DNA of 64,000 nucleotides from Eubacteriales bacterium (GTDB taxonomy: Bacteria > Bacillota > Clostridia > Oscillospirales > CAG-272). This document shows, piece after piece, positions 1 through 64,000 of this stretch. Every line of letters starts with the position of its first letter. Within the stretch, counting starts at the first letter, position 1. A program made the position numbers and the translations under genes. The notes under the pieces are model-generated. The model was not told where the DNA came from. It saw only the letters and a list, made by a program, of their open reading frames with translations, and ran no database searches. The stretch spans positions 6,347-70,346 of the forward strand of contig JAZQHJ010000173.1 in the NCBI GenBank assembly GCA_045540515.1, read 5' to 3'.

Positions 1-577
1 AGTTTGTAGCTAAATACATAACCACGCTTGTTCCTGTATTTTTCATAAACACACAGAAGAAGCACATAATTGTGCAAAGCGTTACATATACAAGAAGCTC
101 GAAAAGAATTGAAATTAGCAAATATCCAAGCTCGGATGCCGAGAAGGCAACATAAGAATACTCAAAAAGGATAAGTGAAATTCCAAAGGTTAAAAGTGCA
201 TATGAGAGCATAATGGAGCACATTACCACAATGCTAGTTATAAGCAGAGATAAAAAGATTGACACTCTGCTATGTCCTGCAATAATTTTGTTTCTTATTG
301 TGCCGTAGCTAAAATCCTTTGAAAGAGCAATTATAATTAGAACAGGAAGAATTAAGCCAAGGTCACCACCTGGTAAAAAGGCTTGGAAAAGCATACTTTT
401 TGCAGTTGGCATAGCTCCCATCATTGTAAGGAGCTCCTCATCAGCCCCCATAAATGCGAAAATTCCCTTGTAAAGAAGAGGACTTATAATTGCAAATGCT
501 CCTGCAATAATACAGGAAATCATAAAAAGCTTATCCTTGAAAACTCGGAGTAAATCTGATTTTAAAAGCCTAGTCAT
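1..577 (-). CDS. ABC-2 type transporter permease (partial; C-terminus lies beyond window start)
   Basis: Absent from the ORF track because it runs off the window. My minus-strand translation from ATG 577 reads MTRLLKSDLLRVFKDKLFMISCIIAGAFAIISPLLYKG... and stays hydrophobic. The ATG overlaps the stop of the upstream ATPase gene (ATGACTAG), indicating translational coupling. Confidence 0.6.
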   Translation of the reverse strand, partial: MTRLLKSDLLRVFKDKLFMISCIIAGAFAIISPLLYKGIFAFMGADEELLTMMGAMPTAKSMLFQAFLPGGDLGLILPVLIIIALSKDFSYGTIRNKIIAGHSRVSIFLSLLITSIVVMCSIMLSYALLTFGISLILFEYSYVAFSASELGYLLISILFELLVYVTLCTIMCFFCVFMKNTGTSVVMYLATN

Positions 578-1493
578 TTTGTCCACCCCCTATTGTTCTT
601 AAATAGTAGTCCTCAATGCTTGACTTTGTGGTATTGATTGCAGTAATATTAACTCCTGCATTAACAAGCCTTGGAACAATATAGTTAAGGTCAACATCGC
701 CATAAACCTTAGCGCCATTTACAACTGGCTCAATGTCGTCCGCCTCAAAGCATTCAGCAAGAGCCATAACAAGAGCACCACGATTGTCGCTTTCAAAAAG
801 AGTAAAGTGCCTACATTCGCTTTGTAATTGCTCCGAGGTAATTTCCTTTATAATTCTGCCCTTTGATATAATGCCGTAATTAGTTGCAACAAGAGAAAGC
901 TCTGTAAGAATATGGGATGAAATAATAAAGGTAATGCCCCTTTCCTTGTTGAGCTTTAAAATGAGCTCACGAATTTCGACAATTCCCGCAGGGTCAAGTC
1001 CGTTCATAGGCTCATCAAGAATAAGCAATTCAACGTCGCCAATAAGAGCCATAGCAATGCCAAGCCTTTGACGCATACCGAGGGAGAAATTACCCGCCTT
1101 CTTTGTGTCATTATATAGATATGAAAGACCAACAAGGTCAAGTGCCCTTGCAATTTTGCTCTCATCATTTATTCCAAGAATACTGCATTGCATTTTTAAG
1201 TTCTCGTAGGCACTCATATTAAGATAGATTGACGGAGCCTCAACAATTGCTCCGATTTTGGACCTTGCCTTTAAAATGTCGGGGGACGTGTGCGAAATTC
1301 CAAAAAGCTCAAAGCTACCCTCGTCTTGAAAAATAAGGCCAGTGATAACTCTTATAATGGTTGTTTTTCCACTTCCGTTTTCACCAACAAAGCCGTATAT
1401 ATCGCCCCTTGCAACATTCATAGATACGCCATTTAATGCCTTGTGTGCCTTGAATTTTTTGCAAAGACCGTTGGTTTTTACAATGTATTCCAT
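570..1493 (-). CDS. ABC transporter ATP-binding protein (ABC-2/bacitracin-lantibiotic exporter type)
   Basis: Walker A GENGSGKTT, signature FSLGMRQR and Walker B LLILDEP are present, followed by a C-terminal accessory domain. Confidence 0.9.
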   Translation of the reverse strand: MEYIVKTNGLCKKFKAHKALNGVSMNVARGDIYGFVGENGSGKTTIIRVITGLIFQDEGSFELFGISHTSPDILKARSKIGAIVEAPSIYLNMSAYENLKMQCSILGINDESKIARALDLVGLSYLYNDTKKAGNFSLGMRQRLGIAMALIGDVELLILDEPMNGLDPAGIVEIRELILKLNKERGITFIISSHILTELSLVATNYGIISKGRIIKEITSEQLQSECRHFTLFESDNRGALVMALAECFEADDIEPVVNGAKVYGDVDLNYIVPRLVNAGVNITAINTTKSSIEDYYLRTIGGGQND

Positions 1494-1638
1494 AAGTAAC
1501 TCCCTTTCTTTTATTATTATAAAAATATAATAGCATACAAAAAAAGAAAAAACAACATATATATTATGAAATTTTCTTGAAATAAAGGAAAAGATATGCT
1601 ATACTTTTATCTAGATAATTTTAACCTTGGAGATAAAA

Positions 1639-2232
1639 ATGAAAAGCAAAACACAATTTATAGAGCAGGATGAGGTTTTGGAAAGTGAGCTTTATCTTAG
1701 CGAAACATATGTTTGCAAGACACAAAAAAGACTATATGTATCAAAGCACACCAAGCGAAGAAAATCCGAAAAGATTGTAAACCTAAATACAGTACAAAGC
1801 GTTAGCATTGAGGAGGGCAGAGAGAAAAGAAGCTCTGGAACTCTTATAACGGGCTTACTCTTTGCAGCAACATCTGCATTCTTTGCATTTAAGGAAAGCT
1901 TAAAGCCTGTATTTTTGTCACTCTTGTTTATAGGAATAGCTCTTACCATTATAGGTATTATTCTTAAATTGCCAAGATATTATTCAAAGCTAATCATATC
2001 TAGCTATGGTCATCCTATTGAGCTCAGCTTTGAAAAGGTTACAGGCTCACAGGAGGAGCAATTAAAGAAAATGGTTTATTCCACCCTTATTTATACCACT
2101 AAGAGGGAAGAATCCGAGCCTACTTATGATGCCTCATATGAGGAAAATTTTACACAAATTCCAGTAATTGAGCCAGTAGCACAGCCACAGGAGCAAGAGC
2201 AGGAGCAAACCACAGAGGGAGCAATAATATGA
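1639..2232 (+). CDS. hypothetical membrane protein with acidic/Q-rich C-terminal tail
   Basis: ATG at 1639 follows the RBS GGAGA (the track's TTG at 1627 is less likely). Two hydrophobic helices are visible (LITGLLFAATSAFFAF and VFLSLLFIGIALTIIGIIL). The tail reads PQEQEQEQ. Confidence 0.5.
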   Translation: MKSKTQFIEQDEVLESELYLSETYVCKTQKRLYVSKHTKRRKSEKIVNLNTVQSVSIEEGREKRSSGTLITGLLFAATSAFFAFKESLKPVFLSLLFIGIALTIIGIILKLPRYYSKLIISSYGHPIELSFEKVTGSQEEQLKKMVYSTLIYTTKREESEPTYDASYEENFTQIPVIEPVAQPQEQEQEQTTEGAII

Positions 2233-2238
2233 TAAAGA

Positions 2239-2262
2239 AGGGGCGATGATATCGCTCCTTTT
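2239..2262 (+). terminator. rho-independent terminator
   Basis: A 9-bp stem AGGGGCGAT/ATCGCTCCT (one G-U pair) with a 3-nt loop is followed by a T-run. Confidence 0.6.
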
Positions 2263-2266
2263 ATTG

Positions 2267-2295
2267 TTGACAAGGGCAAGAATTTTTGGTATAAT
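2267..2295 (+). promoter_or_regulatory. SigA-type promoter, TTGACA-N17-TATAAT
   Basis: TTGACA at 2267-2272, an exact 17-nt spacer and TATAAT at 2290-2295. The promoter lies 35 nt upstream of the ATG of paralog 1. Confidence 0.75.
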
Positions 2296-2329
2296 TATTA
2301 TAGCAAAACATTTTAAGGAGATTTTAAAC

Positions 2330-2935
2330 ATGGCATCTATCGACAAGAATGCACTTATCACCGCTGCTCAACAGGCGTATGACGAGTGCGAAAAGTTCAT
2401 CGTAGGAACAGCAGAGGTTCTTGCAAGAAATGCGGATACAAAGGACGCAGAATTACTTCCAAAAGTTTTAATGGAAACATTTGACATCATTCTTCAAGCT
2501 TGCTTGCTCAATTCAGCAGTTAGCGATGGTCAGCTAGAGGAAGAGGAAATTGAGTTTATCAGAAAGGTTACAAAGCACGCAGATCTTCTTGAAAGCGAGG
2601 TATATGGCTTCCAAATCAAGGGCAAAAGGTTCACTTGGGAGGACTACGCAAGGCTTACAACCGAGGAGCAACAGCAAGTAGGTCTTGAAATCACAGCAGT
2701 TCTTAAAGAGGCTGTTACAGCATTCGTTAAGCTATTTGCTACTGTTGACAAGGTGCTTACAGAGGTTGACTTCCTTGAGCTTCTTCTTGAAAGAGCAATA
2801 TTCATTTTCCTTGCCCTTGCAGGAGTTGACGGCGATGACTATGAGTCAGAAATCGTTAAGGCAGAGACCGCTTGGGCTGGCGCAACATTCAAGGTTCTTC
2901 TTATGGACACTTGGAGAGAGGTTACAGGCGAATAA
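2330..2935 (+). CDS. TerB-like two-motif helical protein, tandem paralog 1 of 4
   Basis: ATG at 2330 follows AAGGAG. Motifs are LLNSAVSDGQLEEEEIEFI and LALAGVDGDDYESEIVKAE (DG-x5-E twice, as in TerB/DjlA-N type domains). The protein ends WREVTGE. The family assignment is motif-based only. Confidence 0.45.
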   Translation: MASIDKNALITAAQQAYDECEKFIVGTAEVLARNADTKDAELLPKVLMETFDIILQACLLNSAVSDGQLEEEEIEFIRKVTKHADLLESEVYGFQIKGKRFTWEDYARLTTEEQQQVGLEITAVLKEAVTAFVKLFATVDKVLTEVDFLELLLERAIFIFLALAGVDGDDYESEIVKAETAWAGATFKVLLMDTWREVTGE

Positions 2936-2950
2936 TTTTTGCTTACATAA

Positions 2951-2976
2951 AGGAGTCGGCATTGCCGACTCTTTTT
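2951..2976 (+). terminator. rho-independent terminator
   Basis: Stem GGAGTCGGC/GCCGACTCT with loop ATT, followed by TTTTT. Confidence 0.75.
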
Positions 2977-2979
2977 ATA

Positions 2980-3008
2980 TTGACATATTTTTTATTATTT
3001 GATATAAT
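2980..3008 (+). promoter_or_regulatory. SigA-type promoter, TTGACA-N17-TATAAT
   Basis: TTGACA at 2980-2985 and TATAAT at 3003-3008. The downstream leader (TATAATTATGGTATAAAATCATTTTAAGGAGAT) closely resembles the leader of paralog 1. Confidence 0.75.
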
Positions 3009-3042
3009 TATGGTATAAAATCATTTTAAGGAGATACTAAAA

Positions 3043-3645
3043 ATGGCATACTCAAAGGAACAGCTAATTCAAATAGCCAAGGTAAAATATGAGGAGTGTG
3101 AGCAGCTTATAACAATGGTTGCAGATGCACTAAAAAAGAACGTGGATGCTGATTTTGAATCAACCACAGCAATGATTTGCTTTGATATTATTATGCAATC
3201 CTGCTTGCTTAATGGTGCGGTTCATGACGGTCAGCTAGAAAGAACAGAAATAGAGCTTATCAAGAGCATTACAAAATATGCAGACTTACTACCATTTGTA
3301 AATGCAGAAATGGTTAAGGAGGACCCACAGTGGCCAAGCATCGGTTGGAATGATATTGCAACCCTTGAATCAGAGGCACAGCAATCAATTGCACTCATTT
3401 CAGCAGCAGTTGTTGTTGACTATGCAGATATGTTTGTAAAGATTTTTGCAACAGTTGATAAGATTTTGACGGACACTGACCTGCTTGGACTTATCAACGA
3501 AAGAGTATATGCGCTATTTGTTGCACTTGCAGCCGTTGACGGAGACGACATAAAGACCGATATTGCAAAAAAGGAAACGGTGCGTTCTGTAATTATTTAT
3601 AATACACTTGTTGCTGATAAGTGGAAGGAAATCACAGGCGAATAA
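3043..3645 (+). CDS. TerB-like two-motif helical protein, tandem paralog 2 of 4
   Basis: Motifs LLNGAVHDGQLERTEIELI and LAAVDGDDIKTDIAKKE. The protein ends WKEITGE. By eye it is roughly 40 percent identical to paralog 1. Confidence 0.45.
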   Translation: MAYSKEQLIQIAKVKYEECEQLITMVADALKKNVDADFESTTAMICFDIIMQSCLLNGAVHDGQLERTEIELIKSITKYADLLPFVNAEMVKEDPQWPSIGWNDIATLESEAQQSIALISAAVVVDYADMFVKIFATVDKILTDTDLLGLINERVYALFVALAAVDGDDIKTDIAKKETVRSVIIYNTLVADKWKEITGE

Positions 3646-3678
3646 TGCTTTAAAAAGCGAGTTAAAAGGAGCTTGATT

Positions 3679-4284
3679 ATGTCAATATATTCAAGGGAAA
3701 CTCTTGAAAGGGTAGCAAACGAAAGATACGCAGAGTGCGAGGCAATAATTATTGAAATGTCAGACATTGTAAAAACAGTAAGACCTGACTTTTCAACCGA
3801 TATTGCTCTTGGTCAATACGACCTTATTTTACAAGCATGCTTGCTTAATGCTGCCGTAAGCGATGGAGAATTTTTACCAGAGGAAAAGAGCTTTATAATT
3901 GAAATTGCCAAGCACGCAGATATTGTACCACTTTTGAACAATGCATTAAAATCGCAAAGAAAAGAGCCTATTGACTGGAATACAATTGATGACCTTGATA
4001 AGGACTCTATGAAAAATCTTGCAATGGTGGCAGGAGTTGTTGTTAAGAGCTACGCAAGGGAGTTTGTTGAAATCTTTGCAGTGGTTGACAAGGTTGTTGA
4101 GGAAAAGAGCTATTTTGATTTAATTTACAAGGCAACGGGACTCATTTTAGTTTGTGTAATGGGCATAGACGGCGATGATTTAAAGGGAGAAAATGCACTT
4201 TCTGAGGCAACGGCGGGACTAAAAATGTTTAATACCCTCGTAAAAAACAGGTGGGAAGAAATTTTAAATGAAAAGAAAAAATAA
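3679..4284 (+). CDS. TerB-like two-motif helical protein, tandem paralog 3 of 4
   Basis: ATG at 3679 follows AAAGGAG. Motifs LLNAAVSDGEFLPEEKSFI and VMGIDGDDLKGENALSE. It has no promoter of its own, so it is probably co-transcribed with paralog 2. Confidence 0.45.
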   Translation: MSIYSRETLERVANERYAECEAIIIEMSDIVKTVRPDFSTDIALGQYDLILQACLLNAAVSDGEFLPEEKSFIIEIAKHADIVPLLNNALKSQRKEPIDWNTIDDLDKDSMKNLAMVAGVVVKSYAREFVEIFAVVDKVVEEKSYFDLIYKATGLILVCVMGIDGDDLKGENALSEATAGLKMFNTLVKNRWEEILNEKKK

Positions 4285-4285
4285 A

Positions 4286-4309
4286 AGAACGGCTTAACCG
4301 TTCTTTTTT
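4286..4309 (+). terminator. rho-independent terminator
   Basis: Stem AGAACGG/CCGTTCT with loop CTTAA, followed by TTTTTT. Confidence 0.7.
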
Positions 4310-4320
4310 ACTCAAATTCG

Positions 4321-4350
4321 TTGACAAGCAAAGGGAGCTGGTGCTATACT
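4321..4350 (+). promoter_or_regulatory. SigA-type promoter with TGnTATACT extended -10
   Basis: TTGACA at 4321-4326 and TGCTATACT at 4342-4350, with an 18-nt spacer. Confidence 0.6.
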
Positions 4351-4387
4351 GAATTTGTTAGTATATTTTAATATAAAGGAGAAAATT

Positions 4388-4993
4388 ATGGAATATTCTG
4401 CAATGGACCATTTGACAAATACAGGCAAGGCATATTATGAGTTAAAGGCTCTTGTAATGGATATGGTAAAGGAAATAGGGGACAAAAATCCAAGCTTTAC
4501 TTATCCTGTTGCAATGGGAGAGCTGGACATTGTTTTGCAGACAGTGCTATTTTATTCTGCGATTGAGGATGACAAAATCGTTAAGGCTGAAAAGCTCATT
4601 ATAAAGGAGCTAACAAGCTATGAGGACCTTTTAAGCATAATCAATCAGGAGCAGCTCGACCTTGACCCGAATTGGCAGGAGCTTGATTGGACTATGGTTG
4701 CATCAATGACCAAGGATGAGCAAAAGGAAATTGCATCACTTGCACTTGAAATTGCATCAAGCTATGCAAAGGAGCTTGTAACAGCTCTTGCTAGGGCAGA
4801 TGAGGAAAACAAAAGGGTTAATTATCTTGAAAAAATAAACAAGGCAGTAATTGAAATTATAATAGCCTTTTGTGGAATAGACGGTGACAATGTTGAAAGC
4901 ATAAATGCGGGAAGCGAGTCATACGTTGGACTTGTAATTTATAATGAGCTTGTGAATAAAAGGTGGCTTGAAATTACAGGTGAGGAACAATAA
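4388..4993 (+). CDS. TerB-like two-motif helical protein, tandem paralog 4 of 4
   Basis: ATG at 4388 follows AAGGAGA. Motifs FYSAIEDDKIVKAEKLII (DG degraded to DD) and FCGIDGDNVESINAGSE. The protein ends WLEITGEEQ. Confidence 0.4.
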   Translation: MEYSAMDHLTNTGKAYYELKALVMDMVKEIGDKNPSFTYPVAMGELDIVLQTVLFYSAIEDDKIVKAEKLIIKELTSYEDLLSIINQEQLDLDPNWQELDWTMVASMTKDEQKEIASLALEIASSYAKELVTALARADEENKRVNYLEKINKAVIEIIIAFCGIDGDNVESINAGSESYVGLVIYNELVNKRWLEITGEEQ

Positions 4994-5007
4994 GGGGAAC
5001 AGCGAAA

Positions 5008-5174
5008 ATGGAAGAAAAGCACTACCAAGTGTCTAAAATTGAGGGTGAATATGCCTATATTACCAACCTCGAAACAGGGGAAGAGGTATTTATCGCAATG
5101 GCTCTTTTGCCCGAGGGCATAGACATTGGCACTAAGCTGAAATTTGAAATGTTTTCGTATGAAATAGAGGAATA
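5008..5174 (+). CDS. small DUF3006-like protein (55 aa)
   Basis: Absent from the ORF track because it is under 60 aa. My translation is MEEKHYQVSKIEGEYAYITNLETGEEVFIAMALLPEGIDIGTKLKFEMFSYEIEE. The IEG...A......F...LLPEG..G pattern matches my memory of DUF3006. Its stop lies 3 nt before the next gene. Confidence 0.4.
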
Positions 5175-5177
5175 AAA

Positions 5178-6041
5178 ATGAAGAAAATAGCAGTATTTAT
5201 GCTCTTTGGACAGTCCAACGCAACAGGACACGCAATGCCAATGGAGGAAAAGGACATAATCAAGGAGCCACTTAAAAACGTTTTTGGACTTAACAGAGAG
5301 CCAAACCAAAGCTTTGATACCGAAAAGCTAAAATTCACGGGATATACAAGCTACGGAATGAACCTTGCAGAAAATCAGGACAACACCTATTCGGTTGCAA
5401 ACTGTCTTGCAAAAAGATGGCAGAGTGATATTGATAACGGTGCAGAGCTACCCGACCTTTATATAATTCATATTTCAATTGGCGCACAGGGAATTTATGG
5501 AATGTGGAATCCCGACAGACCGAAAAAGCTAATCCCGGGCAGACTTGGAGATTGCGATATTTCAATGTATCCGCTTGCAATTCACGTTTTAACTCTGTTT
5601 AAGAAATTTATGGACGAAAACGAAATGGAGCCTGACTACGTCGGTGTTCATTGGAGAGGTGGAGAGCAAGAATTTTGGCAGGGAATACCTCAGCTACAAG
5701 ATAGACTAAAACCACTTTACGTAAGACTTATTAACGGCATAAGAGGCGCTGTTTGCGCAGAGGCGCCGTTCGTATTTCACCGTATGCCATTTGTGCAGGT
5801 TACAAAAAATGCCGACCCAACAGGAAAGTGCTTTGACTCAATGAACTACATAAATGGAGTATTTGAGGAGCTTTCAAACGAAATTCCAAGCGTTAGCGTT
5901 TTTGACGTTAGAAGATGCCCGTTCTATGATGAAAATGCATGGGACTTTGGTATTTTCTGTGGGGATTTAATCCACTATCTTGGCAAAACGAACGACTGGG
6001 TTGCACAGGATATTTTAGAGGAATACAAGAGCAGAAAATAA
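5178..6041 (+). CDS. sialate O-acetylesterase-like carbohydrate esterase (SASA/DUF303 family)
   Basis: The N-terminal GQSNATGHA block matches the GQSNMxG motif of this esterase family. Confidence 0.6.
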   Translation: MKKIAVFMLFGQSNATGHAMPMEEKDIIKEPLKNVFGLNREPNQSFDTEKLKFTGYTSYGMNLAENQDNTYSVANCLAKRWQSDIDNGAELPDLYIIHISIGAQGIYGMWNPDRPKKLIPGRLGDCDISMYPLAIHVLTLFKKFMDENEMEPDYVGVHWRGGEQEFWQGIPQLQDRLKPLYVRLINGIRGAVCAEAPFVFHRMPFVQVTKNADPTGKCFDSMNYINGVFEELSNEIPSVSVFDVRRCPFYDENAWDFGIFCGDLIHYLGKTNDWVAQDILEEYKSRK

Positions 6042-6045
6042 GAAA

Positions 6046-6070
6046 AGCGGGCACTACGTGTCCGCTTTTT
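6046..6070 (+). terminator. rho-independent terminator
   Basis: Stem AGCGGGCAC/GTGTCCGCT with loop TAC, followed by TTTTT. Confidence 0.7.
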
Positions 6071-6170
6071 ATGTTTTTAATCTGTGCCGACGTTTCGGTT
6101 TACGGCATGATTAAGTGCTTTACAGATTATTCTGCGCTTTCAACGGTTTTGCTTGAGCTTTCGCACTTAT

Positions 6171-6205
6171 AAAAAGAAAAAGCCGACCACGTGGTCGGCT
6201 TTTTG
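6171..6205. terminator. bidirectional terminator (perfect 20-nt palindrome)
   Basis: AGCCGACCACGTGGTCGGCT at 6181-6200 is flanked by an A-run upstream and a T-run downstream. It sits directly 3' of the minus-strand gene ending at 6206. Confidence 0.75.
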
Positions 6206-7357
6206 TTATTCAATGATTTGGTTTACAAAGTTTTTAATCTTGTTGTGTGTGCAATCGTGCTGTGGGTTGAGCATTTGCTGACCATAAACAATTGCAATAT
6301 TTTTTTCTGGGTCAACCGAGCAAAGGAAGCCTGCTGCGCCGTCCCAACCAAATTCGCCAATGGAGCAAAGGTTTCCACCTCTACCAACGCCGATTTTAGT
6401 TCTTACGCCAAAGCCATAGCCATATTCTGCATTACTCATCCAGCTACTAAAATCCTCATACATTTGAGAGCCAACAGGAAGCGTATTCGTACGCATAAGA
6501 TTTACACTTGCCTTAGAAAGAATTCTTGCGCCATTTAAGCCAAGGCCATAATTTGCAAGAGCTGTTGCAAATTTAACGTAGTCATCAACCGTAGTAACAA
6601 CGCCAGCTCCACCAGAATCGTATTCTTCGCCAAATATGTAATCGTTCTTCTTTTCAACTCTTTCTGGTAGGTTAGTAGAGTAGTTAAAGCGATATTGAGC
6701 ACACATATTGTCAAGCTGGTCCTTTGTTGCGTGATAGGTTGAGCTAGTCATTCCGAGAGGGTCAAAGATAACTCTTTTTACATAGTCTGCAAAGCGTTCC
6801 CCTGTTGCGACCTCAACAAGACGGGCAAGCACGTCGTGGCAAAGGCTGTACTGCCACCTTGTATTAGGCTCAAAGTCAAGACCACGGGAGGCAATAGCCC
6901 TTACAATTTCTGCCGTTGGAGCCTTTGGATTTTTAGCAACAGCCTCCTTAATTTCAGGCATGGAGCAATCATAGTTGAGCCCTGCCGTCATATTAAACAG
7001 GTCGTGTATTCTTATTTCACGAGTGGCATCCTTATATTCAACCGTGCCGTCTGGCTTGATTGATTTGATTTTGACATTTCTAAATTCTCCAAGATACCAC
7101 CAAAGTGGGTGAGTCATTAAGAACTTTCCTTCCTCAAATGCGTGAAGTGCAGCTGCACAGCAAATAGGCTTTGAGGCAGAATATATATAGTAGTGCTCAG
7201 TTCCCTTCATTTTAATGCCGTTTTCCTTGTCGGAATAGCCTGTTTGGTAAGAAAAAACCTCTTTTCCCTTATGCCAAACACGTAGGTCAAGTCCTGGCAC
7301 CTTTTCTCTTACTAAAATTGTTTCAAGATATTTTTCAAGTGAAGCAAAGGTGTACAT
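6206..7357 (-). CDS. serine hydrolase, beta-lactamase (class C/esterase EstB-like) family
   Basis: SxxK motif in YSASKPICC. Length and overall layout are typical of the family. Confidence 0.75.
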   Translation of the reverse strand: MYTFASLEKYLETILVREKVPGLDLRVWHKGKEVFSYQTGYSDKENGIKMKGTEHYYIYSASKPICCAAALHAFEEGKFLMTHPLWWYLGEFRNVKIKSIKPDGTVEYKDATREIRIHDLFNMTAGLNYDCSMPEIKEAVAKNPKAPTAEIVRAIASRGLDFEPNTRWQYSLCHDVLARLVEVATGERFADYVKRVIFDPLGMTSSTYHATKDQLDNMCAQYRFNYSTNLPERVEKKNDYIFGEEYDSGGAGVVTTVDDYVKFATALANYGLGLNGARILSKASVNLMRTNTLPVGSQMYEDFSSWMSNAEYGYGFGVRTKIGVGRGGNLCSIGEFGWDGAAGFLCSVDPEKNIAIVYGQQMLNPQHDCTHNKIKNFVNQIIE

Positions 7358-7492
7358 TGTAAAAGCTCCTTATCGGTTTTTGTATTTTAGACAAATAAAG
7401 TATAGCATATGAAAAAATTAAAATCAACCTTTTGTTGACTATTTTGGACAAGTATGATAAAATAACACTATCTTGGAACAATAGAGGACAAT

Positions 7493-8326
7493 ATGGATTT
7501 TATAGAAAACAAATCATTTGATGAGGAAAGAGCATTATACGGCTCACAAAATTTACAAATAGTAAATTGCTCCTTTGACGGAGAGGCTGACGGAGAAAGT
7601 GCCTTAAAGGAAAGCTCAAACATTCTTGTGCAAAATTGTTATTTCAATTTAAGATACCCATTTTGGCACATTGATTTTTTGTCCGTTGTTGATAGTGAGC
7701 TTACAGAAAATGCAAGAGCTCCATTTTGGTACACAAATGAGCTTGAAATTGATAATTGTGTCATAAAATCGCCAAAATCCCTAAGGGAGTGTACGAAAAT
7801 AAGAATAAGCGACTCACAAATCAGCTCTGATGAGCTGTGTTGGAGCTGTGAAAGCATTAAGGTTAAGAATAGCACCATAAGCGGTGAATATTTTATGCTA
7901 AGGTCAAGGGATATAGAATTTTACGAAAATACCTTTTTCGGTAAGTATTCCTTCCAGTACATAGAGAATGCAACAATTGAAAATTGCAAGCTGAATACTA
8001 AGGACGCACTTTGGCACGCAAAAAACGTAATCGTGCGAAATTCCGTCATCAAGGGCGAGTATCTTGGCTGGTATAGTGAGAATTTAACATTTGATAATTG
8101 CGTAATTATCGGCACTCAGCCGCTTTGCTACTGCAAGGGGCTTACACTTATAAATTGTGAAATGCGTGAGGCGGACCTTGCATTTGAAAAGAGTGAGGTT
8201 GAGGCAAGCCTAACTTGTCCGATTATAAGCATAAAAAATCCAAAAAGTGGACATATCAGAGTTCCACTTTATGATGAGCTTATAATGACGGAGCAATCAA
8301 GTGTTGTAATTGATACAGAGGTTTAA
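7493..8326 (+). CDS. DUF3737-like beta-helix repeat protein
   Basis: The N-terminus reads FDEERALYGSQNLQIVNCSFDGEADGESALKES, and repeated N/C-rich beta-helix-like units follow. The family name is from memory. Confidence 0.45.
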   Translation: MDFIENKSFDEERALYGSQNLQIVNCSFDGEADGESALKESSNILVQNCYFNLRYPFWHIDFLSVVDSELTENARAPFWYTNELEIDNCVIKSPKSLRECTKIRISDSQISSDELCWSCESIKVKNSTISGEYFMLRSRDIEFYENTFFGKYSFQYIENATIENCKLNTKDALWHAKNVIVRNSVIKGEYLGWYSENLTFDNCVIIGTQPLCYCKGLTLINCEMREADLAFEKSEVEASLTCPIISIKNPKSGHIRVPLYDELIMTEQSSVVIDTEV

Positions 8327-8330
8327 GTCA

Positions 8331-8363
8331 AAAGAGAGTTTTAAAACTCTCTTTTCTTTTTTT
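8331..8363 (+). terminator. rho-independent terminator
   Basis: Stem AGAGAGTT/AACTCTCT with loop TTAA, followed by a long T-run. Confidence 0.7.
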
Positions 8364-8371
8364 GTAGCATA

Positions 8372-8400
8372 TTGACAAATTATATTAAAAATAGTACAAT
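8372..8400 (+). promoter_or_regulatory. SigA-type promoter TTGACA-N17-TACAAT for the 8440-16307 operon
   Basis: TTGACA at 8372-8377, a 17-nt spacer and TACAAT at 8395-8400. Confidence 0.6.
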
Positions 8401-8439
8401 TATATATAATATTATATTTTAACCTACAAGGAGAGAAAG

Positions 8440-11400
8440 ATGAAAAGAGTTTTAGAGTGGCTAAAATCAAAGACGTGGATATATGTCTATGGCGCACTTG
8501 CGTGTATTTGCATACTTTTTGTAAATATTGCACAGGGGCTTGGCTTGAACACGTATATCACGTGGACAATTGTGTCACTTGCAGTGCTTTTAATAACCGT
8601 GGTCTCGGCTATACTTACTGCAAAAAGGCAGAAAAAGCTAGCTATTAAGGAGAAAAGAACAAGAGCACAAAACAAAAAGGACGAAAAATCCAAGAAGGAG
8701 GATAACGATAGCATTGCAGAAAAAATGCTTGAGGGCTTAAAAAATCAGCTTTCAAAATCCTTTGCAAGTCCTTTCTATATTTTGCTTGGTGGCTTTGCAA
8801 TTTCACTTTGCTTCTACCTTGGACCTATTATCTTTTTAAGTAAGGATTATGCTGACGTTGATAGCTTTTCCAAGGCACTTGCAACGCTACATCATACAAT
8901 AAAGCTATTTGTAGTTGACTCTGACTTTTCCATGATTATATCAAACGAGATAGTAATTGAGTCAAGCGGACTTAAAACTCTATTTACAATAGTTGGCGGA
9001 TTTTATTTTATTGCTGCGCCAACCTTCACCCTTACAACCCTTTTGTCTTTTGTAAAGGACTTATTCTCGATGATAAAAATCAGACTCCTTTTCAAAAGAC
9101 CTGTTTACATATTTTCCGAGCTTAACGATATGTCAATTGCAATCGCTAAGGACATTGTTAAAAAGGATATTAAGGGCAAAAAGCTACTTATTTTCACAGA
9201 CGTATATAACACTGAGGACGAGGCAAAGAGAGAGCTTGTTGTAACAGCGCAAAGGCTTGGTGCAATTTGTCTTAGCAGAGATATTCTTGAGCTTAAAACA
9301 AGGTGGTTTAAGTTCAACAAGATTAAGAAATATTACTGCATCGGTACCGACCAGGACGAAAATATGAAGCAGGCGCTAAAAATAATTGACTCCTACGGCT
9401 ACCAGTATTCAAAGCTTAGCGAAAGAAAAGAGGATGCTCTTGTAAATAGCCTAATTTGTGAAATAGAGGGCGTATCAAGGGGCGAATACGATAAGGACCG
9501 TATAGGCGCATGTCAACAGGAGCTTGAAATCCTTTATCGCTTTAAGGAAAAGGAAACTCTTGGTCAAAAGAAGGCGTACCAAAGGAAGGAAATGGCTACT
9601 CTTACTCCAACACAAAGGGAGCTAAAGGACAAGAAAAGAGAGCTTTCCTTTAAGACAATAAGAATTCTTTTGAACGCACAAAGAGTAAAAAGCCTAGACG
9701 CAAGTGAAATGGCAAGACAAAACGAGGCAGAGCTTAATGGTATAATAGCTCAAAGGGAGCAAGACCTTAAAGCACTTGAAAACGAGCACGAGGAAACATT
9801 AAAGAACCTTAAGCTTGAAAGAATGTATGAGCTTGATAGCAGCAGGGCTCAAGAAATAACTAATAAAATTGAACAAGAAATCATAAGCTATGAGAGCAAA
9901 AAGGAAAAAATTGCAAATGATGCCGAGCAAAAAGGTGCACTTGCAGAGCAAAAGCACAAGATTGAAGCGGTTCTTGATGAGCTAATATTTGAGCTTGAAA
10001 GAAATAATGAGCTAAAAGAAAGAATTGCGCCACTTGACAAGAAAAACCAAGAGCTTGACGAGCTTTTAAGAAAAGCAAATAACGAGCCAGAGCCAAGCAA
10101 GGAAAATACAAGCTTCGAGCCAAGGGAGCTCACCGAGCAGGAAAAAGCGGAACAGCAAAAGGAGACGGAGCTCAAAGAAAGGGCTAGTCGTGGCAAGGAC
10201 GCCCTTCTTGAATATGTATATAGCGAGGATAATCTCAAAGCAGAGGAGCTTGATGAGGCTAAGGCACTTCTTAATAAGACAAGGAGTGAAAATAAGGCTC
10301 TTATTAAGAGATACAACAAGGGTAAATCTGCAATAAGGAAAAAGCAAAGAGACCTTGATGTTGCAAAGCAAAGACAAGCAGAGCTTGAAAATGAAAAAAC
10401 CGACAAGGGTAAGCAGGCATTACTTGCAAAATACAAGCAACAGGACGTTGAATACGAGCTTGAACAGGTAAAGAATGAGCTTGAAATTGTAAATAGTGAG
10501 CTTAAAAAGCAAATAAACGAGCTAACAAGCAACGCACAGGGCGAAAGAGCCGAGCAAATTAAGAAAATTCTTTCAAGTCAGGCAAGTGAGGAAAAGCTCT
10601 TTGAAAGAAGCGAAAGGAAAACAAACGGACTTGCTTGTGGCAAGAAGGAGCTTAATGACAGACCAGAGATTTACGTATATGCAGCAAATGCAGAGAGTGA
10701 AACACTTCTTGATAATGTAAGCAAGGAGCTTTTACACGTACGTAGAATCAATGAAAACAGAAACCTTGTTTTTGAAACAATGAATAGCAATTCAATATTT
10801 GACGATGTTGATAATGCAACAGGAAGCGATATAAATGGCGATAAGCAAATGAATGTTGCAATAATCGGTCTTGGTGGCTATGGTATGGAGCTTTTAAAAA
10901 CTCTATCCTGGCTAGGACAGGCAAAGGGCTATTACCTAAATGCATTTGTCTTTGACGGAGAAAATGGTACTGAAAAGCTAAAAGCCGTTGCTCCTGATAT
11001 GATAAAATACAACTATCTTGACATTTACAAGGAAGGCAACGAAAAGAAAAACGAGGTAGGAGAGGGAGACTTCATAACGGGCCTTGAGGACACCGAGGCA
11101 AGCGAAAGAACACGTGCCGATATTCCAAAGGACCCAGTGGAAACAAGCTATTCAATTACCTTCTACAACAATGTAGATGTAAAAACCACAAAATTCCTTG
11201 AAATGATTGAAAAAATAGATGCAAGACGTCCGCTAACAAGCATATATGTAACACTAGGTAATGATAGCCTAAACGTTCAAACAGCAATGAATATAAGACG
11301 TACGCTTGCAAGAATTACAAGCAATCAAAAAGCGCCAAAAATTTATGCCGTTGTATTTAATACAATAAAAACAGACGTGCTTCAAAAGGGTGCGGGTAAT

Positions 11401-11862
11401 GACTACAATATTACCTACATAGGAAACATTGAAAAGGCATTCTCACAGCAAACAATTGAGCAACAGGAAATTGAAAGAACTGGCTTTATTTACCACAGTC
11501 GTTGGTCGGATGTATCAAATCCATACGAGGCAAGACAGGAGCAGGGAAAATATGAAAAGACAGAGTATTTCAGAAGGTCCTCAATGGCACAGGCATTGTT
11601 CTACAAGCTTACATATGATAAGGTTTGGTATGACAACATTGAGGAGCTATCCAAATATGAGCACAATCGTTGGAGTGCTTTTATGAGGGCTGACGGCTTT
11701 GTTGCTTGTGATGATTCTAGCAAAAAGGACACTGCTGTTAAGAAAACGCACCATAACCTTGTGCCATTTAATGAGCTAAGTGATAGCGATAAGGATAAGG
11801 ACTTCGCTTTCTATACAGCTGATAAACGAGCAAGAGTTAAGGACAACAAAACAGGGAGATAA
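8440..11862 (+). CDS. multi-pass membrane protein with degenerate and intact Rossmann (KTN/TrkA-N-like) domains, ~400-aa coiled-coil insert and C-terminal RyR-like domain
   Basis: Four N-terminal hydrophobic helices. A K/E-rich heptad-like segment spans about aa 320-740. GxGxxG in VAIIGLGGYG is followed by an FVFD acidic residue. The C-terminus YEHNRWSAFMRADGF...KKTHHNLVPFNELSDSDKDKD matches the RyR-domain pattern (HE.W...GW...hP.LvPy.eL...K..D). Confidence 0.55.
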   Translation: MKRVLEWLKSKTWIYVYGALACICILFVNIAQGLGLNTYITWTIVSLAVLLITVVSAILTAKRQKKLAIKEKRTRAQNKKDEKSKKEDNDSIAEKMLEGLKNQLSKSFASPFYILLGGFAISLCFYLGPIIFLSKDYADVDSFSKALATLHHTIKLFVVDSDFSMIISNEIVIESSGLKTLFTIVGGFYFIAAPTFTLTTLLSFVKDLFSMIKIRLLFKRPVYIFSELNDMSIAIAKDIVKKDIKGKKLLIFTDVYNTEDEAKRELVVTAQRLGAICLSRDILELKTRWFKFNKIKKYYCIGTDQDENMKQALKIIDSYGYQYSKLSERKEDALVNSLICEIEGVSRGEYDKDRIGACQQELEILYRFKEKETLGQKKAYQRKEMATLTPTQRELKDKKRELSFKTIRILLNAQRVKSLDASEMARQNEAELNGIIAQREQDLKALENEHEETLKNLKLERMYELDSSRAQEITNKIEQEIISYESKKEKIANDAEQKGALAEQKHKIEAVLDELIFELERNNELKERIAPLDKKNQELDELLRKANNEPEPSKENTSFEPRELTEQEKAEQQKETELKERASRGKDALLEYVYSEDNLKAEELDEAKALLNKTRSENKALIKRYNKGKSAIRKKQRDLDVAKQRQAELENEKTDKGKQALLAKYKQQDVEYELEQVKNELEIVNSELKKQINELTSNAQGERAEQIKKILSSQASEEKLFERSERKTNGLACGKKELNDRPEIYVYAANAESETLLDNVSKELLHVRRINENRNLVFETMNSNSIFDDVDNATGSDINGDKQMNVAIIGLGGYGMELLKTLSWLGQAKGYYLNAFVFDGENGTEKLKAVAPDMIKYNYLDIYKEGNEKKNEVGEGDFITGLEDTEASERTRADIPKDPVETSYSITFYNNVDVKTTKFLEMIEKIDARRPLTSIYVTLGNDSLNVQTAMNIRRTLARITSNQKAPKIYAVVFNTIKTDVLQKGAGNDYNITYIGNIEKAFSQQTIEQQEIERTGFIYHSRWSDVSNPYEARQEQGKYEKTEYFRRSSMAQALFYKLTYDKVWYDNIEELSKYEHNRWSAFMRADGFVACDDSSKKDTAVKKTHHNLVPFNELSDSDKDKDFAFYTADKRARVKDNKTGR

Positions 11863-11864
11863 CA

Positions 11865-13946
11865 ATGAAAAAAATATGCATAATTTCGCTTAATGAGTGG
11901 TGGGTTTTTGAAAATAAGAACGCAACCATACTGCCAGTGGAAGCAATAAAGGGAGCATTAAAGGCAGAGCTTGGAATTACAAGCTATGAATATAGTAGCT
12001 TTACGGAGCTTGTGATTGAAATTGAGGAAAATCAGCTTTCACAGGTAAAAGGCGTCGTGGAAAAATGCTTAAAGGACAGCTATGCCTGTGATACCGATAA
12101 GGTAGTAAAAATATATTTACATAAGGAAGCTCCAAAATCGAGCTTTGAGGATAATACAACAACTAGCAAGGAAGGTAATTCAGATATGAGTACAGATTTA
12201 GAAAAAGCATTAAGTAGCACCTTTGGAACAGGTGCAAAGACAAGCACACCAAAGGAGGCACCAGCTCCACAGCCAGAGGAGGAAAAGGTTGACCCTGTAA
12301 AGGCAGTTCTTGAAGAAATTGATAATTTAGTTGGCGCAAGAGAGTTCAAGGCGCTTTGCCACGAGCTTGCAAGCGTAGCACCACAAATTCGTAAGAGCAA
12401 TATGCTTGATTCATTTATACACAATAGTTACGTTTTTGCAATCAATGACGGTGCAGGATGTACAACATTCTTGAACCTTTTTGCAAGGCTACTTTGTGCT
12501 CTTGAGCTAAGAAGCGAGGGCAGAGGCGGTGTAAATGTATTTGAGCTTGGCTATATGACTGCCGACACTGCAAAATTTTTCCAGGAATATGAGGAATACA
12601 AGGCAAAGCTAAAAAGCGGAAAGCCAGTTATTTGCATTGATATTAGCGATATGATGACAAAGGTAAACACCTCTGCATTTAAGCACTTTGTAACAGCTCT
12701 TGAAAAGGACGGACTTGCAACAAAGACTACATTTATATTCAAGGTTCCTTTTGTTAAAAAGGAGGTTCTTGACGAGGTTACATATGCTCTTAACGACGTT
12801 ATAAATGTAAAGGCTGTTTGCTTCCCACCGCTTAGCACAAAGGAAATTTGTGAATACGCCTCAAAGGAAACAGAACGCTACGGCTTTAAGTTTGATGATG
12901 AGGCTTGGCCAAGCTTTCAGGAAAGAATTTGCGAGGAAAAGGCTGACGGTAAATTCTACGACCTTAAAACAGTCAATAAGATTGTAAGAGAGCTTATTTA
13001 TAACAAGCATCTTGATAATGCAATAAATAACAAGGACGATGTAAAAATCAACGCATCTGACACAGAAAAGCTTTGCGTATATAAGCCACTTGACGACGCA
13101 AGCGTTGATGAGCTGTTTGATGCTCTTGTTTGTGGTGAGACCTTTAAAAAGAAGATTAATGAAATTGTATCACAGGTGCTCGTTGCAAGAAAGACCTCTG
13201 GCGCAAAGGCTCCTTGTATTCATATGCGCTTTGTTGGTAACCCAGGTACTGGAAAAACAACTCTTGCAAGAATTGTTGGTAAGGTATTAAAGGAAAAGGG
13301 AATTTTAAGAATAGGCGCATTCCACGAATGCTCGGGCCGTGACCTTGTTGGTAGATTTGTTGGTGAAACTGCACCAAAAACAGCAAGCATTTGTAGAGAT
13401 GCATACGGCTCTGTATTGTTTATTGATGAGGCGTACTCACTATACAGAGGAAGAAGCGACTCAAACGACTTTGGTAGAGAGGCAATTGATACCCTTATTG
13501 CAGAAATGGAAAACCACAGAGATGATCTTGTTGTAATTATGGCGGGCTACACTGATGAAATGAATACAATGATTGATGGAAACGCAGGTCTTGCATCACG
13601 TATTCCATATACAATTGAGTTCCCTAACTTCACAAGAGAGCAATTAAATACAATCTTTGTATCAATGCTTAAATCCACCGAGATTAAATATGAGAAGGAC
13701 GTTTTGAAGGCTGCAAAGGAATACTTTGATTCAATTCCAGATGCAACAATCAATTCAAAGAAGTTCAGCAATGGTAGATTTGTTCGTAACCTTTACGAAA
13801 GAACCTTTGCAAAGGCTTGTACAAGAACTCAAATCAATGGTGAGGACGTAATTGTAATAAAGAAAGAGGACTTTATTTCAGCACAGTCAGATGCAGAGTT
13901 CCTAATTACAGAAAAGAAGCAAAGCTCAGCAAGAATCGGCTTCTAA
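11865..13946 (+). CDS. tandem AAA+ ATPase of the SpoVK/CbbX clade (N-terminal module degenerate, C-terminal module intact)
   Basis: The intact module has Walker A GNPGTGKTT, Walker B VLFIDEAYSL and VVIMAGY. The upstream module has a decayed P-loop (NDGAGCTTF) and VICIDISD. The start codon lies 2 nt after the stop of the upstream gene. Confidence 0.8.
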   Translation: MKKICIISLNEWWVFENKNATILPVEAIKGALKAELGITSYEYSSFTELVIEIEENQLSQVKGVVEKCLKDSYACDTDKVVKIYLHKEAPKSSFEDNTTTSKEGNSDMSTDLEKALSSTFGTGAKTSTPKEAPAPQPEEEKVDPVKAVLEEIDNLVGAREFKALCHELASVAPQIRKSNMLDSFIHNSYVFAINDGAGCTTFLNLFARLLCALELRSEGRGGVNVFELGYMTADTAKFFQEYEEYKAKLKSGKPVICIDISDMMTKVNTSAFKHFVTALEKDGLATKTTFIFKVPFVKKEVLDEVTYALNDVINVKAVCFPPLSTKEICEYASKETERYGFKFDDEAWPSFQERICEEKADGKFYDLKTVNKIVRELIYNKHLDNAINNKDDVKINASDTEKLCVYKPLDDASVDELFDALVCGETFKKKINEIVSQVLVARKTSGAKAPCIHMRFVGNPGTGKTTLARIVGKVLKEKGILRIGAFHECSGRDLVGRFVGETAPKTASICRDAYGSVLFIDEAYSLYRGRSDSNDFGREAIDTLIAEMENHRDDLVVIMAGYTDEMNTMIDGNAGLASRIPYTIEFPNFTREQLNTIFVSMLKSTEIKYEKDVLKAAKEYFDSIPDATINSKKFSNGRFVRNLYERTFAKACTRTQINGEDVIVIKKEDFISAQSDAEFLITEKKQSSARIGF

Positions 13947-13982
13947 TTCCTTGCAAATCCTTTATCAACGAAAGGAATAAAA

Positions 13983-16307
13983 ATGTCAGCTTTAAATGTA
14001 ACTATTACGCTTTTCTGTCTGGTGGCATTTTTCTTAGAGGTAATCGGATTTTTCTTTTACTATATATTAAAAAAACGACCTGACAGAATAAGCTTTATAA
14101 AGAATTATAAAAAAGGTAAATGCGCAATAATTTATCTTATTGCAATTCCTATGTTTTGGATTGGAATTATGTACACCAAGACAAGCAAGGGGATTCCATT
14201 TACCCCTGTAAATGAGGTGTTTACGTCAATTCATAAGGTTATCAACCTTGTGGTTTTAAAGTACGAGGTTTCAGAAATTGAAGCGCTTATGAATGACTTT
14301 ACCCTTTATGCTGTTTGTGTATATGTTTGCTTTGGACTTGTTCTTATCAATGCAGGACTATTTATGGTGTCTTTTGTTGGTCAGTACCTTTGGTCAGTTA
14401 AGGGCAAGCTTCAAAGACGACTTTTATACAAGGAAAACCTTGTGATTTTTGGCTACAATAATGAGTGCGTTGAGATTTATAATAGCGATAAATCAAGAGC
14501 AAAAATCATTGTTGCCCCTCTTGAAAAGGAAAAGCAGGAGGAGCTATACATTGCAAATATTCATTATGCCGAGGCAAAGACCTACGAGTCGTTTGTTGAT
14601 CGCTTCCTTGCTATTGCAAAAAACGAAAAGAAAAGACATATTGCAATAATAAACACAGGCAGTGATGAGACAAATATCGCTGTTTGCAGAGCCTTTGTAA
14701 ATGCTCTTTCAGGATATGAGGGAGATAAGGAAAAGCTATTTTTACGTGTAAAGATTTACGTCTTTGGAGACCCAAAATATCAAACCCTTTATGATGATAT
14801 TGTATCTGACGGCTATGGCTGTATCAGCTATGTAAACAAGTACCAAAAAATTGCAATGGATTTTATAAACAGCTATCCGTTTGCACTCTTTATGGACGAA
14901 AAACAGCTTGACTACAAGACCTCGCTTGTAAAAAAGGATGTAAATATCAATGCTATAATGATTGGCTTTGGAAAAACAGCACAGCAAATTTTTGCAACCT
15001 CGGTTGCTAATAACCAGTTTTTAAGATATGCTCTTAAAGAGGAGAATGGTGAGCTAGTTGAGGATAAGGACAGGGAGCCAGAGCTAAAAAGAGTCAATTA
15101 TCATATCTTTGACAAAACCGAGGCAAAGAACAATAAAAATCTCAACCACAGCTATTATCGCTACAAGAACGAGTGCCTGCTTAACTGCCTTGCAAAGGAC
15201 AGTGATGAATTTGAGCACGGCTTAAACGAGAGGGCAAGGGAGTATTTGCCACTTCCAAAGGTTCCTGCAAGGGAGCACTTTAATAAGCTTGATATAAACG
15301 ATAGAGATTTTTATAACAATATTTATAAAATAATAACCGCAGGCAAAAACGATAAGAACTTTATTATAATTGCCTTCGGTAAGGACCTTGAGAATATTGA
15401 TATGGCTCAAAAGCTTATCGAAAAGCGCAGAGAATGGGGGCTTTCCGACCTGATTATTTTTGTAAGGTCAAGGGATTTCCACAAGTGCGACACTCTTGTA
15501 AATGACGAGAACTGCTACTTCTTTGGATATGAAAGCGAGGTAGTTTACGACATTGAAAGAATTCTTGAGGACGACATTTACAAAATGGCAAGGATGCGTA
15601 ACGAGATTTACGACATTGAATACTATATTTCAAACGAAAATCCAAGCCCAACACAGGATGAAATAAGTCAGGTTAAGGCTAGCGCTGAAATTAAATGGCA
15701 CAAAAAGCTTTCTCCTATGCTACGTGAAAGCAGTCTTTATGCCTGCCTTAGCATAAGGTCAAAGCTCAATCTTATAGGGCTTGACTATGTAAGATGCGAC
15801 CAAAAGCCAAATCAAAGGGCGCTTACCTATGATGAATATATAAGCGTATATTCACACGACGGCGACGTTCCAATCGTAAGAGGGGACCTTATGGCAGGGG
15901 ACAAGGCTGTTTGCAAATATGACCTTGATTTCAAGCCACACTCTATGCGTACATATCTTGGAATCCACGAGCATCAAAGGTGGAATTCGTTTATGGTAAG
16001 CAAGGGAATAATTCCTTCAACCCTTGACCAAATTTACAACGAAAGACTACCAAACGGCAAGTATTCAAATGGTAAGAGATACGATGCAAGACGTCACGGC
16101 AATCTAACAACCTTTGGTGGACTTGTAGGATTTAGACGCTTGCTTGCATACAGGGCAAGTGGCAAGGAATTTACAGATTATGAAAGCATTATGAGCACAC
16201 CACAGGCAGGTGAGGCTGAATATGATGTAATCAAGTACGACTATCAATTGCTTGATGACGCATACTGGCTACTTACCAAAAATGGCTTTAAAATAATCAA
16301 AAAATAA
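13983..16307 (+). CDS. multi-pass membrane protein with Rossmann-like domains and C-terminal RyR-like domain (short paralog of 8440-11862)
   Basis: N-terminal TM helices. Rossmann-like strands LVIFGYNNEC and AIMIGFGKTAQQI, then HIFD. The C-terminus reads HEHQRWNSFMVSKG...RRHGNLTTFGGL. The domain order matches the 1140-aa protein minus its coiled coil. Confidence 0.5.
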   Translation: MSALNVTITLFCLVAFFLEVIGFFFYYILKKRPDRISFIKNYKKGKCAIIYLIAIPMFWIGIMYTKTSKGIPFTPVNEVFTSIHKVINLVVLKYEVSEIEALMNDFTLYAVCVYVCFGLVLINAGLFMVSFVGQYLWSVKGKLQRRLLYKENLVIFGYNNECVEIYNSDKSRAKIIVAPLEKEKQEELYIANIHYAEAKTYESFVDRFLAIAKNEKKRHIAIINTGSDETNIAVCRAFVNALSGYEGDKEKLFLRVKIYVFGDPKYQTLYDDIVSDGYGCISYVNKYQKIAMDFINSYPFALFMDEKQLDYKTSLVKKDVNINAIMIGFGKTAQQIFATSVANNQFLRYALKEENGELVEDKDREPELKRVNYHIFDKTEAKNNKNLNHSYYRYKNECLLNCLAKDSDEFEHGLNERAREYLPLPKVPAREHFNKLDINDRDFYNNIYKIITAGKNDKNFIIIAFGKDLENIDMAQKLIEKRREWGLSDLIIFVRSRDFHKCDTLVNDENCYFFGYESEVVYDIERILEDDIYKMARMRNEIYDIEYYISNENPSPTQDEISQVKASAEIKWHKKLSPMLRESSLYACLSIRSKLNLIGLDYVRCDQKPNQRALTYDEYISVYSHDGDVPIVRGDLMAGDKAVCKYDLDFKPHSMRTYLGIHEHQRWNSFMVSKGIIPSTLDQIYNERLPNGKYSNGKRYDARRHGNLTTFGGLVGFRRLLAYRASGKEFTDYESIMSTPQAGEAEYDVIKYDYQLLDDAYWLLTKNGFKIIKK

Positions 16308-16317
16308 GCCTTAAAGG

Positions 16318-16347
16318 CAAAAGAGCGAGATTCCTCGCTCTTTTTTG
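16318..16347 (+). terminator. rho-independent terminator of the 8440-16307 operon
   Basis: Stem AGAGCGAG/CTCGCTCT with loop ATTC, followed by TTTTTT. Confidence 0.8.
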
Positions 16348-16371
16348 TATTTTTAAATAAAAAAGGACTCA

Positions 16372-17112
16372 TTATGAGTCCCTTTTCATATTGTCTAAAA
16401 TAATTTTAAGTGCAGTATCGGCTTGCTCCTTGGTCGCCTGTGGGGTGTCCTTTAATGGATAATCAATGCCGAGGCTCTCATACTTGCTAACGCCCATTGT
16501 GTGATAGGGCAAAACCTCGATTTTTTCAATGTTATCAAAATCTGAAAGGAATTTACCAAGCGTTGCCAAATGCTCCTTTTTATCGGTCAAATTTGGCACC
16601 AGCACGTAGCGAATACGCATTTTTTTGCCCTTGCTATTTAGGTGCTTTGCAAATTCAAGAACGCTTTTGTTTGATGCTCCGGTTAGCTTAATATGCTCAC
16701 TCTCGTTAATATGCTTTATGTCAAGCATTACAAGGTCGCACACATCAAGCAAGGCGTTTATTTCTGCCATTCTTTTGGCATTTTCCTTATCAAAAGCAAT
16801 TCCTGAGGTATCAATACAGGTGTGAATACCCTTTTCCTTGGCAAGTGAAAAAAGCTCCTTTACAAATTCAAGCTGTAAAAGTGGCTCTCCGCCCGTAACA
16901 GTAATACCACCCGTTTTATAAAAGGTGATATTTCTTGTCATTTTTTCAAGCACCGCACTTGCCGTATATTCCGTGCCACCCGACATACACCAGGTGTCTG
17001 GATTGTGACAGTATAGACAACGCAGAGCACAGCCCTGTAAGAATACTACAAAGCGAACGCCAGGACCGTCAACCGTGCCAAAGCTCTCAAATGAATGTAT
17101 TTTACCAAGCAT
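16372..17112 (-). CDS. pflA: pyruvate formate-lyase activating enzyme (radical SAM)
   Basis: CxxxCxxC cluster in GCALRCLYCHNPDTW. The gene lies immediately downstream of pflB. Confidence 0.9.
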   Translation of the reverse strand: MLGKIHSFESFGTVDGPGVRFVVFLQGCALRCLYCHNPDTWCMSGGTEYTASAVLEKMTRNITFYKTGGITVTGGEPLLQLEFVKELFSLAKEKGIHTCIDTSGIAFDKENAKRMAEINALLDVCDLVMLDIKHINESEHIKLTGASNKSVLEFAKHLNSKGKKMRIRYVLVPNLTDKKEHLATLGKFLSDFDNIEKIEVLPYHTMGVSKYESLGIDYPLKDTPQATKEQADTALKIILDNMKRDS

Positions 17113-17113
17113 A

Positions 17114-19342
17114 TTAGATACAGCAGTGGAAGGTTCTTGAAATAACCTCGTCCTGTTGCTCCTTGGTTAGCTTAATGAAGTTTACAGCATAGCCAGAAAC
17201 TCTGATAGTGAGCTGTGGGTATTTTTCAGGATGCTTTTGAGCATCAAGAAGTAGCTCTCTGTCAAATACGTTTACATTTAAGTGGAAGCCACCCTTTTGT
17301 GAATAGCCATCAAGCAGAGCAACGAGGTTGTCTGTTTGCTCCTCTGGAGTTTTTCCAAGAGCACTTGGAACAATTGTAAAGGTATTTGAAATGCCGTCCT
17401 GTGAATCCATAAATGGAATCTTTGCAACTGATGCCATTGATGCAACAGCACCATTTGTATCTCTGCCGTGCATAGGGTTAGCACCTGGTGCAAATGGCTC
17501 GCCCTGCTTTCTGCCGTCAGGAGTTGAGCCTGTATTCTTACCATATGCCACGTTTGAGGTAATTGTAAGGATTGAGGTTGTGTGAATACCGTCTCTGTAT
17601 GTGTGGTTCTGACGAAGGTAGTCAATGAAGGTGTGTAGAACCTCCTTTGCAATTGAGTCAACCCTGTCATCATCATTACCGTATTTAGGGAAGTCTCCCT
17701 CAGTAATATAGTCAGTAACTATGCCACGTTCGTTTCTTACAACCTTAACCTTTGCGTACTTAATTGCCGAAAGTGAGTCAGCAACAACGCTAAATCCTGC
17801 AATACCAGTTGCGAACCATCTCTTTACATTCTTGTCGTGAAGAGCCATTTGAAGTCTTTCGTAGCTGTACTTGTCGTGCATATAGTGAATGATATTAAGC
17901 GCATTTACATAAACCTGTGCAAGCCAGCGCATCATATCCTTATATTTTTCCATAACATCGTCATAGTCAAGGTAATCTCCCTCAACACCACGATATTCAG
18001 GACCAACCTGCTCACCTGTTATTTCATCAACGCCACCGTTGATAGCATAGAGTAGGCATTTTGCAAGATTTGCTCTTGCACCGAAGAACTGCATTTCCTT
18101 GCCGATTTTCATAGAGGAAACACAGCACGCAATACCATAGTCATCACCATGTAAGGGACGCATAAGGTCATCATTTTCGTACTGAACGGCATGGTGCTTA
18201 ATTGAAATTTCAGCACAGTATTTCTTGAATTCCTCTGGTAGGTTACAGGACCAAAGCACAGTAAGGTTTGGCTCTGGTGCAGCACCGATATTGTTAAGAG
18301 TATTTAGGAAACGGAAGGAGTTCTTTGTAACAAGAGGACGTCCGTCCGTGCTCATTCCACCAATTGATTCGGTTACCCATGTTGGGTCGCCTGCAAATAA
18401 AGCATTGTACTCAGGAGTTCTTGCAAAGCAAACAAGACGGAGCTTCATAACGAAGTGGTCAATAATTTCTTGAACCTCACTTTCTGTTATGATACCAGCC
18501 TTTAAATCTCTTTCTGCATAAATATCAAGGAAGGTAGAGGTTCTACCAAGTGACATTGCAGCACCATTTTGCTCCTTAACAGCAGCAAGATAGCCAAAGT
18601 AAACGGCTTGAACAGCCTCCTTAAAGGATGAAGCAGGCTTTGAAATATCACAGCCATAGGAAAGAGCCATTTTTTTGAGCATTTCAAGAGCTCTTATTTG
18701 CTCGGAAAGCTCCTCACGTTCACGAATAACGTCAGCGTACATTATGATACGGGTGCCTTCCTTTTTCTTTTGCTTGTCCTCGATTAGCTTATCAACGCCA
18801 TAGAGAGCAACTCTACGATAGTCACCTATAATTCTTCCACGGCCGTATGCGTCCGGAAGTCCTGTGATTATATGGCTTGAACGACATTTTCTCATCTCAG
18901 AGGTATAAACGTCAAAAACACCTGCATTGTGTGTTTTTCTGTGCTCAGTAAAGTATTCAACGACCTCAGGGTCAACCTCATAGCCGTTGTCCTTACAAGC
19001 CTTTGTAGCCATTCTTATACCACCATATGGTTGAAGAGCACGTTTAAGTGGCTTGTCAGTTTGCAAGCCTACAATTTGCTCCTTGTCCTTATCAATATAA
19101 GCGGCAGGGTGTGAGGTGATTGTTGAAATGATTTTGGTGTCCATATCAAGAACACCGCCCTTTTCAATCTCCTCCTTCTTTAATTGACTAACTCTTTCCC
19201 AAAGGTCAAGAGTGTTTTGAGTAGCACCGGTAAGGAAGCTACTATCACCATAATAAGGAGTATAGTTTCTTTGAATAAAGTCTCTTACGTTAATTTCTGT
19301 TTGCCAAGGGCCTTGTACAAAATTTTCCCATCCAATAGGCAT
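17114..19342 (-). CDS. pflB: formate C-acetyltransferase (pyruvate formate-lyase)
   Basis: Glycyl-radical motif RVSGYAVNF near the C-terminus, the catalytic Cys pair in GIACCVS, and a length of 742 aa. Confidence 0.95.
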
Positions 19343-19410
19343 AAAAAATCCTCCCTTAAAAAATTGCGATATCTAATATACTATTATATAAATTAGTATC
19401 TCTTGACAAT

Positions 19411-19439
19411 AATATAACATTATTTAATTTTAAAGTCAA
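19411..19439 (-). promoter_or_regulatory. candidate SigA promoter for pflBA (TTGACT-N17-TATATT on minus strand)
   Basis: The reverse complement reads TTGACT (19439-19434), a 17-nt spacer, then TATATT (19416-19411). It lies about 70 nt upstream of the pflB ATG. Confidence 0.5.
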
Positions 19440-19646
19440 GCAAAATTACGTCTTGTATGCTATTCTTTGTATAAATAGCTAAAAGCAAAATTTAAAATTC
19501 TAAAAACTAGTATAGTTTTTAGAATTTCATTCAAATTGAAAAAATATTCAGATTTTTGGGCAAAAAATAAAACGCACCCTGTAAAGAGTGCATTTTAGAT
19601 ATATCATTTTTGATATAACTGCTAACAAAATTTAGCATACCAAATT

Positions 19647-20576
19647 TTAGAAAAATGGAACAAGGAGTGACATTAAAGGAATGGTCAGCGCCGAAAGTGA
19701 GGTGCCAAGCAAAACAAGTGAGGACGCCGTTTTTTGTCCCTGTCCAAGCATTTCAGCAAAGTTTAGCACCACCGATGCAACAGGACAGGCAAGTATTATG
19801 TAAATTGACCCCTTCAAGGTTGCATCTATTGGAAGTGGGAGCAGAATTAAGAAGGTCACAAGTGGGAATAAAATTTGCTTGATTCCAATAATTAAGTAGT
19901 GCCAAGGATTTGAAAATACGTCCTTTATTGATGAGCAAGCAAGACGCATACCCATAATTAGCATACAAAGAGGGGTTGACATTTTTGCAAGCAGAGTAAT
20001 CATATCATTAAGTAGCGTTGGCAGAGTAATGTCAAATGCAAAGAATGGAATTGCAATCACAAGAGCTATTGTTGCAGGGTTTAAAAGTATCTTTTTTACG
20101 CTTACGTATTTTTTGTCCTGCGAGATAATAAATGAGGCAACGCTCCAACCAAGAATATTCATAGCAAGGGAGTACATTGCCGAAAAGGCGATAGCCTGTG
20201 GATGATTTGGGAACAAGGCCTCCAAAATCGGTACGCCCATAAATGCACCGTTTGCAAGGGTTGTGGCAATTGTGTAAATGCGATATTTTACGTCGGCTGA
20301 CCTTTTCTTAAAGGCAAAATAAAAGCCGAAGAGCCCAAGCAAAAGCAAGGTCAAAACGATTGCAAAGGCAAGGAGCATTTGATAGGTTAAATCCCACGAA
20401 AAATTATTTTTAGTAAGGGAATGGAAAACTAAGCATGGAGAGGAAACGTACATAAGCAATTTTGCAAAGGCAGAAATGCTATCGCCCTTAACAAGCTTGG
20501 TTTTGACAAGTAAAAAGCCTGGTAGGGCATAAAGGAGCATTATGGCGACAACGCCAAGTGCCGTAAAAAATAACAT
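19647..20576 (-). CDS. AEC (auxin efflux carrier) family membrane transporter
   Basis: About 10 hydrophobic segments. The start is set at MLFFTALGVV (ATG 20576), preceded by GGGAGGA. The track's upstream extension lacks an RBS. Confidence 0.6.
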   Translation of the reverse strand: MLFFTALGVVAIMLLYALPGFLLVKTKLVKGDSISAFAKLLMYVSSPCLVFHSLTKNNFSWDLTYQMLLAFAIVLTLLLLGLFGFYFAFKKRSADVKYRIYTIATTLANGAFMGVPILEALFPNHPQAIAFSAMYSLAMNILGWSVASFIISQDKKYVSVKKILLNPATIALVIAIPFFAFDITLPTLLNDMITLLAKMSTPLCMLIMGMRLACSSIKDVFSNPWHYLIIGIKQILFPLVTFLILLPLPIDATLKGSIYIILACPVASVVLNFAEMLGQGQKTASSLVLLGTSLSALTIPLMSLLVPFF

Positions 20577-20728
20577 ATTGTCCTCCCTAAATGATAATTC
20601 ACTATGCAAGTATATTATCACATTAAGTCAAAAAATTCAATAAAAAAATAAAAAAATCACCCCTTAATATTGCAATAAAAAAATCATTGTGCTACAATAA
20701 AACCATATTTTAGTATAAGAGGTGCAAA

Positions 20729-21712
20729 ATGATTAGAATAGGTATATTTGGCTATGGCAACCTTGGACGTGGAGTTGAATGTGCAATAAAGCAAAATGAT
20801 GATATGGAGCTTGTATGCGTTTTCACAAGACGTGACCCTGCCACAGTTAAGATTTTAACCGAGGGAGTGGCTGTTTTAAGGGCTGACGAGGCTTATAAAA
20901 TGGTTGATAAAATCGACGTTATGATACTTTGTGGTGGTAGTGCAACCGACCTACCAGAGCAAACACCATATCTTGCGGGATTGTTTAATGTAGTTGATAG
21001 CTTTGACACCCATGCAAGAATTCCAGAGCATTTTGCAAATGTTGATAAAAGAGCCAAGGAGAGTGGAAAAATCGGAATTATCTCAGTTGGCTGGGACCCA
21101 GGTATGTTTTCACTTAATCGCTTAATTGCAAAAGCAATTTTACCAAACGGTAAGGACTATACCTTCTGGGGTAAGGGCGTTAGCCAAGGACATAGCGATG
21201 CAATAAGAAGAGTTAAGGGCGTAAAGAACGGAAAGCAATACACAATTCCTGTAAAGGAGGCGCTTGATGCAGTAAGGGCTGGTACAAATCCAGAGCTTAC
21301 AACAAGACAAAAGCACAAAAGAGAGTGCTTTGTTGTGCCACAGGAGGGGGCAGACCTTGTGGCAATTGAAAAGGAAATTAAGGAAATGCCAAACTACTTT
21401 GCAGATTACGACACAACCGTGCATTTTATTACCGAGCAGGAGCTTTTGGAAAACCATAGCGGAATCCCACACGGTGGCTTTGTAATCCGTAGTGGAAAAA
21501 CAGGCTGGAATGAGGAAAATACACACATAATTGAGTACAGCCTAAAGCTTGACTCAAACCCAGAATTCACAGCGTCAGTAATTGTTGCATATGCAAGGGG
21601 CGCATATCGTCTAAGTAAGGAGGGACAAAGCGGTGCAAGAACTGTTTTTGATATTGCACCTGCATATATCTTGCCAATGAGCCCAGAGGAGCAAAGACGC
21701 ACAATGCTATAA
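20729..21712 (+). CDS. ddh: meso-diaminopimelate D-dehydrogenase
   Basis: N-terminal Rossmann segment IRIGIFGYGNLGRG, length of 327 aa and overall similarity to Ddh as I remember it. Confidence 0.8.
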   Translation: MIRIGIFGYGNLGRGVECAIKQNDDMELVCVFTRRDPATVKILTEGVAVLRADEAYKMVDKIDVMILCGGSATDLPEQTPYLAGLFNVVDSFDTHARIPEHFANVDKRAKESGKIGIISVGWDPGMFSLNRLIAKAILPNGKDYTFWGKGVSQGHSDAIRRVKGVKNGKQYTIPVKEALDAVRAGTNPELTTRQKHKRECFVVPQEGADLVAIEKEIKEMPNYFADYDTTVHFITEQELLENHSGIPHGGFVIRSGKTGWNEENTHIIEYSLKLDSNPEFTASVIVAYARGAYRLSKEGQSGARTVFDIAPAYILPMSPEEQRRTML

Positions 21713-21800
21713 ATCAAAGGGAGCAGATTTTCTGTTCCTTTTTTGATATTTCAATGCGATTGCAAATATGGTTATAAAGGAATACAGGGCTTTCTTTTTC

Positions 21801-21829
21801 TTGACATAATAATATATTTATGATATGAT
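21801..21829 (+). promoter_or_regulatory. SigA-type promoter TTGACA-N17-TATGAT
   Basis: TTGACA at 21801-21806 and TATGAT at 21824-21829, upstream of the M3 peptidase gene. Confidence 0.6.
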
Positions 21830-21862
21830 TTTCTTTGGAAATAACTAAAATGAGGTGATTTT

Positions 21863-23551
21863 ATGAGCTATGTAAAAATTAAGGATATGGAATATAAAAG
21901 AGTCTTGAAGGAGGACTCAATTGCACTTATAGAAAAATGTATTGCAAAAATTGAAAATGCAACAAGCGCACAGGATTTGCTTGATGCACGAAATGAGTAC
22001 AACAAGGACTCCGAGGTGCTAGGAACTATGGTTCGCCTAGCACACACAAGACTAAACCTAAATAGCCGTGATGAATTTTATGGGCAGGAGATGAACTATT
22101 ATAATAGCGCATTGCCAGAAATTCAAATGTATGACATTAAATTTTCAAAGGCATTCCTTGCATCCCCATATTTAGAGGAGGCAAAAAAGAGCCTTAATCC
22201 TCTCGTTGTTACAATGATGGAGCTTTCCTTAAAAACTACTGACGAACGAATTTTAGAGGAAATGCAACAGGAAAATATGCTAACAACCGAGTATGGAAAG
22301 TTCGTGTCCGAGCTTACCTATAATTTCAGAGGCGAGAGCCTTACTCTTGGTGCATTACGTAAATATATGCAGGACAAGGACAGAGAAACAAGAAAAGAGG
22401 CATACGAGGCACTGGGTAAAACCCTTAGCGAAAACGGTAGCTATATTGATGAGCTGTTTGATAAAATGGTTAAAAACCGTGACAAAATGGCAAAAAAGCT
22501 TGGCTATGAAAATTACGTTGAGCTAGGCTACAATATTATGCAAAGAACCTGCTACGATAAGGAAAAGGTTGCTGTATTCCGTGAAAACGTTCTTTCTGAC
22601 ATTGTTCCTGTTGTGACGGAATTAAAGAATGAAATTGCAAAAAAGCTTGGAATTGATGATTTTAAGCTCTATGATGATAACACCTATTCAGAAAACGACC
22701 CAGCACCAATCCTTGATGCACAGGGGATTTTGGAGGCAGGACGTGAAATGTATCACGAAATGAGCCCCGAAACTAGCGAGTTTATTGATATGATGTTTGA
22801 GTCAGATGCCTTTGACGTTTTGCCACGTCAGGGCAAGTGGACGGGTGGCTATATGACCTCGTTCCCACTTTACAAGCAACCATTTATCTTTGCAAACTTT
22901 AATGGCACAACTGCCGACGTTGACGTAATTACTCACGAGGCAGGACACGCATTTGCCTACTATGTTGGTGCAGACGATATGACTCCGGAGCTTCAGCTAG
23001 GAGGAATGGAAACTGCCGAAACTCACTCAATGAGTATGGAATTTTTTGCATGGAAGTATATGGACAAATTCTTTGGAGAAGGAGCTAGGGCGTACAAGTA
23101 TAAGCATTTATTCAGTGCTCTTGCATTTATTCCTTATGGAACAATAGTTGACTACTTCCAGCAAAGGGTTTATGAAAATCCAGAAATGACACCTGCGCAA
23201 AGGAATGAGCTATGGTGTGAGCTTGAAGCAAAATTCCGTCCTTGGATGAACGCAGACGGCATTGAATACCTAGAAAAGGGCACAAGGTGGCAATATCAAA
23301 ACCACATATTCCAAAGTCCATTTTACTATATTGATTACTGCCTTGCGCAAACAATCGCATTTGAGTTTTTAAAGCTCAGCCTTGAAGATTACGAGGGGGC
23401 ATTAAAGACCTATATTGCACACGCATCAAGAACAGGCAACTACGGAATTACCGACCTTGTAAAAATGGCAGGACTCAAATCACCATTTGACAAGGGAGCA
23501 CTTAGCGAGGTTGCATCCTTCTGCCGTGACCTTCTTAACAAGCTAGCATAA
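21863..23551 (+). CDS. M3 family oligoendopeptidase (PepF-like)
   Basis: Zinc motif HEAGHAF and a length of 562 aa. Confidence 0.8.
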   Translation: MSYVKIKDMEYKRVLKEDSIALIEKCIAKIENATSAQDLLDARNEYNKDSEVLGTMVRLAHTRLNLNSRDEFYGQEMNYYNSALPEIQMYDIKFSKAFLASPYLEEAKKSLNPLVVTMMELSLKTTDERILEEMQQENMLTTEYGKFVSELTYNFRGESLTLGALRKYMQDKDRETRKEAYEALGKTLSENGSYIDELFDKMVKNRDKMAKKLGYENYVELGYNIMQRTCYDKEKVAVFRENVLSDIVPVVTELKNEIAKKLGIDDFKLYDDNTYSENDPAPILDAQGILEAGREMYHEMSPETSEFIDMMFESDAFDVLPRQGKWTGGYMTSFPLYKQPFIFANFNGTTADVDVITHEAGHAFAYYVGADDMTPELQLGGMETAETHSMSMEFFAWKYMDKFFGEGARAYKYKHLFSALAFIPYGTIVDYFQQRVYENPEMTPAQRNELWCELEAKFRPWMNADGIEYLEKGTRWQYQNHIFQSPFYYIDYCLAQTIAFEFLKLSLEDYEGALKTYIAHASRTGNYGITDLVKMAGLKSPFDKGALSEVASFCRDLLNKLA

Positions 23552-23667
23552 AGACTAAATATAAAAAAGCAGTAGGACCAAAGCCTTACTGCTTTTTGTT
23601 TAAGACAAAGCCCTTTATCCCTTTTGTGAATAAAATACTGCTTTCATTTTAAATCTGCATAAATAAA

Positions 23668-23700
23668 ACAAAAAACCAACCCAGTCGGGTTGGTTTTCTT
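23668..23700 (-). terminator. rho-independent terminator of mscL
   Basis: Minus strand: stem AACCAACCC/GGGTTGGTT followed by TTTTTTGTTTT. Confidence 0.7.
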
Positions 23701-23706
23701 TTACTT

Positions 23707-24339
23707 TTATTTGCTTTCGATAGCAACAAGAATCTTTTTGAGTAAATCCTCAGCTGTTGGATTTGCCTCTCTTTCAGCCCTTGCAGCCTCCTCAGCTGCC
23801 TTTGCCTCTTCCTCTGCCTTCTTTGCTTGAATATCACGATATGTAGCAACATCAGCCTTGTCTCTTGGGTTAAGTCCCTGAGCCTTCATTTCAGCCTTTT
23901 GCTCCTTTGTGAGCTTTCCAGCCTTAGCCTTTTCGCCATTTTCCTTTAAGTTGTTAATTGTTCTAACAATAATAAAGAGAACAAGTGCGATTAGAAGGAA
24001 GTTGATGATTGCGTTAATGAGTGAGCCCCAGTCAATGTAGATTGAGTTTGCAAGGTCAATCTCTGTTGTGTAAACTGCGTTACCAAGAGAATCAACCACT
24101 GCGTTTCCGTCTGCATCAAGAGCAGGTAGGTAAGCAACCTTTAAGAAGGTAAAGAGCTCTGTAAGAGCATCCTTGCCAAGAATGAGGGCAAGAACCCAGT
24201 TAATGATTGGCTTTAAAACGAAATTGCTAAGTCCGTTTACAATTGCAGTAAACGCACCACCAACAATAACGCCGACAGCCATGTCAAGAACGTTGCCACG
24301 AGTGATAAATTTTTTGAATTCTGCAAAAAACTTTTTCAT
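23707..24339 (-). CDS. mscL: large-conductance mechanosensitive channel, long form with extended loop and K/E/A-rich C-terminal tail
   Basis: The N-terminus FAEFKKFITRGNVLDMAVGVIVGGAF is the MscL signature. At 210 aa it is longer than the canonical size of about 140 aa. Confidence 0.85.
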   Translation of the reverse strand: MKKFFAEFKKFITRGNVLDMAVGVIVGGAFTAIVNGLSNFVLKPIINWVLALILGKDALTELFTFLKVAYLPALDADGNAVVDSLGNAVYTTEIDLANSIYIDWGSLINAIINFLLIALVLFIIVRTINNLKENGEKAKAGKLTKEQKAEMKAQGLNPRDKADVATYRDIQAKKAEEEAKAAEEAARAEREANPTAEDLLKKILVAIESK

Positions 24340-24451
24340 TTTTGTCTCTCCTTGTTTTTGAATTTCCTTGATAAATACATTATATATTTATAAATTGGCT
24401 TTGTCAAGTATTAAGGACTATCAAAAGATAGCCCTTAGTTATTTTATTTAA

Positions 24452-24703
24452 TTAGTCCTTAAATACGCCTGTGAATTTTAGGATTGAGAAAACTATACCT
24501 GCTGTGCAGTAGAGACCAACAATAGTAGAAATAATCCACATAAGCACGTTGACAAGTTCAATGCCTAAAAGACCAAGAAGTGTAGAAGCGATGCTTAATA
24601 CAACACCAACAAGAACATAAATTACAAGCTGAATTACGAAAGGCTTAACAACCTTTTTCTCAAGCTTGAATGCGTTTGGCCAAAACTTCTTTAGAAAATC
24701 CAT
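24452..24703 (-). CDS. small two-helix membrane protein
   Basis: An 83-aa ORF with two long hydrophobic segments. No family was recognised. Confidence 0.4.
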   Translation of the reverse strand: MDFLKKFWPNAFKLEKKVVKPFVIQLVIYVLVGVVLSIASTLLGLLGIELVNVLMWIISTIVGLYCTAGIVFSILKFTGVFKD

Positions 24704-24839
24704 AATAGTTCTCCTTTCAAATATGTAAGAAGTTGAGCTTCCTCAACAAAACATATTGTAGCAAAAAATATGCAGTTTTTCAAGACTATATTACAAAAAA
24801 ATCAAATTTTAATAAAATATTTATAAAACATTCTTATAG

Positions 24840-24868
24840 TTGACTATTTTTTATATAAAGTGTATAAT
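24840..24868 (+). promoter_or_regulatory. SigA-type promoter TTGACT-N17-TATAAT
   Basis: TTGACT at 24840-24845 and TATAAT at 24863-24868. It would give a leader of about 115 nt before ATG 24989. Confidence 0.6.
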
Positions 24869-24988
24869 ATAAGAAAATCCTCTTAAATAAGGATAAAAAA
24901 CTACGAAAATTAAGGAATTTTGCTAGTGAACAACCACCGTAAGGGCGGAAAACCAAAGCAAAATCGCAATAAAAAGGGCAAGATAGTA

Positions 24989-26887
24989 ATGCTATATCAG
25001 ATTAAAAACGGAGCTGTTGAGCTCGGTGGAAAAACAATTTTAAGCCATATTGACTTTGAAATAAGGGACACGGAAAAAATTGCAGTTGTAGGTCGAAATG
25101 GCTGTGGAAAAACCACACTTTTAAGGCTTATAAACGGCGAATATGACCTAATCAAGGCTGAAAATACAATTTTTGCAAAAAACGGAAGGATAACTATTGG
25201 CTATCTTAGTCAAGGTGCATTTGATGACTATTCAATTACGGTTGATGAGGAAATGCAAAAATCCTTTGCTCATATTTTTGAAATGAGGGCAAAAATAGAC
25301 ACTCTTATTGCTAAAATTGAAGAAACGGGCGACGTTTGTGACATTGAACGTCTAACCCTTTTGCAAGAGGAATTTGAAAAAATCGGTGGCTATTACTACG
25401 AAAAGGACTACAATTTGCTTTTCTTCAAATTTGGATTTAAAAGGGAGGACAAGCAAAGACCCCTTTCGGAGTTTTCGGGTGGACAGCTTACAAAGCTTGC
25501 CTTTGTGAAGCTACTTTTACAAAAGCCCGATGTTTTGCTCCTCGATGAGCCAACAAACCACCTAGATATAGAAACAACCGAGTGGCTTGAGGGCTATTTA
25601 AGGGACTATCGTGGTGCAATTGTGCTAGTTTCGCACGACAGACGCTTTATTGATAGGATTTCTGACGTTGTATATGAGATTGAATATGGAAAAACCAAAA
25701 GATATGTTGGTAATTACACAAGCTTTGTAAAGCAAAAGGATGCCGATTATGACAGGCAAATGAAGGAATACAAGGCACAGCAGGCAGAGCTTGCAAGGCT
25801 GAATGCCTTAATTGAACGATTCAGAGATACGCCAACAAAGGTGGCAATGACGGACTCAAAGCTAAAGGCAATTGAGCATATGGAGATAATTGAGGAGCCA
25901 AGACGCTTTGACACGGCAAGCTTTAAGGCAGAATACACCCCAAAACGAGCCACAGGTAAGGACGTTTTAATGGTAAACAACCTAAAAATCGGTTATAGTG
26001 AGCCCCTTTGCACAGTGGATTTTAAGCTTTACAAAAACCAAAGAATAGGCATAATCGGACCAAACGGAATAGGAAAGTCCACTCTTGTAAAAACCCTAGT
26101 TGGCGAGCTTGCTCCCCTTGGTGGTAGCTTTATGCTTGGCTACAATGTTGACGTGGGCTACTATGACCAAAAAATGATGGTTATGGATAGCAAAAAGACG
26201 GTTCTTGATGAGCTTTGGGACGAATTTCCAAGCCTTACACAAACACAGGTAAGAAATGCACTTGGAGCCTTTATGTTTACAAAGGACGACGTTTTTAAAA
26301 CGGTTGATATGCTTTCAGGTGGTGAAAGGGTGCGTCTTGCGCTTTGCAAGATATTCCAAAAAAAGCCGAATTTTTTAATTCTTGATGAGCCGACAAACCA
26401 TATGGATATGATAGGAAAGCAGAGCCTTGAAAAAATGCTTTCTGCATTTGAGGGAAGTATTCTTTTTGTGTCACACGACAGATATTTTGTGAACGAAATT
26501 GCAACCTCACTCCTTGTTTTTGAAAGGGATAAGGCAACTCATTTTGACCTTACATATGATGAATATGTAGCTAAAAAAGCCGAGGGAGTGGCTGAAAACG
26601 AGCAAAAGCCACAAAGGGAAGAGCCAAAAAAAGAGCAAACAAAGGCTGAAAGGAGCTACATTCAGGGCAAGGAAAGGGCAAGAGCAACAAAAAGACTTGA
26701 AAAAATAAACGCAAGGCTTTTAGAGCTTGATGAGCAAATTGCCACAAAAAGGGCAGAGCTTTCCCACCCCGATACCGCTACAAATTACGTTCGACTTTGT
26801 GAGCTAAACGAGGAAATAGAGGTGCTTGAAAATGAGATGCTTGCTCTTATGGAGGAGGCAGAGGAGCTAGAAGGGCTTCTTGCCTAA
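24989..26887 (+). CDS. ABC-F family ATPase (two ABC domains, C-terminal coiled coil)
   Basis: Walker A GRNGCGKTT and GPNGIGKST, signatures LSGGQ and LSGGE, and no TM domain. The alternative in-frame TTG start at 24920 would add a basic 23-aa extension. Confidence 0.85.
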   Translation: MLYQIKNGAVELGGKTILSHIDFEIRDTEKIAVVGRNGCGKTTLLRLINGEYDLIKAENTIFAKNGRITIGYLSQGAFDDYSITVDEEMQKSFAHIFEMRAKIDTLIAKIEETGDVCDIERLTLLQEEFEKIGGYYYEKDYNLLFFKFGFKREDKQRPLSEFSGGQLTKLAFVKLLLQKPDVLLLDEPTNHLDIETTEWLEGYLRDYRGAIVLVSHDRRFIDRISDVVYEIEYGKTKRYVGNYTSFVKQKDADYDRQMKEYKAQQAELARLNALIERFRDTPTKVAMTDSKLKAIEHMEIIEEPRRFDTASFKAEYTPKRATGKDVLMVNNLKIGYSEPLCTVDFKLYKNQRIGIIGPNGIGKSTLVKTLVGELAPLGGSFMLGYNVDVGYYDQKMMVMDSKKTVLDELWDEFPSLTQTQVRNALGAFMFTKDDVFKTVDMLSGGERVRLALCKIFQKKPNFLILDEPTNHMDMIGKQSLEKMLSAFEGSILFVSHDRYFVNEIATSLLVFERDKATHFDLTYDEYVAKKAEGVAENEQKPQREEPKKEQTKAERSYIQGKERARATKRLEKINARLLELDEQIATKRAELSHPDTATNYVRLCELNEEIEVLENEMLALMEEAEELEGLLA

Positions 26888-26932
26888 TTAAAGCTGGTTC
26901 AAACACATTATATTTGTGATAATTTTAAAAGA

Positions 26933-26956
26933 AAGCAGACTTTGTCTGCTTTTTTG
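26933..26956 (+). terminator. rho-independent terminator
   Basis: Stem AAGCAGAC/GTCTGCTT with loop TTT, followed by a T-run. Confidence 0.75.
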
Positions 26957-26957
26957 T

Positions 26958-26986
26958 TTGACTTTGCTATTTTCGTATGCTATACT
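26958..26986 (+). promoter_or_regulatory. SigA-type promoter TTGACT-N17-TATACT for the GH95-GH31-GH92 block
   Basis: TTGACT at 26958-26963 and TATACT at 26981-26986. Confidence 0.6.
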
Positions 26987-27038
26987 GAAACTGTAATAAT
27001 TTAGCAAATATGATGCCATACAGGAATGAGGTACAAAA

Positions 27039-29351
27039 ATGGAAAAAAAGCTAATCAATTTATATCCAGCAAAGAGCTGGAACGAGGCAACCCCACTGGG
27101 TAACGGACAAATAGGCGCAAGCGTTTATGGCTGTCGCTATGATGAAAGAGTGCTTATAAATCACGAAATGCTCTTTAACTATGCAAAGGGCGCACCTTTT
27201 CCAAACGTGTCCCATGCCCTACCAATCGTAAGAGCCTTAATGGATGAGGGTAAATACGATGAGGCGGAGACCTACTACACAAACGAAATAAAAAAGCACG
27301 GCTTTAAGTCAGAAAAGGGAAAATACTACCCCGCCCTTGACATTCATATGATTTTTGAAGAGGAGGGCGACTTTGAAAATTACAAAAGAGAGCTCGACCT
27401 CGAAAGGGGCGTTTGCACGGTTTTCTACAAGGAAAATGGCGCACAGGCTATGCGTACATTTTTTGTTTCCTCTGTTGATAATTTAGTGGTGTGCAGAATA
27501 AAAAAGGAAGCACCCTTTGACCTTAAAATGACTCTTGAACGTCACGACCTTGCCGATTGCTTTGGTGGGTATTACAAGGACGAGATTACCTCATTTTCAA
27601 GGGATAATTACCTCTATACAAATCTTGAAACAGAGGGCAAGCTCCACTATTCAGGGCTTATTAAAATAATCTCAACCGACGGCGAGATAAAAAAGGGTGA
27701 CGACGTTCAAAAAAGACTTGATATGAGTGGTAATGTCGCACTCAAAAACTATCTTAAAATCGAAAACGCAACCGAAATTTGCTTTGCCTTGAGCTTTGAT
27801 TACATTGCCAAGAAATTTGAGCAAATGAGGGAGGAGCTTGATAGGATAAATTATAGCTATGATGAGCTTTTGGCACGACACGTGGCTAAGTTTAGTGAGC
27901 TTTTTAATCGCACAAGGCTTGAAATTTCACAGGGCGAGAATGTAAGCACCGAGGAGCTTATGCTAGGAGGCTATGCAGGAAGCATAGATACAAGACTGGT
28001 TGAAAAAATGGCGGACTTTGGCAGATATCTTTTAATCTCCTCATCCGTTGATTGTCAGTGCCCTGCCAACCTACAAGGGCTTTGGAATGGTGAATATTCT
28101 CCTGCGTGGTGCTCAACCTACTTTAATAACGAAAATATTCAAATGGCATACTGGCAAGCCTGCGGTGGTGGGCTTAGCGAGGCACTTTTGCCACTTTTTA
28201 ACCTCTATGAAAAATATATGGACGACTACCGCGAGAACGCAACAAATCTCTTTGGCTGTCGTGGTATTTTGCTACCTCTTTTTATGGATAACTCAAATGG
28301 TAAAAAGGACAATTTACAGCCACACGTGCTTTATTGGACGGGTAGCTCTGCGTGGATAAGTGCGATATATTATGACTACTATCTCTATACAAGGGACGAG
28401 GAATTTTTAAGACGAAGAGCATATCCATTTATGAAGGAGAGCATGCAATTTTATGAGGACTTTTTGGTAACCGACGAAAGCGGAATGCTAAAATCCTATC
28501 CCTCAGACTCACCAGAAAACAGACCAAATGGTACATTTAACGGCGCAGGGGAGCTTAGCGTGTGCATAAATCCAACAATGGATTTTGCACTTATTAAGGA
28601 GCTACTTACAAATCTTATTGCATCAGCAAGAGGATTAAATATTGATGCTGATAAGGTACAGGTATGGGAGGATATGCTTGCAAAAATCCCACCATATGAA
28701 ATAAACGAGGACGGTGCAATTAAGGAATGGCTACACCCAGACTTTAAGGACAATTATCATCACCGTCATCAATCCCATATTTACCCTCTTTTTCCAGGTA
28801 TGGAAATTGATAGCGACAGTGGAGAGCTATTTGAGGCAACAAAAATTGCAGTTGACAAAAGGCTTGTTATCGGCTTAAAGGCACAGACAGGCTGGTCACT
28901 TGCTCATATGGCAAACATATACGCAAGGCTAAACGACGGACAGAGCTCCTTGCACTGTCTTGATTTACTTCTTCGCTTTTGCACAGGTCCAAACCTTTAT
29001 ACCTATCACAACGACTGGCGAAATATGGGAGTAACGCTTAAATTCATTCACGGAGATAAGCCACCATTTCAAATTGATGCAAATATGGGCTTTGTCTCTG
29101 CGGTTTATGAAATGCTCATTTATTCAACTCCTGAAAAAATCACGCTGTTACCCGCCCTACCACAAAAATGGGGAAGCGGAAGCATTAAGGGAATTTGCAC
29201 TCGTGCAGGTGTAACAGCTGACATTAGCTGGAACAAAGAGGGCGTAAGCGCAACGCTTGTTGCAAATATTGATACTACCTTTAAGGTAAGAGTGAAAAAT
29301 GGTAAATATAAGCAGGTAACACTCAAAAAGGGAGAAAAATATGTCATTTAA
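27039..29351 (+). CDS. glycoside hydrolase family 95 (alpha-L-fucosidase-like)
   Basis: N-terminal W.EA.PLGNGQIGA and central NLQGLWN blocks are typical of GH95. Confidence 0.8.
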   Translation: MEKKLINLYPAKSWNEATPLGNGQIGASVYGCRYDERVLINHEMLFNYAKGAPFPNVSHALPIVRALMDEGKYDEAETYYTNEIKKHGFKSEKGKYYPALDIHMIFEEEGDFENYKRELDLERGVCTVFYKENGAQAMRTFFVSSVDNLVVCRIKKEAPFDLKMTLERHDLADCFGGYYKDEITSFSRDNYLYTNLETEGKLHYSGLIKIISTDGEIKKGDDVQKRLDMSGNVALKNYLKIENATEICFALSFDYIAKKFEQMREELDRINYSYDELLARHVAKFSELFNRTRLEISQGENVSTEELMLGGYAGSIDTRLVEKMADFGRYLLISSSVDCQCPANLQGLWNGEYSPAWCSTYFNNENIQMAYWQACGGGLSEALLPLFNLYEKYMDDYRENATNLFGCRGILLPLFMDNSNGKKDNLQPHVLYWTGSSAWISAIYYDYYLYTRDEEFLRRRAYPFMKESMQFYEDFLVTDESGMLKSYPSDSPENRPNGTFNGAGELSVCINPTMDFALIKELLTNLIASARGLNIDADKVQVWEDMLAKIPPYEINEDGAIKEWLHPDFKDNYHHRHQSHIYPLFPGMEIDSDSGELFEATKIAVDKRLVIGLKAQTGWSLAHMANIYARLNDGQSSLHCLDLLLRFCTGPNLYTYHNDWRNMGVTLKFIHGDKPPFQIDANMGFVSAVYEMLIYSTPEKITLLPALPQKWGSGSIKGICTRAGVTADISWNKEGVSATLVANIDTTFKVRVKNGKYKQVTLKKGEKYVI

Positions 29352-31326
29352 AATAGAAAACGGAGCACTCATTTACACCTATAATTCTGAGCTTGTAAAA
29401 ATTGAGCCATGGGGCAAGAATGCTTTAAGAGTTAGAGCAACACCCGATGCAAAATTAAGCCAAAAAAACAGAGCATTGCTTGAACAGGAGCCAACAACGG
29501 CAAAAATTGTAATAAATGAAAATGGTGCAAGCATACAAAACGGAAATGCTATTGCAGAAATAAACAAAGACGGAAAAATCACAATAAAAAACAGCAACAA
29601 AGAGGTCTTGCTTGATGAAAGATTAAGATTACAGCCTCTTAAAACCCCTGCAAGATTTTTCAAGCCAAGGCTATGCGGTAGCTACGAGCTAACTATGTCC
29701 TTTGATGCTGACCCAAATGAAAAAATATTTGGAATGGGACAGTATCAGCATCCATTTTTAAACTTAAAGGGCTGTACCCTTGAGCTTTCACACAGAAATT
29801 CACAGGCAAGCGTACCGTTTTACATTTCAAGCAAGGGCTATGGCTTTCTTTGGAATTTACCTGCAATTGGTGAGGTTAGCTTTTCAAAAAATTTAACGAA
29901 ATGGTATGCAAGTGCATCAAGTGAGCTTGATTATCTTGTAATTGTGGATAGCAGTCCTGCAAAAATCGAAAGCACATATATGGAGTGCGTTGGTCGTGCT
30001 CCTATGATGCCTGAGCTTGCAATGGGCTTTTGGCAATCAAAGCTTCGCTATCGTAGTCAAGAGGAGCTTCTTAATGTTGCAAGAAAATATAAGGAGCTAA
30101 AAATTCCTCTTTCCGTAATTGTTTGTGATTTCTTTCACTGGCCTCATCAGGGCGATTTTCGCTTTGATTATGATTATTTTCCAAGCCCAGAGCAAATGAC
30201 GAGGGAGTTAAAGGAAATGGGCACGGAGCTTATGGTATCAATTTGGCCAACAATTGAATTTGAAAGCGAAAGCTACAAGGAAATGCTAGAAAGAGGAATG
30301 CTCATTCGTAACGATAGAGGACCCTCAAATCATACAGAATGCTTCCGCCCAAGCGTGTACTACGATACAACCAACCCGGAGGCAAGAAAATATGTATGGG
30401 ATAAGGTAAAGAAAAATTATTACGATAAGGGAATTAAGCTGTTTTGGCTTGATGAGGCAGAGCCTGAGTACCTTATGTACGATTACGATAACCACCGCTA
30501 TTATGAGGGACTATGCTCGGAGGTGGGAAATATTTATCCTGTTGATTATGTAAAGGGCTTTTATGAGGGACTTAAAGAGGTTAATGAAAGGGATATTATA
30601 AGCCTTGTTCGCTGTGCATGGGCAGGTAGTGCAAAATATGGCGCACTTGTTTGGTCTGGCGATATTATGCCAACCTTTGAGGCATTAAGAGACCAAATTC
30701 AAGCAGGACTTAATATGGCAATTGCGGGTATTCCTTGGTGGACAACCGATATAGGAGGATTTGACTCGGGAGACCCTGCACAGGATGATTATAAGGAGCT
30801 TGTTGTGCGTTGGTTTGAGTATGCAACCTTCTGTCCTGTTTTAAGATTACACGGCTATCGTATGCCATACATTCCTGCAAAGGAGGGCGCAACGGGCGGA
30901 GGACTTTGCTACACAGGTGGCGACAATGAAATTTGGAGCTACGGAGAAAACGCATTTGAGATAATGAGGGAGCATATTTTCCTTCGTGAAAGAATGAAGC
31001 CATACATTAAGGAGCAAATGGAAATTGCGCATAAGGAGGGGCACCCACCTATGCGACCACTCTTTTATGATTTTGATGCCGATAGCAGAGCATGGGAGAT
31101 TGAGGACGAGTTTATGTTTGGTAAATCGCTACTCGTTTGTCCTATTTATGAGCTTGGCAAAAGAGAAAGAGAGGTATATTTACCATTGGGTGCTGAGTGG
31201 ACCGATGCTTACACGGGTGCAAAATATACTGGTGGTACAACCATAATAGCAAATGCACCAATTGAAAGAATACCTATTTTTATTAAGGAAGGCACAGGCT
31301 TTGATGCCGAGATATTTAAAAAATGA
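29341..31326 (+). CDS. glycoside hydrolase family 31 (alpha-xylosidase/alpha-glucosidase-like)
   Basis: FWLDEAEPE and VWSGDI...WWTTDIGGF blocks. The gene overlaps the upstream gene by 11 nt. Confidence 0.75.
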   Translation: MSFKIENGALIYTYNSELVKIEPWGKNALRVRATPDAKLSQKNRALLEQEPTTAKIVINENGASIQNGNAIAEINKDGKITIKNSNKEVLLDERLRLQPLKTPARFFKPRLCGSYELTMSFDADPNEKIFGMGQYQHPFLNLKGCTLELSHRNSQASVPFYISSKGYGFLWNLPAIGEVSFSKNLTKWYASASSELDYLVIVDSSPAKIESTYMECVGRAPMMPELAMGFWQSKLRYRSQEELLNVARKYKELKIPLSVIVCDFFHWPHQGDFRFDYDYFPSPEQMTRELKEMGTELMVSIWPTIEFESESYKEMLERGMLIRNDRGPSNHTECFRPSVYYDTTNPEARKYVWDKVKKNYYDKGIKLFWLDEAEPEYLMYDYDNHRYYEGLCSEVGNIYPVDYVKGFYEGLKEVNERDIISLVRCAWAGSAKYGALVWSGDIMPTFEALRDQIQAGLNMAIAGIPWWTTDIGGFDSGDPAQDDYKELVVRWFEYATFCPVLRLHGYRMPYIPAKEGATGGGLCYTGGDNEIWSYGENAFEIMREHIFLRERMKPYIKEQMEIAHKEGHPPMRPLFYDFDADSRAWEIEDEFMFGKSLLVCPIYELGKREREVYLPLGAEWTDAYTGAKYTGGTTIIANAPIERIPIFIKEGTGFDAEIFKK

Positions 31327-33233
31327 ACTATTTATCGTATGTAAATACAAAAATGGGCACGGAGTCCACACCTAGATTTTCAAGGGGAAATACTCTGCCA
31401 CTTACGGCACTTCCCTTTTCAATGGTGTCCTTTTGCCCTCAGACAGAAATTTTAAGTGAACGACCACAATGGTTCTTTGACCCAAGAAAGCCGTATCTTG
31501 ACGGAATTAGACTGACTCATCAGGCTAGCCCTTGGATTGGCGATTATGGAACTGTTTTAATAACACCGCAAAGCGATTTTATTGCAAATAGCTATAAAAA
31601 TGCAGGCTCATCCTACGATACTAATAAGGCAGAGCTTACTCCAAGCTATTTAAAGGCATATTTTAATCGTGCAAGGTGTGGCTTTGAGCTTACACCAACC
31701 GAAAGAGGCTGTGCAATAAGGCTCGGCTTTGACACGGAGCACAAGAAATGCATCTCTATCCTTGGAGTCCATGGAAATACCACCTTTAAGCTAAGAAAAA
31801 ATATGCTTTATGTCACAAATGACTATCATCAGCAGGGCGACATTAAGGACTTTAAATGCTACATTGTAATAAAGGTGCTAAACGGACTTGATAAAAATGC
31901 CTCGAAAGAGGTTGAAAACGGCTTTCACCTTGCCTTGAATGAGCAAAAAGTGGAGCTACGTGTCGGAATTTCGTACATAAGCCACGAAATGGCGCTTGAA
32001 ACGATAGGGCTTGAATGTGGTAAAAAATCCTTTGATACAATAAAGAAAAACGGCACAAAAATTTGGAATAGCTACCTTGGTAGGCTCACCCCCGAAATAA
32101 GGAGCAAGGAGCAAAAAGGAATATTTTATTCGTGCTTGTATAGGGCATTTTTATTCCCACGCAAGGCATATGAGATAAAAAGGAATGGAGCAAGGCTATA
32201 CTATGCACCATATCAGGGCATGGTAAAGGAGGGAGTGCGCTACACCGACCACGGTGCTTGGGACACTTACAGGACCACATTCCCATTATTTTCACTTGTT
32301 GCAAGAGAGGAATATGAGGAAATTTTAAGAGGAATGATAAGCGACTACAAGGATTGTGGCTATCTTCCACGATGGTCCTCATTTGGTGAGGTTGGCTGTA
32401 TGCCTAGCACACTTGTTGATGCAATCATTGCACAGGCAGTGGCATCTGACATAGGAGATAAGGAGCTACACTCAGACCTGCTTGAAGCAATGCTACACCA
32501 CGCAAATTGTGAAAGTAAGGATAAAAGATACGGGCGAAACGGAATAGAGGCATACCTCAAATTTGGATACGTCCCTGCCGATTTTGAAAAGGAAAGTGTA
32601 AATCTAACACTCGACTTTGCCTATGGCGACTGGTGTATTGCACAGGTGGCTAAGACTCTTGGAAAAAATGAAATAGCAAGCGAATACTTAAAGCGAGGTC
32701 AAAGCTACAAGGCTCTATTCGATAAGGAAACGGGTTATTTTAGACCAAAGGACTCACAGGGCAATTTTGTAAAGGACTTTGACCCAAGCATGTGGGGAGG
32801 GGGATATACCGAAAGTGGAGCATATCAATGCCTATTTGGAGCACCTCATGCGCTTGATGAAATTGCAAATATGCTAGGTGGCAGGGAAGAGGCACTAAAA
32901 AGGCTTGATGAATTTTTAAGCACCGAGCCAACCAAATTCAGAGTTAAAAATTATGGTGGCGAAATACACGAAATGAGTGAAATGGCTCTTTCCGACCTTG
33001 GTCAGTGCGCAATTTCAAATCAACCGTCGTTCAGTATGCCATTCCTACCTGCATACCTTGGAAATAAGAAAAAAACAATTGACTTGGTTGAAAAAATCTG
33101 CAAGGACTATTTTACGATTGACTCCTACCCAGGCGATGAGGATACTGGTTCAATGTCCTCATGGTACATATTTGCCACGCTTGGCAAATTCCCAATTTGC
33201 CCTGGCAAAAGGGATTTTTTCAAATTCAAATAA
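31323..33233 (+). CDS. glycoside hydrolase family 92-like (alpha-mannosidase family), apparently short at the C-terminus
   Basis: N-terminal YVNTKMGT...GNTLPLTALPFSM, plus NQPSFSMPF and GDEDTGSMSSWY blocks. The ORF ends about 20 aa after the last block. It has an ATGA overlap with the upstream gene. Confidence 0.6.
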   Translation: MNYLSYVNTKMGTESTPRFSRGNTLPLTALPFSMVSFCPQTEILSERPQWFFDPRKPYLDGIRLTHQASPWIGDYGTVLITPQSDFIANSYKNAGSSYDTNKAELTPSYLKAYFNRARCGFELTPTERGCAIRLGFDTEHKKCISILGVHGNTTFKLRKNMLYVTNDYHQQGDIKDFKCYIVIKVLNGLDKNASKEVENGFHLALNEQKVELRVGISYISHEMALETIGLECGKKSFDTIKKNGTKIWNSYLGRLTPEIRSKEQKGIFYSCLYRAFLFPRKAYEIKRNGARLYYAPYQGMVKEGVRYTDHGAWDTYRTTFPLFSLVAREEYEEILRGMISDYKDCGYLPRWSSFGEVGCMPSTLVDAIIAQAVASDIGDKELHSDLLEAMLHHANCESKDKRYGRNGIEAYLKFGYVPADFEKESVNLTLDFAYGDWCIAQVAKTLGKNEIASEYLKRGQSYKALFDKETGYFRPKDSQGNFVKDFDPSMWGGGYTESGAYQCLFGAPHALDEIANMLGGREEALKRLDEFLSTEPTKFRVKNYGGEIHEMSEMALSDLGQCAISNQPSFSMPFLPAYLGNKKKTIDLVEKICKDYFTIDSYPGDEDTGSMSSWYIFATLGKFPICPGKRDFFKFK

Positions 33234-33237
33234 TACA

Positions 33238-33262
33238 AGGCACCATTTGGTGCCTTTTTTCT
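33238..33262 (+). terminator. rho-independent terminator
   Basis: Stem AGGCACC/GGTGCCT with loop ATTT, followed by TTTTTT. Confidence 0.8.
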
Positions 33263-33288
33263 TATTTAAATTTAAAATTATTTTTCTG

Positions 33289-33316
33289 TTGAACATTACT
33301 TAAAAGTGCATATACT
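33289..33316 (+). promoter_or_regulatory. SigA-type promoter TTGAAC-N16-TATACT
   Basis: TTGAAC at 33289-33294 and TATACT at 33311-33316, upstream of glmM. Confidence 0.5.
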
Positions 33317-33352
33317 ATTAAAGGTCAAAATCTTTATTAAAAAGGAGAAAAT

Positions 33353-34687
33353 ATGGCAAAATATTTTGGAACTGACGGATTTAGGGCTGAGGCAAACAAT
33401 GGGCTTTGTGCCTTACAGGCATATAAAATCGGAAGATTTCTTGGCTGGCATTATGGTCCTTGCTCCGTGCTTATAGGAAAGGACACAAGAAAAAGTGGCT
33501 ATATGCTTGAATATGCTCTTGCAAGTGGACTTTGTAGCAGTGGTGCAAATGCCTATCTGCTTCACGTTACCACAACACCAAGCGTTTCATATCTTGTTAA
33601 GGAGCAGGGCTTTGACCTCGGTATTATGATAACAGCATCACACAACCCCTACACGGATAACGGAATAAAAATTCTTGATAAAAATGGAGAAAAGCTAAGC
33701 GAGAATGTGCTTTTACAAATCGAGGAATACATTGACAGACAAATGGATGATTTACCACTTGCCACAGGGGACAAAATAGGAGTCGTGCACGATTATGCAA
33801 GGGGCAGAGAGAAATATATAAATCAGTTAGCTTCGTACGGAAAAGCACTAAACGGTTATAAAATAGGACTTGATATGGCAAATGGTGCAGGGTACGATAT
33901 TGCAAAAAGGGCTTTTTCGAGTCTTGGTGCTACAATATTTGAAATAGGAGGAGAGCCAAACGGACTTAATATAAACAAGGGCTGTGGCTCAACTCATATA
34001 GAGTCACTATGCTCCCTTGTAAGGGAAAAGAAGCTTGATTTTGGCTTTGCCTTTGACGGAGATGCTGACAGGTGCATTGCGGTTGATGAAAACGGAAATG
34101 CTGTTGACGGAGATAAGCTTATATACATTTTAGCAAAAGCATTAAAGGAGAAAAACGAGCTTAGCCAAAGCACTGTTGTGCTTACCGTGATGTCAAATAG
34201 TGGCATAATAAAATCCCTTAACGAAATAGGAATAAATACCATAATAACCCCTGTTGGAGATAAATATGTTAGCGAAAAAATGAACGAGCTCTCTCTTTCT
34301 CTTGGTGGAGAGCAATCGGGACATATAATTGTTAAAAAATACAGTAATACAGGCGACGGAATCTTAAGCGCAATCCTTATTGCAAGTGAAATAAAAAGAC
34401 AAAAATTAAAGCTCTCCGAGCTTTGTAAGGATGCTTATGCATATCCGCAAAAAACAAAAAGCGTAAGAGTGAAAAGCAAGGAAAAAATCCTTGAAAACAG
34501 ACACGTCAAGGAGGCTGTTTCAAAAATCGAGTCAGAAATTGACGGTATGGGCAGAGTGCTTTTACGTGCAAGCGGAACTGAAAACGTAATACGAATAATG
34601 GTCGAGTGCAAGAGCACTAAAAAATGTAATGAGTATATAGAGCACCTAGAAGGAATAGTTAGTGAGGTGGATAATGAAAAAAATTAA
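33353..34687 (+). CDS. glmM: phosphoglucosamine mutase
   Basis: Active-site block TASHNPYTDNGIK, the FDGDADR metal loop and a length of 444 aa. Confidence 0.9.
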   Translation: MAKYFGTDGFRAEANNGLCALQAYKIGRFLGWHYGPCSVLIGKDTRKSGYMLEYALASGLCSSGANAYLLHVTTTPSVSYLVKEQGFDLGIMITASHNPYTDNGIKILDKNGEKLSENVLLQIEEYIDRQMDDLPLATGDKIGVVHDYARGREKYINQLASYGKALNGYKIGLDMANGAGYDIAKRAFSSLGATIFEIGGEPNGLNINKGCGSTHIESLCSLVREKKLDFGFAFDGDADRCIAVDENGNAVDGDKLIYILAKALKEKNELSQSTVVLTVMSNSGIIKSLNEIGINTIITPVGDKYVSEKMNELSLSLGGEQSGHIIVKKYSNTGDGILSAILIASEIKRQKLKLSELCKDAYAYPQKTKSVRVKSKEKILENRHVKEAVSKIESEIDGMGRVLLRASGTENVIRIMVECKSTKKCNEYIEHLEGIVSEVDNEKN

Positions 34688-35333
34688 AATAAGCGACCTT
34701 TTTTCAGTTGATACACCATATATTAAGCCTCTTTTTGAGGAATGCACCTACCCATGGGAGCTACTTCCAAAAATCAACGCATACATTCTTACACTGCTAG
34801 AAAATCCACCAGATGAGCTAACACTGCTTGATAATGGAATTTTAGTAGGAAGGGATGTTGAAATAAGTAAGAGTGCAACAATAATTGCTCCTGCAATAAT
34901 TGGCAGTGGAACAAAAATACGTACAGGAGCATATTTAAGAGGTAATGTAATTACAGGAAGAAATTGTGTAATAGGAAATTCAAGCGAGGTGAAAAATTCA
35001 ATTCTTCTTGAAAACGCATCCCTACCCCACTACAATTATGCAGGAGATAGTATTATTGGAAATTATGCGCATATGGGTGCAGGTTCTATATTATCTAACT
35101 TGAAATTAGGTGGCAAATGTGTTATAATACATGCAGATGCTGATTATGAAACAAATTTAAGAAAGGTGGGGGCATTCCTTGGCGATTATGCCGATATTGG
35201 ATGCTCAAGCGTTTTGAACCCTGGAACGATAATTGGTAAGGGCTCTTGCGTCTATCCCTTAACCTCGGTAAGAGGTGTAATTCCAGAAAATTCAATAGCA
35301 AAATCAGCAAATAATATAGTTACAAAGAGGTAA
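34674..35333 (+). CDS. left-handed beta-helix (hexapeptide repeat) protein resembling the GlmU C-terminal acetyltransferase region
   Basis: Start at MKKIK (ATG 34674). Repeated [LIV]G-x4 hexapeptide units are visible (IIGSGTKIRTGAYLRGNVITGRNCVIGNSSEV...). No nucleotidyltransferase N-domain was recognised. Confidence 0.55.
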   Translation: MKKIKISDLFSVDTPYIKPLFEECTYPWELLPKINAYILTLLENPPDELTLLDNGILVGRDVEISKSATIIAPAIIGSGTKIRTGAYLRGNVITGRNCVIGNSSEVKNSILLENASLPHYNYAGDSIIGNYAHMGAGSILSNLKLGGKCVIIHADADYETNLRKVGAFLGDYADIGCSSVLNPGTIIGKGSCVYPLTSVRGVIPENSIAKSANNIVTKR

Positions 35334-35337
35334 GAAA

Positions 35338-36048
35338 ATGAATTTTATTAAGGTAAAGACCTATGAGGAGCTAAGTAGGCTCACAGGGGAGCAAATCGAG
35401 AAGCTTGTAAGAAGCAAGCCAAATTGCGTTTTAGGACTTGCAACAGGCTCATCACCACTTGGCACCTATGCCTACCTTGCAGATAAATGCAAAAATGACG
35501 GACTTGATTTTTCAAGCGTAACATCTGTAAACCTTGATGAATACGTAGGGCTTGACGGCACAAACGACCAAAGCTACCGTTATTTTATGAATGAAAATCT
35601 ATTTAATAAAATCAATATCAAAATTGAAAACACATATGTTCCAAATGGCTGTGCATCCGACCTTGTGAGGGAGGGAAATGAGTACGATGAGCTTATTTGT
35701 CGCCTTGGCGGAATTGATTTACAGCTTCTTGGAATCGGTCTTGACGGACATATTGGCTTTAATGAGCCTGATGAGTTTTTCACAGCAGAAACCCACCCTG
35801 TTTCTCTTGACGAATCAACAATTGAGGCAAATGCAAGATTCTTTGCAAGCAAGAGTGACGTACCAACTAAGGCAATAACAATGGGAATGAGGTCAATTAT
35901 GCAGGCAAAGAGCATTGTGCTTATTGCAAATGGTGCAAAGAAGTGGGATATTTTACAAAAATCACTCTTTGGCAAAATCACACCACTTGTTCCTGCATCA
36001 ATCTTACAGCTTCATCCAAGCCTAACCGTAATATACAGCGAAAGCTAA
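35338..36048 (+). CDS. nagB: glucosamine-6-phosphate deaminase
   Basis: GLATGSSPLGTY and LLGIGLDGHIGFNEP blocks. Confidence 0.9.
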   Translation: MNFIKVKTYEELSRLTGEQIEKLVRSKPNCVLGLATGSSPLGTYAYLADKCKNDGLDFSSVTSVNLDEYVGLDGTNDQSYRYFMNENLFNKINIKIENTYVPNGCASDLVREGNEYDELICRLGGIDLQLLGIGLDGHIGFNEPDEFFTAETHPVSLDESTIEANARFFASKSDVPTKAITMGMRSIMQAKSIVLIANGAKKWDILQKSLFGKITPLVPASILQLHPSLTVIYSES

Positions 36049-36052
36049 AAAA

Positions 36053-36076
36053 ATCCGACCCACGTGGTCGGATTTT
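36053..36076 (+). terminator. rho-independent terminator
   Basis: Stem ATCCGACC/GGTCGGAT with loop CACGT, followed by TTTT. Confidence 0.7.
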
Positions 36077-36094
36077 AAAATAAAGGACATTAAA

Positions 36095-36118
36095 AAGGAG
36101 CGAATTTTCGCTCCTTTT
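36095..36118 (-). terminator. rho-independent terminator of the RNA-repair operon
   Basis: Stem GGAGCGAA/TTCGCTCC flanked by A- and T-runs, directly 3' of the minus-strand gene ending at 36119. Confidence 0.7.
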
Positions 36119-37297
36119 CTAGTTTATAATCCAGCTAACATCGAACGCCTCGTATGGCATAGGTGGCTCTAAACGGCTTAGCATTCTTACAATAACCTCA
36201 TTTGGCACAACGGCACCTCTGCCCTTGTTGCGTTTTAAATTTTCGTTCCACTCGGCTTCTAGAAAAATTATCTTAACCCTTGCGCCATATTCCTCAAAAA
36301 GCGAGATTTTAGAGGCTCTTTGTAATGCGTCAATGCTTGTTGAATTCCAAACAAAGGGCTGTTTTTTTCTTAAATATTCTCTTGAAAGCTCGGTTGCTCT
36401 TGCAAGAACTCTGCCTTGATTTTTTGTTGGTAAAATGCCAAGCTCGATTCTGATGTCATCAAGCGAGACAACGGGCAGATGCGAAAAATTTTTTGAAATA
36501 AAGGTGTCCTTGCCCGTTCCAGGTAAGCCACAGAGCATAATAACATCACCAAAGGACGAATCATAAAGCTCGTCGTTTAAATAGCTTGTTTTACCTTGAA
36601 AATATGCTCTTTGTGAATATTTGTCCTTGAAATTGTATGGAGCATCAAGACAGCCAAGCTCCCTTGCCATTTCGACACAAAGTGCAACTCTTTCAAGATA
36701 ATCGTCCCTGCCTGAGCCTATGCGACCAAGCACGTCGGCTCGTTCAAGTAAGCAAAGCTTATTTATTGAAAACGAGGGCACAGTCTGAGCAATTGATGCA
36801 ATTTTTACAAGCTTTTCTGTGGCATTTTTGTCGCTAAAAGCAAATGGTGGGTAGGAGTGATACCTTATAAGGCTACAAATACATTCCCTCATTTCCTGCT
36901 TTTTGCTTGTGCCACAAAGCCCAAGCTCACGCCACAAAAGCTCCCTTGTCATGCTTGCTCCAACAATTGAATGTCTTGGAGATATGTAGTTGCCATTTTC
37001 ATCGAGCCTTGTGCATTTCGTCTTGCCTATATCGTGCAGAAGTGAGGCAAGAAAGAGAATGGCTTTGTCAAAATCGGAGGCAGACCTATATTCCTCTTGA
37101 CGCACAAGCGCCTCGCAAACAAGCCTTGTATGCTCAAAAGCATCACCCTCGGCGTGGTAAAGCGGGTATTGTGGTGTGCCCTTCATAGCATCAAAAATAG
37201 GACCTAGCGAGGTGGAGTAAAGCCCATTCCAATCAATATGCTCATTTTTTGGCACATAGCCAAGAATCAAGTCAAGCTTAATATCCGCCATAGGCAC
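36119..37297 (-). CDS. HD-domain phosphohydrolase fused to P-loop polynucleotide-kinase-like domain
   Basis: N-terminal HD motif LLHDIGK with an upstream His (YHAEGDAFEH). C-terminal Walker A in MLCGLPGTGKDTF. The gene overlaps the ligase gene by 20 nt. Confidence 0.7.
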   Translation of the reverse strand: MPMADIKLDLILGYVPKNEHIDWNGLYSTSLGPIFDAMKGTPQYPLYHAEGDAFEHTRLVCEALVRQEEYRSASDFDKAILFLASLLHDIGKTKCTRLDENGNYISPRHSIVGASMTRELLWRELGLCGTSKKQEMRECICSLIRYHSYPPFAFSDKNATEKLVKIASIAQTVPSFSINKLCLLERADVLGRIGSGRDDYLERVALCVEMARELGCLDAPYNFKDKYSQRAYFQGKTSYLNDELYDSSFGDVIMLCGLPGTGKDTFISKNFSHLPVVSLDDIRIELGILPTKNQGRVLARATELSREYLRKKQPFVWNSTSIDALQRASKISLFEEYGARVKIIFLEAEWNENLKRNKGRGAVVPNEVIVRMLSRLEPPMPYEAFDVSWIIN

Positions 37298-38072
37298 TAC
37301 CGTCCTTTAATAAATTTGGAACAATGGGCCTTGATTGCCAATGAGAGCCAGATTCCATAACTGCTTGAATGAAGCCCTTGCGAACATATTTAAGTCGGTC
37401 AACGGTGAGTCCGTTTTCCTCAACCTTAATATATAGCCCCTCCATAAGCCTTGAAGGGTCCGTCTCACGCACCTGTCTTTCAACATCAAGGTCAAGCCTT
37501 TTGGCAAGTGCTCTTAAATTATCAATATGATTTTCAGTAATGTAATTTGAATTGCCAATGAGGGATAAAATTTCCTCCTTGCTAGAAAAAACACCACTTG
37601 CCAAAACGGGAACACTTGATATGATTCCCATTTTATCAGTTAGCATTTTTCTTGACGGAGTGTCTAAAAACACCCCATTTTCCCTGTCGTAAATATCAAA
37701 TTCCATAAAGTAGCTTGGCAAGGCATCGTAGAAAATAGTGTGCTTTGCATACATCCATTCGCCATACATTATATATTTAACCCCAAGAGTGTCAAAAAGA
37801 ATGTCCTGATTTGTGCTTGCCCATTGCTTTAATAGGTTATAGTGCCTTTCTCTGTATCCACCGTCAAGATAGTGTCCTCTGCTTTGCAAAAGTAAGTTGC
37901 CATTTTCATCAAAGGAGATTGCAGAGTTAGCACCGTCAATCTTTTCCTCTATAACAATATTTTTTCCAAGAATTTCGCTAAATGGCGCTTGTGAAAGGTC
38001 CTCATCACCAGGACCAAGACGTGAGCCCCTTAAATGCCTTGTTCTTGGATATTTTACTATATTAAAATCCAT
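37278..38072 (-). CDS. ATP-dependent RNA ligase family protein (PF09414-like)
   Basis: The nucleotidyltransferase motif I (KxDG) appears in EEKIDGAN, preceded by YPRTRHL. ATG at 38072 follows GGGAGAA; the track's TTG at 38084 is less likely. Confidence 0.7.
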   Translation of the reverse strand: MDFNIVKYPRTRHLRGSRLGPGDEDLSQAPFSEILGKNIVIEEKIDGANSAISFDENGNLLLQSRGHYLDGGYRERHYNLLKQWASTNQDILFDTLGVKYIMYGEWMYAKHTIFYDALPSYFMEFDIYDRENGVFLDTPSRKMLTDKMGIISSVPVLASGVFSSKEEILSLIGNSNYITENHIDNLRALAKRLDLDVERQVRETDPSRLMEGLYIKVEENGLTVDRLKYVRKGFIQAVMESGSHWQSRPIVPNLLKDGSAYGGY

Positions 38073-38087
38073 AATTTCTCCCAAAAA

Positions 38088-38780
38088 TTAGTTATCAATT
38101 TTTGCAATCATAAATAAATGTCCCGAAACGCCGTCAAAGGACAGCCTTGTTACGCCACAGGCATTAAAGTATTTTGTAAGCCTTTCCTTTGTGAGCAGGT
38201 GAATATGCTCGGGATTGTCATCCTCCTTGGAGGGAACGGTTACAACGATGAATTTTTTTGCAAGACTAACAGCGTTCTTAATAGCCCCCTCAACATCGGG
38301 AATATGCTCCAAGACCTCAAGCATAGTGACCACGTCAAAGCTTTTTTTAGGCAGGGACGTGTCGCAAATTGACTCGTTTACAACTGTTAGGTTGTTTGCT
38401 CCGCCGTTTGCGATATCATTAAGCAGAGTAACCCTTTTGTCAAGAATTTCAAGGCTTGTAACCCTAATATGGGGCATTTGCTCCATAAAGGGTAGAAGAA
38501 ACACCCCTCTGCCACTGCCAACATCTAACAGATTTTCAAAATAGATGCTTTTTAAAAAGCCAAGCACCTTAACAACCCTTGGTAGTGTTCTGTCACTTTT
38601 CTTAAAATAGTATAGCTTGATTTTGTGCTCGGAGGCAAAGTCAAAAAGAGCATTGCACTCGTCCTCGGTAAGGTCATCAAGGCTTTTTTCTAAAACTTGT
38701 GTATCAAATGGTAGCCCAAGCCTTTTAATCTGTCCTCTGATTACAGCAAGAGCATATTTGGAATAAAATCTTTCATTCAT
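38088..38780 (-). CDS. class I SAM-dependent methyltransferase
   Basis: Motif I LLDVGSGRGVF and post-I/II blocks (VTSLEILD, FDVVTMLEVLEHI). It is the first gene of the three-gene minus-strand operon. Confidence 0.75.
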   Translation of the reverse strand: MNERFYSKYALAVIRGQIKRLGLPFDTQVLEKSLDDLTEDECNALFDFASEHKIKLYYFKKSDRTLPRVVKVLGFLKSIYFENLLDVGSGRGVFLLPFMEQMPHIRVTSLEILDKRVTLLNDIANGGANNLTVVNESICDTSLPKKSFDVVTMLEVLEHIPDVEGAIKNAVSLAKKFIVVTVPSKEDDNPEHIHLLTKERLTKYFNACGVTRLSFDGVSGHLFMIAKIDN

Positions 38781-38809
38781 AATGGGCTCCCTTCATAAAA
38801 TTTGTTAAA

Positions 38810-39907
38810 TTATTTTTGTGCTTCTGCAAATTCCTTATCCGCAAGGGCACAGAATCGTGTAATCAGCTCTGTCTCCTTAGGGTCATAAGGGCGATGGCTT
38901 GGTCTATACAGGTCGTGGAACCATTTTGTAAAATCAATATCGGCATGCTTGTCGTCATTATACCATTGCCAGTGCCCCTCATATGGTTCATAGGTTTGAT
39001 ATTTTCCTGCAACAAAGCCCCAGTTATAGCATCCAATATTTTCAAGATAGAAAAGAGGGAAGTTATCAAAAACAGTATTATCAGTGCACCTTGCAAGCCA
39101 CTCGGTATTTATAATAGGTCTGCCAAGGCTTTTTAGATATTTTATAACCTGAATATGCTCCTCGTATCTTCCGTAGCAATGGTATGTAATAATGTCGGAG
39201 CATTCGAGTGCAAATTGGTCTATTTCATTATCAAAGCGCTTGCTATCTCCACACCACCATGCGCCAACTGTAAGAGGCTGGGACGGATTTATTTCCCTTA
39301 CCTCGTTGAACATTCTTTGAAGAATTGGCATGGTAAGACCTCTGCGATTGCTGTTTCCTGGCTCATTGAATAAATCCCACATAAGAATCCTTGCATCATC
39401 CTTGTAAAGGCTTACAATCTCACGCACCATTTCAAAATATTTTTCACGGCTCTTTTCGTTATCAAAATAATAATGAGGCGCAGGACCATAGTGTCTGCCG
39501 TGCTGTGAGTGCTTTCTACCACCGTGATAGCCAATATCATAGTGTTGCTCACCAATATCGGGCATTTTCCAAAGCTCTGTTTTTGGAGGCATACAGTCAT
39601 TTGCTAAAACAATCATACAGGATATGCCACAGCTGTGGCAAAGAGAAATATACCTTTCAAAATTCTTTAAAAATACGTCGTGCTCCTTTTCCCACACAAC
39701 ATATTCAAGAATTAAGCGAACAGAGTTGTAGCCAAGCTCCCTCATCAATTTAAGCTCGGACTCTGTTTCCTTTAAATACTCATCAAAATGTAGGCTCTGC
39801 CACTGGTCAACCCTGTTTGCACAGGATGCACTCATATAGTTACATCCTCTTATCCAAGGTCGCTTGCTGTACCATTCCCATGCCTTTTCATTACTCCATT
39901 TTTTCAT
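38810..39907 (-). CDS. clan GH-A glycoside hydrolase (GH5-like)
   Basis: DLFNEPGN is the acid/base NEP motif and INTEW is a candidate nucleophile. No signal peptide is present. Confidence 0.55.
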   Translation of the reverse strand: MKKWSNEKAWEWYSKRPWIRGCNYMSASCANRVDQWQSLHFDEYLKETESELKLMRELGYNSVRLILEYVVWEKEHDVFLKNFERYISLCHSCGISCMIVLANDCMPPKTELWKMPDIGEQHYDIGYHGGRKHSQHGRHYGPAPHYYFDNEKSREKYFEMVREIVSLYKDDARILMWDLFNEPGNSNRRGLTMPILQRMFNEVREINPSQPLTVGAWWCGDSKRFDNEIDQFALECSDIITYHCYGRYEEHIQVIKYLKSLGRPIINTEWLARCTDNTVFDNFPLFYLENIGCYNWGFVAGKYQTYEPYEGHWQWYNDDKHADIDFTKWFHDLYRPSHRPYDPKETELITRFCALADKEFAEAQK

Positions 39908-40072
39908 AAAACACCTCTAAAAATAGCCTCACAAGACTATTATATCTCACAAAAAATATTTTTTCAATAGAGTACACCTTGATATTCTGTCAATCTATAC
40001 AAATTTATGTTTTTAAATATGTCAATTTTGTACAAAATGCTTTTTAATTGTGTCTAAATTTTGACATATATA

Positions 40073-40100
40073 TTGAAATTACGACAAAACGTGCTATAAT
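40073..40100 (+). promoter_or_regulatory. candidate SigA promoter with extended -10 (TTGAAA-N13-TGCTATAAT) for the island
   Basis: TTGAAA at 40073-40078 and TGCTATAAT at 40092-40100, 42 nt upstream of the first island gene. Confidence 0.5.
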
Positions 40101-40141
40101 AATATTATATAAATTATACAAAATCATCAAGGAGGGTAGCT

Positions 40142-41008
40142 TTGGGCTGGAAGGACGACAGAAAAAAATATTTTGTTCTTAATGAGCAGGTATTGCAGTA
40201 TGCAAAAAAGGCTACCGCTGCTACAAGCACAAACGAGCTTGCAAAAATATGTCAAAGAATGTATATTGCGGATTATATAAACCTTGAAGGCATAGATTTG
40301 TATCTTGCAAAGCATGCGCTGACGGCAGTTTACAGAGTTTTGAAGCAATATCCTGCTTTAAGGGGCGAAATTCATTATTTTGGTACGTTAAGGGGCTTTG
40401 CTGAGAAGAAGGATGCACTTTATGAGTTTTTATATAAGGATGTACCGTTAGATTTAAAGCAAGGTGTAAAGAGAGAAAGTGACAAGCTGGTAAGTGATAT
40501 AAAATACACTCTTGACAATGCAGGTCTTGCCGTTGCCTTTTTAATACCGGCAGATAAATATAGGTTTTCAGGAATTATAATTGATGAAAACGATTTTGAC
40601 CACAAAAGCATTCTTTTGAATTTGGAGGAGGCGGTAAGACAGGGCTTTAATCCTGTTGGATGCTCAACCGTAAAGTCCGTCGTTGACCACGAGCTAGGAC
40701 ATTTACTCGATTATTGGTTAAACGTAAGTAATGATGCGGATTTCAAATCAAACTTTGATAAGGCAGGTCCATTTTACATAGAAAAGCACCTTTCGCAGTA
40801 CCCTGTATGCAGTGGAAGAACAAACTACGCAGAGGCACTTGCTGAGGGATTTGCAGAGGCACAAAACAATAGCAGCCCACGAAAAATTGCATGCTATGTA
40901 AAAAGAAAAATAGACGAAGCCTATGCTCAAAAAATAATTGAGCTAGACAACAAGGACAAGCATCAAAAAAGCTTTGCAGACAAAATCAAAAACTTACTTA
41001 AATTATAA
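40142..41008 (+). CDS. putative zincin-like metallopeptidase (HExxH)
   Basis: TTG start follows AAGGAGGG. HELGHLLD is followed about 50 aa later by EALAEGFAE, a candidate third ligand or helix. No signal peptide or TM segment is present. Confidence 0.45.
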   Translation: MGWKDDRKKYFVLNEQVLQYAKKATAATSTNELAKICQRMYIADYINLEGIDLYLAKHALTAVYRVLKQYPALRGEIHYFGTLRGFAEKKDALYEFLYKDVPLDLKQGVKRESDKLVSDIKYTLDNAGLAVAFLIPADKYRFSGIIIDENDFDHKSILLNLEEAVRQGFNPVGCSTVKSVVDHELGHLLDYWLNVSNDADFKSNFDKAGPFYIEKHLSQYPVCSGRTNYAEALAEGFAEAQNNSSPRKIACYVKRKIDEAYAQKIIELDNKDKHQKSFADKIKNLLKL

Positions 41009-41022
41009 AAAGGAGATACAAA

Positions 41023-42207
41023 ATGAAACAGGAATACACGTTAAGAGAGCTACTTGAGCTAGGAGCTGCTGAATCATATTATAGTGCAACTGTTGAAAGA
41101 TTCTCGCTAGCAAGATATTTCATGAATTTTATGAGAAATTATATTGATAGCAGAGAGGAAAACAAAACCAAGGCAAGTATAAATATGAATTTGGACACGC
41201 TTTGTGTAAAAATTGAAAGGAACGACCTTGGTGAAAATCAATACATCTTTTCTTTAAAAAACAAGCCAGTTGATGAGAATAACCCATTTGACAATTTTGC
41301 TTACGTAGGAAACAAGCTACTACAAGCAGTTGCTGAAAAGGGGCTTACATATTCAAAGCACGTTCCCTCAAAAAAGGATAAAATACAAGCAGTAGCAATC
41401 ATTTTATTTGAAATATTGTTCGCTTGCCATCCATACAAGGGAAATACATATTTTACAAGCGCTGTGGAAAGCCCAGAGAAGGAGCTAGAATTCTTTACAA
41501 ATAGCAAGCTTTTCATATTTGATGACGCAGTAGGAAAGAAAATTAGAATTAACGGCTACCACGATGTTCCATTTGCTCTTTGGGAAATGCTTTCCGAGGG
41601 ACAAAAGAGCTTCCTTAAAAAGGGCATTAGTGGAGCAGTTAAAAAGGAGGATTTTGCTTCCTTTTATGATGAATGGTATGTAAAATTCAAGTACAAGAGG
41701 ATAAATTATTTAACTCAATGCGGTCAAGAGATTTTCGGACTTGAATTTGAAAAGGATGATTTCGTTTTATTTGCAACTGATATTTTCTATGGAAAAAATG
41801 AGATAATTTGCTATTCCGCTGACCAAAGCAATTACAGAACCTGTGCAAAATGTACCTTTGCAGAGCAAAAGGTTAAGGCTGTTTCATATAAGGCAAGGGT
41901 AACACTTACTAACGCTGGCCTTGGAAGAAAAGCAACAGAGAGCACAGAAAAGGAAATTTCCATAAAGGTTGGTATGGAGATAACTGGACGAGACCTTGAT
42001 AAGAAAAATGGTGGGGACGAGGTTGTATTTACTGTAATTCCGAGCAAGAAAATAAATACAATAGGACTCCATTATACAGGTGACCAGGTTGTTACAGCCG
42101 TTTATCCAAACAAGGACGTTTATATGCATGAAAATGATGCGAAATTCGTAATTGCCCCTGGTACAGCTATTTATCTTGCAGGCAATTTGAAAATAGAAAT
42201 CTTATAA
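41023..42207 (+). CDS. pseudokinase-like protein (kinase C-lobe-like region without Gly-loop/Lys) with C-terminal beta-rich domain shared with the adjacent kinase
   Basis: KIQAVAIILFEILFACHPYKG aligns with DRYSLAIMLFMLLTNGHPLEG of the next gene. INMNLDTLCV occupies the catalytic-loop position. There is no GxGxxG or VAxK. The C-terminal segment resembles the kinase's C-terminal segment. Confidence 0.45.
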   Translation: MKQEYTLRELLELGAAESYYSATVERFSLARYFMNFMRNYIDSREENKTKASINMNLDTLCVKIERNDLGENQYIFSLKNKPVDENNPFDNFAYVGNKLLQAVAEKGLTYSKHVPSKKDKIQAVAIILFEILFACHPYKGNTYFTSAVESPEKELEFFTNSKLFIFDDAVGKKIRINGYHDVPFALWEMLSEGQKSFLKKGISGAVKKEDFASFYDEWYVKFKYKRINYLTQCGQEIFGLEFEKDDFVLFATDIFYGKNEIICYSADQSNYRTCAKCTFAEQKVKAVSYKARVTLTNAGLGRKATESTEKEISIKVGMEITGRDLDKKNGGDEVVFTVIPSKKINTIGLHYTGDQVVTAVYPNKDVYMHENDAKFVIAPGTAIYLAGNLKIEIL

Positions 42208-42226
42208 AGTATTAGGAGAATAAAAA

Positions 42227-43648
42227 ATGCCAAAGAAAATAATAGTAACCTCAACGGTTAATCAAACATACGAGGTCGTTTTTGACCCAACAAATCCAAC
42301 AGGATATAAAACACTTGGAAGTGGAGGACAGGGAACTGTTTATGTTGCAAAAAGGCAAAGTGACGGAAAGCAATTTGCATTAAAGCTATTTCACAAAAAA
42401 ACCCCACCAAAATTTAACGAAAATATTAAAGAATTGGTTCAAACACCATGTCCACACCCAGCTTTTGTATGGCCACTAGAATTTATTGCCTCAGCCCCAA
42501 ATGGTGGAATTGGCTACATAATGGAAATTTACGATAGCGCCTTTCGCAAATTTGACGACTTTGTAGTTCACGGCACAGCCAAGGTGAAGTCAAGAAGGGT
42601 TCAGTTAAATGCATTAATTGAGCTATACAGTGCTTTTGCAAAGCTACACGCAATTGGTCGTTGCTTTCAGGATATAAATAACGGAGCAATCGTAATTGAC
42701 CCTGAAAAGGGAAGAGTTCGCATTTGCGATTGCGAAAACGTAATTCCAAACGGAGAAAAAATGCCTGTTATGTACGATGACAATGGAAGAGAACAGTATA
42801 TGAAGGGCGTTTCAAGATTTATTGCACCAGAAATAGAGCTAGGTGTAAAAAATCCAGATGTTTATACCGATAGATATTCACTTGCAATTATGTTATTTAT
42901 GCTTCTTACAAATGGACATCCACTCGAAGGATCAAAAAGATTTAAATACAACAAAGAGCAAATTGTAACAGCTGACGTTGAGCATGATATATTTGGAAGA
43001 AATCCAATATTTATATTTAGCTCAGCCAATAAAACAAACCCACCAGATCCAGAAGCTGACAGAGGTCCAATAGCAGCGTGGCCAATGATTCCTGAAACAG
43101 TTAAGGTGTTGTTTGAAAAGACCTTTTCTGCCGGCGCTCCTATAAACGGCTCAACAAGCAATTTGAATAACAGAGAGCAAAGGCCAACAGAAGACCAGTG
43201 GAAAAAGGAGCTTGAGAAATGGGCAGATATGCTAGTTCCTTGCTCTGGCTGTAAAAAATCCTTTGTTGCAAAAATCAATGCAAAGGAGAAAAGGGCGGAT
43301 ACTGTTTGCCCAATATGCAAGAAGGATAACAAGTATAATTTCCCACTTATGGGAGTTTTCAATGGGGGAATTCAAACAAGAATAGTATTGCTTTCACCAA
43401 ATAAGAAGGTGCCATCAGAAACTATTTTTGCTGATAGCTCCCTTGAACCAGTTATGCATATTATTCCATCTAAAAAGGAGCCAGGAACCTATGGAGCTGT
43501 AAATCTATCAAATAATGAATGGATGTGCACAGTAGGCCAACAAGGTACAAGGGTTTCTCCTGGCAAGGTAATAAAGCTAATAGATGGTATGACAATCGAA
43601 ATAGATTATGAAACAAAATGTAAGATTTTAGTCCCTAAAAAGGGTTAA
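42227..43648 (+). CDS. Ser/Thr protein kinase (atypical catalytic loop) with Zn-ribbon and C-terminal beta-rich domain
   Basis: Gly-loop LGSGGQGTVY, Lys in FALKLF, catalytic Asp in CFQDINNGAIVID, DFG-equivalent ICDCEN, APE in FIAPEI, and a CxxC...CxxC ribbon (CSGCKKSF...CPICKKDN). Confidence 0.8.
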   Translation: MPKKIIVTSTVNQTYEVVFDPTNPTGYKTLGSGGQGTVYVAKRQSDGKQFALKLFHKKTPPKFNENIKELVQTPCPHPAFVWPLEFIASAPNGGIGYIMEIYDSAFRKFDDFVVHGTAKVKSRRVQLNALIELYSAFAKLHAIGRCFQDINNGAIVIDPEKGRVRICDCENVIPNGEKMPVMYDDNGREQYMKGVSRFIAPEIELGVKNPDVYTDRYSLAIMLFMLLTNGHPLEGSKRFKYNKEQIVTADVEHDIFGRNPIFIFSSANKTNPPDPEADRGPIAAWPMIPETVKVLFEKTFSAGAPINGSTSNLNNREQRPTEDQWKKELEKWADMLVPCSGCKKSFVAKINAKEKRADTVCPICKKDNKYNFPLMGVFNGGIQTRIVLLSPNKKVPSETIFADSSLEPVMHIIPSKKEPGTYGAVNLSNNEWMCTVGQQGTRVSPGKVIKLIDGMTIEIDYETKCKILVPKKG

Positions 43649-43688
43649 AATAAAAAATTAAAATTCATTATAATGGAGGAAAAAGAAA

Positions 43689-44468
43689 ATGGATGAAAAC
43701 ATGGAATTATTCGGAGAAGAGGGCTTTGACGACATTGGCGAAATTCCAGTAGGAGCGCAAAAGGAAATTCTTGTAGTGCCAATTATCGACGCATCAGGAA
43801 GTATGAGTGACTATGGCAACATTACAAAGGTTAATGAGGCAATGGCAACTGTACCAGCACAGCTCAAGCAAATTGAACAAAAAGAGCATGTTAAGGTTGT
43901 ACTAGCACCACTTGCGTTCAGCAACGAGGCAAAATGGCTCGGCTTACAAGGTGGCTCACCTGTTTACGTGGATCAATTCGTATGGAGAGACCTTTCTGCA
44001 TCTGGCGGAACAAACCTTGGAGATGCTTACACAAAGCTATGGGAAAAGCTCACAACAAAGGAGCAAGGCGGTTGGATGGACGGCAGAAAGGGCTTAAAGC
44101 CAATTCTACTTCTCATTTCTGACGGAGCTCCAAATCCAGGCTGGGAAAGACCTTTTGAAAAATTAAAGGAAAGAGGCTGGTTCAGCACATCAATCAGATA
44201 TGCAATCAAGGTTGAAAGTGCAAGAGAGGACGTTCTTTTGGCATTTACAGAAAACAAAGAGGCTATCTATGATATTTCAACCCTAAGAGACAAGCTTTCT
44301 TCTTTAATTGTAAAAATTATTATGAAGGTAACCGAGGCTGTAAGTAAGGGTGGCGGAGTTAAGGCAAACATCGGTGGTTCAAATCAAAGCATGGACCAAC
44401 AAGCAAACAAAGAGATAATTGCTGGCGCTAACGAAGAAATTAAGGCAGACGACCCAACCCTATTCTAA
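43689..44468 (+). CDS. TerY-like von Willebrand factor A domain protein (intact MIDAS)
   Basis: MIDAS DxSxS in PIIDASGSMS, Thr in SGGTNLG and Asp in LLLISDGAPN. Confidence 0.8.
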   Translation: MDENMELFGEEGFDDIGEIPVGAQKEILVVPIIDASGSMSDYGNITKVNEAMATVPAQLKQIEQKEHVKVVLAPLAFSNEAKWLGLQGGSPVYVDQFVWRDLSASGGTNLGDAYTKLWEKLTTKEQGGWMDGRKGLKPILLLISDGAPNPGWERPFEKLKERGWFSTSIRYAIKVESAREDVLLAFTENKEAIYDISTLRDKLSSLIVKIIMKVTEAVSKGGGVKANIGGSNQSMDQQANKEIIAGANEEIKADDPTLF

Positions 44469-44490
44469 TTAAAATAACGCAAATCAGACC

Positions 44491-44516
44491 TGTCCGCCGT
44501 CGTAGGACGGTGGACA
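44491..44516 (+). other. strong intra-operon RNA hairpin (11-bp stem, GTAG loop), no T-run
   Basis: TGTCCGCCGTC gtag GACGGTGGACA (one G-U pair), located 23 nt after the vWA stop codon. Confidence 0.5.
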
Positions 44517-44635
44517 AGCTCTGGTTACAAAAAACAAATGACCTTAAAAGTCCAAGCACGGCTTGGCAAAAAAGAAATAAATTTGAAAACAGCTTGGCAT
44601 ATGCCAATAACATAAAATTAGGAAAAGGAGCTAAA

Positions 44636-45358
44636 ATGGCAAAATTACAAGAATCCTCAAAACAAAAACAAATGGAACTGCTAGTAGTTCCAATTATAAA
44701 TGTATCAAAGAGTATGAAGGGCGAAAAAATTTCTTCAGTCAATGAGGCTATGAGCAACTTTGCTTCCCAGCTTCTTGCGATTGAAGAAAACGAGATAAAT
44801 GTGTTGATTGCTCCACTTGTTTTTTCAAGCAAGGCACAATGGATAAAATTAAATGATAATAACCCAGTAAGACCAGCAGATTTTATCTGGGAGGACATAA
44901 GCGCAGATGATGAAGAGGCAAATCTTGGTAGCGCTTACGAATTACTATATGAAAAGCTTCAAACAAAGGAAAACGGCGGTTGGATGCAATATAAAGATAA
45001 GGGGCTATGTCCAATTATTTTGCTTATTTCTGATAATTCTGTTAGCCATAGTGCAAATTGGCAGAAGTCATATGAACACATAAGCGGGCTTTTTTGGTTT
45101 CAATGGGCATTAAGGTTTGTAATAAAGATTGAATCAAATGACGCTCTTGAAAGCTTTGTTAAATGTAGAGAAAATATTTACGATGTTCATCATTTAAGGC
45201 ATGATGTTGGATGCTTTGTTCATCCAATTGTGTGTAGCTATGATAGGTATTGCGACGACGAACCACATTATGAAAATGAGCCCGTTACTCCTCAAAGCAA
45301 CGAGGATGACACAAAGCCAATAGAGCCAATAGATTTCGAAGACCTTTTTCTAGAATAA
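44636..45358 (+). CDS. vWA domain protein with degenerate MIDAS
   Basis: ATG at 44636 follows AAAGGAG. The MIDAS positions read NVSKS (D to N), DDEEANLG (T to A) and LLISDNS (DG to DN). The C-terminus is acidic. Confidence 0.65.
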   Translation: MAKLQESSKQKQMELLVVPIINVSKSMKGEKISSVNEAMSNFASQLLAIEENEINVLIAPLVFSSKAQWIKLNDNNPVRPADFIWEDISADDEEANLGSAYELLYEKLQTKENGGWMQYKDKGLCPIILLISDNSVSHSANWQKSYEHISGLFWFQWALRFVIKIESNDALESFVKCRENIYDVHHLRHDVGCFVHPIVCSYDRYCDDEPHYENEPVTPQSNEDDTKPIEPIDFEDLFLE

Positions 45359-45403
45359 TTTTTAGTAGCATTAAATTAAATACATATACAGCAAGGAGAC
45401 AAA

Positions 45404-46108
45404 ATGGCAAAAAAATACCCATTTGATGAGCTAGAAGAAGGAGTTCCAATTCCACAGTGCTTCGTAGCTCCAATTATTGACACATCTGGAAGCATGTATA
45501 ACATTTTACCTCTAATAAACGAAGCTATAAGTGAGCTTTTACCAATATTAAAGGAAATAGAATTAGACGAGTGCATTGATATAAGCTTTATGCCAATAGG
45601 CTTTGCAAATCAAGCAAGGTGGTTAAGAGCACCAAATGATGATGGCTGTGAATGGGATAAGGAAAAGCTAGTAGCAAGCGGAGGAAGCAATTTAGAGAGT
45701 GCATTTAATTTGCTTTACGATAAGCTAAAAAGTGAAAAAGAAGGCGGATGGTTAAGGAGAGAAGCAACACGACCGGTTCTTGTTCTTATAACAGACGGAT
45801 ATCCAGAGCAAGGCTGGGAGAGGGCGTTAGAGGAGCTAAACAAGGTAAATGCCTTCAAGAACGCTATAAGATATGCAATTGAGCTAAACGATGTAGATGA
45901 AAGGGTTCTTTTAAAATTTGCAGACGAGGATGCAGTTATTCGTGTTTGGAAGAACACAGATATTAAGGAGCTTTTTATGGAATTGATTGTTTTGGCAATA
46001 CAAGAAGCAAGGTGTACTGATAGCCTTTTATTGAATGACGGCATATCCAAGGAAAAAATCATTAGAAGAATAAATGAAGCAATCTTCTATAAAGAGGAAG
46101 AGCTTTAA
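45404..46108 (+). CDS. TerY-like vWA domain protein (intact MIDAS)
   Basis: PIIDTSGSMYN, SGGSNLESAF and VLITDGYPEQGWE. Confidence 0.8.
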   Translation: MAKKYPFDELEEGVPIPQCFVAPIIDTSGSMYNILPLINEAISELLPILKEIELDECIDISFMPIGFANQARWLRAPNDDGCEWDKEKLVASGGSNLESAFNLLYDKLKSEKEGGWLRREATRPVLVLITDGYPEQGWERALEELNKVNAFKNAIRYAIELNDVDERVLLKFADEDAVIRVWKNTDIKELFMELIVLAIQEARCTDSLLLNDGISKEKIIRRINEAIFYKEEEL

Positions 46109-46140
46109 ACAGAAAGAAAATATATAAGGAGAAAATAAAT

Positions 46141-47244
46141 ATGGAAAAGGGATTTTTTATATCAAGAAGAGGTGGCTCTCACGCAAGCTCAGGAACACCA
46201 ATGCAGGATTATTCATCAGCGGTAAGATGCGATGATTATAGCATTGCAATAGTTTGTGATGGACACGGATCAGCCAAGCATTTCAGAAGTCATATCGGCT
46301 CACGTCTTGCAACCGAGGTAATACAGGAAAATCTAATAGATTTTGTAAATGCGTATCCAAATTATGAAAGCGCGAGTAAGGATTTTGGCAAAAAGGCTGA
46401 AAGATTAAAGCTAAATATTTTAAATACATGGATTTCCAAAATTGATGAGGATATAGACAAAACTCCTTTTACCGAGGAAGAGCTTAAAAAGGGTGTAGGC
46501 AACAAGGGTGTTGATTATTTAAGCTACTATACCAAGGTTACACCATATGGAACAACTGCTCTTGCGGTGCTTTTGACCAAGGATTATTATGTAGCGCTTA
46601 TGCTAGGTGATGGACTTATTGCAAAAATGGCTCCTTATACTGAAGCGACCGAGGAAACCTTTGAGGGAAAGCGTGAAATTAAAAGAGGCGACCCGATTGA
46701 CTCTATGTGCAACGAGGATGCGGCATATAAAATGCACGTAAAGTGCGTTCCTGTATCAGAGGACGAAAAGGGACTTGCATTTGCAATTTCCTCTGACGGA
46801 TATTGTGAAGCAGGCGTTTTTCCAACCTGGAAAATGCTAAATTGGCCAAAGAAATACATAGTAAGATATGCAGTTAGAGGTATTGACGAGGCAATAGAAG
46901 CAATTACACCTCAATTTGACGAGATTTCAGCAAAAAGCGAAGCAGAGGACGACATTTCAATGGCGATTGCTTGCAATGAACCAGAGTTATATATAGAATG
47001 GGCAAAGGCGGAGAGAGAAAAGGCTCTTAAAGCAAAGGCAGAGGCAGAGAGAAAAGCCGAGGAAGAGAAAAAGGCAGAGGCTGAAAAGGAAGCAACGGCG
47101 AAAGCAGAGACAGAAGCAAAGGAAGAAGAAAAGGCTCAAAGCACAGAGCAAGAAAGCGCCCAAGCACCTGATGAAAAGCCAGAGCAGGAAAATAAAGAAA
47201 CCGAGCAGACCCCTGAAAAGGAAGAGGATGCTCCAAAGGAATAA
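46141..47244 (+). CDS. PP2C-family Ser/Thr phosphatase with E/K/A-rich low-complexity tail
   Basis: MQDY...AIVCDGHGSAKH, LMLGDGLI and AISSDGYCE blocks. The last ~90 aa are KAEAERKAEEEKKAEAEKE... Confidence 0.75.
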   Translation: MEKGFFISRRGGSHASSGTPMQDYSSAVRCDDYSIAIVCDGHGSAKHFRSHIGSRLATEVIQENLIDFVNAYPNYESASKDFGKKAERLKLNILNTWISKIDEDIDKTPFTEEELKKGVGNKGVDYLSYYTKVTPYGTTALAVLLTKDYYVALMLGDGLIAKMAPYTEATEETFEGKREIKRGDPIDSMCNEDAAYKMHVKCVPVSEDEKGLAFAISSDGYCEAGVFPTWKMLNWPKKYIVRYAVRGIDEAIEAITPQFDEISAKSEAEDDISMAIACNEPELYIEWAKAEREKALKAKAEAERKAEEEKKAEAEKEATAKAETEAKEEEKAQSTEQESAQAPDEKPEQENKETEQTPEKEEDAPKE

Positions 47245-47279
47245 TAATGGAGAAATAAGCCAAGAGCTTAATTAGAAAT

Positions 47280-47801
47280 ATGGAGCATTTATTCATTTTA
47301 GTTGACACCTCGGGAAGCGTTGTGCTTGAAGGGATTCAAAAGATTGGACAAATTAACGATTTTTTAAGAGATGTGATAATTGCAACAATAGACCATCTTA
47401 AATCAATTCATGTTATTTTGTATTCTGATTTGCCAAGGGTTTATTTTAGAAAATCCGACGGAAGGGGATTCGGAGAAATCAAGGACTATGAATTTACAGG
47501 ACGCTCTAATCTTGGAAAGGCATATGCATTAACTAAAAAAATAATGGATGAGCAATCAGTTGATTGCTCAAATTCCATTATTGCCATAATATCGGACGGA
47601 GAGGCAACCGATAATTACAAAAAGGAGCTTATGCTCCTTGACCCAGACCAGAAATCAAAGAGGATTGCAGTGGGCTTGGGTGCAGAGCAAGATACACTTG
47701 AAGACCATATAAACGAAACAGGTGTAATTATATCCGATATAACAAGCGATAATGCAAAACGAGAGTTTATAGGCAACACAATCAATACAATTACTATATA
47801 A
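47280..47801 (+). CDS. short vWA domain protein (intact MIDAS)
   Basis: FILVDTSGSV, GRSNLGKAY and AIISDGEATDN. The protein is 173 aa. Confidence 0.7.
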   Translation: MEHLFILVDTSGSVVLEGIQKIGQINDFLRDVIIATIDHLKSIHVILYSDLPRVYFRKSDGRGFGEIKDYEFTGRSNLGKAYALTKKIMDEQSVDCSNSIIAIISDGEATDNYKKELMLLDPDQKSKRIAVGLGAEQDTLEDHINETGVIISDITSDNAKREFIGNTINTITI

Positions 47802-47813
47802 AAGAGGATAAAA

Positions 47814-50800
47814 ATGAACATATCAGCAAAAGATCTGGCAAAATTTTTACAGAATTCCGTTTCCTTTGATTTTTCAAAGGAAACAATTTTGTCGTACAAT
47901 AAAATACGCAGAAGATATGATGATTTTTATGCCTTGGAGAATAAAAGAGCATTTATTGCCTTGCTTAATGATATAATCGGTGATGACAATCAGTTGGTTG
48001 ATATTTTTGCTGACCTTCAAGCAGCCGATAGAGGATTCAGATTTTTTGCAAACGAGGAAAATAGGCAGTCAAGAAGCGTATTAAACGCAATCGGCTATTT
48101 TTTAAGCGACAGACGATTTGATTATCACAAAAACGATATTGCAAAGGTATATTTTGCAATAAACACATGGCTCTGCTTCTACGGTGCAAATGAGGTTTCA
48201 CTTCACTGGACCGTTTGTCCTCTATGCACAAAAAAGATTGTATTTGGACAATGCAGTAATTTAAGCTGTAAGAAGAAGGAAGAGGAATTTATTCCTATAA
48301 TGCTTGAGCTTCAAGCAATTTTAAAGGCAGAAAACGAAGGCAAGGAAATGCCTTTGCCAAAATATTTTAAAACGATTGAGCCAAATGCCGAGTTTGGCTT
48401 TTACAAAACAAGCATTGAGCAAAAAAGGAACGAAAGAAAGGCGCAACAGGAGCAACAGGAGCAGAAGGACAAAAAGAAAGCAATTGAGCTTGCAGAAAAG
48501 GAGCTTGTAAAGATTTCTGAAAAGGCAAGGCTCGAATCCGAAAAGGAAGTTCCTGATTTTGATTCAATTTTTAAGGAGCTTACAACAAATCCTATAATCC
48601 TTGAAGCACTAAAATACAAGGACAAGAGCTTTGAGAAAAAGCTCAATGCCTTAAAGGAGCAAATTCAAGGCTATAAGGACAGCGTTTATTCAAAAAAGGA
48701 GCAAGAAAGACAAAAGGCAATAGCTATAAATGACTTTAAAGCTTTTTCTCTCCTAAAAGCAAAGCTGGATGCAGAGCTTGCAAACAAGGGAATTGAGCTC
48801 CCTCTTGAAGAGGTTAGAGAGCTTTTGGCAAAGGCAGATGAGGCATTTAATAAGGTTGACACTGCAAATACAAGATACCCAAGCCTGTATTCAAAGTCCG
48901 AGAAGGAAGTCATTAAGGACTACAAGGAAAGCACCAAGCCAAAAACCGAAAAGAGAATCGAGGAAAGAGTCGAGGAGGAACGCCTTGACGACGCCAAGGA
49001 CAAGCTTGTAATAGCTATTGGTGAAATTGAAAAGGAATACGAAAGATGCAAGAATCTCAAGGACGGCGCAAGTGAGCTTTGGGAAAAATTTATAAACGAG
49101 ATTGAGAAAAACGAGGAATATATTGACTGTCGTGAGGTTCCAGCGTGGGATGCTGTTTATTTGGAAATAACAGGACCAATAAAGCAGAAGCTTTCAAATT
49201 TGCTTACAGAGGAAACCGAACAAAAGAAAAAGCACTTTATGTCAGCAGTTGTTCCTTTAAAGGATAAGGTAAGCAAGGCAAAGCCAGCGGACAAGTCTGC
49301 AAATGCTTTATCTAACGAGCTTAAAGCAATAAAAGCTAACAAATACTATTCGAGCATAAAGCAAAGTGCTGAATACAAGAAGGAAATTGCTTGGCTTGAA
49401 AACAAAATAAACGACCTACAAGCAAAGGAAAGGGCATATTTCAAGAGAAGAAAGACAGCCGTTTCAGCAACATCTATAACTATTTTGAGCCTTGCTATAA
49501 TTTTGTACTCACTGCTTGCGTACATTATTCCAATTTCAAGGGTTCAAATCAAATCAACAAAAGCCTCGACTAATAATTATTCAGTTGAAAGCTTAAAGGA
49601 CAACGAAACTGAATTTTTGATAATAGACGAGTATTTACCACATTTCTTTTTACAAAAAAGTAAAAGGGTTTCAAGCATTTCAAGCGAAGCCTTTAAGAAT
49701 AATGAATATCTTAAAAAATGCACACTTCCTGCTTCAATTGAAAGAATAGGAGAGGGAGCATTTGATGGATGCACAAGCCTTGGTCTAGTAGTGCTACAAT
49801 CCAATGAGCCACCAAAAATTGAGAGTAGCTCGTTTGATAATTGTAACACAATTTTTGTCGTGCCAGAGGAAAGCTACTCTGCGTATATGCAAAGCGAGGA
49901 CTGGGCAAGACACAGAACAAAAATTTTCCCAAATTACAACAACCAAGACGGCTTTGGCACTGTTATGTTCGATTCAAATGGTGGAAGCAGTGTTGAAACA
50001 ATGAAAACAATTCAGCTAAATGCACAGGTAAGCACACTTCCAACCCCAACCAAGGAGGGCTACGCCTTTGCAGGCTGGTATTACATTGATGCAGAGGGCA
50101 AGCAAGCCGTAATGAGCAATGATGATGCAGTGTTTTCAACAAGCACAAAGCTTGTTGCCAAGTGGAAGCAGGGCGTATATTCAGTAAGCTTTGAGCAAAA
50201 CGATGGCACAGGAAAAGCAACAAGCGCTGACTATACATATGGTGAAAGATGGGAGTCATTCCCACAGCCTACAAGGGATGGATATACCTTTGAGGGCTGG
50301 TATATAAATGACAAGAAGCTATTAGAGACATCACTTGTTAGCATTACAGGAAATGCAACTGCAATAGCAAAATGGACTGCAAACGAATACAGTGTTAGCT
50401 TTGATTATGCAGGCGGAGAGTCTTCAACAGAGCAGACAACGGTAATTTTTGATGGAAAATACGGAGAGCTTCCACAATCAACAAAAGTGGGCTATACCTT
50501 TGGTGGTTGGAGCTATGAAAATGAAAGCATTAGTTCAAGCACAGTAGTTAAAGCACCAAAAAATCATACGCTTGTTGCAAAATGGATTCCAAACACCTAC
50601 ACAATCCGTTATGAGGCTATGGGTGGAATAATAAGCGAAGAGACTATAATCTGCGAGTACGATAAGCCAGTGACACTCAGCGCTCCGCAAAGAGCTGGTT
50701 ATACCTTTGTTAACTGGGAGTGCGACGGAGTAACCTATCTTGCAGGAGACGAGGTTCTCAATCTTGCAAGCACAAGTGCTGAGTTTGTTTTTGAGGCTAA

Positions 50801-53800
50801 TTGGAAAGCAAACACCTATAAAATTAAATACGATTCAGACGGAGGAAATGTAAACAAGCAGGAGCAGGATTGCATATATGATGTAGATGTCGTGCTTGAA
50901 ACACCGACAAGAAATGGCTATAAGTTCCTTTACTGGTCATATGGCTCTTACAAGCTGTATGGTGGAGAGGTTGCAAGCAATCTTTCATCCACACAAGGGG
51001 ATGAAATACAGTTAAAGGCAATATGGAGAGCAATTACATATACAATTGAATATGATGCAAATGGTGGAGAGCAGGTAAACAATAGCGTTCTATGTACATA
51101 TGATGTTCCTACAATACTAGAAACTCCAACAAGAGATGGCTACACCTTCAAGCATTGGACACACCAAGGGACAATTTATGAGGCTGGACAAAGCATTGTA
51201 AATCTTACAAGCGACGATGAAGGAAAAATCAAGCTTGTTGCCGTTTGGGTCGCTAAGGAAAATGTTATCACCTTTAATCCAAATGGTGGTACAGGAGAAA
51301 TGACCGACGTTAATATACTTTCCGATGGTAGTGTACAATTACCACTTAATGCATATGCAAAAAATGGCTATACCTTTATAGGTTGGAGCACACAGAAAAA
51401 TGGTAGCGTTGAATATAAAGACGGAGATACCTTTGAGGCAGGAACAGAGTCAAGCTATACTCTTTATGCCGTTTGGGAGGCAAATGAAAACAAGCTAATT
51501 CTTTATGCAAATAACGGTACACAGGAGAGCATTGAGCTAACTGTTAAAACAGCACAGACAATAACAATACCTAAAAACACCTTCACACGTGCAGGATATA
51601 CCTTTACAGGCTGGGAGCTGGCAGATGGAACAGGTGCATCCTACAAGGATGAGGCAGAGATAGTAATGCCTGCAAGTGAGGAATCATACCTTGTTGCAAT
51701 ATGGACGGCAAATGATAACACCATTATTTTTGATGCCAATGGAGGAAGTGGAGAAGCAGTTGAACAGCATATCAAGACTGATGAAAATAAGCCACTTATT
51801 GCTTGTAGCTATACAAGAAAGGGTTATAAATTTATAGGCTGGTCAAGGACTAAGGACGGAGGAGTAAACTATTTAGATGGCGCAGGCTATCAAATGGATG
51901 CAAGCGCAACAACAACTCTTTATGCGGTTTGGGAAATCGTAAATTACGATATTACCTATGAGCTAAGCGGAGCAGAAAATTCAAGCTCAAATCCAACAAG
52001 CTATAACATAAGCTCAGGCACAATTGTACTTGAAGCTCCAAGCAAGGCTGGTTATACCTTTGATGGATGGTTCCTTGATGAATTAGCAACTCAACCAATT
52101 ACTCAAATTGATTCAACAAGGCTTGAAGCAATTACTCTTTATGCTAAATTCACAGTAAATACAAATAAGCTTCACTTTAATCCTATGGGAGCAAGTGGAG
52201 AAATGGCAACTCTTGATGTTCAAACGGGCAAGATAGTTACCTTGCCAAGCTGTACATTTACAAAGCCGGGTTACTATTTTGTAGGTTGGAGCACAGAAAA
52301 TGGCGGAGACGTGTCGTATTTTGCTTCCTCATCGTACGAAATGGGAACAGAGGCTGAATATACTCTTTATGCCGTTTGGGATAAGGCTGTATATACCATA
52401 AGCTATGAAACAAACGGTGGAACAAATTCAACCTTAAATCCATCCGAGTACCACATAGAAAGTGCAGAAATTATTTTGAAATCACCTACAAAGGCAGGCT
52501 ATACCTTTGGAGGCTGGTATTCAGAATCAACAATGACAACTGATAAGGTGGAAAAAATATCAGCAGGAAGCACGGGCAATATAACCCTATATGCAAGGTG
52601 GATTGCAAATACAAATACACTCCACTTTAACGCAAACGGCGGAACGGGAGCAATGAATGACGTTAAGCTTCAAACTGGCGAGGAAATGAAAGCATTGCCA
52701 AGCGCTACCTTTGAAAAGGTCGGCTACAACTTTGCAGGTTGGGCACTAACACCTAATGGAAGCTCAATTTATGCAAACGGAGCAAGCTTTGAAATGGGCA
52801 CCGATGCTGAAATGACACTCTATGCAGTATGGACAGACTTTTCATATACTATCTCATATAATTTGGACGGAGGAATAAACAATCAACAAAACCCAAGTGG
52901 CTATGGTGTGGAAACCAACACAATAACACTTGCATCTCCAACCAAGGCAGGCTACACCTTTATGGGATGGTATTCTGAGGATTCCCTTGAAAACAAGATA
53001 ACACAAATTCCAAAGGGAAGCACAGGAAATATTGTGCTTTATGCAAGCTGGGAAGCAAACGAAAATACAATAATATTCAATCCAAATGGCGCAACTGGCT
53101 CAATGAGTAGCATTAAGCTGAAAACAGGCGAGTCGATAAAGCTACCAAGAAATACCTTTAAGAAGGAGGGCCATACCTTTAAGGGCTGGGCAACCACTGC
53201 AAATGGAGCAGTTGCTTATGCTGATGGCTCTGCTTATGTAATGGGTACTGGCTCAACCTATACGCTATATGCAGTATGGCAGGCGAATTCATATGTTGTA
53301 ACATATGCAGACCATTCAAAGACAGTTATCTATGGTCAGTCATACGGAACGCTTTCAAAGCCAAGCACAGAGCCAACAGGATATAAGTTCTCACATTGGA
53401 CATACAATGGAGCAACAATAAGTGCTGGAACAACTGTAACAACTGCGTCAAGCCATACCCTAACACCAGTATGGGTAGCACGTACATATACAGTTTATTA
53501 CGGACCATATTCAAAGACAGTAACATACGATCAGCCATATGGAGAATTTAACACAGTATCAAAGACAGGATATACATTCAATAATTGGAGCTATAATGGA
53601 GCAACAATAACCTCAAATACAATTGTTAAAACGGCATCAGACCATACCTTAAAGGACAACTGGGTAGTAAACTATTACACGATTTCAATTTCTGAAAGCG
53701 GAGCATGGGCAACAGTTGAGGTTAATGGAGTTACATATTCCTCTGAAACTACAATTTCAGCTCCATACAATGCAAGCATAAAGGTTACATTTGGTGCAAA

Positions 53801-54608
53801 TAGCAATTATCAAAATCCTACATGCTCGTACAATGGAACTGCAATATCAAGTGGCTATACAACAACTATGCCAGCAGGCAACGTAAGCATAAGTGCAAGC
53901 GCAACAGAAATTCCATCAGGTGGTAGTTGCTTTGCAAGAGGAACACTGATTGCACTAGGAAATGGCAGAGTGGTTAAGGTCGAGGACCTAAATGTTGGAG
54001 ATGAAATCTTATCATTTGACCACGCAACAGGAAAATTTGTAGCTCAAAGGGTTGGATTTATCTTTAAGGCATTTGAAAGTGTTGAAATAAACGAGCTATT
54101 CTTTGAAAATGGTAGCTCAATTACCTTAACTAACTATGGCGGACACGGTATGTATGATGCTACTCTTGGAGAATATGTACTAATAACACCAGAAAACGTA
54201 AATCAATTTATCGGGCACGAGTTTGCAGTAATGAATGGTGAAAAAATAGGTACAACAAGGCTTGAAGCATATGATTACAGAATTGCATATGTTGAGCGAT
54301 ATGACGTTGTAACCCACAACACCCTTAACTGCATAGCGAATGGATTTATTACATGCTCTGACGTGCTTGTAAGCATTTGCAATGTATTTGAATTTACAAG
54401 CAATTTTACGTATGACCTTGAAAAAATGGAAAACGATATTAACACCTACGGCTTATACACCTATGAGGAGTGGAGTGAATATCTAACCGAGGAGGAATTT
54501 AATTCCTTTGGAGGTGCATACTTCAAGGTAGCTGTTGGCAAGGGCTTAATTACAAGGGATGAAATATTACAGCTCCTTTGGTTCTTGCACAGCTGGAACA
54601 ACATTTAA
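47814..54608 (+). CDS. 2264-aa single-pass membrane protein: cytoplasmic Zn-ribbon + coiled coil, TM helix, BspA-type LRR, 17 Listeria/Bacteroides (Flg_new-type) repeats, beta-rich spacer, C-terminal Hint domain
   Basis: CPLCTKK...CSNLSC ribbon (48215-48269). K/E-rich coiled coil at about aa 170-540. TM helix AVSATSITILSLAIILYSLLAYIIPI (49458-49535). LRR IERIGEGAFDGCTSL. GY(T/K)FxGW occurs 17 times. CFARGTLIALGNG...THNTLNCIANGFITCS is the Hint domain. Confidence 0.8.
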   Translation: MNISAKDLAKFLQNSVSFDFSKETILSYNKIRRRYDDFYALENKRAFIALLNDIIGDDNQLVDIFADLQAADRGFRFFANEENRQSRSVLNAIGYFLSDRRFDYHKNDIAKVYFAINTWLCFYGANEVSLHWTVCPLCTKKIVFGQCSNLSCKKKEEEFIPIMLELQAILKAENEGKEMPLPKYFKTIEPNAEFGFYKTSIEQKRNERKAQQEQQEQKDKKKAIELAEKELVKISEKARLESEKEVPDFDSIFKELTTNPIILEALKYKDKSFEKKLNALKEQIQGYKDSVYSKKEQERQKAIAINDFKAFSLLKAKLDAELANKGIELPLEEVRELLAKADEAFNKVDTANTRYPSLYSKSEKEVIKDYKESTKPKTEKRIEERVEEERLDDAKDKLVIAIGEIEKEYERCKNLKDGASELWEKFINEIEKNEEYIDCREVPAWDAVYLEITGPIKQKLSNLLTEETEQKKKHFMSAVVPLKDKVSKAKPADKSANALSNELKAIKANKYYSSIKQSAEYKKEIAWLENKINDLQAKERAYFKRRKTAVSATSITILSLAIILYSLLAYIIPISRVQIKSTKASTNNYSVESLKDNETEFLIIDEYLPHFFLQKSKRVSSISSEAFKNNEYLKKCTLPASIERIGEGAFDGCTSLGLVVLQSNEPPKIESSSFDNCNTIFVVPEESYSAYMQSEDWARHRTKIFPNYNNQDGFGTVMFDSNGGSSVETMKTIQLNAQVSTLPTPTKEGYAFAGWYYIDAEGKQAVMSNDDAVFSTSTKLVAKWKQGVYSVSFEQNDGTGKATSADYTYGERWESFPQPTRDGYTFEGWYINDKKLLETSLVSITGNATAIAKWTANEYSVSFDYAGGESSTEQTTVIFDGKYGELPQSTKVGYTFGGWSYENESISSSTVVKAPKNHTLVAKWIPNTYTIRYEAMGGIISEETIICEYDKPVTLSAPQRAGYTFVNWECDGVTYLAGDEVLNLASTSAEFVFEANWKANTYKIKYDSDGGNVNKQEQDCIYDVDVVLETPTRNGYKFLYWSYGSYKLYGGEVASNLSSTQGDEIQLKAIWRAITYTIEYDANGGEQVNNSVLCTYDVPTILETPTRDGYTFKHWTHQGTIYEAGQSIVNLTSDDEGKIKLVAVWVAKENVITFNPNGGTGEMTDVNILSDGSVQLPLNAYAKNGYTFIGWSTQKNGSVEYKDGDTFEAGTESSYTLYAVWEANENKLILYANNGTQESIELTVKTAQTITIPKNTFTRAGYTFTGWELADGTGASYKDEAEIVMPASEESYLVAIWTANDNTIIFDANGGSGEAVEQHIKTDENKPLIACSYTRKGYKFIGWSRTKDGGVNYLDGAGYQMDASATTTLYAVWEIVNYDITYELSGAENSSSNPTSYNISSGTIVLEAPSKAGYTFDGWFLDELATQPITQIDSTRLEAITLYAKFTVNTNKLHFNPMGASGEMATLDVQTGKIVTLPSCTFTKPGYYFVGWSTENGGDVSYFASSSYEMGTEAEYTLYAVWDKAVYTISYETNGGTNSTLNPSEYHIESAEIILKSPTKAGYTFGGWYSESTMTTDKVEKISAGSTGNITLYARWIANTNTLHFNANGGTGAMNDVKLQTGEEMKALPSATFEKVGYNFAGWALTPNGSSIYANGASFEMGTDAEMTLYAVWTDFSYTISYNLDGGINNQQNPSGYGVETNTITLASPTKAGYTFMGWYSEDSLENKITQIPKGSTGNIVLYASWEANENTIIFNPNGATGSMSSIKLKTGESIKLPRNTFKKEGHTFKGWATTANGAVAYADGSAYVMGTGSTYTLYAVWQANSYVVTYADHSKTVIYGQSYGTLSKPSTEPTGYKFSHWTYNGATISAGTTVTTASSHTLTPVWVARTYTVYYGPYSKTVTYDQPYGEFNTVSKTGYTFNNWSYNGATITSNTIVKTASDHTLKDNWVVNYYTISISESGAWATVEVNGVTYSSETTISAPYNASIKVTFGANSNYQNPTCSYNGTAISSGYTTTMPAGNVSISASATEIPSGGSCFARGTLIALGNGRVVKVEDLNVGDEILSFDHATGKFVAQRVGFIFKAFESVEINELFFENGSSITLTNYGGHGMYDATLGEYVLITPENVNQFIGHEFAVMNGEKIGTTRLEAYDYRIAYVERYDVVTHNTLNCIANGFITCSDVLVSICNVFEFTSNFTYDLEKMENDINTYGLYTYEEWSEYLTEEEFNSFGGAYFKVAVGKGLITRDEILQLLWFLHSWNNI
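49956..53666 (+). repeat. in-frame tandem protein-repeat array (17 units of ~63-75 aa, four subtypes)
   Basis: The repeats fall into four subtypes, which I label A-D. Reading along the gene, the order is D x6 (aa 715-1146), A x3 (1150-1375), alternating B-A x3 (1376-1822) and C x2 (1826-1951). Each unit carries a GY(T/K/N/Y)F.(G/N/H/Y)W core. Confidence 0.8.
53928..54356 (+). other. Hint (Hedgehog/intein-like, BIL-type) domain
   Basis: It starts at Cys2039 (CFARGTLI, the intein block A pattern) and contains VVTHNTLNCIANGF (block F-like). It ends ITCS instead of the canonical terminal HN. An 83-aa tail follows. Confidence 0.7.
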
Positions 54609-54615
54609 AAGAAAG

Positions 54616-54645
54616 GTAAGTGGCAGAATAAGCTCTGCCACTTAC
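54616..54645 (+). other. perfect 12-bp stem hairpin between the giant gene and the ATPase gene (possible attenuator/stabiliser)
   Basis: GTAAGTGGCAGA ataagc TCTGCCACTTAC, followed by TAAAATT, which is only a weak T-tract. Confidence 0.5.
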
Positions 54646-54667
54646 TAAAATTGCAAGAGGGGAAAAT

Positions 54668-57600
54668 ATGCTAATAAATGAATTTATTAAGGCAGGAGAG
54701 GTATGGGATGCGTATAAGCAATCATATCGTTCTCAAAAAGAAAGCTACAAAAAAAGCTACGAGACTCAAAAAGCGCAAAAGATAAACGAGCAAGGTACAC
54801 TTTATAAAAAGATTAATGACCTTAAATTAAAAATCAATCAAAATGAAGAAAGCCTTCGTGCGCTTGTTTCAGAAACCTTTGAAAGCGTTGCATTTGAAAG
54901 GATAAAAAGGTCAGTGAGCGCTTTTGGCATCACCTCAAGCAAAAGGGACAGAAGCATTGATATTGAAAACGTCAAGAGTGAGTTAAAAAGGGCACTGCTA
55001 GAAAAGAAGGCTTGCGAGGCAAGAGTCCCAAAAATTCAAGATGAAATAAACGAGCTTGACAAGGCATATCAAGAAAAAGATGCTAAGCTTGATAATGACT
55101 ATCAAAGCAAAAAGCAAGAAACAGAGAAAAAGGTTATTGCAAAATATGATGCCGAGACAAAAAGATGCGTTCGTAAATATAGCTCTAAAACAACAGTTCC
55201 AGAGCCACCAAGCCTACCACCTAAAAAGGTTATTCTTGGAACTCAAAGAGCGGTGGTTTCAACGCTTAACGATGTTTTACCAGGTCCAATATATATGCCA
55301 TATGAGGTGGATGTAAAGGACAATGGAAGCTTTGCAATAAACGTAAGCCAAAATGCACTAAATAGTAGAATCACAGAAAGCATAATGGTAGGAATGCTTC
55401 TTAAATACATAGATTCATTTCCTGCAAAAAAGCTTCATATAGGTGTATTTAGTCCAACACTTGCATCCTTTAACCATTTGAATGCTCTTTACAACGCAAT
55501 GAAGAGTGAGGGCTGTACAGTGCTTCCAGAGGGCATTAGCTCGGCAAATAGAATAGATGAGCTGTTTAATGCAATTGATGTAAAGGCAAAGGGAATAAGG
55601 GATGATAAAATTTTACGCTCGGGACTTAGCAACATTTTTGACTTATATGATGCAGGTCAGACAACCGAGACCTTTACTGTCGTTGTTTTACATAATGCTC
55701 TATCAAGCCTAAATGATGAGGAAATAAACAAGCTTTCCAGCTTCATAAAGGGCTATCACAGATGTGGAGTTAGATTTATAATAGTAGAGGATTTTTCATC
55801 TATAAATACAAGAAGCTCAATAAATTATGCAAGAGCACTTGATGAAATAAAGCAGAGCTGTACAAGAATTGATATAAATGAAAAAGGAATAGCAAGGGTT
55901 GATGGTATAGAAACCTCTATGATGTCCTTAATGCCTGATTTTGATGAAATTAAGGTTTATAACTACTGTATTGATTATCTTAAAAAGGAGAAAAAATCAG
56001 CATACGTCACCTACGAAAGCATTGGCTTTGGCAAGGAGACACCTGACGCTGATGAATATACAAGAATACTAATACCAGTTGCAACAACTGGCTCTGGGGC
56101 TTGGCATATGAAGTTTGCTTGCGAAATCAACGAATCAAAGCTGGCTCCGATTGCAAATCTTATACTTGGAGAGTCTGGCTCGGGAAAATCCTGCTTGATT
56201 GAATCAATGATATATAATGCTTCAATGAAATATTCTCCTGATGATTTAATTTTCCATTTTCTTGATTTTAAACAGAATTCAACAGCGGGCTTATATCTTA
56301 ATGAAACATACAAAATTCCCCATATAAAGGTGCTAACGGCAGATAGCAAGCCAGAAGAGGCAAGCTTTATTCTTGATAATATATTAGAAGAAAACATAAA
56401 AAGAATAAAGACATTTTCCGATCTTGGAGAAAAGTACAAAACAGCAATAAAAAATATAGCACAATATAATAAGTTTATTGTAACTAACGGCGTACAGATT
56501 TCAAAAATGCCACGACTTATTATAATAGTGGACGAGTGCCAATATCTTTTTGCATCTGACGCACTTGTAGATAAGCTGACTTCAATAGTAAGACTAGGAA
56601 GAAGCCAAGGTATTCACATAGTTCTAGCGACACAAACACTAAACTCAACCATGAGAAGCTGGGTATCTAAATTTGTTAATGGATTATATGTTTATTCATC
56701 TCCACAAGAGGATATAGAGGCAATTTTGGATAAGCAATATCATAAGCGTGTTAACACCGAGGCTCCTGTGGGATCGTTTCAATGCTTTGCTTCGGATAAT
56801 GGAGGAAGCTTGTGTACAAAGATAACCCCTGCCTTCTATGGAGATCCACCAGAGCCTATAAGCTATTCAAACGCAATAAGAAGCAAATGGAGTAGCTATC
56901 CATGCGACACTGTTGTAATAGGCGAAAAGAGAGATCTTTATATAAATAACGAGGATTATCAAAAAATCCTTGGCAAGCTTGATAATTATAAAATTGCCTT
57001 TGGAGAAAATTATCAAAACAGAGAGCCATTTTATTTTGAGTTGAAGCAAAAAATAGGACAAGGTGTTGATAAAATAGGTTCAGTTGTCCTTATTGGAGAC
57101 AATGATGTTATTGCATCAAGTCTTTGTACGTCTGTTTTGTTAAGTGCAAAAAGAAACAAAACAAAGGTATATGCAATAGATATGTCAAGGTCACAAACAC
57201 TTGCAACAATAAAAAGCAAATGCTTTGATTCTGATTCATCAATCTTTGTAGGAAAGGGCGCTGATTATAACTCTACCATTGCAAAGGTTTATATGGAATA
57301 TGAAGCAAGATGCGCTGAGTTCAACAATGACCCGTCTGCAAAATTTGAGCCCATTATTTTAATGATAAATTCTGCTGACCGTATAAATGATTATAATAAC
57401 AATACATTGTATGAAATTAAGGCCGAGCAAAAGGAGAAAAAATCCAGCGCTGATTCAAATAATCCGTGCATAGGCATTCCTGGATATGCTCCGCTTGATG
57501 ATTATATAAGTGATGAGGAAAGCGATACAAATAATGAGTATTCTGCAAAGATAAAGGTAAGGGACGCTCTTTACGAAATTCTTAAAAAAGGTGCAGATTA

Positions 57601-57871
57601 TGGAATAGTTGTGTGCCTGTGGGCAAACGACAATGAAGAAATTAAAGCAAAGCAAACGGGCTTTATCAAGCTAGCGTTTAACGCAATCCCTTCAAACATC
57701 TCATCATATTTTGATAATTCGTTCTATGAAAGAATGACTGATGGTATGAGTCAGACCATGGCATTTGTTAACCATTACGATGCTACTGTGGGAAGATTGA
57801 ACAAGCGTATCAGGGTATATCAATATGATTTGGATGACGAGGATTTAATTAAATTTATTAGAACATTATAA
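54668..57871 (+). CDS. FtsK/SpoIIIE-family ATPase, three P-loop-like modules (only the middle one intact), N-terminal coiled coil, no TM or FHA domain
   Basis: Walker A GESGSGKS (aa 501-508), Walker B IIIVDECQ (aa ~618-625) and LGRSQGIHIVLATQ. The flanking modules are degenerate (FTVVVLHN...GVRFIIVED and SVVLIGDND...PIILMINSADR). Confidence 0.8.
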   Translation: MLINEFIKAGEVWDAYKQSYRSQKESYKKSYETQKAQKINEQGTLYKKINDLKLKINQNEESLRALVSETFESVAFERIKRSVSAFGITSSKRDRSIDIENVKSELKRALLEKKACEARVPKIQDEINELDKAYQEKDAKLDNDYQSKKQETEKKVIAKYDAETKRCVRKYSSKTTVPEPPSLPPKKVILGTQRAVVSTLNDVLPGPIYMPYEVDVKDNGSFAINVSQNALNSRITESIMVGMLLKYIDSFPAKKLHIGVFSPTLASFNHLNALYNAMKSEGCTVLPEGISSANRIDELFNAIDVKAKGIRDDKILRSGLSNIFDLYDAGQTTETFTVVVLHNALSSLNDEEINKLSSFIKGYHRCGVRFIIVEDFSSINTRSSINYARALDEIKQSCTRIDINEKGIARVDGIETSMMSLMPDFDEIKVYNYCIDYLKKEKKSAYVTYESIGFGKETPDADEYTRILIPVATTGSGAWHMKFACEINESKLAPIANLILGESGSGKSCLIESMIYNASMKYSPDDLIFHFLDFKQNSTAGLYLNETYKIPHIKVLTADSKPEEASFILDNILEENIKRIKTFSDLGEKYKTAIKNIAQYNKFIVTNGVQISKMPRLIIIVDECQYLFASDALVDKLTSIVRLGRSQGIHIVLATQTLNSTMRSWVSKFVNGLYVYSSPQEDIEAILDKQYHKRVNTEAPVGSFQCFASDNGGSLCTKITPAFYGDPPEPISYSNAIRSKWSSYPCDTVVIGEKRDLYINNEDYQKILGKLDNYKIAFGENYQNREPFYFELKQKIGQGVDKIGSVVLIGDNDVIASSLCTSVLLSAKRNKTKVYAIDMSRSQTLATIKSKCFDSDSSIFVGKGADYNSTIAKVYMEYEARCAEFNNDPSAKFEPIILMINSADRINDYNNNTLYEIKAEQKEKKSSADSNNPCIGIPGYAPLDDYISDEESDTNNEYSAKIKVRDALYEILKKGADYGIVVCLWANDNEEIKAKQTGFIKLAFNAIPSNISSYFDNSFYERMTDGMSQTMAFVNHYDATVGRLNKRIRVYQYDLDDEDLIKFIRTL

Positions 57872-57883
57872 AGGAGAACTTTT

Positions 57884-58171
57884 ATGAAGCTTCCAGAAAG
57901 AATAGAAGAAATAAATATGGATCCCGAAGCTGTAAGGGAGCAAATCAAAAAAATATCTGGAGAATTTGAAAAAATAGGCGAAATTAGCGAAAGAACGAAA
58001 AACAATCTAGTTGCGCTTGAGGGTAACTTTAAAAGTGGAAACTATATAAGAGCAGCAGAGGCAATAGGATCTGTAAGAGCTAAAATGACAAAAGCAGAGG
58101 TGGAATTTGATGAGCTTATTCGCTCTTGCGACTCCCTTGTAAAGAAAGTTGAAGAAATAACAAAAAGATAA
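57884..58171 (+). CDS. WXG100-like small helical protein (FKSGN variant), paralog of 58454-58741
   Basis: 95 aa and predicted all-helical. The central turn LEGNFKSGNYIRAAEAIGS sits where WXG100 proteins carry W-x-G. The gene lies immediately downstream of the FtsK-like ATPase. Confidence 0.5.
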   Translation: MKLPERIEEINMDPEAVREQIKKISGEFEKIGEISERTKNNLVALEGNFKSGNYIRAAEAIGSVRAKMTKAEVEFDELIRSCDSLVKKVEEITKR

Positions 58172-58182
58172 GGAGGCTAATT

Positions 58183-58440
58183 ATGGCACAGGGACAAATC
58201 ATAGAAACAAAGGGCATATTGCTTCAAGTTATAAAGGATTTAACAAAATATAAGGATGAAGTTGATAAAATAATGAAATCAATTCTTCAAAAGACCAATG
58301 AGCTAAATAACGATTGGAAGGATGCTCAATACACCAAGTTTCAGGCTTATATTGAGGATATTAAAAAAGGGATCGATAATGATTTGAAAGAGCTTGATGA
58401 ATGTGTTGCAGTATTAAAGAAAAGAGCGGAGCTCTATTAA
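58183..58440 (+). CDS. WXG100-like small helical protein (WKD variant)
   Basis: 85 aa. The central NNDWKDAQYTKFQAYIEDI resembles the W-x-G-x-A-x-x-F core with Gly replaced by Asp. Confidence 0.5.
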   Translation: MAQGQIIETKGILLQVIKDLTKYKDEVDKIMKSILQKTNELNNDWKDAQYTKFQAYIEDIKKGIDNDLKELDECVAVLKKRAELY

Positions 58441-58453
58441 TTAAGGACTAAAA

Positions 58454-58741
58454 ATGGGAAATATGGATGCATATGTAGATACCAACGCATTGAGAGATGG
58501 TGGTTCAAGTCTTGTGCAAAAAGCAGAAGGAATGCTTGAAATAACAAATCAACTCAAAAATAATCTTAACGCAATTTCTAATTATTTTAAAAGTGGAAAT
58601 CAAGAGCGTGCAGCAGAGGCAGTTGGAAATTCAGCCGTCGTTGTAAAAGACGTAGCTGATAAGCTGGAAATGCTTAACAAAAAGATGAATGAGCTTGCAT
58701 GCTGTATTGACGAATACGAGGAATGCACCTATGGCAAGTAA
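58454..58741 (+). CDS. WXG100-like small helical protein (FKSGN variant)
   Basis: 95 aa. The central ISNYFKSGNQERAAEAVGNS is paralogous to 57884-58171. The tail reads CCIDEYEECTYGK. Confidence 0.5.
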   Translation: MGNMDAYVDTNALRDGGSSLVQKAEGMLEITNQLKNNLNAISNYFKSGNQERAAEAVGNSAVVVKDVADKLEMLNKKMNELACCIDEYEECTYGK

Positions 58742-58759
58742 TAATAAGAGGTGAATCTT

Positions 58760-59320
58760 ATGGATATACAAAACCAAAATTTTATAAGCTTTATAAACCT
58801 AGCAGAGCAGAAATTTGAGGCAAAGTATAAGGAATATATTGAAAAGAAAAGAAACGACGAAGCAGAGGCAAACCGTAAGCTAGGCGAAATATCCAATTTG
58901 CTAAATCAGCTATCAAATCACAAAAGCATGATAAAAAATCCTATCCTTGCCCAAAGATTTCTTGATATTTTGAATAGAATTAGCCAAACAAATATCAGCG
59001 GAACCCCAAGCTATGCAAAGCTTGTATATTATTTAAATCGCTTAAATGATATTAAGCATGATGAATTTGCTTTAAAGAACAATCCTAGCTATTGCAATAC
59101 TGTTTTGACAAAAATAGCACAGCAATATATACTCATATACAGAAAGCTTGAAAGCGACAAAAAATCAATTGAAGTGCAATTTAAGGCTGAGTCTGATAGG
59201 CTTTTTAATGAATACAAGAATGCTATGCAAGAAAACGCCTATGCTGTTGTTAAAAGAGCAAGACAATATGCAGGAGTCGAGGCAGATGCATTAATAAAGC
59301 AAATTGAAGATAGCATATGA
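58760..59320 (+). CDS. hypothetical helical protein (186 aa)
   Basis: ATG at 58760 follows AGAGGTG. The protein is K/E/N-rich and helical, with no recognised family. Confidence 0.4.
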   Translation: MDIQNQNFISFINLAEQKFEAKYKEYIEKKRNDEAEANRKLGEISNLLNQLSNHKSMIKNPILAQRFLDILNRISQTNISGTPSYAKLVYYLNRLNDIKHDEFALKNNPSYCNTVLTKIAQQYILIYRKLESDKKSIEVQFKAESDRLFNEYKNAMQENAYAVVKRARQYAGVEADALIKQIEDSI

Positions 59321-59328
59321 GGTGAAAA

Positions 59329-59601
59329 ATGGCTAAAAATAAAGTAAAAAGCACGGTTCAAAACGCGAGCCGACGTGTTGATTATGATGCCAACACACAG
59401 GTCGCACTTGCAAGCTATTTTGGCGCACCAAGCATGGTGGATGAAGCAACTGTAAAGGAATTTGAAAAGGATTTTAATGCTGATAACAAATATACAAGGG
59501 GAACACATTTCAAGGAATTTATTTCAAGAAATCGCAGACCAATTACAATATCTGCAATAGTGGTTGCCGTAGTGTCTGTTCTTCTTGTGATTATATTCTA
59601 G
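59329..59601 (+). CDS. tail-anchored small membrane protein
   Basis: 90 aa with a single C-terminal TM segment ITISAIVVAVVSVLLVIIF. RBS is GAGGTG. Confidence 0.45.
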   Translation: MAKNKVKSTVQNASRRVDYDANTQVALASYFGAPSMVDEATVKEFEKDFNADNKYTRGTHFKEFISRNRRPITISAIVVAVVSVLLVIIF

Positions 59602-59602
59602 T

Positions 59603-59971
59603 ATGTGGAACAGGAACAAAATGGAACAAATAAACCCAAAAAGTCAAGGCAAGAGAACGGCAATGATAACGCTTATATGCGTTGTGCTAATGCTTATAAT
59701 GTCAGCCCTTGCATATATTCTTGGCATAAAGGCACAGGAGCTTATTCGCTTCGGGAAAAGCCCCACAGCCTTTGCAATAGCAACAGTGGTTGTAGCAATT
59801 TTGGCATTTATTTTAGTGGCACTGGCACTTTTCTTTGGCATAAAAATGCTAAGAATGTTAAATGGCAGAGAAATGGGCTATTATATAATTATCAGCATAT
59901 ATTTGATTTTTATTGCATTTATGCTATTGCTTTCAATAAGTGGCATAATGATTGCAATTCCGCTAATATAA
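59603..59971 (+). CDS. small polytopic membrane protein (3-4 TM)
   Basis: Hydrophobic segments MITLICVVLMLIMSALAYILGI, AFAIATVVVAILAFILVALALFFGI and YYIIISIYLIFIAFMLLLSISGIMIAIPLI. The true start may be ATG 59621. Confidence 0.45.
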   Translation: MWNRNKMEQINPKSQGKRTAMITLICVVLMLIMSALAYILGIKAQELIRFGKSPTAFAIATVVVAILAFILVALALFFGIKMLRMLNGREMGYYIIISIYLIFIAFMLLLSISGIMIAIPLI

Positions 59972-59979
59972 AAGCAAAA

Positions 59980-60012
59980 GGAACAGACGGTAGGTCTGTT
60001 CCTTTTTATATT
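59980..60012. terminator. bidirectional terminator closing the island
   Basis: Stem GGAACAGAC/GTCTGTTCC with loop GGTAG, an A-run upstream and TTTTTATATTTT downstream. It is shared with the convergent minus-strand gene. Confidence 0.75.
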
Positions 60013-60459
60013 TTATCGCTTGTATAAGCTGTGACCGTTATAGCTACAGGAAATTTTGTCCTCTCTTACAGTTACAGTCATAGTGTTCCAATCTGGTGCG
60101 TTTTTGTCCTTAACAATGTATTCAAGGTTTAAATGATATTCTATATATTCATCATCCTCATATACCCTGTCAATTGTATAGTAGCCATATGAAACATAAT
60201 AGCTCTGCTTGTCTGGTACACCGTCCTTGTAGCTACTAGCTGTATATCTTATTACAAAGGTTTTTGTTGCGTCGTTGATTTTTTCATCGTAAAGCTCAAG
60301 CCCCCAAGAGGAGTGAGAATACATTGAACCTCCACCGAAAGTATAATATCCATTTATGTCGCTATCTCTCCAAGCGTCTGAATTTTTACAGGAGACGCAA
60401 AGAAAAGCACAAGGGATAAGGGTGATAAGAATTAAAAATGTTGAAATTAGTCTTTTCAT
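60013..60459 (-). CDS. putative secreted/lipoprotein of unknown function
   Basis: Start at MKRLISTFLILITLIPCAFLCVSCKN (ATG 60459 after GGAGA), giving a signal peptide with Cys candidates. The mature part is Y/D-rich. Confidence 0.5.
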   Translation of the reverse strand: MKRLISTFLILITLIPCAFLCVSCKNSDAWRDSDINGYYTFGGGSMYSHSSWGLELYDEKINDATKTFVIRYTASSYKDGVPDKQSYYVSYGYYTIDRVYEDDEYIEYHLNLEYIVKDKNAPDWNTMTVTVREDKISCSYNGHSLYKR

Positions 60460-60475
60460 TTTGCTTTCTCCGAGC

Positions 60476-62005
60476 TTAAAGTGTCTTTGATGCAAGGTCC
60501 TCAAGCGCAAGACCTGCCTTGTATGCCTTCATAAAGCTAGCAAACTTAGCCTTTTCCTTGCTTGAGGCAATGGTTGTTTCCTTCTTTGCACCACTAAATA
60601 GCTTGTCAAGGAAGCTACCCAAGGAAGCCTCATTTTCTGTGCAGAAAAGAGCAAGTAGAGCAATTCCCCAAGCACCGCCCTCACCTGCATTTTTCATAAC
60701 AGTAATGGGCGCACCAAGTGCAGCACTCATTGCGTTTGCACCGATGAAAGGAGTTTTAAAGAAGCCACCATGACCACAAATTTCGTCAATTTGAACGTTT
60801 TCCTTTTCAAGCACCTCCATACCAACACTCATAGCACCAAGCGCAGAGTATAGCTGCATTTGCATAAAGTTTGCAAGAGTTAGCTTGCCAGCTGGATTTC
60901 TTGCAATAAGAGGAATACCTCTTTGAATATCAACAATTGGCTCACCGGATAAGAAGTTGTAGCCTACAAGACCACCAACCTCATCATCACTGCTTGCACT
61001 AACCTCATATAGCATATCAAAAAGCTTACCCTTATTCATTGATAGCCCTGCAAGTGTAAGTAGCTCATCAAACAAGGATGCCCATGCGTTAATTTCAGAT
61101 GTAAAGTTGTTTGCGTGTACCATTGCAACAGTATCACCACAAGGTGTTGCAACAACGTCAATTGAGGTGTTAACTGTGGAAAGTGGCTTTTCAAGAACTA
61201 CCATAGCAAAGGCAGAGGTTCCTGCTGAAACATTACCTGTTCTTGGCTTGATTGCATTTGTAGCCACCATGCCAGTGCCTGCATCACCCTCAGGAGGACA
61301 AAGCTTAGCGCCAGCCTTAAGCTTACCACTTACGTCAAGAAGTCTAGCACCCTCTTCTGTAAGAGCACCCGCATCCTCACCTGCTAGAAGTGGTGTAGGT
61401 AGCAAGGACTCAAATGGTGTATCTATGCCGTGAGTCTTTAAAAGCTTATTGAATTTTGCAAGTCTTTCCTTGTCGTAGTCGTCTGCTATGGTTGGGAACA
61501 TTCCTGCTGCATCACCAATTCCAAGCACCCTTTTGCCTGTTAACAAATAATGCACATAGCCTGCAAGGGTTGTAAGGAATGTAATGCTTGGAACGTGCTC
61601 CTCATTATCCAAAACAGCCTGATAGTAGTGTGAGGTTGACCAACGCTGTGGCATATTAAAGTCAAGCTCCCTTGTTAAAATTTCGGCAGCCTTGGCAGTT
61701 GTAGTGTTTCTCCACGTTCTAAATGGAACAAGAAGGTTGTCGTCCTTGTCAAAGGCAAGATAGCCGTGCATCATAGCAGAAATTCCAATGCCGTCAAGCT
61801 CAGTAATTTCGCCATAGCTTTTAACAAGAGATGCGTATGAATCCTGTAAGCCAGAGATAACGGCATCAAGAGAATATGTCCAATAGCCGTTTTCAAGCTG
61901 ATTTTCCCATTCGTGTGAGCCCTGTGCAAGCACAGCACCGCTTTCGTTTATAAGAACAGATTTGATTCTAGTTGAGCCAAGCTCAATTCCAAGTATTTTT
62001 TTCAT
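60476..62005 (-). CDS. FGGY-family carbohydrate kinase
   Basis: The N-terminus ILGIELGSTRIKSVLI is the actin-fold phosphate-1 motif. The protein is 509 aa. Substrate was not assignable. Confidence 0.7.
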   Translation of the reverse strand: MKKILGIELGSTRIKSVLINESGAVLAQGSHEWENQLENGYWTYSLDAVISGLQDSYASLVKSYGEITELDGIGISAMMHGYLAFDKDDNLLVPFRTWRNTTTAKAAEILTRELDFNMPQRWSTSHYYQAVLDNEEHVPSITFLTTLAGYVHYLLTGKRVLGIGDAAGMFPTIADDYDKERLAKFNKLLKTHGIDTPFESLLPTPLLAGEDAGALTEEGARLLDVSGKLKAGAKLCPPEGDAGTGMVATNAIKPRTGNVSAGTSAFAMVVLEKPLSTVNTSIDVVATPCGDTVAMVHANNFTSEINAWASLFDELLTLAGLSMNKGKLFDMLYEVSASSDDEVGGLVGYNFLSGEPIVDIQRGIPLIARNPAGKLTLANFMQMQLYSALGAMSVGMEVLEKENVQIDEICGHGGFFKTPFIGANAMSAALGAPITVMKNAGEGGAWGIALLALFCTENEASLGSFLDKLFSGAKKETTIASSKEKAKFASFMKAYKAGLALEDLASKTL

Positions 62006-62136
62006 AAAAATGCTCCTTTAAGTATATTACAAGGTAATTGTATCATATTTATTAGAATAAAACAAGCAAAAATATTGACAAGATTAAAACAAATATGTTA
62101 AAATCTAACTGTATTAAATTTAAAAGGAGAAATATT

Positions 62137-62550
62137 ATGAACGTACAATCAGTTATCAATTATTGCTCAGGTCTTTCATACCGTCAGCTTGAAAACTTCG
62201 CAGGTGAAAACTATCTTGAGGTTTACAACTATATGAAGGCAAACTATGACGGAGAAAAGGTAAACACACTTCTTATCGGCTCAATCTTTACATGCGTTGC
62301 AGCTGACGGAAAGTTTAATGATGCAGAATGGCAATTCATTTCAAGCTTCATTGGTGGTTACAGCTATGATGAAGCATATGCAGTTGCAGGTGAGTTTTAT
62401 AATGATGAGGCTCAGGACATCGTTGCTCAGCTTGCTAGCCTATTCCCAAGCCACATAAGAGATGCTTTCATCAGCCTTTGTCTTGCAGTTCTTTGTGTTG
62501 ACGGCAGAGTTGCAGATTACGAAAGATACTTCCTTAACAAGATTTTATAA
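62137..62550 (+). CDS. TerB-like domain protein (137 aa)
   Basis: ATG at 62137 follows AAAGGAGA. It carries paired motifs VAADGKFNDAEWQFI and LCVDGRVADYERYFL (DG-x5-E twice). Confidence 0.6.
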   Translation: MNVQSVINYCSGLSYRQLENFAGENYLEVYNYMKANYDGEKVNTLLIGSIFTCVAADGKFNDAEWQFISSFIGGYSYDEAYAVAGEFYNDEAQDIVAQLASLFPSHIRDAFISLCLAVLCVDGRVADYERYFLNKIL

Positions 62551-62557
62551 TAAAAAC

Positions 62558-62581
62558 GGACACCTTATTGGTGTCCTTTTT
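62558..62581 (+). terminator. rho-independent terminator
   Basis: Stem GGACACC/GGTGTCC with loop TTATT, followed by TTTTT. Confidence 0.8.
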
Positions 62582-62594
62582 ACAAGGTGAGAAA

Positions 62595-64000
62595 ATGTTT
62601 AAAAATTCAAGTTGGATAATTCATCCCGAAAACAAGCTATATGAGCCTGCTTGCTTTTTAAGGACCTTTGATGTAAATAGCGATATAAAAAGAGCAACAC
62701 TGCATATAACAAGTCTTGGATGCTACTATGCAGAGCTCAATGGCAAAAGAGTAGGTGACTTTATTCTTGCCCCAGGCTTTACCTCACGAAAAAGAGTACA
62801 GTACCAAAGCTACGATATTACGAGTATGCTAAGGGCAGAAAATCAAATAAAGGTGCTCGTGTCCGACGGCTGGTATAAGGGAAAAATCAATTTTGGCACT
62901 GACGAGGGCGGTCCTGAAAAGAAAAAGGCGCTGATTGCTACTATTATAATTCAATATAAAAACGGTGCCGAGCAAAGAATAGTAACAGATAGTAGCTGGG
63001 TGGCAAAAAAGGACACTCTTCGCTTTGCAGAGCTTTACGACGGGGAAAGCGTTGATATGACCTACTCTGATAGCTCCCCCTGTAAAGCACAGATATTAGA
63101 GCACGATAAGGGACTTATAGTAAAGCAACAGGGTGTATATGTAAAGGAGCAGGAAAGAATAGCTCCAAAAAGAATATTCAAGGCACCAAACGGCGATACA
63201 ATTATCGACTTTGGTCAAAATCTTACCGGCTATTTTGAAATTGACCTTTTTGCAAAAAAGGGCGATATAGTTGCACTTAGCGTTTGTGAGGAGCTTGACA
63301 AATACGGTAATTTTTATAACGAAAATTACAGGGATGCCCTTGCTCGCTTTGACTATATATGCAAGGACGGTTATAACAAATATAAGCCAAGACTTGCATT
63401 TTGGGGATTTAGATACATAAGGGTAGAGGAGTTCCCAGCTGAGCTTAAAAAAGAGAGCATAACTGCAATTGTGGTGCACTCCGACATTCAAAGAACGGGC
63501 TACCTACATAGCTCAAATAAGGACTTAAATCAGCTATTTAGCAATATAATTTGGGGACAAAGGGGCAATTTCCTTGATGTGCCAACCGATTGCCCACAAA
63601 GGGACGAAAGACAGGGCTGGACGGGTGATGCAACCGTATTTTGTAAAACCGCAGCCTACAACTTTGACGTTGAAAAATTCTTTTTAAAATGGCTCACCGA
63701 TTTACGTCTTGACCAAGGCAAGCGAGGAAATATTCCAAACATAATTCCTCAAACCATATGCTGGGACTGGTCAACCACGGAAAATACGGGTGCCGTATGG
63801 GGAGACTCTGCTACAATAATTCCATATCAAATGTATAAAACCTATGGAAATATTGATTTCTTAAAAAATCAATACTCCTCAATGCTAAAATACCTAAAAT
63901 ACATAGAAAATAGCACAAGCACCAAGGACCTTTGGACGGGCTGTGACCAATTTGGTGACTGGCTTGGGCTTGATGCTCCACAGGGTAGCTATCGTGGCTC
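62595..64000 (+). CDS. alpha-L-rhamnosidase, GH78 (partial; continues beyond window end)
   Basis: Absent from the ORF track because there is no stop in the window. My translation reads MFKNSSWIIHPENKLYEPACFLRTFDV...YAELNGKRVGDFILAPGFTS, and later DCPQRDERQGWTGDA. Confidence 0.75.
   Translation, partial: MFKNSSWIIHPENKLYEPACFLRTFDVNSDIKRATLHITSLGCYYAELNGKRVGDFILAPGFTSRKRVQYQSYDITSMLRAENQIKVLVSDGWYKGKINFGTDEGGPEKKKALIATIIIQYKNGAEQRIVTDSSWVAKKDTLRFAELYDGESVDMTYSDSSPCKAQILEHDKGLIVKQQGVYVKEQERIAPKRIFKAPNGDTIIDFGQNLTGYFEIDLFAKKGDIVALSVCEELDKYGNFYNENYRDALARFDYICKDGYNKYKPRLAFWGFRYIRVEEFPAELKKESITAIVVHSDIQRTGYLHSSNKDLNQLFSNIIWGQRGNFLDVPTDCPQRDERQGWTGDATVFCKTAAYNFDVEKFFLKWLTDLRLDQGKRGNIPNIIPQTICWDWSTTENTGAVWGDSATIIPYQMYKTYGNIDFLKNQYSSMLKYLKYIENSTSTKDLWTGCDQFGDWLGLDAPQGSYRG

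Follow-up and report, generated by a model that had tools for sequence, protein, structure and literature searches.

The giant open reading frame (ORF) in the 64,000-nucleotide stretch of DNA analyzed here (the window) very probably encodes a single-pass membrane protein that contributes a cytoplasmic module of ~550 residues to a TerY-P-like gene cassette, exposes an array of ~1,690 residues outside the cell, and is not cargo of the adjacent secretion-type ATPase (Table 1). We consider it somewhat more probable than not that this giant is a bitopic protein with its N-terminus inside and its C-terminus outside, in which a novel zinc-ribbon head and a rod are paired with a small vWA protein as an add-on to the TerY-P cassette, independently of the ATPase module. 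Judging by gene content, head/rod protein and small vWA appear as a two-gene add-on to an expanded cassette of this type. TerY-P-type cassettes are widespread and have been tied to phage defense as well as to atypical T7SS-like modules. The pair described here identifies a dedicated and previously unnamed partner of these cassettes whose C-terminus is swapped among soluble, membrane-anchored, and giant surface-exposed forms. Cassette, partner pair, and ATPase/WXG100 module emerge as 3 separable building blocks that are candidates for the input/output interface of TerY-P-type systems, and orthologous loci with the giant (the window) and without it (locus L013) offer a natural comparison.

The giant is read in one unbroken frame behind a ribosome-binding site (AGAGGA) located 7 nt upstream of its ATG, and this start codon is right because alignments with homologs begin at residue 1. 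The initial annotation had allowed for the N-terminal region being a separate gene, for example due to a frameshift. Instead, the same fused architecture recurs in at least 7 other full-length proteins from different samples (P0006, P0008, P0011, P0014, P0017, and the ORFs of L006 and L015). An ortholog in L001/L002 that comes in 2 pieces of 979 and 1,304 aa would fit an artifactual fusion of two genes in sequencing or assembly, but its break falls within the repeats (around residue 969) and away from the junction of the N-terminal module with the transmembrane (TM) helix. With the window ORF continuous, the family data rule out a frameshift fusion, the probability of which we regard as negligible.

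Table 1. Features of the giant ORF and its neighborhood (positions within the window).
Feature	Coordinates	Strand	Basis
Two conserved upstream genes: 288 aa with HExxH; 394 aa, fused to a kinase-like domain in relatives	40142..42207	+	Synteny
Ser/Thr kinase with C-terminal Zn ribbon (CSGC339...CPIC361) and beta domain (TerY-P type)	42227..43648	+	Pfam, motif
Three vWA (TerY-like) genes: 43689-44468, 44510-45358, 45404-46108	43689..46108	+	Pfam
PP2C phosphatase with K/E/A-rich tail	46141..47244	+	Pfam
Small vWA protein, 173 aa, MIDAS DTSGS; 12-bp gap to giant	47280..47801	+	Pfam, synteny
Giant ORF, 2264 aa, single frame	47814..54608	+	ORF reading, RBS
N-terminal family-defining helical domain (aa 1-195)	47814..48398	+	No Pfam/NCBIfam family, no PDB fold match
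Cys4 zinc-ribbon motif C135-x2-C138-x8-C147-x4-C152	48216..48269	+	Family conservation
Cytoplasmic K/E-rich segmented helical rod (aa 196-550), conserved PDFD at aa 247-250	48399..49463	+	Composition, AlphaFold, heptad count
Single TM helix/signal anchor (aa 551-574), preceded by KERAYFKRRK	49464..49535	+	Hydropathy, family, AlphaFold
Membrane-proximal LRR_5 (BspA-type) module (Pfam core aa 621-679)	49611..49958	+	Pfam
17 Listeria-Bacteroides (Flg_new) repeats (aa ~716-1950)	49959..53663	+	Pfam, motif count
Beta-rich spacer (aa ~1951-2038), SGGS right before the Hint Cys	53664..53927	+	Sequence
Hint domain (aa 2039-2181), Cys-first, ends ANGFITCS, no HN	53928..54356	+	Profile, alignment
Conserved C-terminal tail, 83 aa, no family assignment	54357..54605	+	Alignment
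TM-less EssC/EccC-like ATPase, 1067 aa, coiled-coil N-terminus, one Walker A (GESGSGKS, aa 501)	54668..57871	+	Profile, PDB comparison
Rest of module: three WXG100-like genes, 189-aa helical, 90-aa tail-anchored, and 122-aa 3-TM protein	57884..59971	+	Profile, synteny

Hydropathy, the positive-inside rule, family conservation, and the types of domain on either side of the membrane all agree with the receptor-like topology suggested at the outset and predict a type II bitopic protein. Only residues 554–572 reach a TM-like score (2.31 by Kyte–Doolittle with a 19-residue window), as expected from the single hydrophobic helix noted before, and the runner-up window (1.53) lies within the Hint domain. 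A TM helix is found at residues ~541–567 in 16 of the 17 TM-bearing family members. It is flanked in the giant by 6 K/R on the N side, including KRRK, and 3 to 4 on the C side; across these 17 members, 4 to 11 K/R precede the helix and 0 to 4 follow it, with never fewer before it than after it (a tie only in P0004, 4 versus 4). One internal signal-anchor helix with a positively charged N-side flank is thus present, and it would be inserted by Sec/YidC.

The absence of an N-terminal signal peptide held up as well: We see no sortase-type Sec signal peptide because the first ~65 residues contain no hydrophobic h-region (best Kyte–Doolittle window 0.85) and a conserved, folded domain occupies the N-terminus. 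No LPxTG-like motif occurs anywhere in the giant, Pfam gave no choline-binding or SLH match, and the protein ends in an acidic, helical, and conserved tail instead of a sortase signal. Sortase, choline-binding, and S-layer anchoring were rejected on these grounds, in line with the initial annotation and its contrast to sortase-anchored Firmicute adhesins. Internalin-like sortase proteins share LRRs, Listeria-Bacteroides repeats, and surface exposure with the giant, but besides lacking their signal peptide and LPxTG motif, the giant has the reverse polarity, with a TM anchor on the N side that leaves the LRR proximal and the Hint tip distal. Bitopic N-in/C-out receptors of Firmicutes include PrkC/PknB (kinase-TM-PASTA) and the RsgI anti-sigma factors, which autoprocess outside the cell. 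The giant appears to follow their plan of an N-terminal cytoplasmic signaling domain, one signal-anchor TM helix, and a large extracellular ligand-binding C-terminus, but it has no fused kinase or anti-sigma domain, the enzymes are encoded separately, and no sigma-factor gene is adjacent.

AlphaFold models the head with high confidence (pLDDT 96) as a helical domain, for which Foldseek found no significant match in the PDB (best E value 4.5), while the whole cytoplasmic model showed only a weak likeness to spectrin repeats (E value 0.5) and residues 1–580 matched no family in PADLOC, Pfam, or NCBIfam. C135, P136, C138, and C152 are invariant in 26 sequences and C147 is kept in at least 90%, so that the cysteine ribbon reported from the sequence is present and conserved, though its spacing is CxxC-N8-C-N4-C and not N9. 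Residues 171–545 (41% charged) are predicted to form a helical rod of ~350 residues, composed in the confident AlphaFold model of helices at 195–242, 271–323, 331–354, 361–415, and 443–488, with a further helix (519–579) continuous with the TM segment. Heptad-periodic windows make up 19% of the rod compared to 3 ± 3% in shuffled sequences. What had been called a coiled coil is indeed K/E-rich, all-helical, and enriched in heptads, but the model suggests a segmented rod rather than one continuous coil.

The N-domain (~195 residues) sits at residues ~1–195 of every member of its family, for which 1.84 billion representative proteins yielded 26 clusters, every one of them from gut Clostridia. Alignment scans of JGI metagenomes and IMG/VR found no relative, and neither did tblastn of residues 1–200 against plasmid and phage records. 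By these searches, it appears to be a rare family that has been neither described nor named before. The C-termini behind the N-domain vary from soluble over tail-anchored and polytopic to the giant ectodomain: Some members consist only of head/rod and one TM helix, others carry 13 TM segments behind the head/rod part, the soluble ones lack any TM helix, and the short or polytopic forms in L004, L005, and L012 have no ATPase. The small vWA and its head/rod partner are not mentioned in the TerY-P sources consulted here, nor is the N-domain protein described in the searched part of Kaur et al. 2020 (PMC7159879).

The ectodomain anatomy given in the initial annotation (LRR_5, 17 repeats, beta-rich spacer, and Hint) was confirmed by Pfam, a motif count, and a family profile. 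Pfam detects 16 Flg_new stretches (E value 4e-158), and GYxFxGW motifs occur 17 times at intervals of 63 to 76 residues. Outward from the membrane, the LRR_5 module would be followed by the 17-repeat stalk and the beta spacer, with Hint and tail at the distal tip. The Pfam match of the Hint domain is weak; a family profile compared to the PDB matched 6y75, the Hint domain of a protein annotated as ADP-ribosyltransferase, over the whole Hint length (positions 15–156, E value 7e-9) and the BIL structure 2lwy (E value 2e-4), besides weaker Hedgehog (6tyy/1at0) and also intein structures. Similarity across the whole fold is thus combined with an N-terminal catalytic cysteine of the Hint superfamily, C2039, that is invariant in 8 of 8 Hint sequences. 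A splicing intein was rejected since the terminal His-Asn of these elements is absent from the end of the domain (...IANGFITCSD), and because of the invariant N-terminal cysteine and an ANGFITCS end without HN, we view this Hint as Hedgehog/B-type-BIL-like. With Hedgehog/BIL domains it shares an invariant cysteine that follows a small residue, as well as the C-terminal strand (...ANG...); most members also have the His of block B. With the catalytic cysteine kept and no C-terminal Asn, the domain probably self-cleaves at Ser2038–Cys2039 and would thereby process the distal tip. Unlike in Hedgehog proteins or polymorphic toxins, it is followed neither by a sterol-recognition region nor by a variable toxin but by the 83-aa tail, which is about as conserved as the rest (30% to 54% identity across the family) and has no family in Pfam, NCBIfam, or PADLOC; a homology search with Hint and tail returned only short fragments from the same family.

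The TerY-P triad consists of a TerY-like vWA protein, a PP2C phosphatase, and a Ser/Thr kinase with C-terminal Zn ribbon (Anantharaman et al. 2012 and Gao et al. 2020, to the extent summarized in PMC11090510). In the window, Pfam VWA matches cover 4 cassette genes, with the MIDAS motif DxSGS in vWA1, vWA3, and the small vWA, the phosphatase matches PP2C_2 (E value 3.7e-24; 85.9 bits, cutoff 24), and the kinase matches Pkinase (52 bits, cutoff 31.7) with its CxxC...CxxC ribbon and beta domain C-terminal to it. Kinase activity is uncertain because of an atypical catalytic loop (FQDINNG). The resemblance to TerY-P extends to TerY_C-domain genes in related loci (L007, L010, and L012) and to the optional association with a TM-less EssC-like ATPase and WXG100 proteins, but the cassette of the window has 4 vWA genes together with 2 extra conserved upstream genes, which have no family in PADLOC, Pfam, or NCBIfam, and it adds the small vWA and the head/rod protein, here fused to a 1,690-aa ectodomain. 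PADLOC returned only generic kinase and ATPase matches and called neither TerY-P nor another defense system.

Synteny ties the giant to the cassette. The small vWA gene lies directly 5' of the N-domain gene in 12 of 12 loci (the window, L001, L003–L010, L012, and L015), at the 3' end of the kinase-ZnR/vWA/PP2C cassette, and the order of kinase, vWA(s), PP2C, (TerY_C), small vWA, and N-domain protein is kept in all of them, which lends weight to the functional link with the vWA/kinase/PP2C genes proposed initially for the cytoplasmic part. The soluble member in L010 sits between the kinase/vWA/PP2C genes and DO-GTPase2 and GAP1-N2 genes, reminiscent of GAP1-N2 GTPase-centric systems with kinase-ZnR/PP2C/vWA (in the part of Kaur et al. 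2020 covered here, PMC7159879), but the window has no GTPase genes. We suppose that the small vWA is bound by the head/rod part, which the kinase/PP2C switch would use as a scaffold or substrate, and that the ectodomain would couple cell-surface events to this switch, most likely as an input. A sensor role of the giant, as first suggested, would be a reasonable reading. However, soluble and tail-anchored members cannot sense the outside of the cell, and because of this the conserved head/rod part may act as adaptor or effector instead of receptor, with signaling in either direction.

The ATPase module next to the giant resembles, but does not equal, several described systems. Extended type III-A CoCoNuT loci contain a TM-less, coiled-coil-fused EssC-like ATPase with a WXG100 module (Bell et al. 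2024, PMC11090510), and the ATPase of the window likewise lacks a TM helix and has a coiled coil at its N-terminus and just one intact Walker A motif; WXG100-like genes come next, and vWA genes lie around it. Nevertheless, the window contains no CoCoNuT (McrBC/HEPN) genes, relatives of its module carry small membrane proteins along with a gene resembling those of polymorphic toxins, and the giant is absent from the described module. Similarly, T7SSc to T7SSe encode the kinase TscD, the vWA protein TscE, and the PPM phosphatase TscF together with an EssC-type ATPase and WXG100 proteins; T7SSd/e also include TsdI, a very large envelope protein rich in Ig domains (Garrett, Higginson & Palmer 2024, PMC11217815). 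The ATPases of these variants, however, sit in the membrane and have four NTPase domains, and a TM helix is present in TscD, whereas ATPase and kinase of the window are soluble, and TsdI has a Sec signal peptide in contrast to the N-in giant with its 550-aa cytoplasmic module. The closest PDB relatives of the ATPase are EccC5, EccC, and YukB, but it scores far below family cutoffs (79 versus 509 bits for TIGR03924 and 60 versus 778 for TIGR03928) and has a single Walker A motif and no TM helix where canonical EssC/EccC proteins would have 3 to 4 FtsK-type NTPase domains; membership in canonical T7SSb/T7SSc was thus rejected.

Giant and ATPase module occur independently of each other. L013, an orthologous chromosomal site with flanks of 82% to 90% DNA identity, has the complete ATPase/WXG100 module starting 20 bp after PP2C, with neither small vWA nor giant in between. 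Conversely, L006, L007, and L009 encode giants with unrelated downstream genes and no ATPase nearby, an absence that holds for the contig rather than the whole genome as most relatives are metagenome contigs. Depending on the locus, the genes downstream of giants encode the ATPase, a radical SAM enzyme, a Tyr phosphatase, or a Macro-domain protein. The ATPase modules of relatives (not that of the window) carry their own polymorphic-toxin-like gene, in which a common N-terminus is followed by an LHH nuclease, C39-like, or HExxH C-terminus. By gene content, we regard ATPase and WXG100 genes as an independent T7SS-like module that the giant does not seem to need and that is not dedicated to it, though some functional coupling may exist given that the giant lies directly upstream of the ATPase in 4 of 5 independent ATPase-module loci (the window, L001, L015, and L017).

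This adjacency is what recommends two readings that tie the giant to the ATPase. As a membrane dock or envelope-spanning conduit comparable to EsaA or TsdI, the giant would recruit the ATPase by coiled-coil contacts. ATPase and kinase lack TM helices, the ATPase has a coiled-coil N-terminus, and large envelope-spanning proteins have been proposed as T7SSd/e components (PMC11217815), but the module is complete in L013 without any giant, it has its own conserved small membrane proteins (90 aa, tail-anchored, and ~120 aa with 3 TM), and giants exist without the ATPase, all of which makes a dock quite unlikely. The initial annotation had also considered the giant as exported or anchored cargo, i.e., as a substrate of the T7SS-like module with its helical N-terminus as LXG-like targeting domain. 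The missing signal peptide, the long helical N-terminus, and the WXG100-like partner genes would suit this idea, but it is disfavored because the modules are separable both ways and the module of relatives has a toxin-like gene of its own. Soluble, tail-anchored, and polytopic N-modules furthermore occur in loci without ATPase, the giant has no LXG/WXG100 Pfam match and an N-domain without fold match, and its TM helix with positive-inside flanks favors Sec-type insertion; we deem a T7SS substrate very improbable.

Other readings leave the ATPase aside. Head/rod and TM helix might form a membrane-perturbing effector of a TerY-P-type abortive-infection cassette, with the ectodomain as secondary elaboration. 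Members made of head/rod and 1 or 13 TM segments speak for this scenario, as do the antiphage activity of TerY-P-like modules (Gao et al. 2020, as far as relayed in PMC11090510) and, according to the part of PMC7159879 considered, the variable C-termini on a constant adaptor that typify conflict-system effectors. Its chances are nonetheless slim: Soluble members have no TM helix, PADLOC does not call the cassette a known defense system, and decoration of a pore-former would poorly explain a 1,700-aa ectodomain with Hint and tail that is conserved across at least 8 proteins. Slimmer still are those of an autonomous surface adhesin or polymorphic toxin without link to the cassette whose C-terminal toxin is freed by Hint cleavage. 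LRR and Flg_new arrays are typical of adhesins, a Hint before a C-terminal module is known from polymorphic toxins, and 6y75 as top solved match points the same way, but the tail is conserved rather than hypervariable, no conserved immunity-like gene follows (the next genes differ by locus), and the N-module is strictly tied to small vWA and TerY-P cassette. A more ambitious version of the sensor role casts the bitopic giant as an outside-in receptor of a TerY-P-type conflict or immune cassette. Phage adsorption, a competitor cell, or a host ligand would trigger a thioester or cleavage event at the tip, involving the Hint and an adduct-recognition-like tail, that is reported via the rigid rod to the vWA/kinase/PP2C switch and licenses optional outputs (T7SS-like toxin export, GAP1-N2 GTPases, or the Macro-domain protein). 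Taken as a whole this chain is unlikely, but if true, it would mean that a new domain family underlies a bacterial system for defense or competition that has a dedicated sensor outside the cell.

Regarding genomic context, a mobile element was considered and rejected for the window, which is flanked by chromosomal glycoside hydrolase and sugar-metabolism genes. In L001, a VirD4-like gene is found upstream.

The giant protein is encoded by one uninterrupted frame of 2264 codons whose ATG is preceded by a good Shine-Dalgarno sequence (AGAGGA), and this start codon is correct because the alignments of its homologues begin at residue 1. The anatomy that the initial annotation had read from the sequence proved real overall when ORFs, hydropathy, Pfam matches and motif counts were examined. 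The sole TM-grade segment is SITILSLAIILYSLLAYII (aa 554-572, KD 2.31; full span ~551-574), which agrees with the single hydrophobic helix proposed; the second-best hydropathy window (1.53) lies within the Hint domain. No value exceeds 0.85 in the first ~65 residues, so that the protein lacks a Sec-type N-terminal signal peptide, as had been claimed. The helix is flanked by 6 K/R on its N side (KERAYFKRRK) and 3-4 K/R on its C side. Pfam matches to LRR_5 (621-679), Flg_new (16 stretches, E 4e-158) and Flg_new_2, together with 17 GYxFxGW signatures spaced 63-76 aa apart, bear out the annotated LRR_5 module and 17 Listeria/Bacteroides-type repeats. The Cys ribbon is likewise present, but as C135-x2-C138-x8-C147-x4-C152, with a spacing of eight and not nine residues.

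The cytoplasmic part of the giant, a head domain (aa 1-195) followed by a rod (aa 196-550), is a conserved module without a family name. With residues 1-580 as query, a word-indexed search of 5.8 billion proteins gave only 5 relatives; an exhaustive phmmer search of 1.84 billion cluster representatives with residues 1-200 gave 26, all of which carry the head at their extreme N-terminus. Its CPxC...C...C motif is conserved: no sequence deviates at C135, P136, C138 or C152, and at least 90% of them keep C147. The AlphaFold model of the head, with the family alignment as input, is very confident (pLDDT 96.1) and shows helices and a small Zn-ribbon hairpin; Foldseek found no PDB counterpart of this fold, and neither Pfam nor NCBIfam holds a family for it. 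Residues 1-585 were modelled from 16 sequences as all-helical (pLDDT 88.8), with long rod helices at 195-242, 271-323, 331-354, 361-415 and 443-488 and a helix 519-579 that extends unbroken into the TM. The rod is enriched in heptad periodicity (19% vs 3 ± 3% in shuffles) and resembles only spectrin repeats, weakly. The K/E-rich coiled coil first described is thus helical and heptad-enriched, but its predicted helices form a segmented rod, not one continuous coil.

Relatives of the head fall into giants with TM, LRR_5, Flg_new array, Hint and conserved tail (P0006 with 2290 aa, P0008, P0011, P0014 and P0017, as well as the L006 and L015 ORFs), tail-anchored proteins with head/rod, one TM and almost nothing beyond (P0003, P0004, P0012, P0013, P0015), polytopic forms (P0007 with 13 TM segments; P0005) and soluble forms without TM (P0018, P0021, P0022, P0023, P0025, P0026). 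The TM lies at residue ~541-567 in 16 of 17 TM-bearing members, and 4-11 K/R stand ahead of the helix against 0-4 behind it (equal in P0004 only); this puts the constant part in the cytoplasm and makes the portion past the membrane optional. As judged from sequence, these architectures support an N-in/C-out topology of the giant, a polarity that places the LRR nearest the membrane and the Hint and tail at the distal tip. The existence of soluble and tail-anchored relatives shows head/rod to have a cytoplasmic core role. That the N-terminal region might be a separate gene, fused by a frameshift artefact, was rejected, given that the sole split orthologue (979 + 1304 aa in L001 and L002) changes frame near residue 969, inside the repeats and away from the TM. 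Since the split recurs in two samples, it marks either a pseudogene or an assembly error that arose more than once.

The Hint domain of the initial annotation, whose Pfam match is below threshold, was recovered with a profile of eight giant C-termini that matches the solved Hint domain 6y75 end to end (E 7e-9) and also inteins, Hedgehog Hint structures and a BIL domain from C. thermocellum. Its first Cys (C2039), directly after SGGS, is invariant.

Twelve independent loci (the window, L001, L003-L010, L012, L015) share the gene order kinase, vWA(s), PP2C, (TerY_C), small vWA, N-domain protein, and the small vWA lies directly 5' of the N-domain gene in all of them. The kinase-ZnR fusion, together with TerY_C-domain genes in L007, L010 and L012, identifies the cassette as TerY-P-like, a type described in PMC11090510 with reference to Anantharaman et al. 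2012 and Gao et al. 2020.

Coordinates of features in the window and in related loci
Feature	Locus	Coordinates (strand)	Details
HD + AAA_33 (polynucleotide-kinase-like), RNA ligase, SAM methyltransferase	window	36119-38780 (-)	just upstream of locus
HExxH protein	window	40142-41008 (+)	288 aa, first operon gene; HELGH, metallopeptidase-like
394-aa protein	window		second operon gene
Ser/Thr kinase	window		C-terminal CSGC...CPIC ribbon
Three vWA genes	window		before PP2C
Second vWA protein	window	44510-46367 (tract with this gene)
PP2C	window	46141-47244
Small vWA	window	47280-47801 (+)	173 aa, MIDAS DTSGS
Giant	window	47814-54608 (+)
FtsK/EssC-like ATPase	window	54668-57871	1067 aa
WXG100-like and small genes	window	57884-59971	three WXG100-like, then 189-aa helical protein
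WXG3 end to 189-aa gene	window	58741-58751	only 10 bp
90-aa tail-anchored, 122-aa 3-TM proteins	window	59329-59971	operon end
TerB-domain protein	window	62095-62550 (+)	two genes past operon, after FGGY kinase
VirD4/TraG-type T4SS coupling protein + HTH regulator	L001	243-3395	directly 5' of cassette
Split giant	L001	10001-16866
Split giant	L002	2186-9051
Second vWA protein	L013	6427-9224 (tract with this gene)
Putative toxin with HExxH C-terminus	L013	14366-15802
Toxin-like gene region	L013	14099-16057
Toxin-like gene region	L015	14080-16062
Toxin-like gene region	L017	7132-10170
Toxin-like gene region	L001	21058-22686
Soluble N-domain protein, 544-aa uncharacterised protein, DO-GTPase2, GAP1-N2, TerY_C genes	L010	11468-17355

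The ATPase has no TM and one Walker A motif; among solved structures it is closest to EccC5, T. curvata EccC and YukB, and it scores far under the EssC/EccC family cutoffs. Its module matches the TM-less, coiled-coil-fused EssC-like ATPase and WXG100 unit that Bell et al. reported beside TerY-P vWA genes (PMC11090510), and which they cite Anantharaman et al. as viewing as a mobile stand-alone secretion module. The locus is of the TerY-P cassette type, and the TM-less EssC-like module beside it is of a kind already known. The only membrane proteins of this module are the 90-aa and 122-aa proteins, which are conserved with it (at 57% identity in L013) and are therefore candidate membrane components of the ATPase.

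The initial annotation had suggested that the giant could be exported or anchored cargo; as cargo of this ATPase it is disfavoured by three observations. At the orthologous chromosomal site in L013/L014 (GH5 gene upstream, FGGY kinase and TerB downstream as in the window; flanks 82-90% identical in DNA), cassette and full ATPase module are present and the ATPase starts 20 bp after PP2C, while small vWA and giant are missing. Conversely, what lies downstream of the giants in L006, L007 and L009 is radical-SAM/GT2, Tyr-phosphatase/MFS or Macro-domain genes, and the loci of short, polytopic and soluble forms likewise lack the ATPase, which shows that giants can exist without it. Finally, the WXG100 genes of L013, L015, L001 and L017 have a further gene behind them, of 389-478 aa; its products share a ~200-aa helical N-terminus and Gly-rich linker and vary at the C-terminus (HExxH-like; C39-like in two; LHH nuclease, 38 bits, cutoff 23), a polymorphic-toxin pattern expected for T7SS-type cargo that makes them the module's own likely cargo. 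The ATPase/WXG100 module is therefore separate from the giant, and membership of the giant among T7SS substrates was rejected since the two occur separately. A sortase-anchored adhesin is contradicted by the missing signal peptide and by a motif search that, as annotated, found no LPxTG. The Hint domain might recall an intein, yet it ends in ...IANGFITCSD without His-Asn, which makes it akin to Hedgehog/B-type-BIL Hints; these perform the N-terminal acyl shift only. A polymorphic toxin is equally rejected, as the last 83 residues, which have no family assignment, are conserved (YD..E.M..DI..YG.Y.Y.EW...EF..F.G.YFK.A..KG) and not polymorphic.

PrkC and RsgI are bitopic receptors, and by analogy the giant would work like them, although it is a member of neither family. 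Beyond the anatomy, conservation, synteny and separable modules that are shown, its TM would serve as signal anchor for Sec/YidC insertion, head/rod would partner the small vWA and either scaffold the kinase/PP2C switch or be its substrate, and the ectodomain, its tip processed by Hint, may link surface events to that switch. Depending on the direction of signalling, the giant may be a sensor or a regulated surface structure. At the level of sequence and models its architecture is solid and somewhat surprising, and we found no description in the accessible literature of the head/rod family, of its strict small-vWA pairing or of head/rod fused to a repeat array with Hint at the tip.

Several further features of these loci were observed. 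The window's ATPase module lacks the fourth WXG-like gene, the toxin-like gene and the small genes downstream of the latter that related modules carry. The HExxH domain of the 288-aa protein has a 30%-identical copy at the C-terminus of a putative L013 toxin. The last ~80 residues of PP2C (aa 290-367) are of low complexity and rich in K/E/A, and the shorter orthologues (290-333 aa) have no such tail. The locus is a mosaic: between window and L013, the second vWA proteins share 94% amino-acid identity (DNA ~81-87% over the tract), and the kinase and ATPase, at 47% and 45%, have diverged much further, a contrast that suggests recent recombination within the cassette. The VirD4/TraG-type gene hints at a conjugative-element context in the L001 genome; equivalents of it and of the HTH gene are absent from the window. 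Three adjacent genes upstream of the window's locus look like an RNA-repair-type trio, and the TerB-domain neighbour deserves note in view of the TerY-P-like cassette. In L010, a soluble head-family member precedes DO-GTPase2 and GAP1-N2 genes, a gene theme that Kaur et al. described (PMC7159879), and the same head/rod adaptor is therefore wired to a GTPase-centric conflict module.

Follow-up and report, generated by a model that had tools for sequence, protein, structure and literature searches.

The window (the whole stretch of 64,000 nucleotides that was analysed) carries, on its forward strand, a giant open reading frame that lies in a T7SS-like gene cluster. The genes concerned are the following:

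42227..47801, + strand: upstream genes on the same strand as the giant ORF, identified by Pfam-type domain matches and listed in the next six lines
42227-43648, + strand: Ser/Thr kinase
43689-44468, + strand: first vWA gene
44510-45358, + strand: second vWA gene
45404-46108, + strand: third vWA gene
46141-47244, + strand: PP2C
47280-47801, + strand: fourth vWA gene
47814..54608, + strand: giant ORF (2264 aa, stop codon 54606-54608) carrying the Hint and tail module
54668..57871, + strand: FtsK/SpoIIIE-type ATPase (1067 aa), closest to the T7SS proteins EccC/EssC/YukB
57884..58741, + strand: three small helical WXG100-like ORFs (95, 85 and 95 aa)

The order of the upstream genes is syntenic in two other loci (L083 and L084), the first of which is orthologous and retains the module at an overall identity of 49%. 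The ATPase has its best matches in EccC5/YukB, matches TIGR03924/03928 far under their cut-offs, and contains one recognisable FtsK domain and no FHA domains. The middle small ORF (58183-58440) matches WXG100 with 28.2 bits against a gathering cut-off of 27.3, and TIGR03930 is also matched among the small ORFs (E 1.5e-5). The locus thus holds an EccC/EssC-type ATPase and a WXG100 protein, the combination used as a criterion for T7SS variants. No Pfam match to the ubiquitin-like TsxB or the EspG-like TscG was found among the small ORFs scanned. The cluster shares its kinase, PPM phosphatase and vWA genes with T7SSc (Garrett et al. 2024, PMC11217815), and its large envelope-spanning repeat protein is reminiscent of EsaA/TsdI. 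Nevertheless, the cluster has four vWA genes and a short ATPase of 1067 aa, and no Hint-tipped stalk protein has been reported for any of the described T7SS variants. This likeness concerns the gene context and not the Hint and tail module.

A Pfam scan of the 2264-aa protein returned 17 Flg_new repeats, Flg_new_2, LRR_5 and a weak Hint match. Its features are the following, the residue counts referring to the family described below:

47814..49457, + strand: N-terminal cytoplasmic region, aa 1-548, delimited from the sequence
49458..49544, + strand: single TM helix, aa 549-577 (hydropathy maximum 2.3 at residue 554)
49545..53927, + strand: extracellular stalk, aa 578-2038, made up of LRR_5 and ~17 Flg_new/Flg_new_2 beta-repeats
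53928..54356, + strand: Hint domain, aa 2039-2181 (143 aa), from the AF2 model, Foldseek and a profile match
53928..53930, + strand: Cys2039, predicted nucleophile for an N-S acyl shift at the Ser2038-Cys2039 bond (Cys in 230/230)
54144..54146, + strand: His2111, block-B histidine (His in 231/233 modules)
54156..54158, + strand: Asp2115, acidic residue after block B in HGxxD (D in 214/233, N in 14/233)
54216..54218, + strand: His2135 in the family-specific motif IGHxF (H in 216/233)
54342..54362, + strand: Hint end and block G equivalent, GFITC followed by SD, where inteins have His-Asn and a nucleophile
54357..54605, + strand: helical tail, aa 2182-2264 (83 aa), from the tail model and the family profile
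54447..54464, + strand: tail motif YGLYTY, aa 2212-2217 (G and L in 233/233)
54525..54554, + strand: tail motif KVAVGKGLIT, aa 2238-2247, delimited by family conservation

The cytoplasmic region includes a long charged/helical stretch as well as a Cys-rich motif that resembles a Zn-ribbon (CPLC...CSNLSC, aa 135-152, 48216-48269). Only five homologues of this N-terminal domain were found; two of them (P0198 and P0199) consist of this domain and a TM helix, without any stalk or Hint and tail module. Hydropathy indicated no further TM segment in the 2264-aa protein and, since KRRK precedes the helix, the predicted orientation is N-in/C-out. The stalk ends in the linker ATEIPSGGS, so that only a short S/G linker and no wall-spanning segment stands before the first residue of the Hint domain (Cys1). 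A last beta-domain related to that of the window stalk precedes Hint in 78 of 210 other carriers. An earlier note on this DNA had placed the module extracellularly, at the tip of a stalk of ~1690 aa: the predicted topology agrees with the placement, but that length corresponds to the whole extracellular part (578-2264), and the stalk before Cys2039 measures ~1,460 aa.

Three uses of Hint domains are known: inteins splice, Hedgehog transfers cholesterol, and PT-HINT and BIL domains release toxins. The one in the window protein (residues 2039-2181) runs CFARGTLIALGNG...NCIANGFITC. An AF2 model of the last 242 aa (pLDDT 88.8, pTM 0.85) retrieved from the PDB, through Foldseek, mini-inteins, the T. 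thermophila BUBL BIL2, a C. thermocellum BIL and Hedgehog 1at0, all with E ~1e-8 and a target TM of ~0.8 (0.76-0.83) over ~150 aligned columns. The family profile matched Tetrahymena BIL2 (6y75/6tmm) over the whole domain (E 6.6e-8), and homologues of the 242-aa C-terminus reach E 2e-65, which excludes chance. The top-scoring Pfam Hint model for the window protein is PF01079 (24.7 bits, under the gathering cut-off of 29.7, profile positions 10-82 of 213), which 16 of 22 relatives also match at E<=1 (best E 1.5e-6); Hint_2 (PF13403) covers only profile positions 2-34 of 147 with 22.8 bits, under its cut-off of 28.4. PT-HINT (PF07591) gave no match at E<=1 in the window protein and weak matches in three of the 22 relatives. 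The earlier note had proposed that Cys2039 opens a Hint domain of ~143 aa, to be checked by structure prediction and by Hint and PT-HINT profiles. The model, the Foldseek matches and BIL2 bear it out, whereas the profiles do so in part, with two matches under their cut-offs and none to PT-HINT.

Residue conservation was counted over 233 Hint and tail modules, and over 230 aligned sequences for the Cys1 column. The window Hint has blocks A (C2039, T2044), B (H2111) and F/G; the blocks A and F recognised previously are both present (F as F/G), in a list that lacked block B. The residue preceding Cys1 is small (S in 83, G in 48 and T in 23 among 210), His2111 pairs with Hedgehog His329 in an hhalign alignment, and the other positions of the IGHxF motif are also well kept (G2134 in 225/233, F2137 in 228/233). 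The Hint end of the family has the consensus [ML]L[ST]x[PT]; a terminal HN or xN[CST] is absent from 230 of the 233 modules, the window copy ending in FITC followed by SD, and the gap between blocks B and F is too short for an endonuclease. The reading of the earlier note, that the domain has neither a terminal His-Asn nor a homing endonuclease, therefore holds, also after the alignment that it had suggested for finding a canonical HN and nucleophile. In Hedgehog, Asp303 is the general base for the incoming nucleophile. An hhalign alignment of 70% probability pairs it with F2084 of the window protein, where the residues are Phe2084-Lys2085; in the same alignment, the corresponding column of the family is D/N/E in 145/233 and the next one is His in 119/233. 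The window copy also has Thr2170 where most members have the block-F His. Cys1 is conserved across sequences that are ~35-50% identical, which argues that its chemistry is probably used.

The 83-aa tail noticed previously is confidently predicted to fold into 5-6 helices (pLDDT 90.3). It is acidic (14 D/E against 4 K/R) and 19% aromatic. Conservation is high both in YGLYTY (Y2212 in 231/233, T2216 in 225/233, Y2217 in 231/233) and in KVAVGKGLIT (K2238 in 229, K2243 in 226, G2244 in 230 and T2247 in 212 of 233), and the invariant polar or aromatic residues of the tail are D2208, Y2212, T2216, Y2217, K2238, K2243 and T2247. The mean column identity is 53% in the tail and 26% in Hint. No relatives of the tail were found in Pfam, the PDB or by Foldseek. 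The model predicts that it packs on Hint (pTM 0.85), and this packing and the conservation of the tail fit an element that binds one conserved target, be it a ligand or a partner. Judging from architecture and conservation, its role may resemble that of the adduct-recognition region of Hedgehog.

A profile made from the tail only, a search for homologues also proposed in the earlier note, matched 2,202 protein clusters, 1,852 of them at E<=1e-10. Among the top matches listed, the 146 that were long enough to judge all have Hint next to the tail on its N-terminal side, and the tail ends at most 16 residues from the C-terminus in 176 of 179 (again among the top matches listed); rare members (P0164, P0280 and P0290) have further domains after it. 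The Hint and tail module is an obligate, widespread two-part unit that ends thousands of secreted proteins of gut Firmicutes, and it appears to be undescribed so far. Its hosts are gut and rumen anaerobes with Firmicutes-type genomes only (Clostridia and Bacilli), and several paralogues with the same tail occur within one genome or locus. These Firmicutes are abundant and mostly uncultured. In such an anaerobic habitat an extracellular thiol can presumably stay reduced.

The passengers are diverse and unrelated, most of them being strings of Ig-like or LRR repeats. A hydrophobic N-terminal segment was found in 58 of 66 complete carriers; many have apparently cleavable signal peptides, some start with pilin-like N_methyl leaders, and the seven tested proteins with homologous passengers all combine an N-terminal Dockerin_1 with a C-terminal Hint and tail. 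SLH, CWB, LysM and LPXTG-type anchors were absent from the 40 carriers scanned. Most carriers lack a cytoplasmic domain, although the window protein and three others (L061, L070 and L080) join cytoplasmic N-terminal domains and TM segments to an extracellular Hint and tail, L080 also having a Zn-ribbon and a TIR-like domain. Since the anchors are N-terminal, the module lies at the free end of its carriers, and the C-terminal 226 residues of the window protein most likely constitute one functional unit, made up of Hint and its obligate helical tail, at the unanchored end far from the cell. A search of 2.9 million viral contigs did not find the module. No conserved downstream or neighbouring gene was found in 89 carriers, nor was a candidate acceptor.

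We propose a reaction in three steps, to which as a whole we give a probability of roughly 0.45. In the first, Cys2039, aided by His2111, would attack the carbonyl of Ser2038 and bring about an N-S acyl shift, as the near-absolute conservation of both residues suggests, and the last peptide bond of the stalk would become a thioester. In the second, this thioester would be resolved only by an external nucleophile, which would detach the 226-aa Hint and tail fragment from the stalk; the lack of a terminal Asn rules out both splicing and cleavage at the C-terminus. It is very probable, judging from the sequences, that the domain is an active Hint restricted to cleavage or transfer in these two steps, and the earlier claim of a Hedgehog- or BIL-type N-terminal reaction without splicing is well matched by the catalytic residues and the family-wide lack of a splice junction. 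In the third and least certain step, the tail would act like the sterol- or adduct-recognition region of Hedgehog: it would bind a conserved ligand or partner and present its nucleophile, so that the new C-terminus of the stalk (...EIPSGGS) would be esterified or amidated to the acceptor and not simply hydrolysed. Taken together, the three steps would couple the fibre tip covalently in a single turnover. The chances that transfer is directed to an acceptor, as opposed to plain hydrolysis, are in our estimation a little short of even. Several observations weigh against the three-step reading: in the window copy, on the hhalign alignment of 70% probability, F2084-K2085 and Thr2170 stand at the positions equivalent to Asp303 and the block-F His, the tail resembles neither the Hedgehog SRR nor any other known binding domain, domains after the tail in rare members are odd for a discarded by-product, and no candidate acceptor or conserved neighbouring gene was found.

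Several alternatives may explain the same module. Plain hydrolytic self-cleavage, in which water resolves the thioester, is a plausible if tentative one that draws on the same catalytic conservation (Cys1, block-B His, no HN). In that case, Hint and tail would serve as a cap or pro-domain that is removed from the C-terminus, as a tether that can be cut, or as a 25-kDa fragment that leaves the anchored stalk and diffuses away; as a cap, they might aid folding, export or assembly, in the way that phage tailspikes use C-terminal chaperone domains which are then auto-cleaved. BIL domains devoid of the C-terminal motif have been reported to cleave at their own N-terminus (PMC7765530, PMC5874633), and hydrolysis would also suit a window copy without Asp/His at the Hedgehog general-base position, the lack of a detected acceptor and the extra domains after some tails, which suggest an independent life of the C-terminal fragment. 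Yet one would not expect conservation within the protein to be highest in a leaving group or cap, nor the polar residues there to be invariant in Clostridia and Bacilli alike. Moreover, Ig-like or LRR repeats fold independently and should not need a C-terminal chaperone, and the absence from viral contigs leaves no link to the phage tail-fibre theme. It is unlikely that the reaction serves sortase-like self-anchoring, the tail recognising the producer's own envelope and Hint transferring the C-terminus of the protein onto one of its components (a peptidoglycan stem peptide, teichoic acid or lipid). The carriers without wall anchors, their apparently cleavable signal peptides and the restriction to Firmicutes-type genomes would be congruent with this idea. 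Nevertheless, the recognisable anchors are N-terminal (the window TM helix, the dockerins of 7/7 tested proteins, the pilin-like leaders), the S/G linker before Cys1 leaves no wall-spanning segment, and the ~1,460-aa stalk of the window protein would have to fold back onto its own wall.

An extracellular autoproteolytic sensor is very unlikely. In this scenario, cleavage or force- or ligand-induced loss of Hint and tail would be sensed through the TM helix by the cytoplasmic domain and the neighbouring kinase, PP2C, vWA and ATPase genes, by analogy with SEAL/GPS-type receptors (PMC10327162). The four proteins that join cytoplasmic domains, TM and module, and the retention of the latter in the orthologous L083 at 49% identity, could be read in this way; against this, most carriers have no cytoplasmic domain, the module lies ~1,460 residues from the membrane and is not juxtamembrane, and P0198 and P0199 keep the N-terminal domain without stalk or module. 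The release of the tail as a C-terminal toxin into a competitor would suit a gene in a T7SS-like cluster, as Sec-, T5SS- and T7SS-linked toxins commonly have a HINT peptidase immediately ahead of the C-terminal toxin (PMC3482391), but it is most improbable here. The tail is constant, forming one family of 2,202 clusters and not a polymorphic set, and is an acidic helical domain of 80 aa without toxin similarity; several paralogues share it within a genome or locus; no immunity-like gene is conserved downstream in the 89 carriers, and in the window the EccC-like ATPase comes next; PT-HINT is unmatched in the window protein and weak in 3/22 relatives; and the protein has a Sec-type signal anchor instead of a T7SS LXG/WXG leader. 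This agrees with the earlier note, which had recognised neither a toxin domain nor an immunity gene. Finally, Foldseek places the domain as near to mini-inteins as to BIL or Hedgehog, but the odds of a true mini-intein, or of an inactive and purely structural Hint fold, seem next to negligible: His-Asn is missing in 230/233 modules, there is no endonuclease, the Hint is followed by a family-specific tail and not by the continuation of a host protein, and the module is C-terminal on unrelated passengers instead of lying inside a conserved host gene. An inactive fold is hard to square with a Cys1 that never varies and a block-B His that hardly does.

A bolder and doubtful extension of the three-step reading is that Hint and tail, with the tail as an adduct-recognition domain, form a single-use, enzyme-free 'harpoon', a counterpart of Hedgehog in gut Firmicutes that would covalently ligate the distal tips of N-terminally anchored fibres to a conserved acceptor. 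The latter could be a glycan, a protein amine or a lipid on food particles, mucus, other cells or a partner protein, and the fibres would be dockerin-borne cellulosomal proteins, pilin-like proteins and the stalk of the T7SS-like apparatus. If so, it would constitute a covalent attachment route independent of sortases and of thioester domains (TED), spread over more than 2,000 protein families. More generally, acyl transfer directed by the tail would mean that bacteria, too, have protein-adduct chemistry of the Hedgehog kind and that Gram-positives have a new way to covalent contacts, and protein engineering would gain a compact, self-contained C-terminal ligation tag. If the reaction is self-cleavage only, thousands of surface proteins of the microbiome would still mature through this module, and the tail would merit its own family entry. 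Hint and tail make up a fourth, large and unannotated Hint group, in which Hint is tied to a conserved tail of non-toxin type on the unattached end of surface fibres, and the giant protein of the T7SS-like cluster is a predicted precursor with a removable tip.

Among known systems, class 1 mini-inteins were considered and set aside, as the block G His and the Asn followed by Cys/Ser/Thr were not found and the module is not an in-frame insertion in a conserved host protein. PT-HINT domains (PF07591) resemble the family in being extracellular and near the C-terminal end of large Sec- or T7SS-associated proteins, and are predicted to cut at their own N-terminus (PMC3482391); nevertheless, they come with a variable toxin and a cognate immunity gene, whereas here a single invariant, non-toxin-like tail has no immunity partner. 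With the TED adhesins of Gram-positive bacteria (PMC4450167) the analogy is one of function only: these long, repetitive surface fibres display, at the tip farthest from the cell, a reactive thioester that could capture a target nucleophile, in parallel to the proposed tip reaction. Yet TEDs have an unrelated fold, and their thioester is preformed between Cys and Gln side chains at the N-terminal tip of proteins whose anchor (LPXTG) is C-terminal, whereas the one predicted here would be a Hint-made backbone thioester at the C-terminal tip of an N-terminally anchored protein, with loss of a fragment.

The closest solved sequence relative of the family Hint is BIL2 (6y75/6tmm). B-type BILs keep the N-terminal motifs, lack the C-terminal motif of inteins and cleave at their N-terminus (PMC7765530); the motif part of this definition is also true of the family, and both are borne by variable, non-conserved secreted carriers. 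Conversely, A-type BILs and BIL2 end in His-Asn, which the family does not, Hint_2 covers only the first 34 residues under its cut-off, an obligate conserved C-terminal domain has not been described for any BIL type, and the phyletic range differs, the family being found in gut Clostridia and Bacilli. The layout common to the family and Hedgehog/Hog proteins (PF01079, 1at0) is a secreted passenger, a Cys-initiated Hint without splice junction and a terminal helical region of 60-85 aa, the Hog version of which (Hint with SRR/ARR) has been described (PMC2362128, PMC7765530). Hedgehog 1at0 has a Foldseek TM of 0.80 to the window Hint, with Cys1 and the block-B His aligned, and many family members, though not the window copy, have an acidic residue or His at the Asp303 equivalent of the 70%-probability hhalign alignment. 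The hosts of the family are nevertheless bacterial (Firmicutes), its Pfam score is under the gathering cut-off, and its compact acidic helical tail has no detectable similarity to the SRR, a membrane-active sterol-binding segment; motifs K and L of the SRR/ARR were not found in the tail, the hhalign alignment covering the first 93 residues of Hh-C only. What the family shares with the cholesterol-transferring end of animal Hedgehog proteins is thus the layout, a likeness of architecture only. Still, the tail is an obligate part of the module and better conserved than Hint, which makes the analogy with Hedgehog much closer than the one with polymorphic toxins.

The giant protein of the window ends in a module made up of a Hint domain (aa 2039-2181) and an 83-aa tail (aa 2182-2264). 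It is organized as follows:

47814-54608, + strand: giant ORF, 2264 aa, with the region of interest at its 3' end
47814-49457 (aa 1-548), + strand: N-terminal region of about 548 aa, cytoplasmic, with a Zn-ribbon-like Cys-rich motif (CPLC...CSNLSC)
aa 549-577, + strand: single TM helix, with KRRK just before it and therefore a predicted N-in orientation
after the TM helix, + strand: extracellular stalk of LRR_5 and about 17 Flg_new/Flg_new_2 repeats
between the stalk and the Hint domain, + strand: short linker ATEIPSGGS
53928-53930, + strand: Cys2039 codon; the stop codon lies at 54606-54608

The N-terminal region also contains a long charged, helical, coiled-coil-like stretch. A search of 5.8 billion proteins gives this region only 5 homologues, two of which (P0198 and P0199) end shortly past the TM helix and have almost no extracellular part; the stalk and its tip are thus an addition to this N-terminal-domain family.

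An earlier note, based on the sequence alone, had proposed a Hint domain starting at Cys2039. Three independent lines (homologues, profile and structure model) settle that this domain is real. Pfam and NCBIfam models match the window protein only below threshold and over the first half of the domain (Hint, 24.7 bits for a cut-off of 29.7; Hint_2, 22.8 for 28.4; intein_Nterm, E = 0.004). For the C-terminal 242 aa, 34 clear homologues were found (best E = 2e-65), which align along blocks A, B and F/G. The resulting family profile matches, along its whole length, BIL2, a solved bacterial intein-like domain encoded at the Tetrahymena BUBL1 locus (E = 6.6e-8), the next matches being an intein-C-terminal-domain protein, Hedgehog and inteins. 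Finally, the AlphaFold2 model of the same 242 aa adopts a Hint fold (pLDDT 88.8, pTM 0.85) and retrieves mini-inteins, BIL domains and Hedgehog (1at0) with Foldseek (E ~1e-8, target TM 0.76-0.83), in alignments of about 150 columns that cover the beta part only.

The catalytic residues were studied in an alignment of 233 non-identical modules gathered from protein searches and 82 genomic loci. Cys1 is kept in all 230 aligned modules and the block-A Thr/Ser in 229 of them; the block-B His (H2111) is found in 231/233, the Asp four residues past it (D2115) in 214/233 and the His of IGHxF, a motif specific to this family, in 216/233. The last Hint strand reads [ML]-L-[ST]-x-[PT] in the family and FITC in the window copy, and HN or xN[CST] closes the domain in just 3 of the 233 modules, in agreement with the lack of a terminal His-Asn first noticed in the window. 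The length of about 143 aa without a homing endonuclease was also correct, as the domain is too short to house one. The conserved N2190 (NxFE motif) was considered as a hidden C-terminal Asn; since it follows a predicted helix, lacks a His in front of it and precedes Val in the window copy and I/Y/V in most members, it is not a block-G Asn. Given that blocks A and B are conserved and HN is missing, this appears to be an N-terminal-thioester-only Hint domain: judging from its residues, it is able to form the N-terminal thioester but neither to splice nor to cleave C-terminally. On all of these points the earlier observation stands.

The chief point added to the first reading concerns the tail, which turns out to be one half of an obligate module with a wide distribution. 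No other part of the alignment is as well conserved as the tail (mean identity per column of 53% vs 26% for the whole alignment), which contains two near-invariant motifs, D-I-x-x-Y-G-L-Y-T-Y (2208-2217) and K-V-A-V-G-K-G-L-I-T (2238-2247). One search with a tail-only profile against 1.84 billion representative proteins recovered 2,202 clusters at E<=1e-3 (1,852 at E<=1e-10), of which the best 150 matches were inspected. Among these listed matches and the homologues found earlier (179 members), the tail lies at most 16 residues from the C-terminus in 176, and a Hint domain directly precedes it in 146/146 members of sufficient length. For the tail on its own, prediction gives 5-6 short helices in a compact bundle (pLDDT 90.3); the tail is acidic (14 D/E vs 4 K/R) and 19% aromatic. 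It has no match in Pfam, by sequence in the PDB, or by Foldseek in the PDB or BFVD, and no description of the Hint and tail combination was found in the literature. Marginal matches to aequorin (Foldseek, E = 9.3) and centrin (profile, E = 0.61) raised the possibility of an EF-hand, a lead dropped because DIxxYGLYTYEE does not fit an EF-hand loop: D2208 is part of a predicted helix, and loop positions 3 and 5 do not suit. Mutual information across the 233 modules couples only the first tail segment (166-175) with Hint residues 46-48 and 142-151, but phylogenetic confounding is too strong for this signal to show where the tail sits with respect to the active site. Exceptions to a terminal tail include P0164, P0280 and P0290, with 220-411 further residues that include a ...VYVAVY...G.L...V beta-domain, which some carriers also have at their N-termini. 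Low-complexity acidic/Ser-rich stretches of 47-67 residues follow the tail in P0171 and in the carrier of locus L043 (3215-10948), and the fusion of the tail to a PmbA/TldD C-terminal domain in P0020 most probably stems from a chimeric metagenome assembly and not from a true architecture.

A scan of one genome per species located the module in 253 loci, almost all from gut/rumen Clostridia (Oscillospiraceae, Christensenellaceae, Faecousia and others) and Bacilli MAGs; one carrier comes from a cultured organism, Pumilibacter muris CLA-AA-M08 (locus L061), and a search of 2.9 million viral contigs yielded no relatives. The module ends proteins of ~500 to >3,500 aa (89 carriers), an apparent internal second copy in locus L053 being a spurious weak domain match. 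According to hydropathy, 58 of 66 complete carriers have a hydrophobic N-terminal export signal, in some cases TasA/SipW-like, pilin-like or lipoprotein-like. The secreted passengers differ widely in content (Flg_new, LRR_5, Big_2 and a large amount of beta-rich sequence that lacks annotation), and no enzyme, toxin, or SLH, CWB, LysM or LPXTG anchor was detected in 40 scanned carriers. When the passenger of locus L010 was used as a query in a passenger-swap test, 105 of the best 120 of its 171 homologues ended in Hint and tail. Dockerin_1 was flagged in 9 of these 105, and was N-terminal in all 7 of the flagged proteins that were scanned (residues ~35-93, above the gathering score):

P0215, P0238, P0239, P0241, P0260, P0264, P0273: N-terminal type I dockerin, large beta-rich passenger, C-terminal Hint and tail

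The passenger of P0238 contains FctA isopeptide domains. These seven appear to be cellulosome-type proteins, docked by their N-terminus and bearing a self-processing free end. The TM anchor of the window protein also precedes its stalk and module, the carriers of L061 and L070 have cytoplasmic N-terminal regions followed by TM segments, and pilin-like leaders are found in those of L058 and L078. As dockerin, TM and pilin-like anchors are all N-terminal, carriers attach by their N-terminus and Hint and tail form the free end. The carrier of L080 (6314-10726, 1470 aa) connects the module with a cytoplasmic effector domain of immune type: it has an N-terminal Zn-ribbon and a TIR-like domain (YDIFISF), TM segments around residues 970-1070 and an extracellular Hint and tail. 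The sole Pfam TIR_2 match among 40 carriers was assigned to it by the YDIFISF motif alone, and a phmmer check with a neighbouring TIR protein gave no match. Separately, a G-[AFS]-S-[ST]-W-[LI]-I motif recurs directly past the hydrophobic core of carrier and neighbour N-termini (L016 1308, L018 2715, L036 1506, L047 162, L060 6017, L062 6005, L063 11091); it differs from the TasA/SipW-type ...AWFTD leaders of 8 other carriers and may be an unrecognised sorting signal.

In the window, the giant gene belongs to a co-directional cluster of ~19 kb (40142-59600, + strand), which also includes two unannotated ORFs:

42227-43648, + strand: Ser/Thr kinase
43689-44468, 44510-45358, 45404-46108 and 47280-47801, + strand: four vWA proteins
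46141-47244, + strand: PP2C phosphatase
54668-57871, + strand: FtsK/SpoIIIE ATPase, short and EccC-like, 1067 aa with one recognisable ATPase domain
57884-58741, + strand: three WXG100-like ORFs

From the kinase to the WXG100-like ORFs the genes are separated by short gaps, and the best solved relatives of the ATPase are the T7SS proteins EccC5 and YukB. The composition resembles that of the T7SS variants with kinase, PPM and vWA described by Garrett et al. 2024 (PMC11217815), but the four vWA genes and the Hint-tipped stalk protein set the window cluster apart. A syntenic locus, L083/L084, preserves the gene series kinase, vWA, PP2C, vWA, giant protein, ATPase and small ORFs at ~48-49% identity; there the giant gene is divided into two ORFs (979 and 1304 aa) and the Hint and tail end is kept. 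A TraG/VirD4-like coupling protein lies upstream in L083/L084. A second T7SS-like arrangement adjoins a carrier in L070 (920-10726), with, in this order, a 1208-aa FtsK/SpoIIIE ATPase, four ORFs of 84-105 aa, two unannotated ORFs and a 580-aa carrier (cytoplasmic N-terminus, three TM segments, Hint and tail) similar to a 731-aa protein in L061. The vWA, PP2C, kinase and WXG genes of the window are not conserved next to other carriers, and no gene family is consistently adjacent to the module: only pilin-like neighbours, the commonest (17 loci), and signal-peptidase-like ones recur, in at most 17 of ~80 loci. At its flanks the window carries genes for GH95, GH31, GH92, PFL and DAP dehydrogenase, an ordinary chromosomal content for a saccharolytic anaerobe. 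Three large consecutive ORFs at 8440-16307 (1140, 693 and 774 aa) may be an uncharacterised ATPase-centred system; the 693-aa product has a C-terminal AAA+ ATPase and lid, and the other two have no Pfam match.

Several scenarios may explain the module. In the two leading ones, Cys2039 and His2111 would turn the Ser2038-Cys2039 peptide bond into a thioester, and a nucleophile would resolve it and free the 226-aa Hint and tail, a sequence of events to which we give a probability of about 0.8. In the favored one, the tail would then act like the sterol/adduct-recognition region of Hedgehog, steering transfer to an acceptor. Such directed transfer is our tentative preference, at slightly less than even odds, because the tail is obligate, terminal and better conserved than the catalytic domain, its invariant polar and aromatic residues are typical of a binding site, it is predicted by modelling to pack on the Hint domain, and many members have an acidic residue or His where hhalign places the Hedgehog Asp303. 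The reactive tip of an N-terminally anchored fibre would in this case capture a ligand covalently, a functional likeness to thioester-domain adhesins. Simple hydrolysis, which would make the tail a cap to be removed or a factor to be released, is the main rival and a serious if doubtful one: Phe-Lys occupies the Asp303-equivalent position in the window copy, no acceptor was identified, and rare members (P0164, P0280, P0290) have extra domains past the tail.

The data show an extracellular, distal location devoid of toxin or immunity features, in line with the earlier note, which recognised neither a toxin domain in the tail nor an immunity gene downstream. Since the tail is constant and lacks an immunity partner, a toxin-release module is highly improbable. 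Self-anchoring of the carrier to the wall of its producer is unlikely because carrier anchors are N-terminal, and an autoproteolytic sensor coupled to a cytoplasmic domain is very unlikely as most carriers have no such domain. An intein or an inactive fold, the least credible option, is contradicted by the conservation pattern.

Both its fold and its residues in blocks A and B place the module in the Hint superfamily. It is not an intein (no HN, extein ligation context or endonuclease), nor an A-type BIL, which bears the HN that the module lacks, nor a PT-HINT toxin cassette. It shares with B-type BILs the absence of the C-terminal motif but fails the Hint_2 model, and has the architecture of the Hedgehog autoprocessing domain (Hog) but scores below the PF01079 gathering threshold, with a tail unrelated to the sterol-recognition region. 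In view of these outcomes, the module is filed as a Hint subfamily of its own, with the obligate tail as the defining feature.

Follow-up and report, generated by a model that had tools for sequence, protein, structure and literature searches.

The gene at positions 54668–57871 of the window (the whole stretch of 64,000 nucleotides analysed here) raises the question of what an FtsK/SpoIIIE ATPase does if it has the three-module layout of a T7SS translocase, but neither the TM helices nor the FHA domains of such a protein. The initial annotation described it in these terms, and its account of motifs, modules and missing TM and FHA domains stands, but the architecture is not new. Comparative-genomic studies of 2012, 2016 and 2024 had already covered the ATPase family and its partner genes. 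In their work on CoCoNuT, Bell et al. (2024, eLife) described EssC homologues with three ATPase domains, of which the central one alone is active, with an N-terminal coiled coil and with no TM or FHA domains. These homologues adjoin two WXG100 genes, VWA genes and a TerY-P triad, and the ATPase/WXG100 cassettes are held in Type III-A CoCoNuT extensions. For stand-alone versions Bell et al. (2024) cite Anantharaman et al. (2012), who are credited with the stand-alone WXG100/FtsK operon both there and in PMC4978471. The latter regards the WxG/FtsK genes, with the paralogues HP0062/HP0066, as a minimal T7SS tied to TerY-P.

Judged by its sequence, the gene encodes one of the soluble EssC-like ATPases with a coiled-coil head that belong to HP0062-type WXG100/TerY-P cassettes. 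No new kind of system emerges from the window. Its contribution is a stand-alone case from Bacillota that has membrane and surface partners, and with it concrete candidates on which export by an anchor-less motor could be tested. The family is widespread (157 cluster representatives at E<1e-30, in Bacillota and Proteobacteria), and joins two themes usually studied apart, namely type VII-like WXG100 handling and TerY-P/VWA defence signalling. Membership of this soluble EssC-like family is the best explanation overall, and the reading that we prefer, at about even odds, is that helical effectors are exported or delivered to the surface by a membrane-recruited motor.

Domain structure of the ATPase

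The 1067-aa protein has seven full-length homologues with 39–45% identity. No TM helix was predicted in it: the maximum Kyte–Doolittle 19-residue mean is 1.45, compared to 3.1–3.2 for the neighbouring small membrane proteins, and as controls the script does give TM segments for the EssC-like proteins P0008–P0011 and P0018. There is no Pfam match to FHA, nor to FtsK_gamma, which is carried (PF09397) by the true FtsK proteins P0012–P0015. The Pfam FtsK_SpoIIIE match is confined to aa 497–658 (2.8e-15). The protein has no Walker A or hhhhDE Walker B other than those of the middle module, GESGSGKS at aa 501–508 (nt 56168–56191) and IIIVDECQ at aa 618–625 (nt 56519–56542), and GRSQGIHIVLATQ lies at aa 644–656. 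The absence of TM and FHA and the restriction of intact motifs to the middle module are thus as first annotated. The TM-less relatives of 940–1400 aa (n=119) have one Walker A apiece, and across 62 diverse members of the family there is no variation at G501, G506, K507, D622 or E623. The features of the gene and its surroundings are listed in Table 1.

Table 1. Features of the ATPase gene and of the surrounding island (positions in the window; L001 and similar are related loci).
Feature	Position	Strand	Evidence
Island start: 288-aa HELGH-motif protein and 394-aa protein	40142–42207	+	Homologues in L001
Ser/Thr kinase with C-terminal zinc ribbon (TerY-P kinase)	42227–43648	+	Pkinase 7.7e-14
Three TerY-like VWA genes (43689–44468, 44510–45358, 45404–46108)	43689–46108	+	Pfam VWA
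PP2C phosphatase (TerY-P)	46141–47244	+	PP2C_2 3.7e-24
Fourth VWA protein, short, preceding giant protein and ATPase cassette	47280–47801	+	VWA_2 and VWA
2264-aa single-pass surface protein	47814–54608	+	Coiled coil, TM aa 548–579, LRR, 16 Flg_new repeats, Hint
EssC-like ATPase, predicted soluble	54668–57871	+	ATG start, 1067 aa, whole gene
N-terminal helical hairpin/coiled coil, aa 1–165	54668–55162	+	AF2 helices; profile matches coiled-coil PDB proteins
Degenerate N-module, aa 186–470	55223–56077	+	FtsK/EssC-type fold without Walker A or catalytic Walker B
Active middle module, aa 471–760	56078–56947	+	Pfam FtsK_SpoIIIE; hhalign vs EssC D1
Degenerate C-module, aa 761–1067	56948–57871	+	Most like EssC/EccC D3
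95-aa helical partner, WXG100-like without W motif, F-x-S-x-N-Y motif	57884–58171	+	Pfam WXG100 17 bits, below cut-off
85-aa WXG100-family protein, HP0062 type, W-K-D-x-Q-Y motif	58183–58440	+	Pfam WXG100 28.2 bits
95-aa paralogue of first small helical protein	58454–58741	+	Same cluster (C3) as 57884–58171
189-aa conserved soluble operon protein	58751–59320	+	Homologues in L001–L004 and L006–L009, same operon position
90-aa tail-anchored membrane protein, TM aa 69–90	59329–59601	+	TM prediction
122-aa protein, three TM helices	59603–59971	+	Kept in L001 and L002 only

The AlphaFold2 (AF2) model has two long N-terminal helices (aa 3–86 and 96–164, pLDDT about 80–88), and the PDB matches to the N-terminus of the family profile are coiled coils, among them SMC, apolipoprotein and designed ones. 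A coiled coil of about 165 residues, rich in K, E and Q, had been proposed here. The coiled coil holds, but with K at 16%, E at 12% and Q at 6%, the hairpin is K/E-rich and not strongly Q-rich.

The three modules were compared with those of EssC using hhalign. The middle module matches D1 best (99.9%, E 5e-35), followed by D2 (99.7%). The N-module resembles D2 (95.7%) or D1 (80%) but not the DUF module (27%), and the C-module is closest to D3 (96.7%, E 3e-10), then D2 (94.1%). Where EssC/EccC have DUF plus D1–D3, the window ATPase has three modules, not four. In hmmsearch, the best match of the C-module is the D3 region of the EssC-like protein P0010 (residues 1272–1385, iE 8e-13). Within the 119-sequence family alignment, the N-module matches the middle module at 92.7% (E 4e-7, 177 columns), and the middle module matches the C-module at 83.5% (E 8e-6, 247 columns). 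A 9-sequence alignment gave no significant module-to-module signal, so that the homology signal of the degenerate modules rests on the deeper family. In these alignments FTVVVLHNALS of the N-module and PIILMINSADR of the C-module fall on the Walker B strand, SVVLIGDNDV of the C-module on the Walker A strand, and GVRFIIVEDF and GIVVCLWAN on GIHIVLATQ of the middle module.

The whole ATPase model aligns with EccC D1–D3 (4nh0) in Foldseek, with E 1e-14 over 978 columns. The full-length model is weak in the active middle module (pLDDT 25–65), while pLDDT is about 80–87 across most of the C-module. Modelled alone, the N-module reaches a pTM of 0.76, and its top Foldseek matches are 4n1a, 4lya and the FtsK motor, that is, D2–D3 of EccC/EssC and the motor of FtsK. 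It is concluded that the flanking modules are genuine degenerate FtsK/EssC-type modules, not chance resemblances. The decayed P-loop modules and T7SS-like layout of the initial annotation are thus upheld, with its quoted strings at the expected positions, and the flanks have P-loop folds of the FtsK/EssC type. The module order is not a simple copy of D1–D2–D3; the active module is central although it is the most D1-like.

Relationship to EssC/EccC and FtsK

When the family profile was run against the PDB, the best match was EccC (177 bits), followed by YukB (129), EccC5 (120), FtsK (92) and TcpA (74). EssC/EccC (YukB) translocases are the best PDB and NCBIfam matches of the ATPase, and they share with it the tandem FtsK-type modules, the D3-like last module and the adjoining WXG100 genes. 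The NCBIfam scores are nevertheless far under the curated cut-offs (79.4 vs 509 bits for TIGR03924, 60.1 vs 778 for TIGR03928). The window ATPase differs in having no FHA domain, no TM helices where EssC/EccC have two N-terminal anchoring helices, no detectable DUF-type fourth module, and a single active module, in a central position, where EssC/EccC have two or three.

The middle module branches deeply on its own in a neighbor-joining (NJ) tree, as a clade inside neither EssC D1 nor FtsK, with mean distances of 1.94 to FtsK motors and 2.13 to EssC D1. Affinity to T7SS therefore has to be drawn from the overall architecture, from the resemblance of the last module to D3 and from the WXG100 partners. 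Grouping with the DNA translocases of conjugative elements, which the initial annotation had named as a refuting outcome, is not borne out by the profile scores above, nor by the domain and gene content, in which FtsK gamma and conjugation genes are absent.

It might be argued that the protein instead serves a mobile element, as an FtsK-, TraB- or TcpA-type coupling protein or DNA translocase. This looks disfavoured, and we give it very little credence. FtsK/SpoIIIE and TcpA/TraB have the RecA-like motor fold, Walker A/B and GIH-x-x-x-ATQ in common with the middle module, which is about equally far from FtsK motors and EssC D1; its profile scores FtsK domains at 115–131 bits, and there are weak PADLOC matches to mad8 and SspH. 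However, the DNA translocases are anchored in the membrane, have only one motor module and a gamma domain for DNA recognition, and lack WXG100 partners, whereas the window ATPase has three tandem modules ending in a D3-like one, no TM helix and no FtsK gamma, and its family keeps a WXG100 partner in 28 loci. With the full-length family profile, FtsK and TcpA are outscored by T7SS ATPases, and the island was found to contain neither a relaxase or integrase nor any conjugation gene.

The surrounding island and its relatives

The ATPase lies in a stand-alone 20-kb island (40142–59971), and no McrB, McrC or CnuH CoCoNuT genes occur across the whole 64-kb window. The 394-aa protein near the island start has an orthologue in L001. 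It is followed by a TerY-P set, in which the kinase has zinc-ribbon motifs CSGC at aa 339 and CPIC at aa 361 and no TM helix, and the first and third TerY-like VWA proteins have a DxSxS MIDAS near the N-terminus. The fourth VWA protein has DTSGS at aa 9 and orthologues in L006 and L007. The giant 2264-aa protein is present in these same two loci but absent from L001, and is therefore considered an accessory part.

Downstream of the ATPase, the 85-aa protein just exceeds the Pfam WXG100 cut-off of 27.3 bits. It has a homologue in the 28 related loci, and its profile matches HP0062 of Helicobacter pylori best (2gts, E 2e-9), then EsxA of Staphylococcus aureus. Homologues of the first 95-aa protein come after the ATPase in 13 loci. 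The cytoplasmic part of the 90-aa anchor is homologous to the N-terminus of a 632-aa TM and Flg_new protein in L003, and Bacillota family operons include single-pass membrane and surface-repeat proteins. No YukD/EsaB-, EssB- or EsaA-like components were found by Pfam or NCBIfam, and no polytopic membrane protein recurs throughout the family; both observations weigh against the preferred reading.

Given that no channel-forming component is conserved in the operon, and that the ATPase is soluble with a D3-like substrate-binding module, it could be an accessory or adaptor ATPase that feeds certain substrates to a canonical, membrane-bound EssC T7SS whose genes lie elsewhere in the genome. We consider this improbable. 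The family is also found in the Proteobacteria Caballeronia and H. pylori, in which we know of no canonical T7SS.

The Caballeronia example is embedded in CoCoNuT. The ATPase of plasmid pSBC2-5 is matched in tblastn at E 1e-18, in an operon reading VWA, WXG100, a 436-aa protein, two small proteins, FtsK-like, CARF, VWA, PP2C, kinase and DUF2357. It has a single Walker A; the N-module (iE 3e-13) and middle module (177 bits) match well, and the C-module match is weak (iE 2e-3). Its WXG100 protein matches the profile of the 85-aa family (E 4e-7). No TM protein is present in this cassette.

There are thus direct sequence links from the window to both this CoCoNuT-embedded example and HP0062. The cassettes of Bell et al. 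(2024) and Anantharaman et al. (2012) share with the window ATPase the N-terminal coiled coil, the three ATPase domains with the central one active, and the lack of TM and FHA domains. Also shared are TerY-like VWA genes, the triad of PP2C and kinase-zinc-ribbon, and adjoining WXG100-like proteins of two kinds, of which only one has the W motif; their coiled-coil protein fused to a nuclease-type effector is shared by the window's relatives. In contrast to the CoCoNuT cassettes, the window host is a probable Bacillota and not a proteobacterium, the giant Flg_new/LRR/Hint surface protein precedes the ATPase, small membrane proteins are present, and the effectors of relatives are WHH, LHH or HExxH, not D-ExK. 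There are four VWA genes before the ATPase and none after it, so that the published flanking by VWA applies on one side only.

A second comparison is with T7SSc (TscA–G; Garrett, Higginson and Palmer, 2024), which likewise has WXG100 proteins, an EssC-type ATPase, a cytoplasmic vWA, a Ser/Thr kinase and PPM/PP2C. However, TscC is membrane-bound with four NTPase domains, and the TscD kinase has a TM helix; the window kinase has a zinc ribbon in addition to lacking TM. No YukD-like TscB or EspG-like TscG was recognised by sequence at the window.

Proposed function

In canonical T7SS, EssC/EccC D3 is the domain that binds substrate signal peptides. In the preferred reading, the ATPase would form a hexamer, as in FtsK-family motors, and its D3-like C-module would capture complexes of WXG-like hairpins with coiled-coil effectors, whose handling would be driven by ATP hydrolysis in the middle module. 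The N-terminal coiled-coil hairpin may stand in for the TM and FHA region as a docking element, with the 90-aa anchor, the cytoplasmic coiled coil of the giant protein, or VWA/TerY-P proteins as candidate targets. The TerY-P kinase and phosphatase would switch the system on. The Bacillota locus would then be a T7SS-like pathway in which the motor is recruited to the membrane instead of embedded in it.

Membrane attachment by another protein, as put forward in the initial annotation, is reasonable at this locus but not general, since the Caballeronia cassette has no TM protein. For that reason the core of the family may work in the cytoplasm. The corresponding alternative is an abortive-infection module with no export, in which a TerY-P phosphorylation signal would cause the soluble hexamer to remodel or unfold complexes of WXG-like hairpins, coiled-coil effectors (nuclease or peptidase) and inhibitors, freeing a toxin inside the infected cell. 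The absence of any TM segment in the ATPase fits this, as do the GmrSD genes adjoining the operon in L019. Bell et al. (2024) describe TerY-P-like modules as stand-alone antiphage systems and, because there are no TM domains, expect a mechanism unlike that of EssC. On the other hand, the Bacillota operons have the single-pass membrane and surface-repeat proteins noted above, and the last module resembles the substrate-docking D3. To our knowledge, WXG100 proteins have been secreted T7SS substrates or co-substrates wherever tested. A variable toxin domain with a small immunity-like gene behind it is an arrangement of polymorphic toxins, and typical of toxins that are exported. We therefore regard purely cytoplasmic action as possible, though rather unlikely.

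The membrane and surface partners in Bacillota, together with the toxin–immunity pairs of relatives, argue for export in this branch. A more specific proposal, which we put forward only tentatively, is that the gut/rumen Bacillota cassette is a protein-export pathway of new architecture, in which a cytosolic EssC-like motor, controlled by TerY-P, would deliver polymorphic coiled-coil toxins (WHH, LHH, HExxH). Its hairpin would recruit it to single-pass membrane proteins, either the 90-aa anchor or Flg_new surface proteins with their cytoplasmic coiled coil. Were this so, type VII-like secretion would need no membrane-embedded ATPase.

The toxins are found in relatives. The family operon runs from the ATPase through the WXG-like pair and further small helical proteins to a protein of about 400–480 aa, which begins as a coiled coil and has a variable toxin domain (WHH, LHH or HExxH) at its C-terminus. 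Next comes a small immunity-like protein, and after it often a single-pass membrane protein. One related locus has a WHH nuclease followed by DUF6985, and another relative has an LHH toxin. In most relatives a coiled-coil toxin gene follows the small helical proteins, and nearly all related loci have such an effector. The window lacks it, which counts against the preferred reading, although the gene is cargo and not part of the ATPase. All that the window has of it is a stand-alone HELGH domain at 40142–41008, the 288-aa protein, which is homologous to the C-terminal domain of a 478-aa coiled-coil protein in L001.

Domain structure of the ATPase

The ATPase gene begins with ATG and encodes a protein of 1067 residues. 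Seven full-length homologues (39–45% identity) align with it from residue 1 to the end, and the gene model is therefore sound. Pfam matches FtsK_SpoIIIE at residues 497–658 only (E = 2.8e-15), within the middle one of three segments. This module carries the motifs listed in the initial annotation, namely GESGSGKS (501–508), IIIVDECQ (618–625) and GRSQGIHIVLATQ (644–656), and no Walker A or hhhhDE Walker B motif other than the first two occurs in the entire protein. G501, G506, K507, D622 and E623 are kept in 62 of 62 diverse relatives.

The protein was expected to lack the TM and FHA domains of T7SS translocases, and this is borne out. The Kyte–Doolittle maximum is 1.45, in a scan that picks up the TM helices of the 90-aa, 122-aa and giant proteins encoded nearby, as well as those of EssC and FtsK controls, and a search of the ATPase for FHA domains detected none. 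The N-terminus is a coiled coil, as proposed: in this region the family profile picks up SMC, apolipoproteins and designed coiled coils, and AlphaFold2 predicts a long helical hairpin (helices 3–86 and 96–164, pLDDT about 80–88).

The segments on either side of the middle module were suggested to be decayed P-loop modules. Alignments of 7–9 sequences gave hhalign probabilities of just 0.1–9.5% between modules, hmmsearch with the N- and C-modules from the thin alignment found no match among EssC-like proteins, and a PDB search with the 7-sequence N-module profile returned nothing relevant. Distant family members were missed by word-index searches. The module signal was obtained only with the deep family alignment from an exhaustive profile search, which gave 157 cluster representatives at E<1e-30; exactly one Walker A was found in 119 proteins of 940–1400 aa, nearly all of them without a TM segment. 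With this alignment each flanking module matches the middle one, and all three match ATPase domains of EssC. An alternative layout of DUF-D1-D2/3, in which the N-module would be the EccC/EssC DUF domain, was rejected, the DUF match being much poorer than those to D2 and D1.

Profile comparisons of the ATPase modules (EssC domain profiles derived from five EssC-like proteins)
Comparison	Probability	E value	Alignment
N-module (186–470) vs middle module	92.7%	4e-7	177 columns, in register
Middle module vs C-module (761–1067)	83.5%	8e-6	247 columns
N-module vs EssC D2	95.7%	9e-9	
N-module vs EssC D1	80%	1.4e-5	
N-module vs EssC DUF	27%	6.6e-4	
Middle module vs EssC D1	99.9%	5e-35	
Middle module vs EssC D2	99.7%	9e-26	
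C-module vs EssC D3	96.7%	3e-10	
C-module vs EssC D2	94%	1.2e-7	

The model of the full ATPase is mediocre overall (mean pLDDT 59.8), with good N- and C-modules. It aligns over 978 columns to T. curvata EccC, covering all three ATPase domains (4nh0, E = 1e-14), and also to crystal structures of EccC and EssC D2-D3. The N-module modelled alone (pLDDT 70.4, pTM 0.76) has its best matches in EccC D2-D3, EssC D2-D3, the FtsK motor and TcpA. Because profile comparisons and structure agree, the three-module layout is confirmed: both flanking segments have EssC/EccC-type matches rather than non-P-loop folds, and are degenerate P-loop modules.

Relation to T7SS translocases and DNA translocases

Searched as a single sequence, the ATPase finds EccC5 (2e-16), T. 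curvata EccC and YukB far above FtsK (2e-3). The top ranks in NCBIfam are EccCa and EssC, with scores far under the cut-offs. The deep family profile scores 177 bits with EccC, 129 with YukB and 120 with EccC5, against 92 with FtsK and 74 with TcpA. The ATPase was searched for a gamma domain, which is absent, and the island around its gene contains no conjugation or integration genes.

In a neighbor-joining (NJ) tree of ATPase modules, which carries no bootstrap values, the middle modules form a separate clade approximately equidistant from FtsK motors and EssC D1. They nest neither with FtsK nor with EssC D1, and the tree favors neither affinity. For this reason the T7SS affinity is based on the arrangement in tandem modules, on the D3-like C-module and on the partner proteins, and not on the active module alone.

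The island and its gene neighborhood

The ATPase gene lies in an island (40142–59971) that has a GH5 cellulase gene on one side and the gene for an FGGY kinase on the other. In the related locus L001 the island has the same flanks, with island proteins that are just 30–58% identical (BLASTP).

Features of the island, and one example from related locus L019
Feature	Position	Strand
288-aa protein, HELGH motif	40142–41008	+
394-aa protein	41023–42207	
Ser/Thr kinase, C-terminal zinc ribbon	42227–43648	
Three VWA proteins	43689–46108	
PP2C phosphatase	46141–47244	
Short VWA protein	47280–47801	
2264-aa single-pass surface protein (coiled coil, TM, LRR, 16 Flg_new repeats, Hint)	47814–54608	+
ATPase	54668–57871	+
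Three small helical proteins (95, 85 and 95 aa)	57884–58741	
189-aa protein	58751–59320	
90-aa tail-anchored protein	59329–59601	
122-aa protein, three TM helices	59603–59971	
Fused 95-aa/85-aa-type protein (example)	L019:9764–10372	

Judged by sequence, the zinc-ribbon kinase, PP2C phosphatase and VWA proteins are a TerY-P triad. No McrB/McrC-type gene was seen among the ORFs scanned (24.9–64 kb of the window), those upstream of the island being carbohydrate-active and housekeeping genes. PADLOC gave only generic kinase and FtsK domain matches (PD-T4-6, mad6, mad8 and SspH).

The operon was compared in 88 related loci. Of these, 28 encode a homologue of the 85-aa protein, and wherever seen in gene maps it lies just 3' of a family ATPase. 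This protein passes the Pfam WXG100 threshold and has a conserved center, W-(K/N)-D-x-Q-Y-x-x-F; the best match of its profile is H. pylori HP0062 (2gts, E = 2e-9), with S. aureus EsxA behind. The W motif is missing from the 95-aa type. The two types are apparently fused in one clade (L017–L030), where a single protein of about 202 aa is encoded immediately 3' of the ATPase.

Further 3', most loci encode two or three more small helical proteins, and a 400–480-aa protein whose N-terminus is a coiled coil and whose toxin-type C-terminal domain varies (a WHH nuclease in L019, LHH in L006, an HExxH domain in L001). In most loci a small protein follows, which is DUF6985 in L019. Often there is a single-pass membrane protein downstream, with 785 aa and PASTA in one clade and Flg_new proteins in another. 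The proteins of the former type (cluster C14, L019:13008–15365 and homologues, roughly 785 aa) combine a cytoplasmic part of about 350 residues with a single TM helix and a PASTA domain outside the cell. No kinase domain was detectable in them. The layout is reminiscent of PknB-type kinases and the EssB pseudokinase. Two GmrSD-type restriction genes stand directly 5' of the L019 operon (L019:286–3544), which indicates a defence-island context.

A coiled-coil effector was looked for in the window cassette and is absent. The 288-aa HELGH (HExxH) protein is homologous (30% identity over residues 47–257) to the C-terminal part of a coiled-coil protein of 478 aa in L001, which is encoded after the small helical proteins there. 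It therefore represents a probable metallopeptidase effector domain in stand-alone form. The giant 2264-aa protein has a zinc-ribbon-like CPLC...C...C (135–152), a long coiled coil (about 200–545) and one TM helix (548–579), followed by a BspA-type LRR, 16 Listeria-Bacteroides (Flg_new) repeats and, from around residue 2036, a C-terminal Hint module. The Hint module suggests that a short piece of the C-terminus is released by autoproteolysis. The giant protein is found in L006 (possibly split) and L007, and is absent from L001.

Just upstream of the island, an RNA ligase (PF09414) gene adjoins an HD plus AAA_33 (kinase-like) gene (36119–38084, −), and the two may be an RNA-repair pair. A gene for a TerB-domain protein (62095–62550, +) lies outside the island past the FGGY kinase gene, as it does in L001; TerY-P was originally described in a ter gene context.

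Relation to described systems and possible function

The ATPase has the same architecture as the EssC homologues associated with CoCoNuT restriction operons, which have three ATPase domains with the central one alone predicted to be active (Bell et al., 2024, PMC11090510, section 10). Those authors place the cassette between TerY-like VWA genes, adjoining the TerY-P triad, and in the passage concerned give credit to Anantharaman et al. (2012). A 2016 H. pylori pan-genome paper (PMC4978471) follows them in this: it regards the WxG and FtsK genes as a minimal T7SS that is linked to TerY-P, with HP0062/HP0066 as their widely conserved paralogues. The three-module layout pointed out in the initial annotation thus stands as an observation, and its interpretation is supported, while its novelty is lost. 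Given the match to this literature, it is concluded that the window ATPase is an addition to a known family described computationally, and not a new kind; we consider the family assignment highly probable. The 2020 conflict-systems paper from the Aravind laboratory has FtsK only as inactive effector domains, and has no bearing on this ATPase. T7SSc systems have kinase, vWA and PPM components (Garrett et al., 2024); their ATPases are all membrane-bound with four NTPase domains, whereas the window ATPase is soluble with three modules.

A tblastn search from the window ATPase found an FtsK-like gene on the Caballeronia plasmid pSBC2-5, whose annotated neighborhood is a Type III-A CoCoNuT extension. 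Its product, which contains only one Walker A, is recognized by the family profiles of the N-module and the middle module, and its WXG100 neighbor by the 85-aa profile. This cassette lacks any TM protein and stands inside a restriction operon; this argues for the main competing explanation, a purely cytoplasmic defence role. For the Bacillota branch, export or surface delivery rather than intracellular action is tentatively favored because the operon holds membrane and surface proteins and toxin-immunity-like pairs. The question of export or intracellular action is real, but not new.

Domain anatomy, homologies and conserved gene order are shown by the analysis. By analogy with FtsK-family and T7SS proteins, the ATPase would form a hexamer, in which the middle module would supply the power and the D3-like C-module would capture complexes of WXG-like proteins with coiled-coil effectors. 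The coiled-coil head would dock the motor, and phosphorylation by TerY-P would control it.

Other relatives

P0119, a protein of 2131 aa, starts with two TM helices and contains three modules with a Walker A; in the NJ tree, each of these modules sits within the clade of the soluble family. P0119 could represent a membrane-bound relative or an ancestral type of that family. The family profile search also found EssC-like proteins of about 2,800–3,000 aa (P0081, P0103, P0109, P0123, P0138 and P0168), with N-terminal TM helices and seven tandem Walker A motifs. More distant copies of the ATPase (31–35% identity, best tblastn segment) occur in two GTDB genomes, a goat caecum Clostridia MAG and an Erysipelotrichaceae MAG. 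The window itself is probably from a Bacillota genome of the gut or rumen. A family member (query residues 247–838, E = 2e-22) is also present on MT836827.1, a contig of 10.4 kb from human faeces that GenBank lists as 'Bacteriophage sp.'; either the contig is bacterial and wrongly assigned, or the copy may be carried by a phage.
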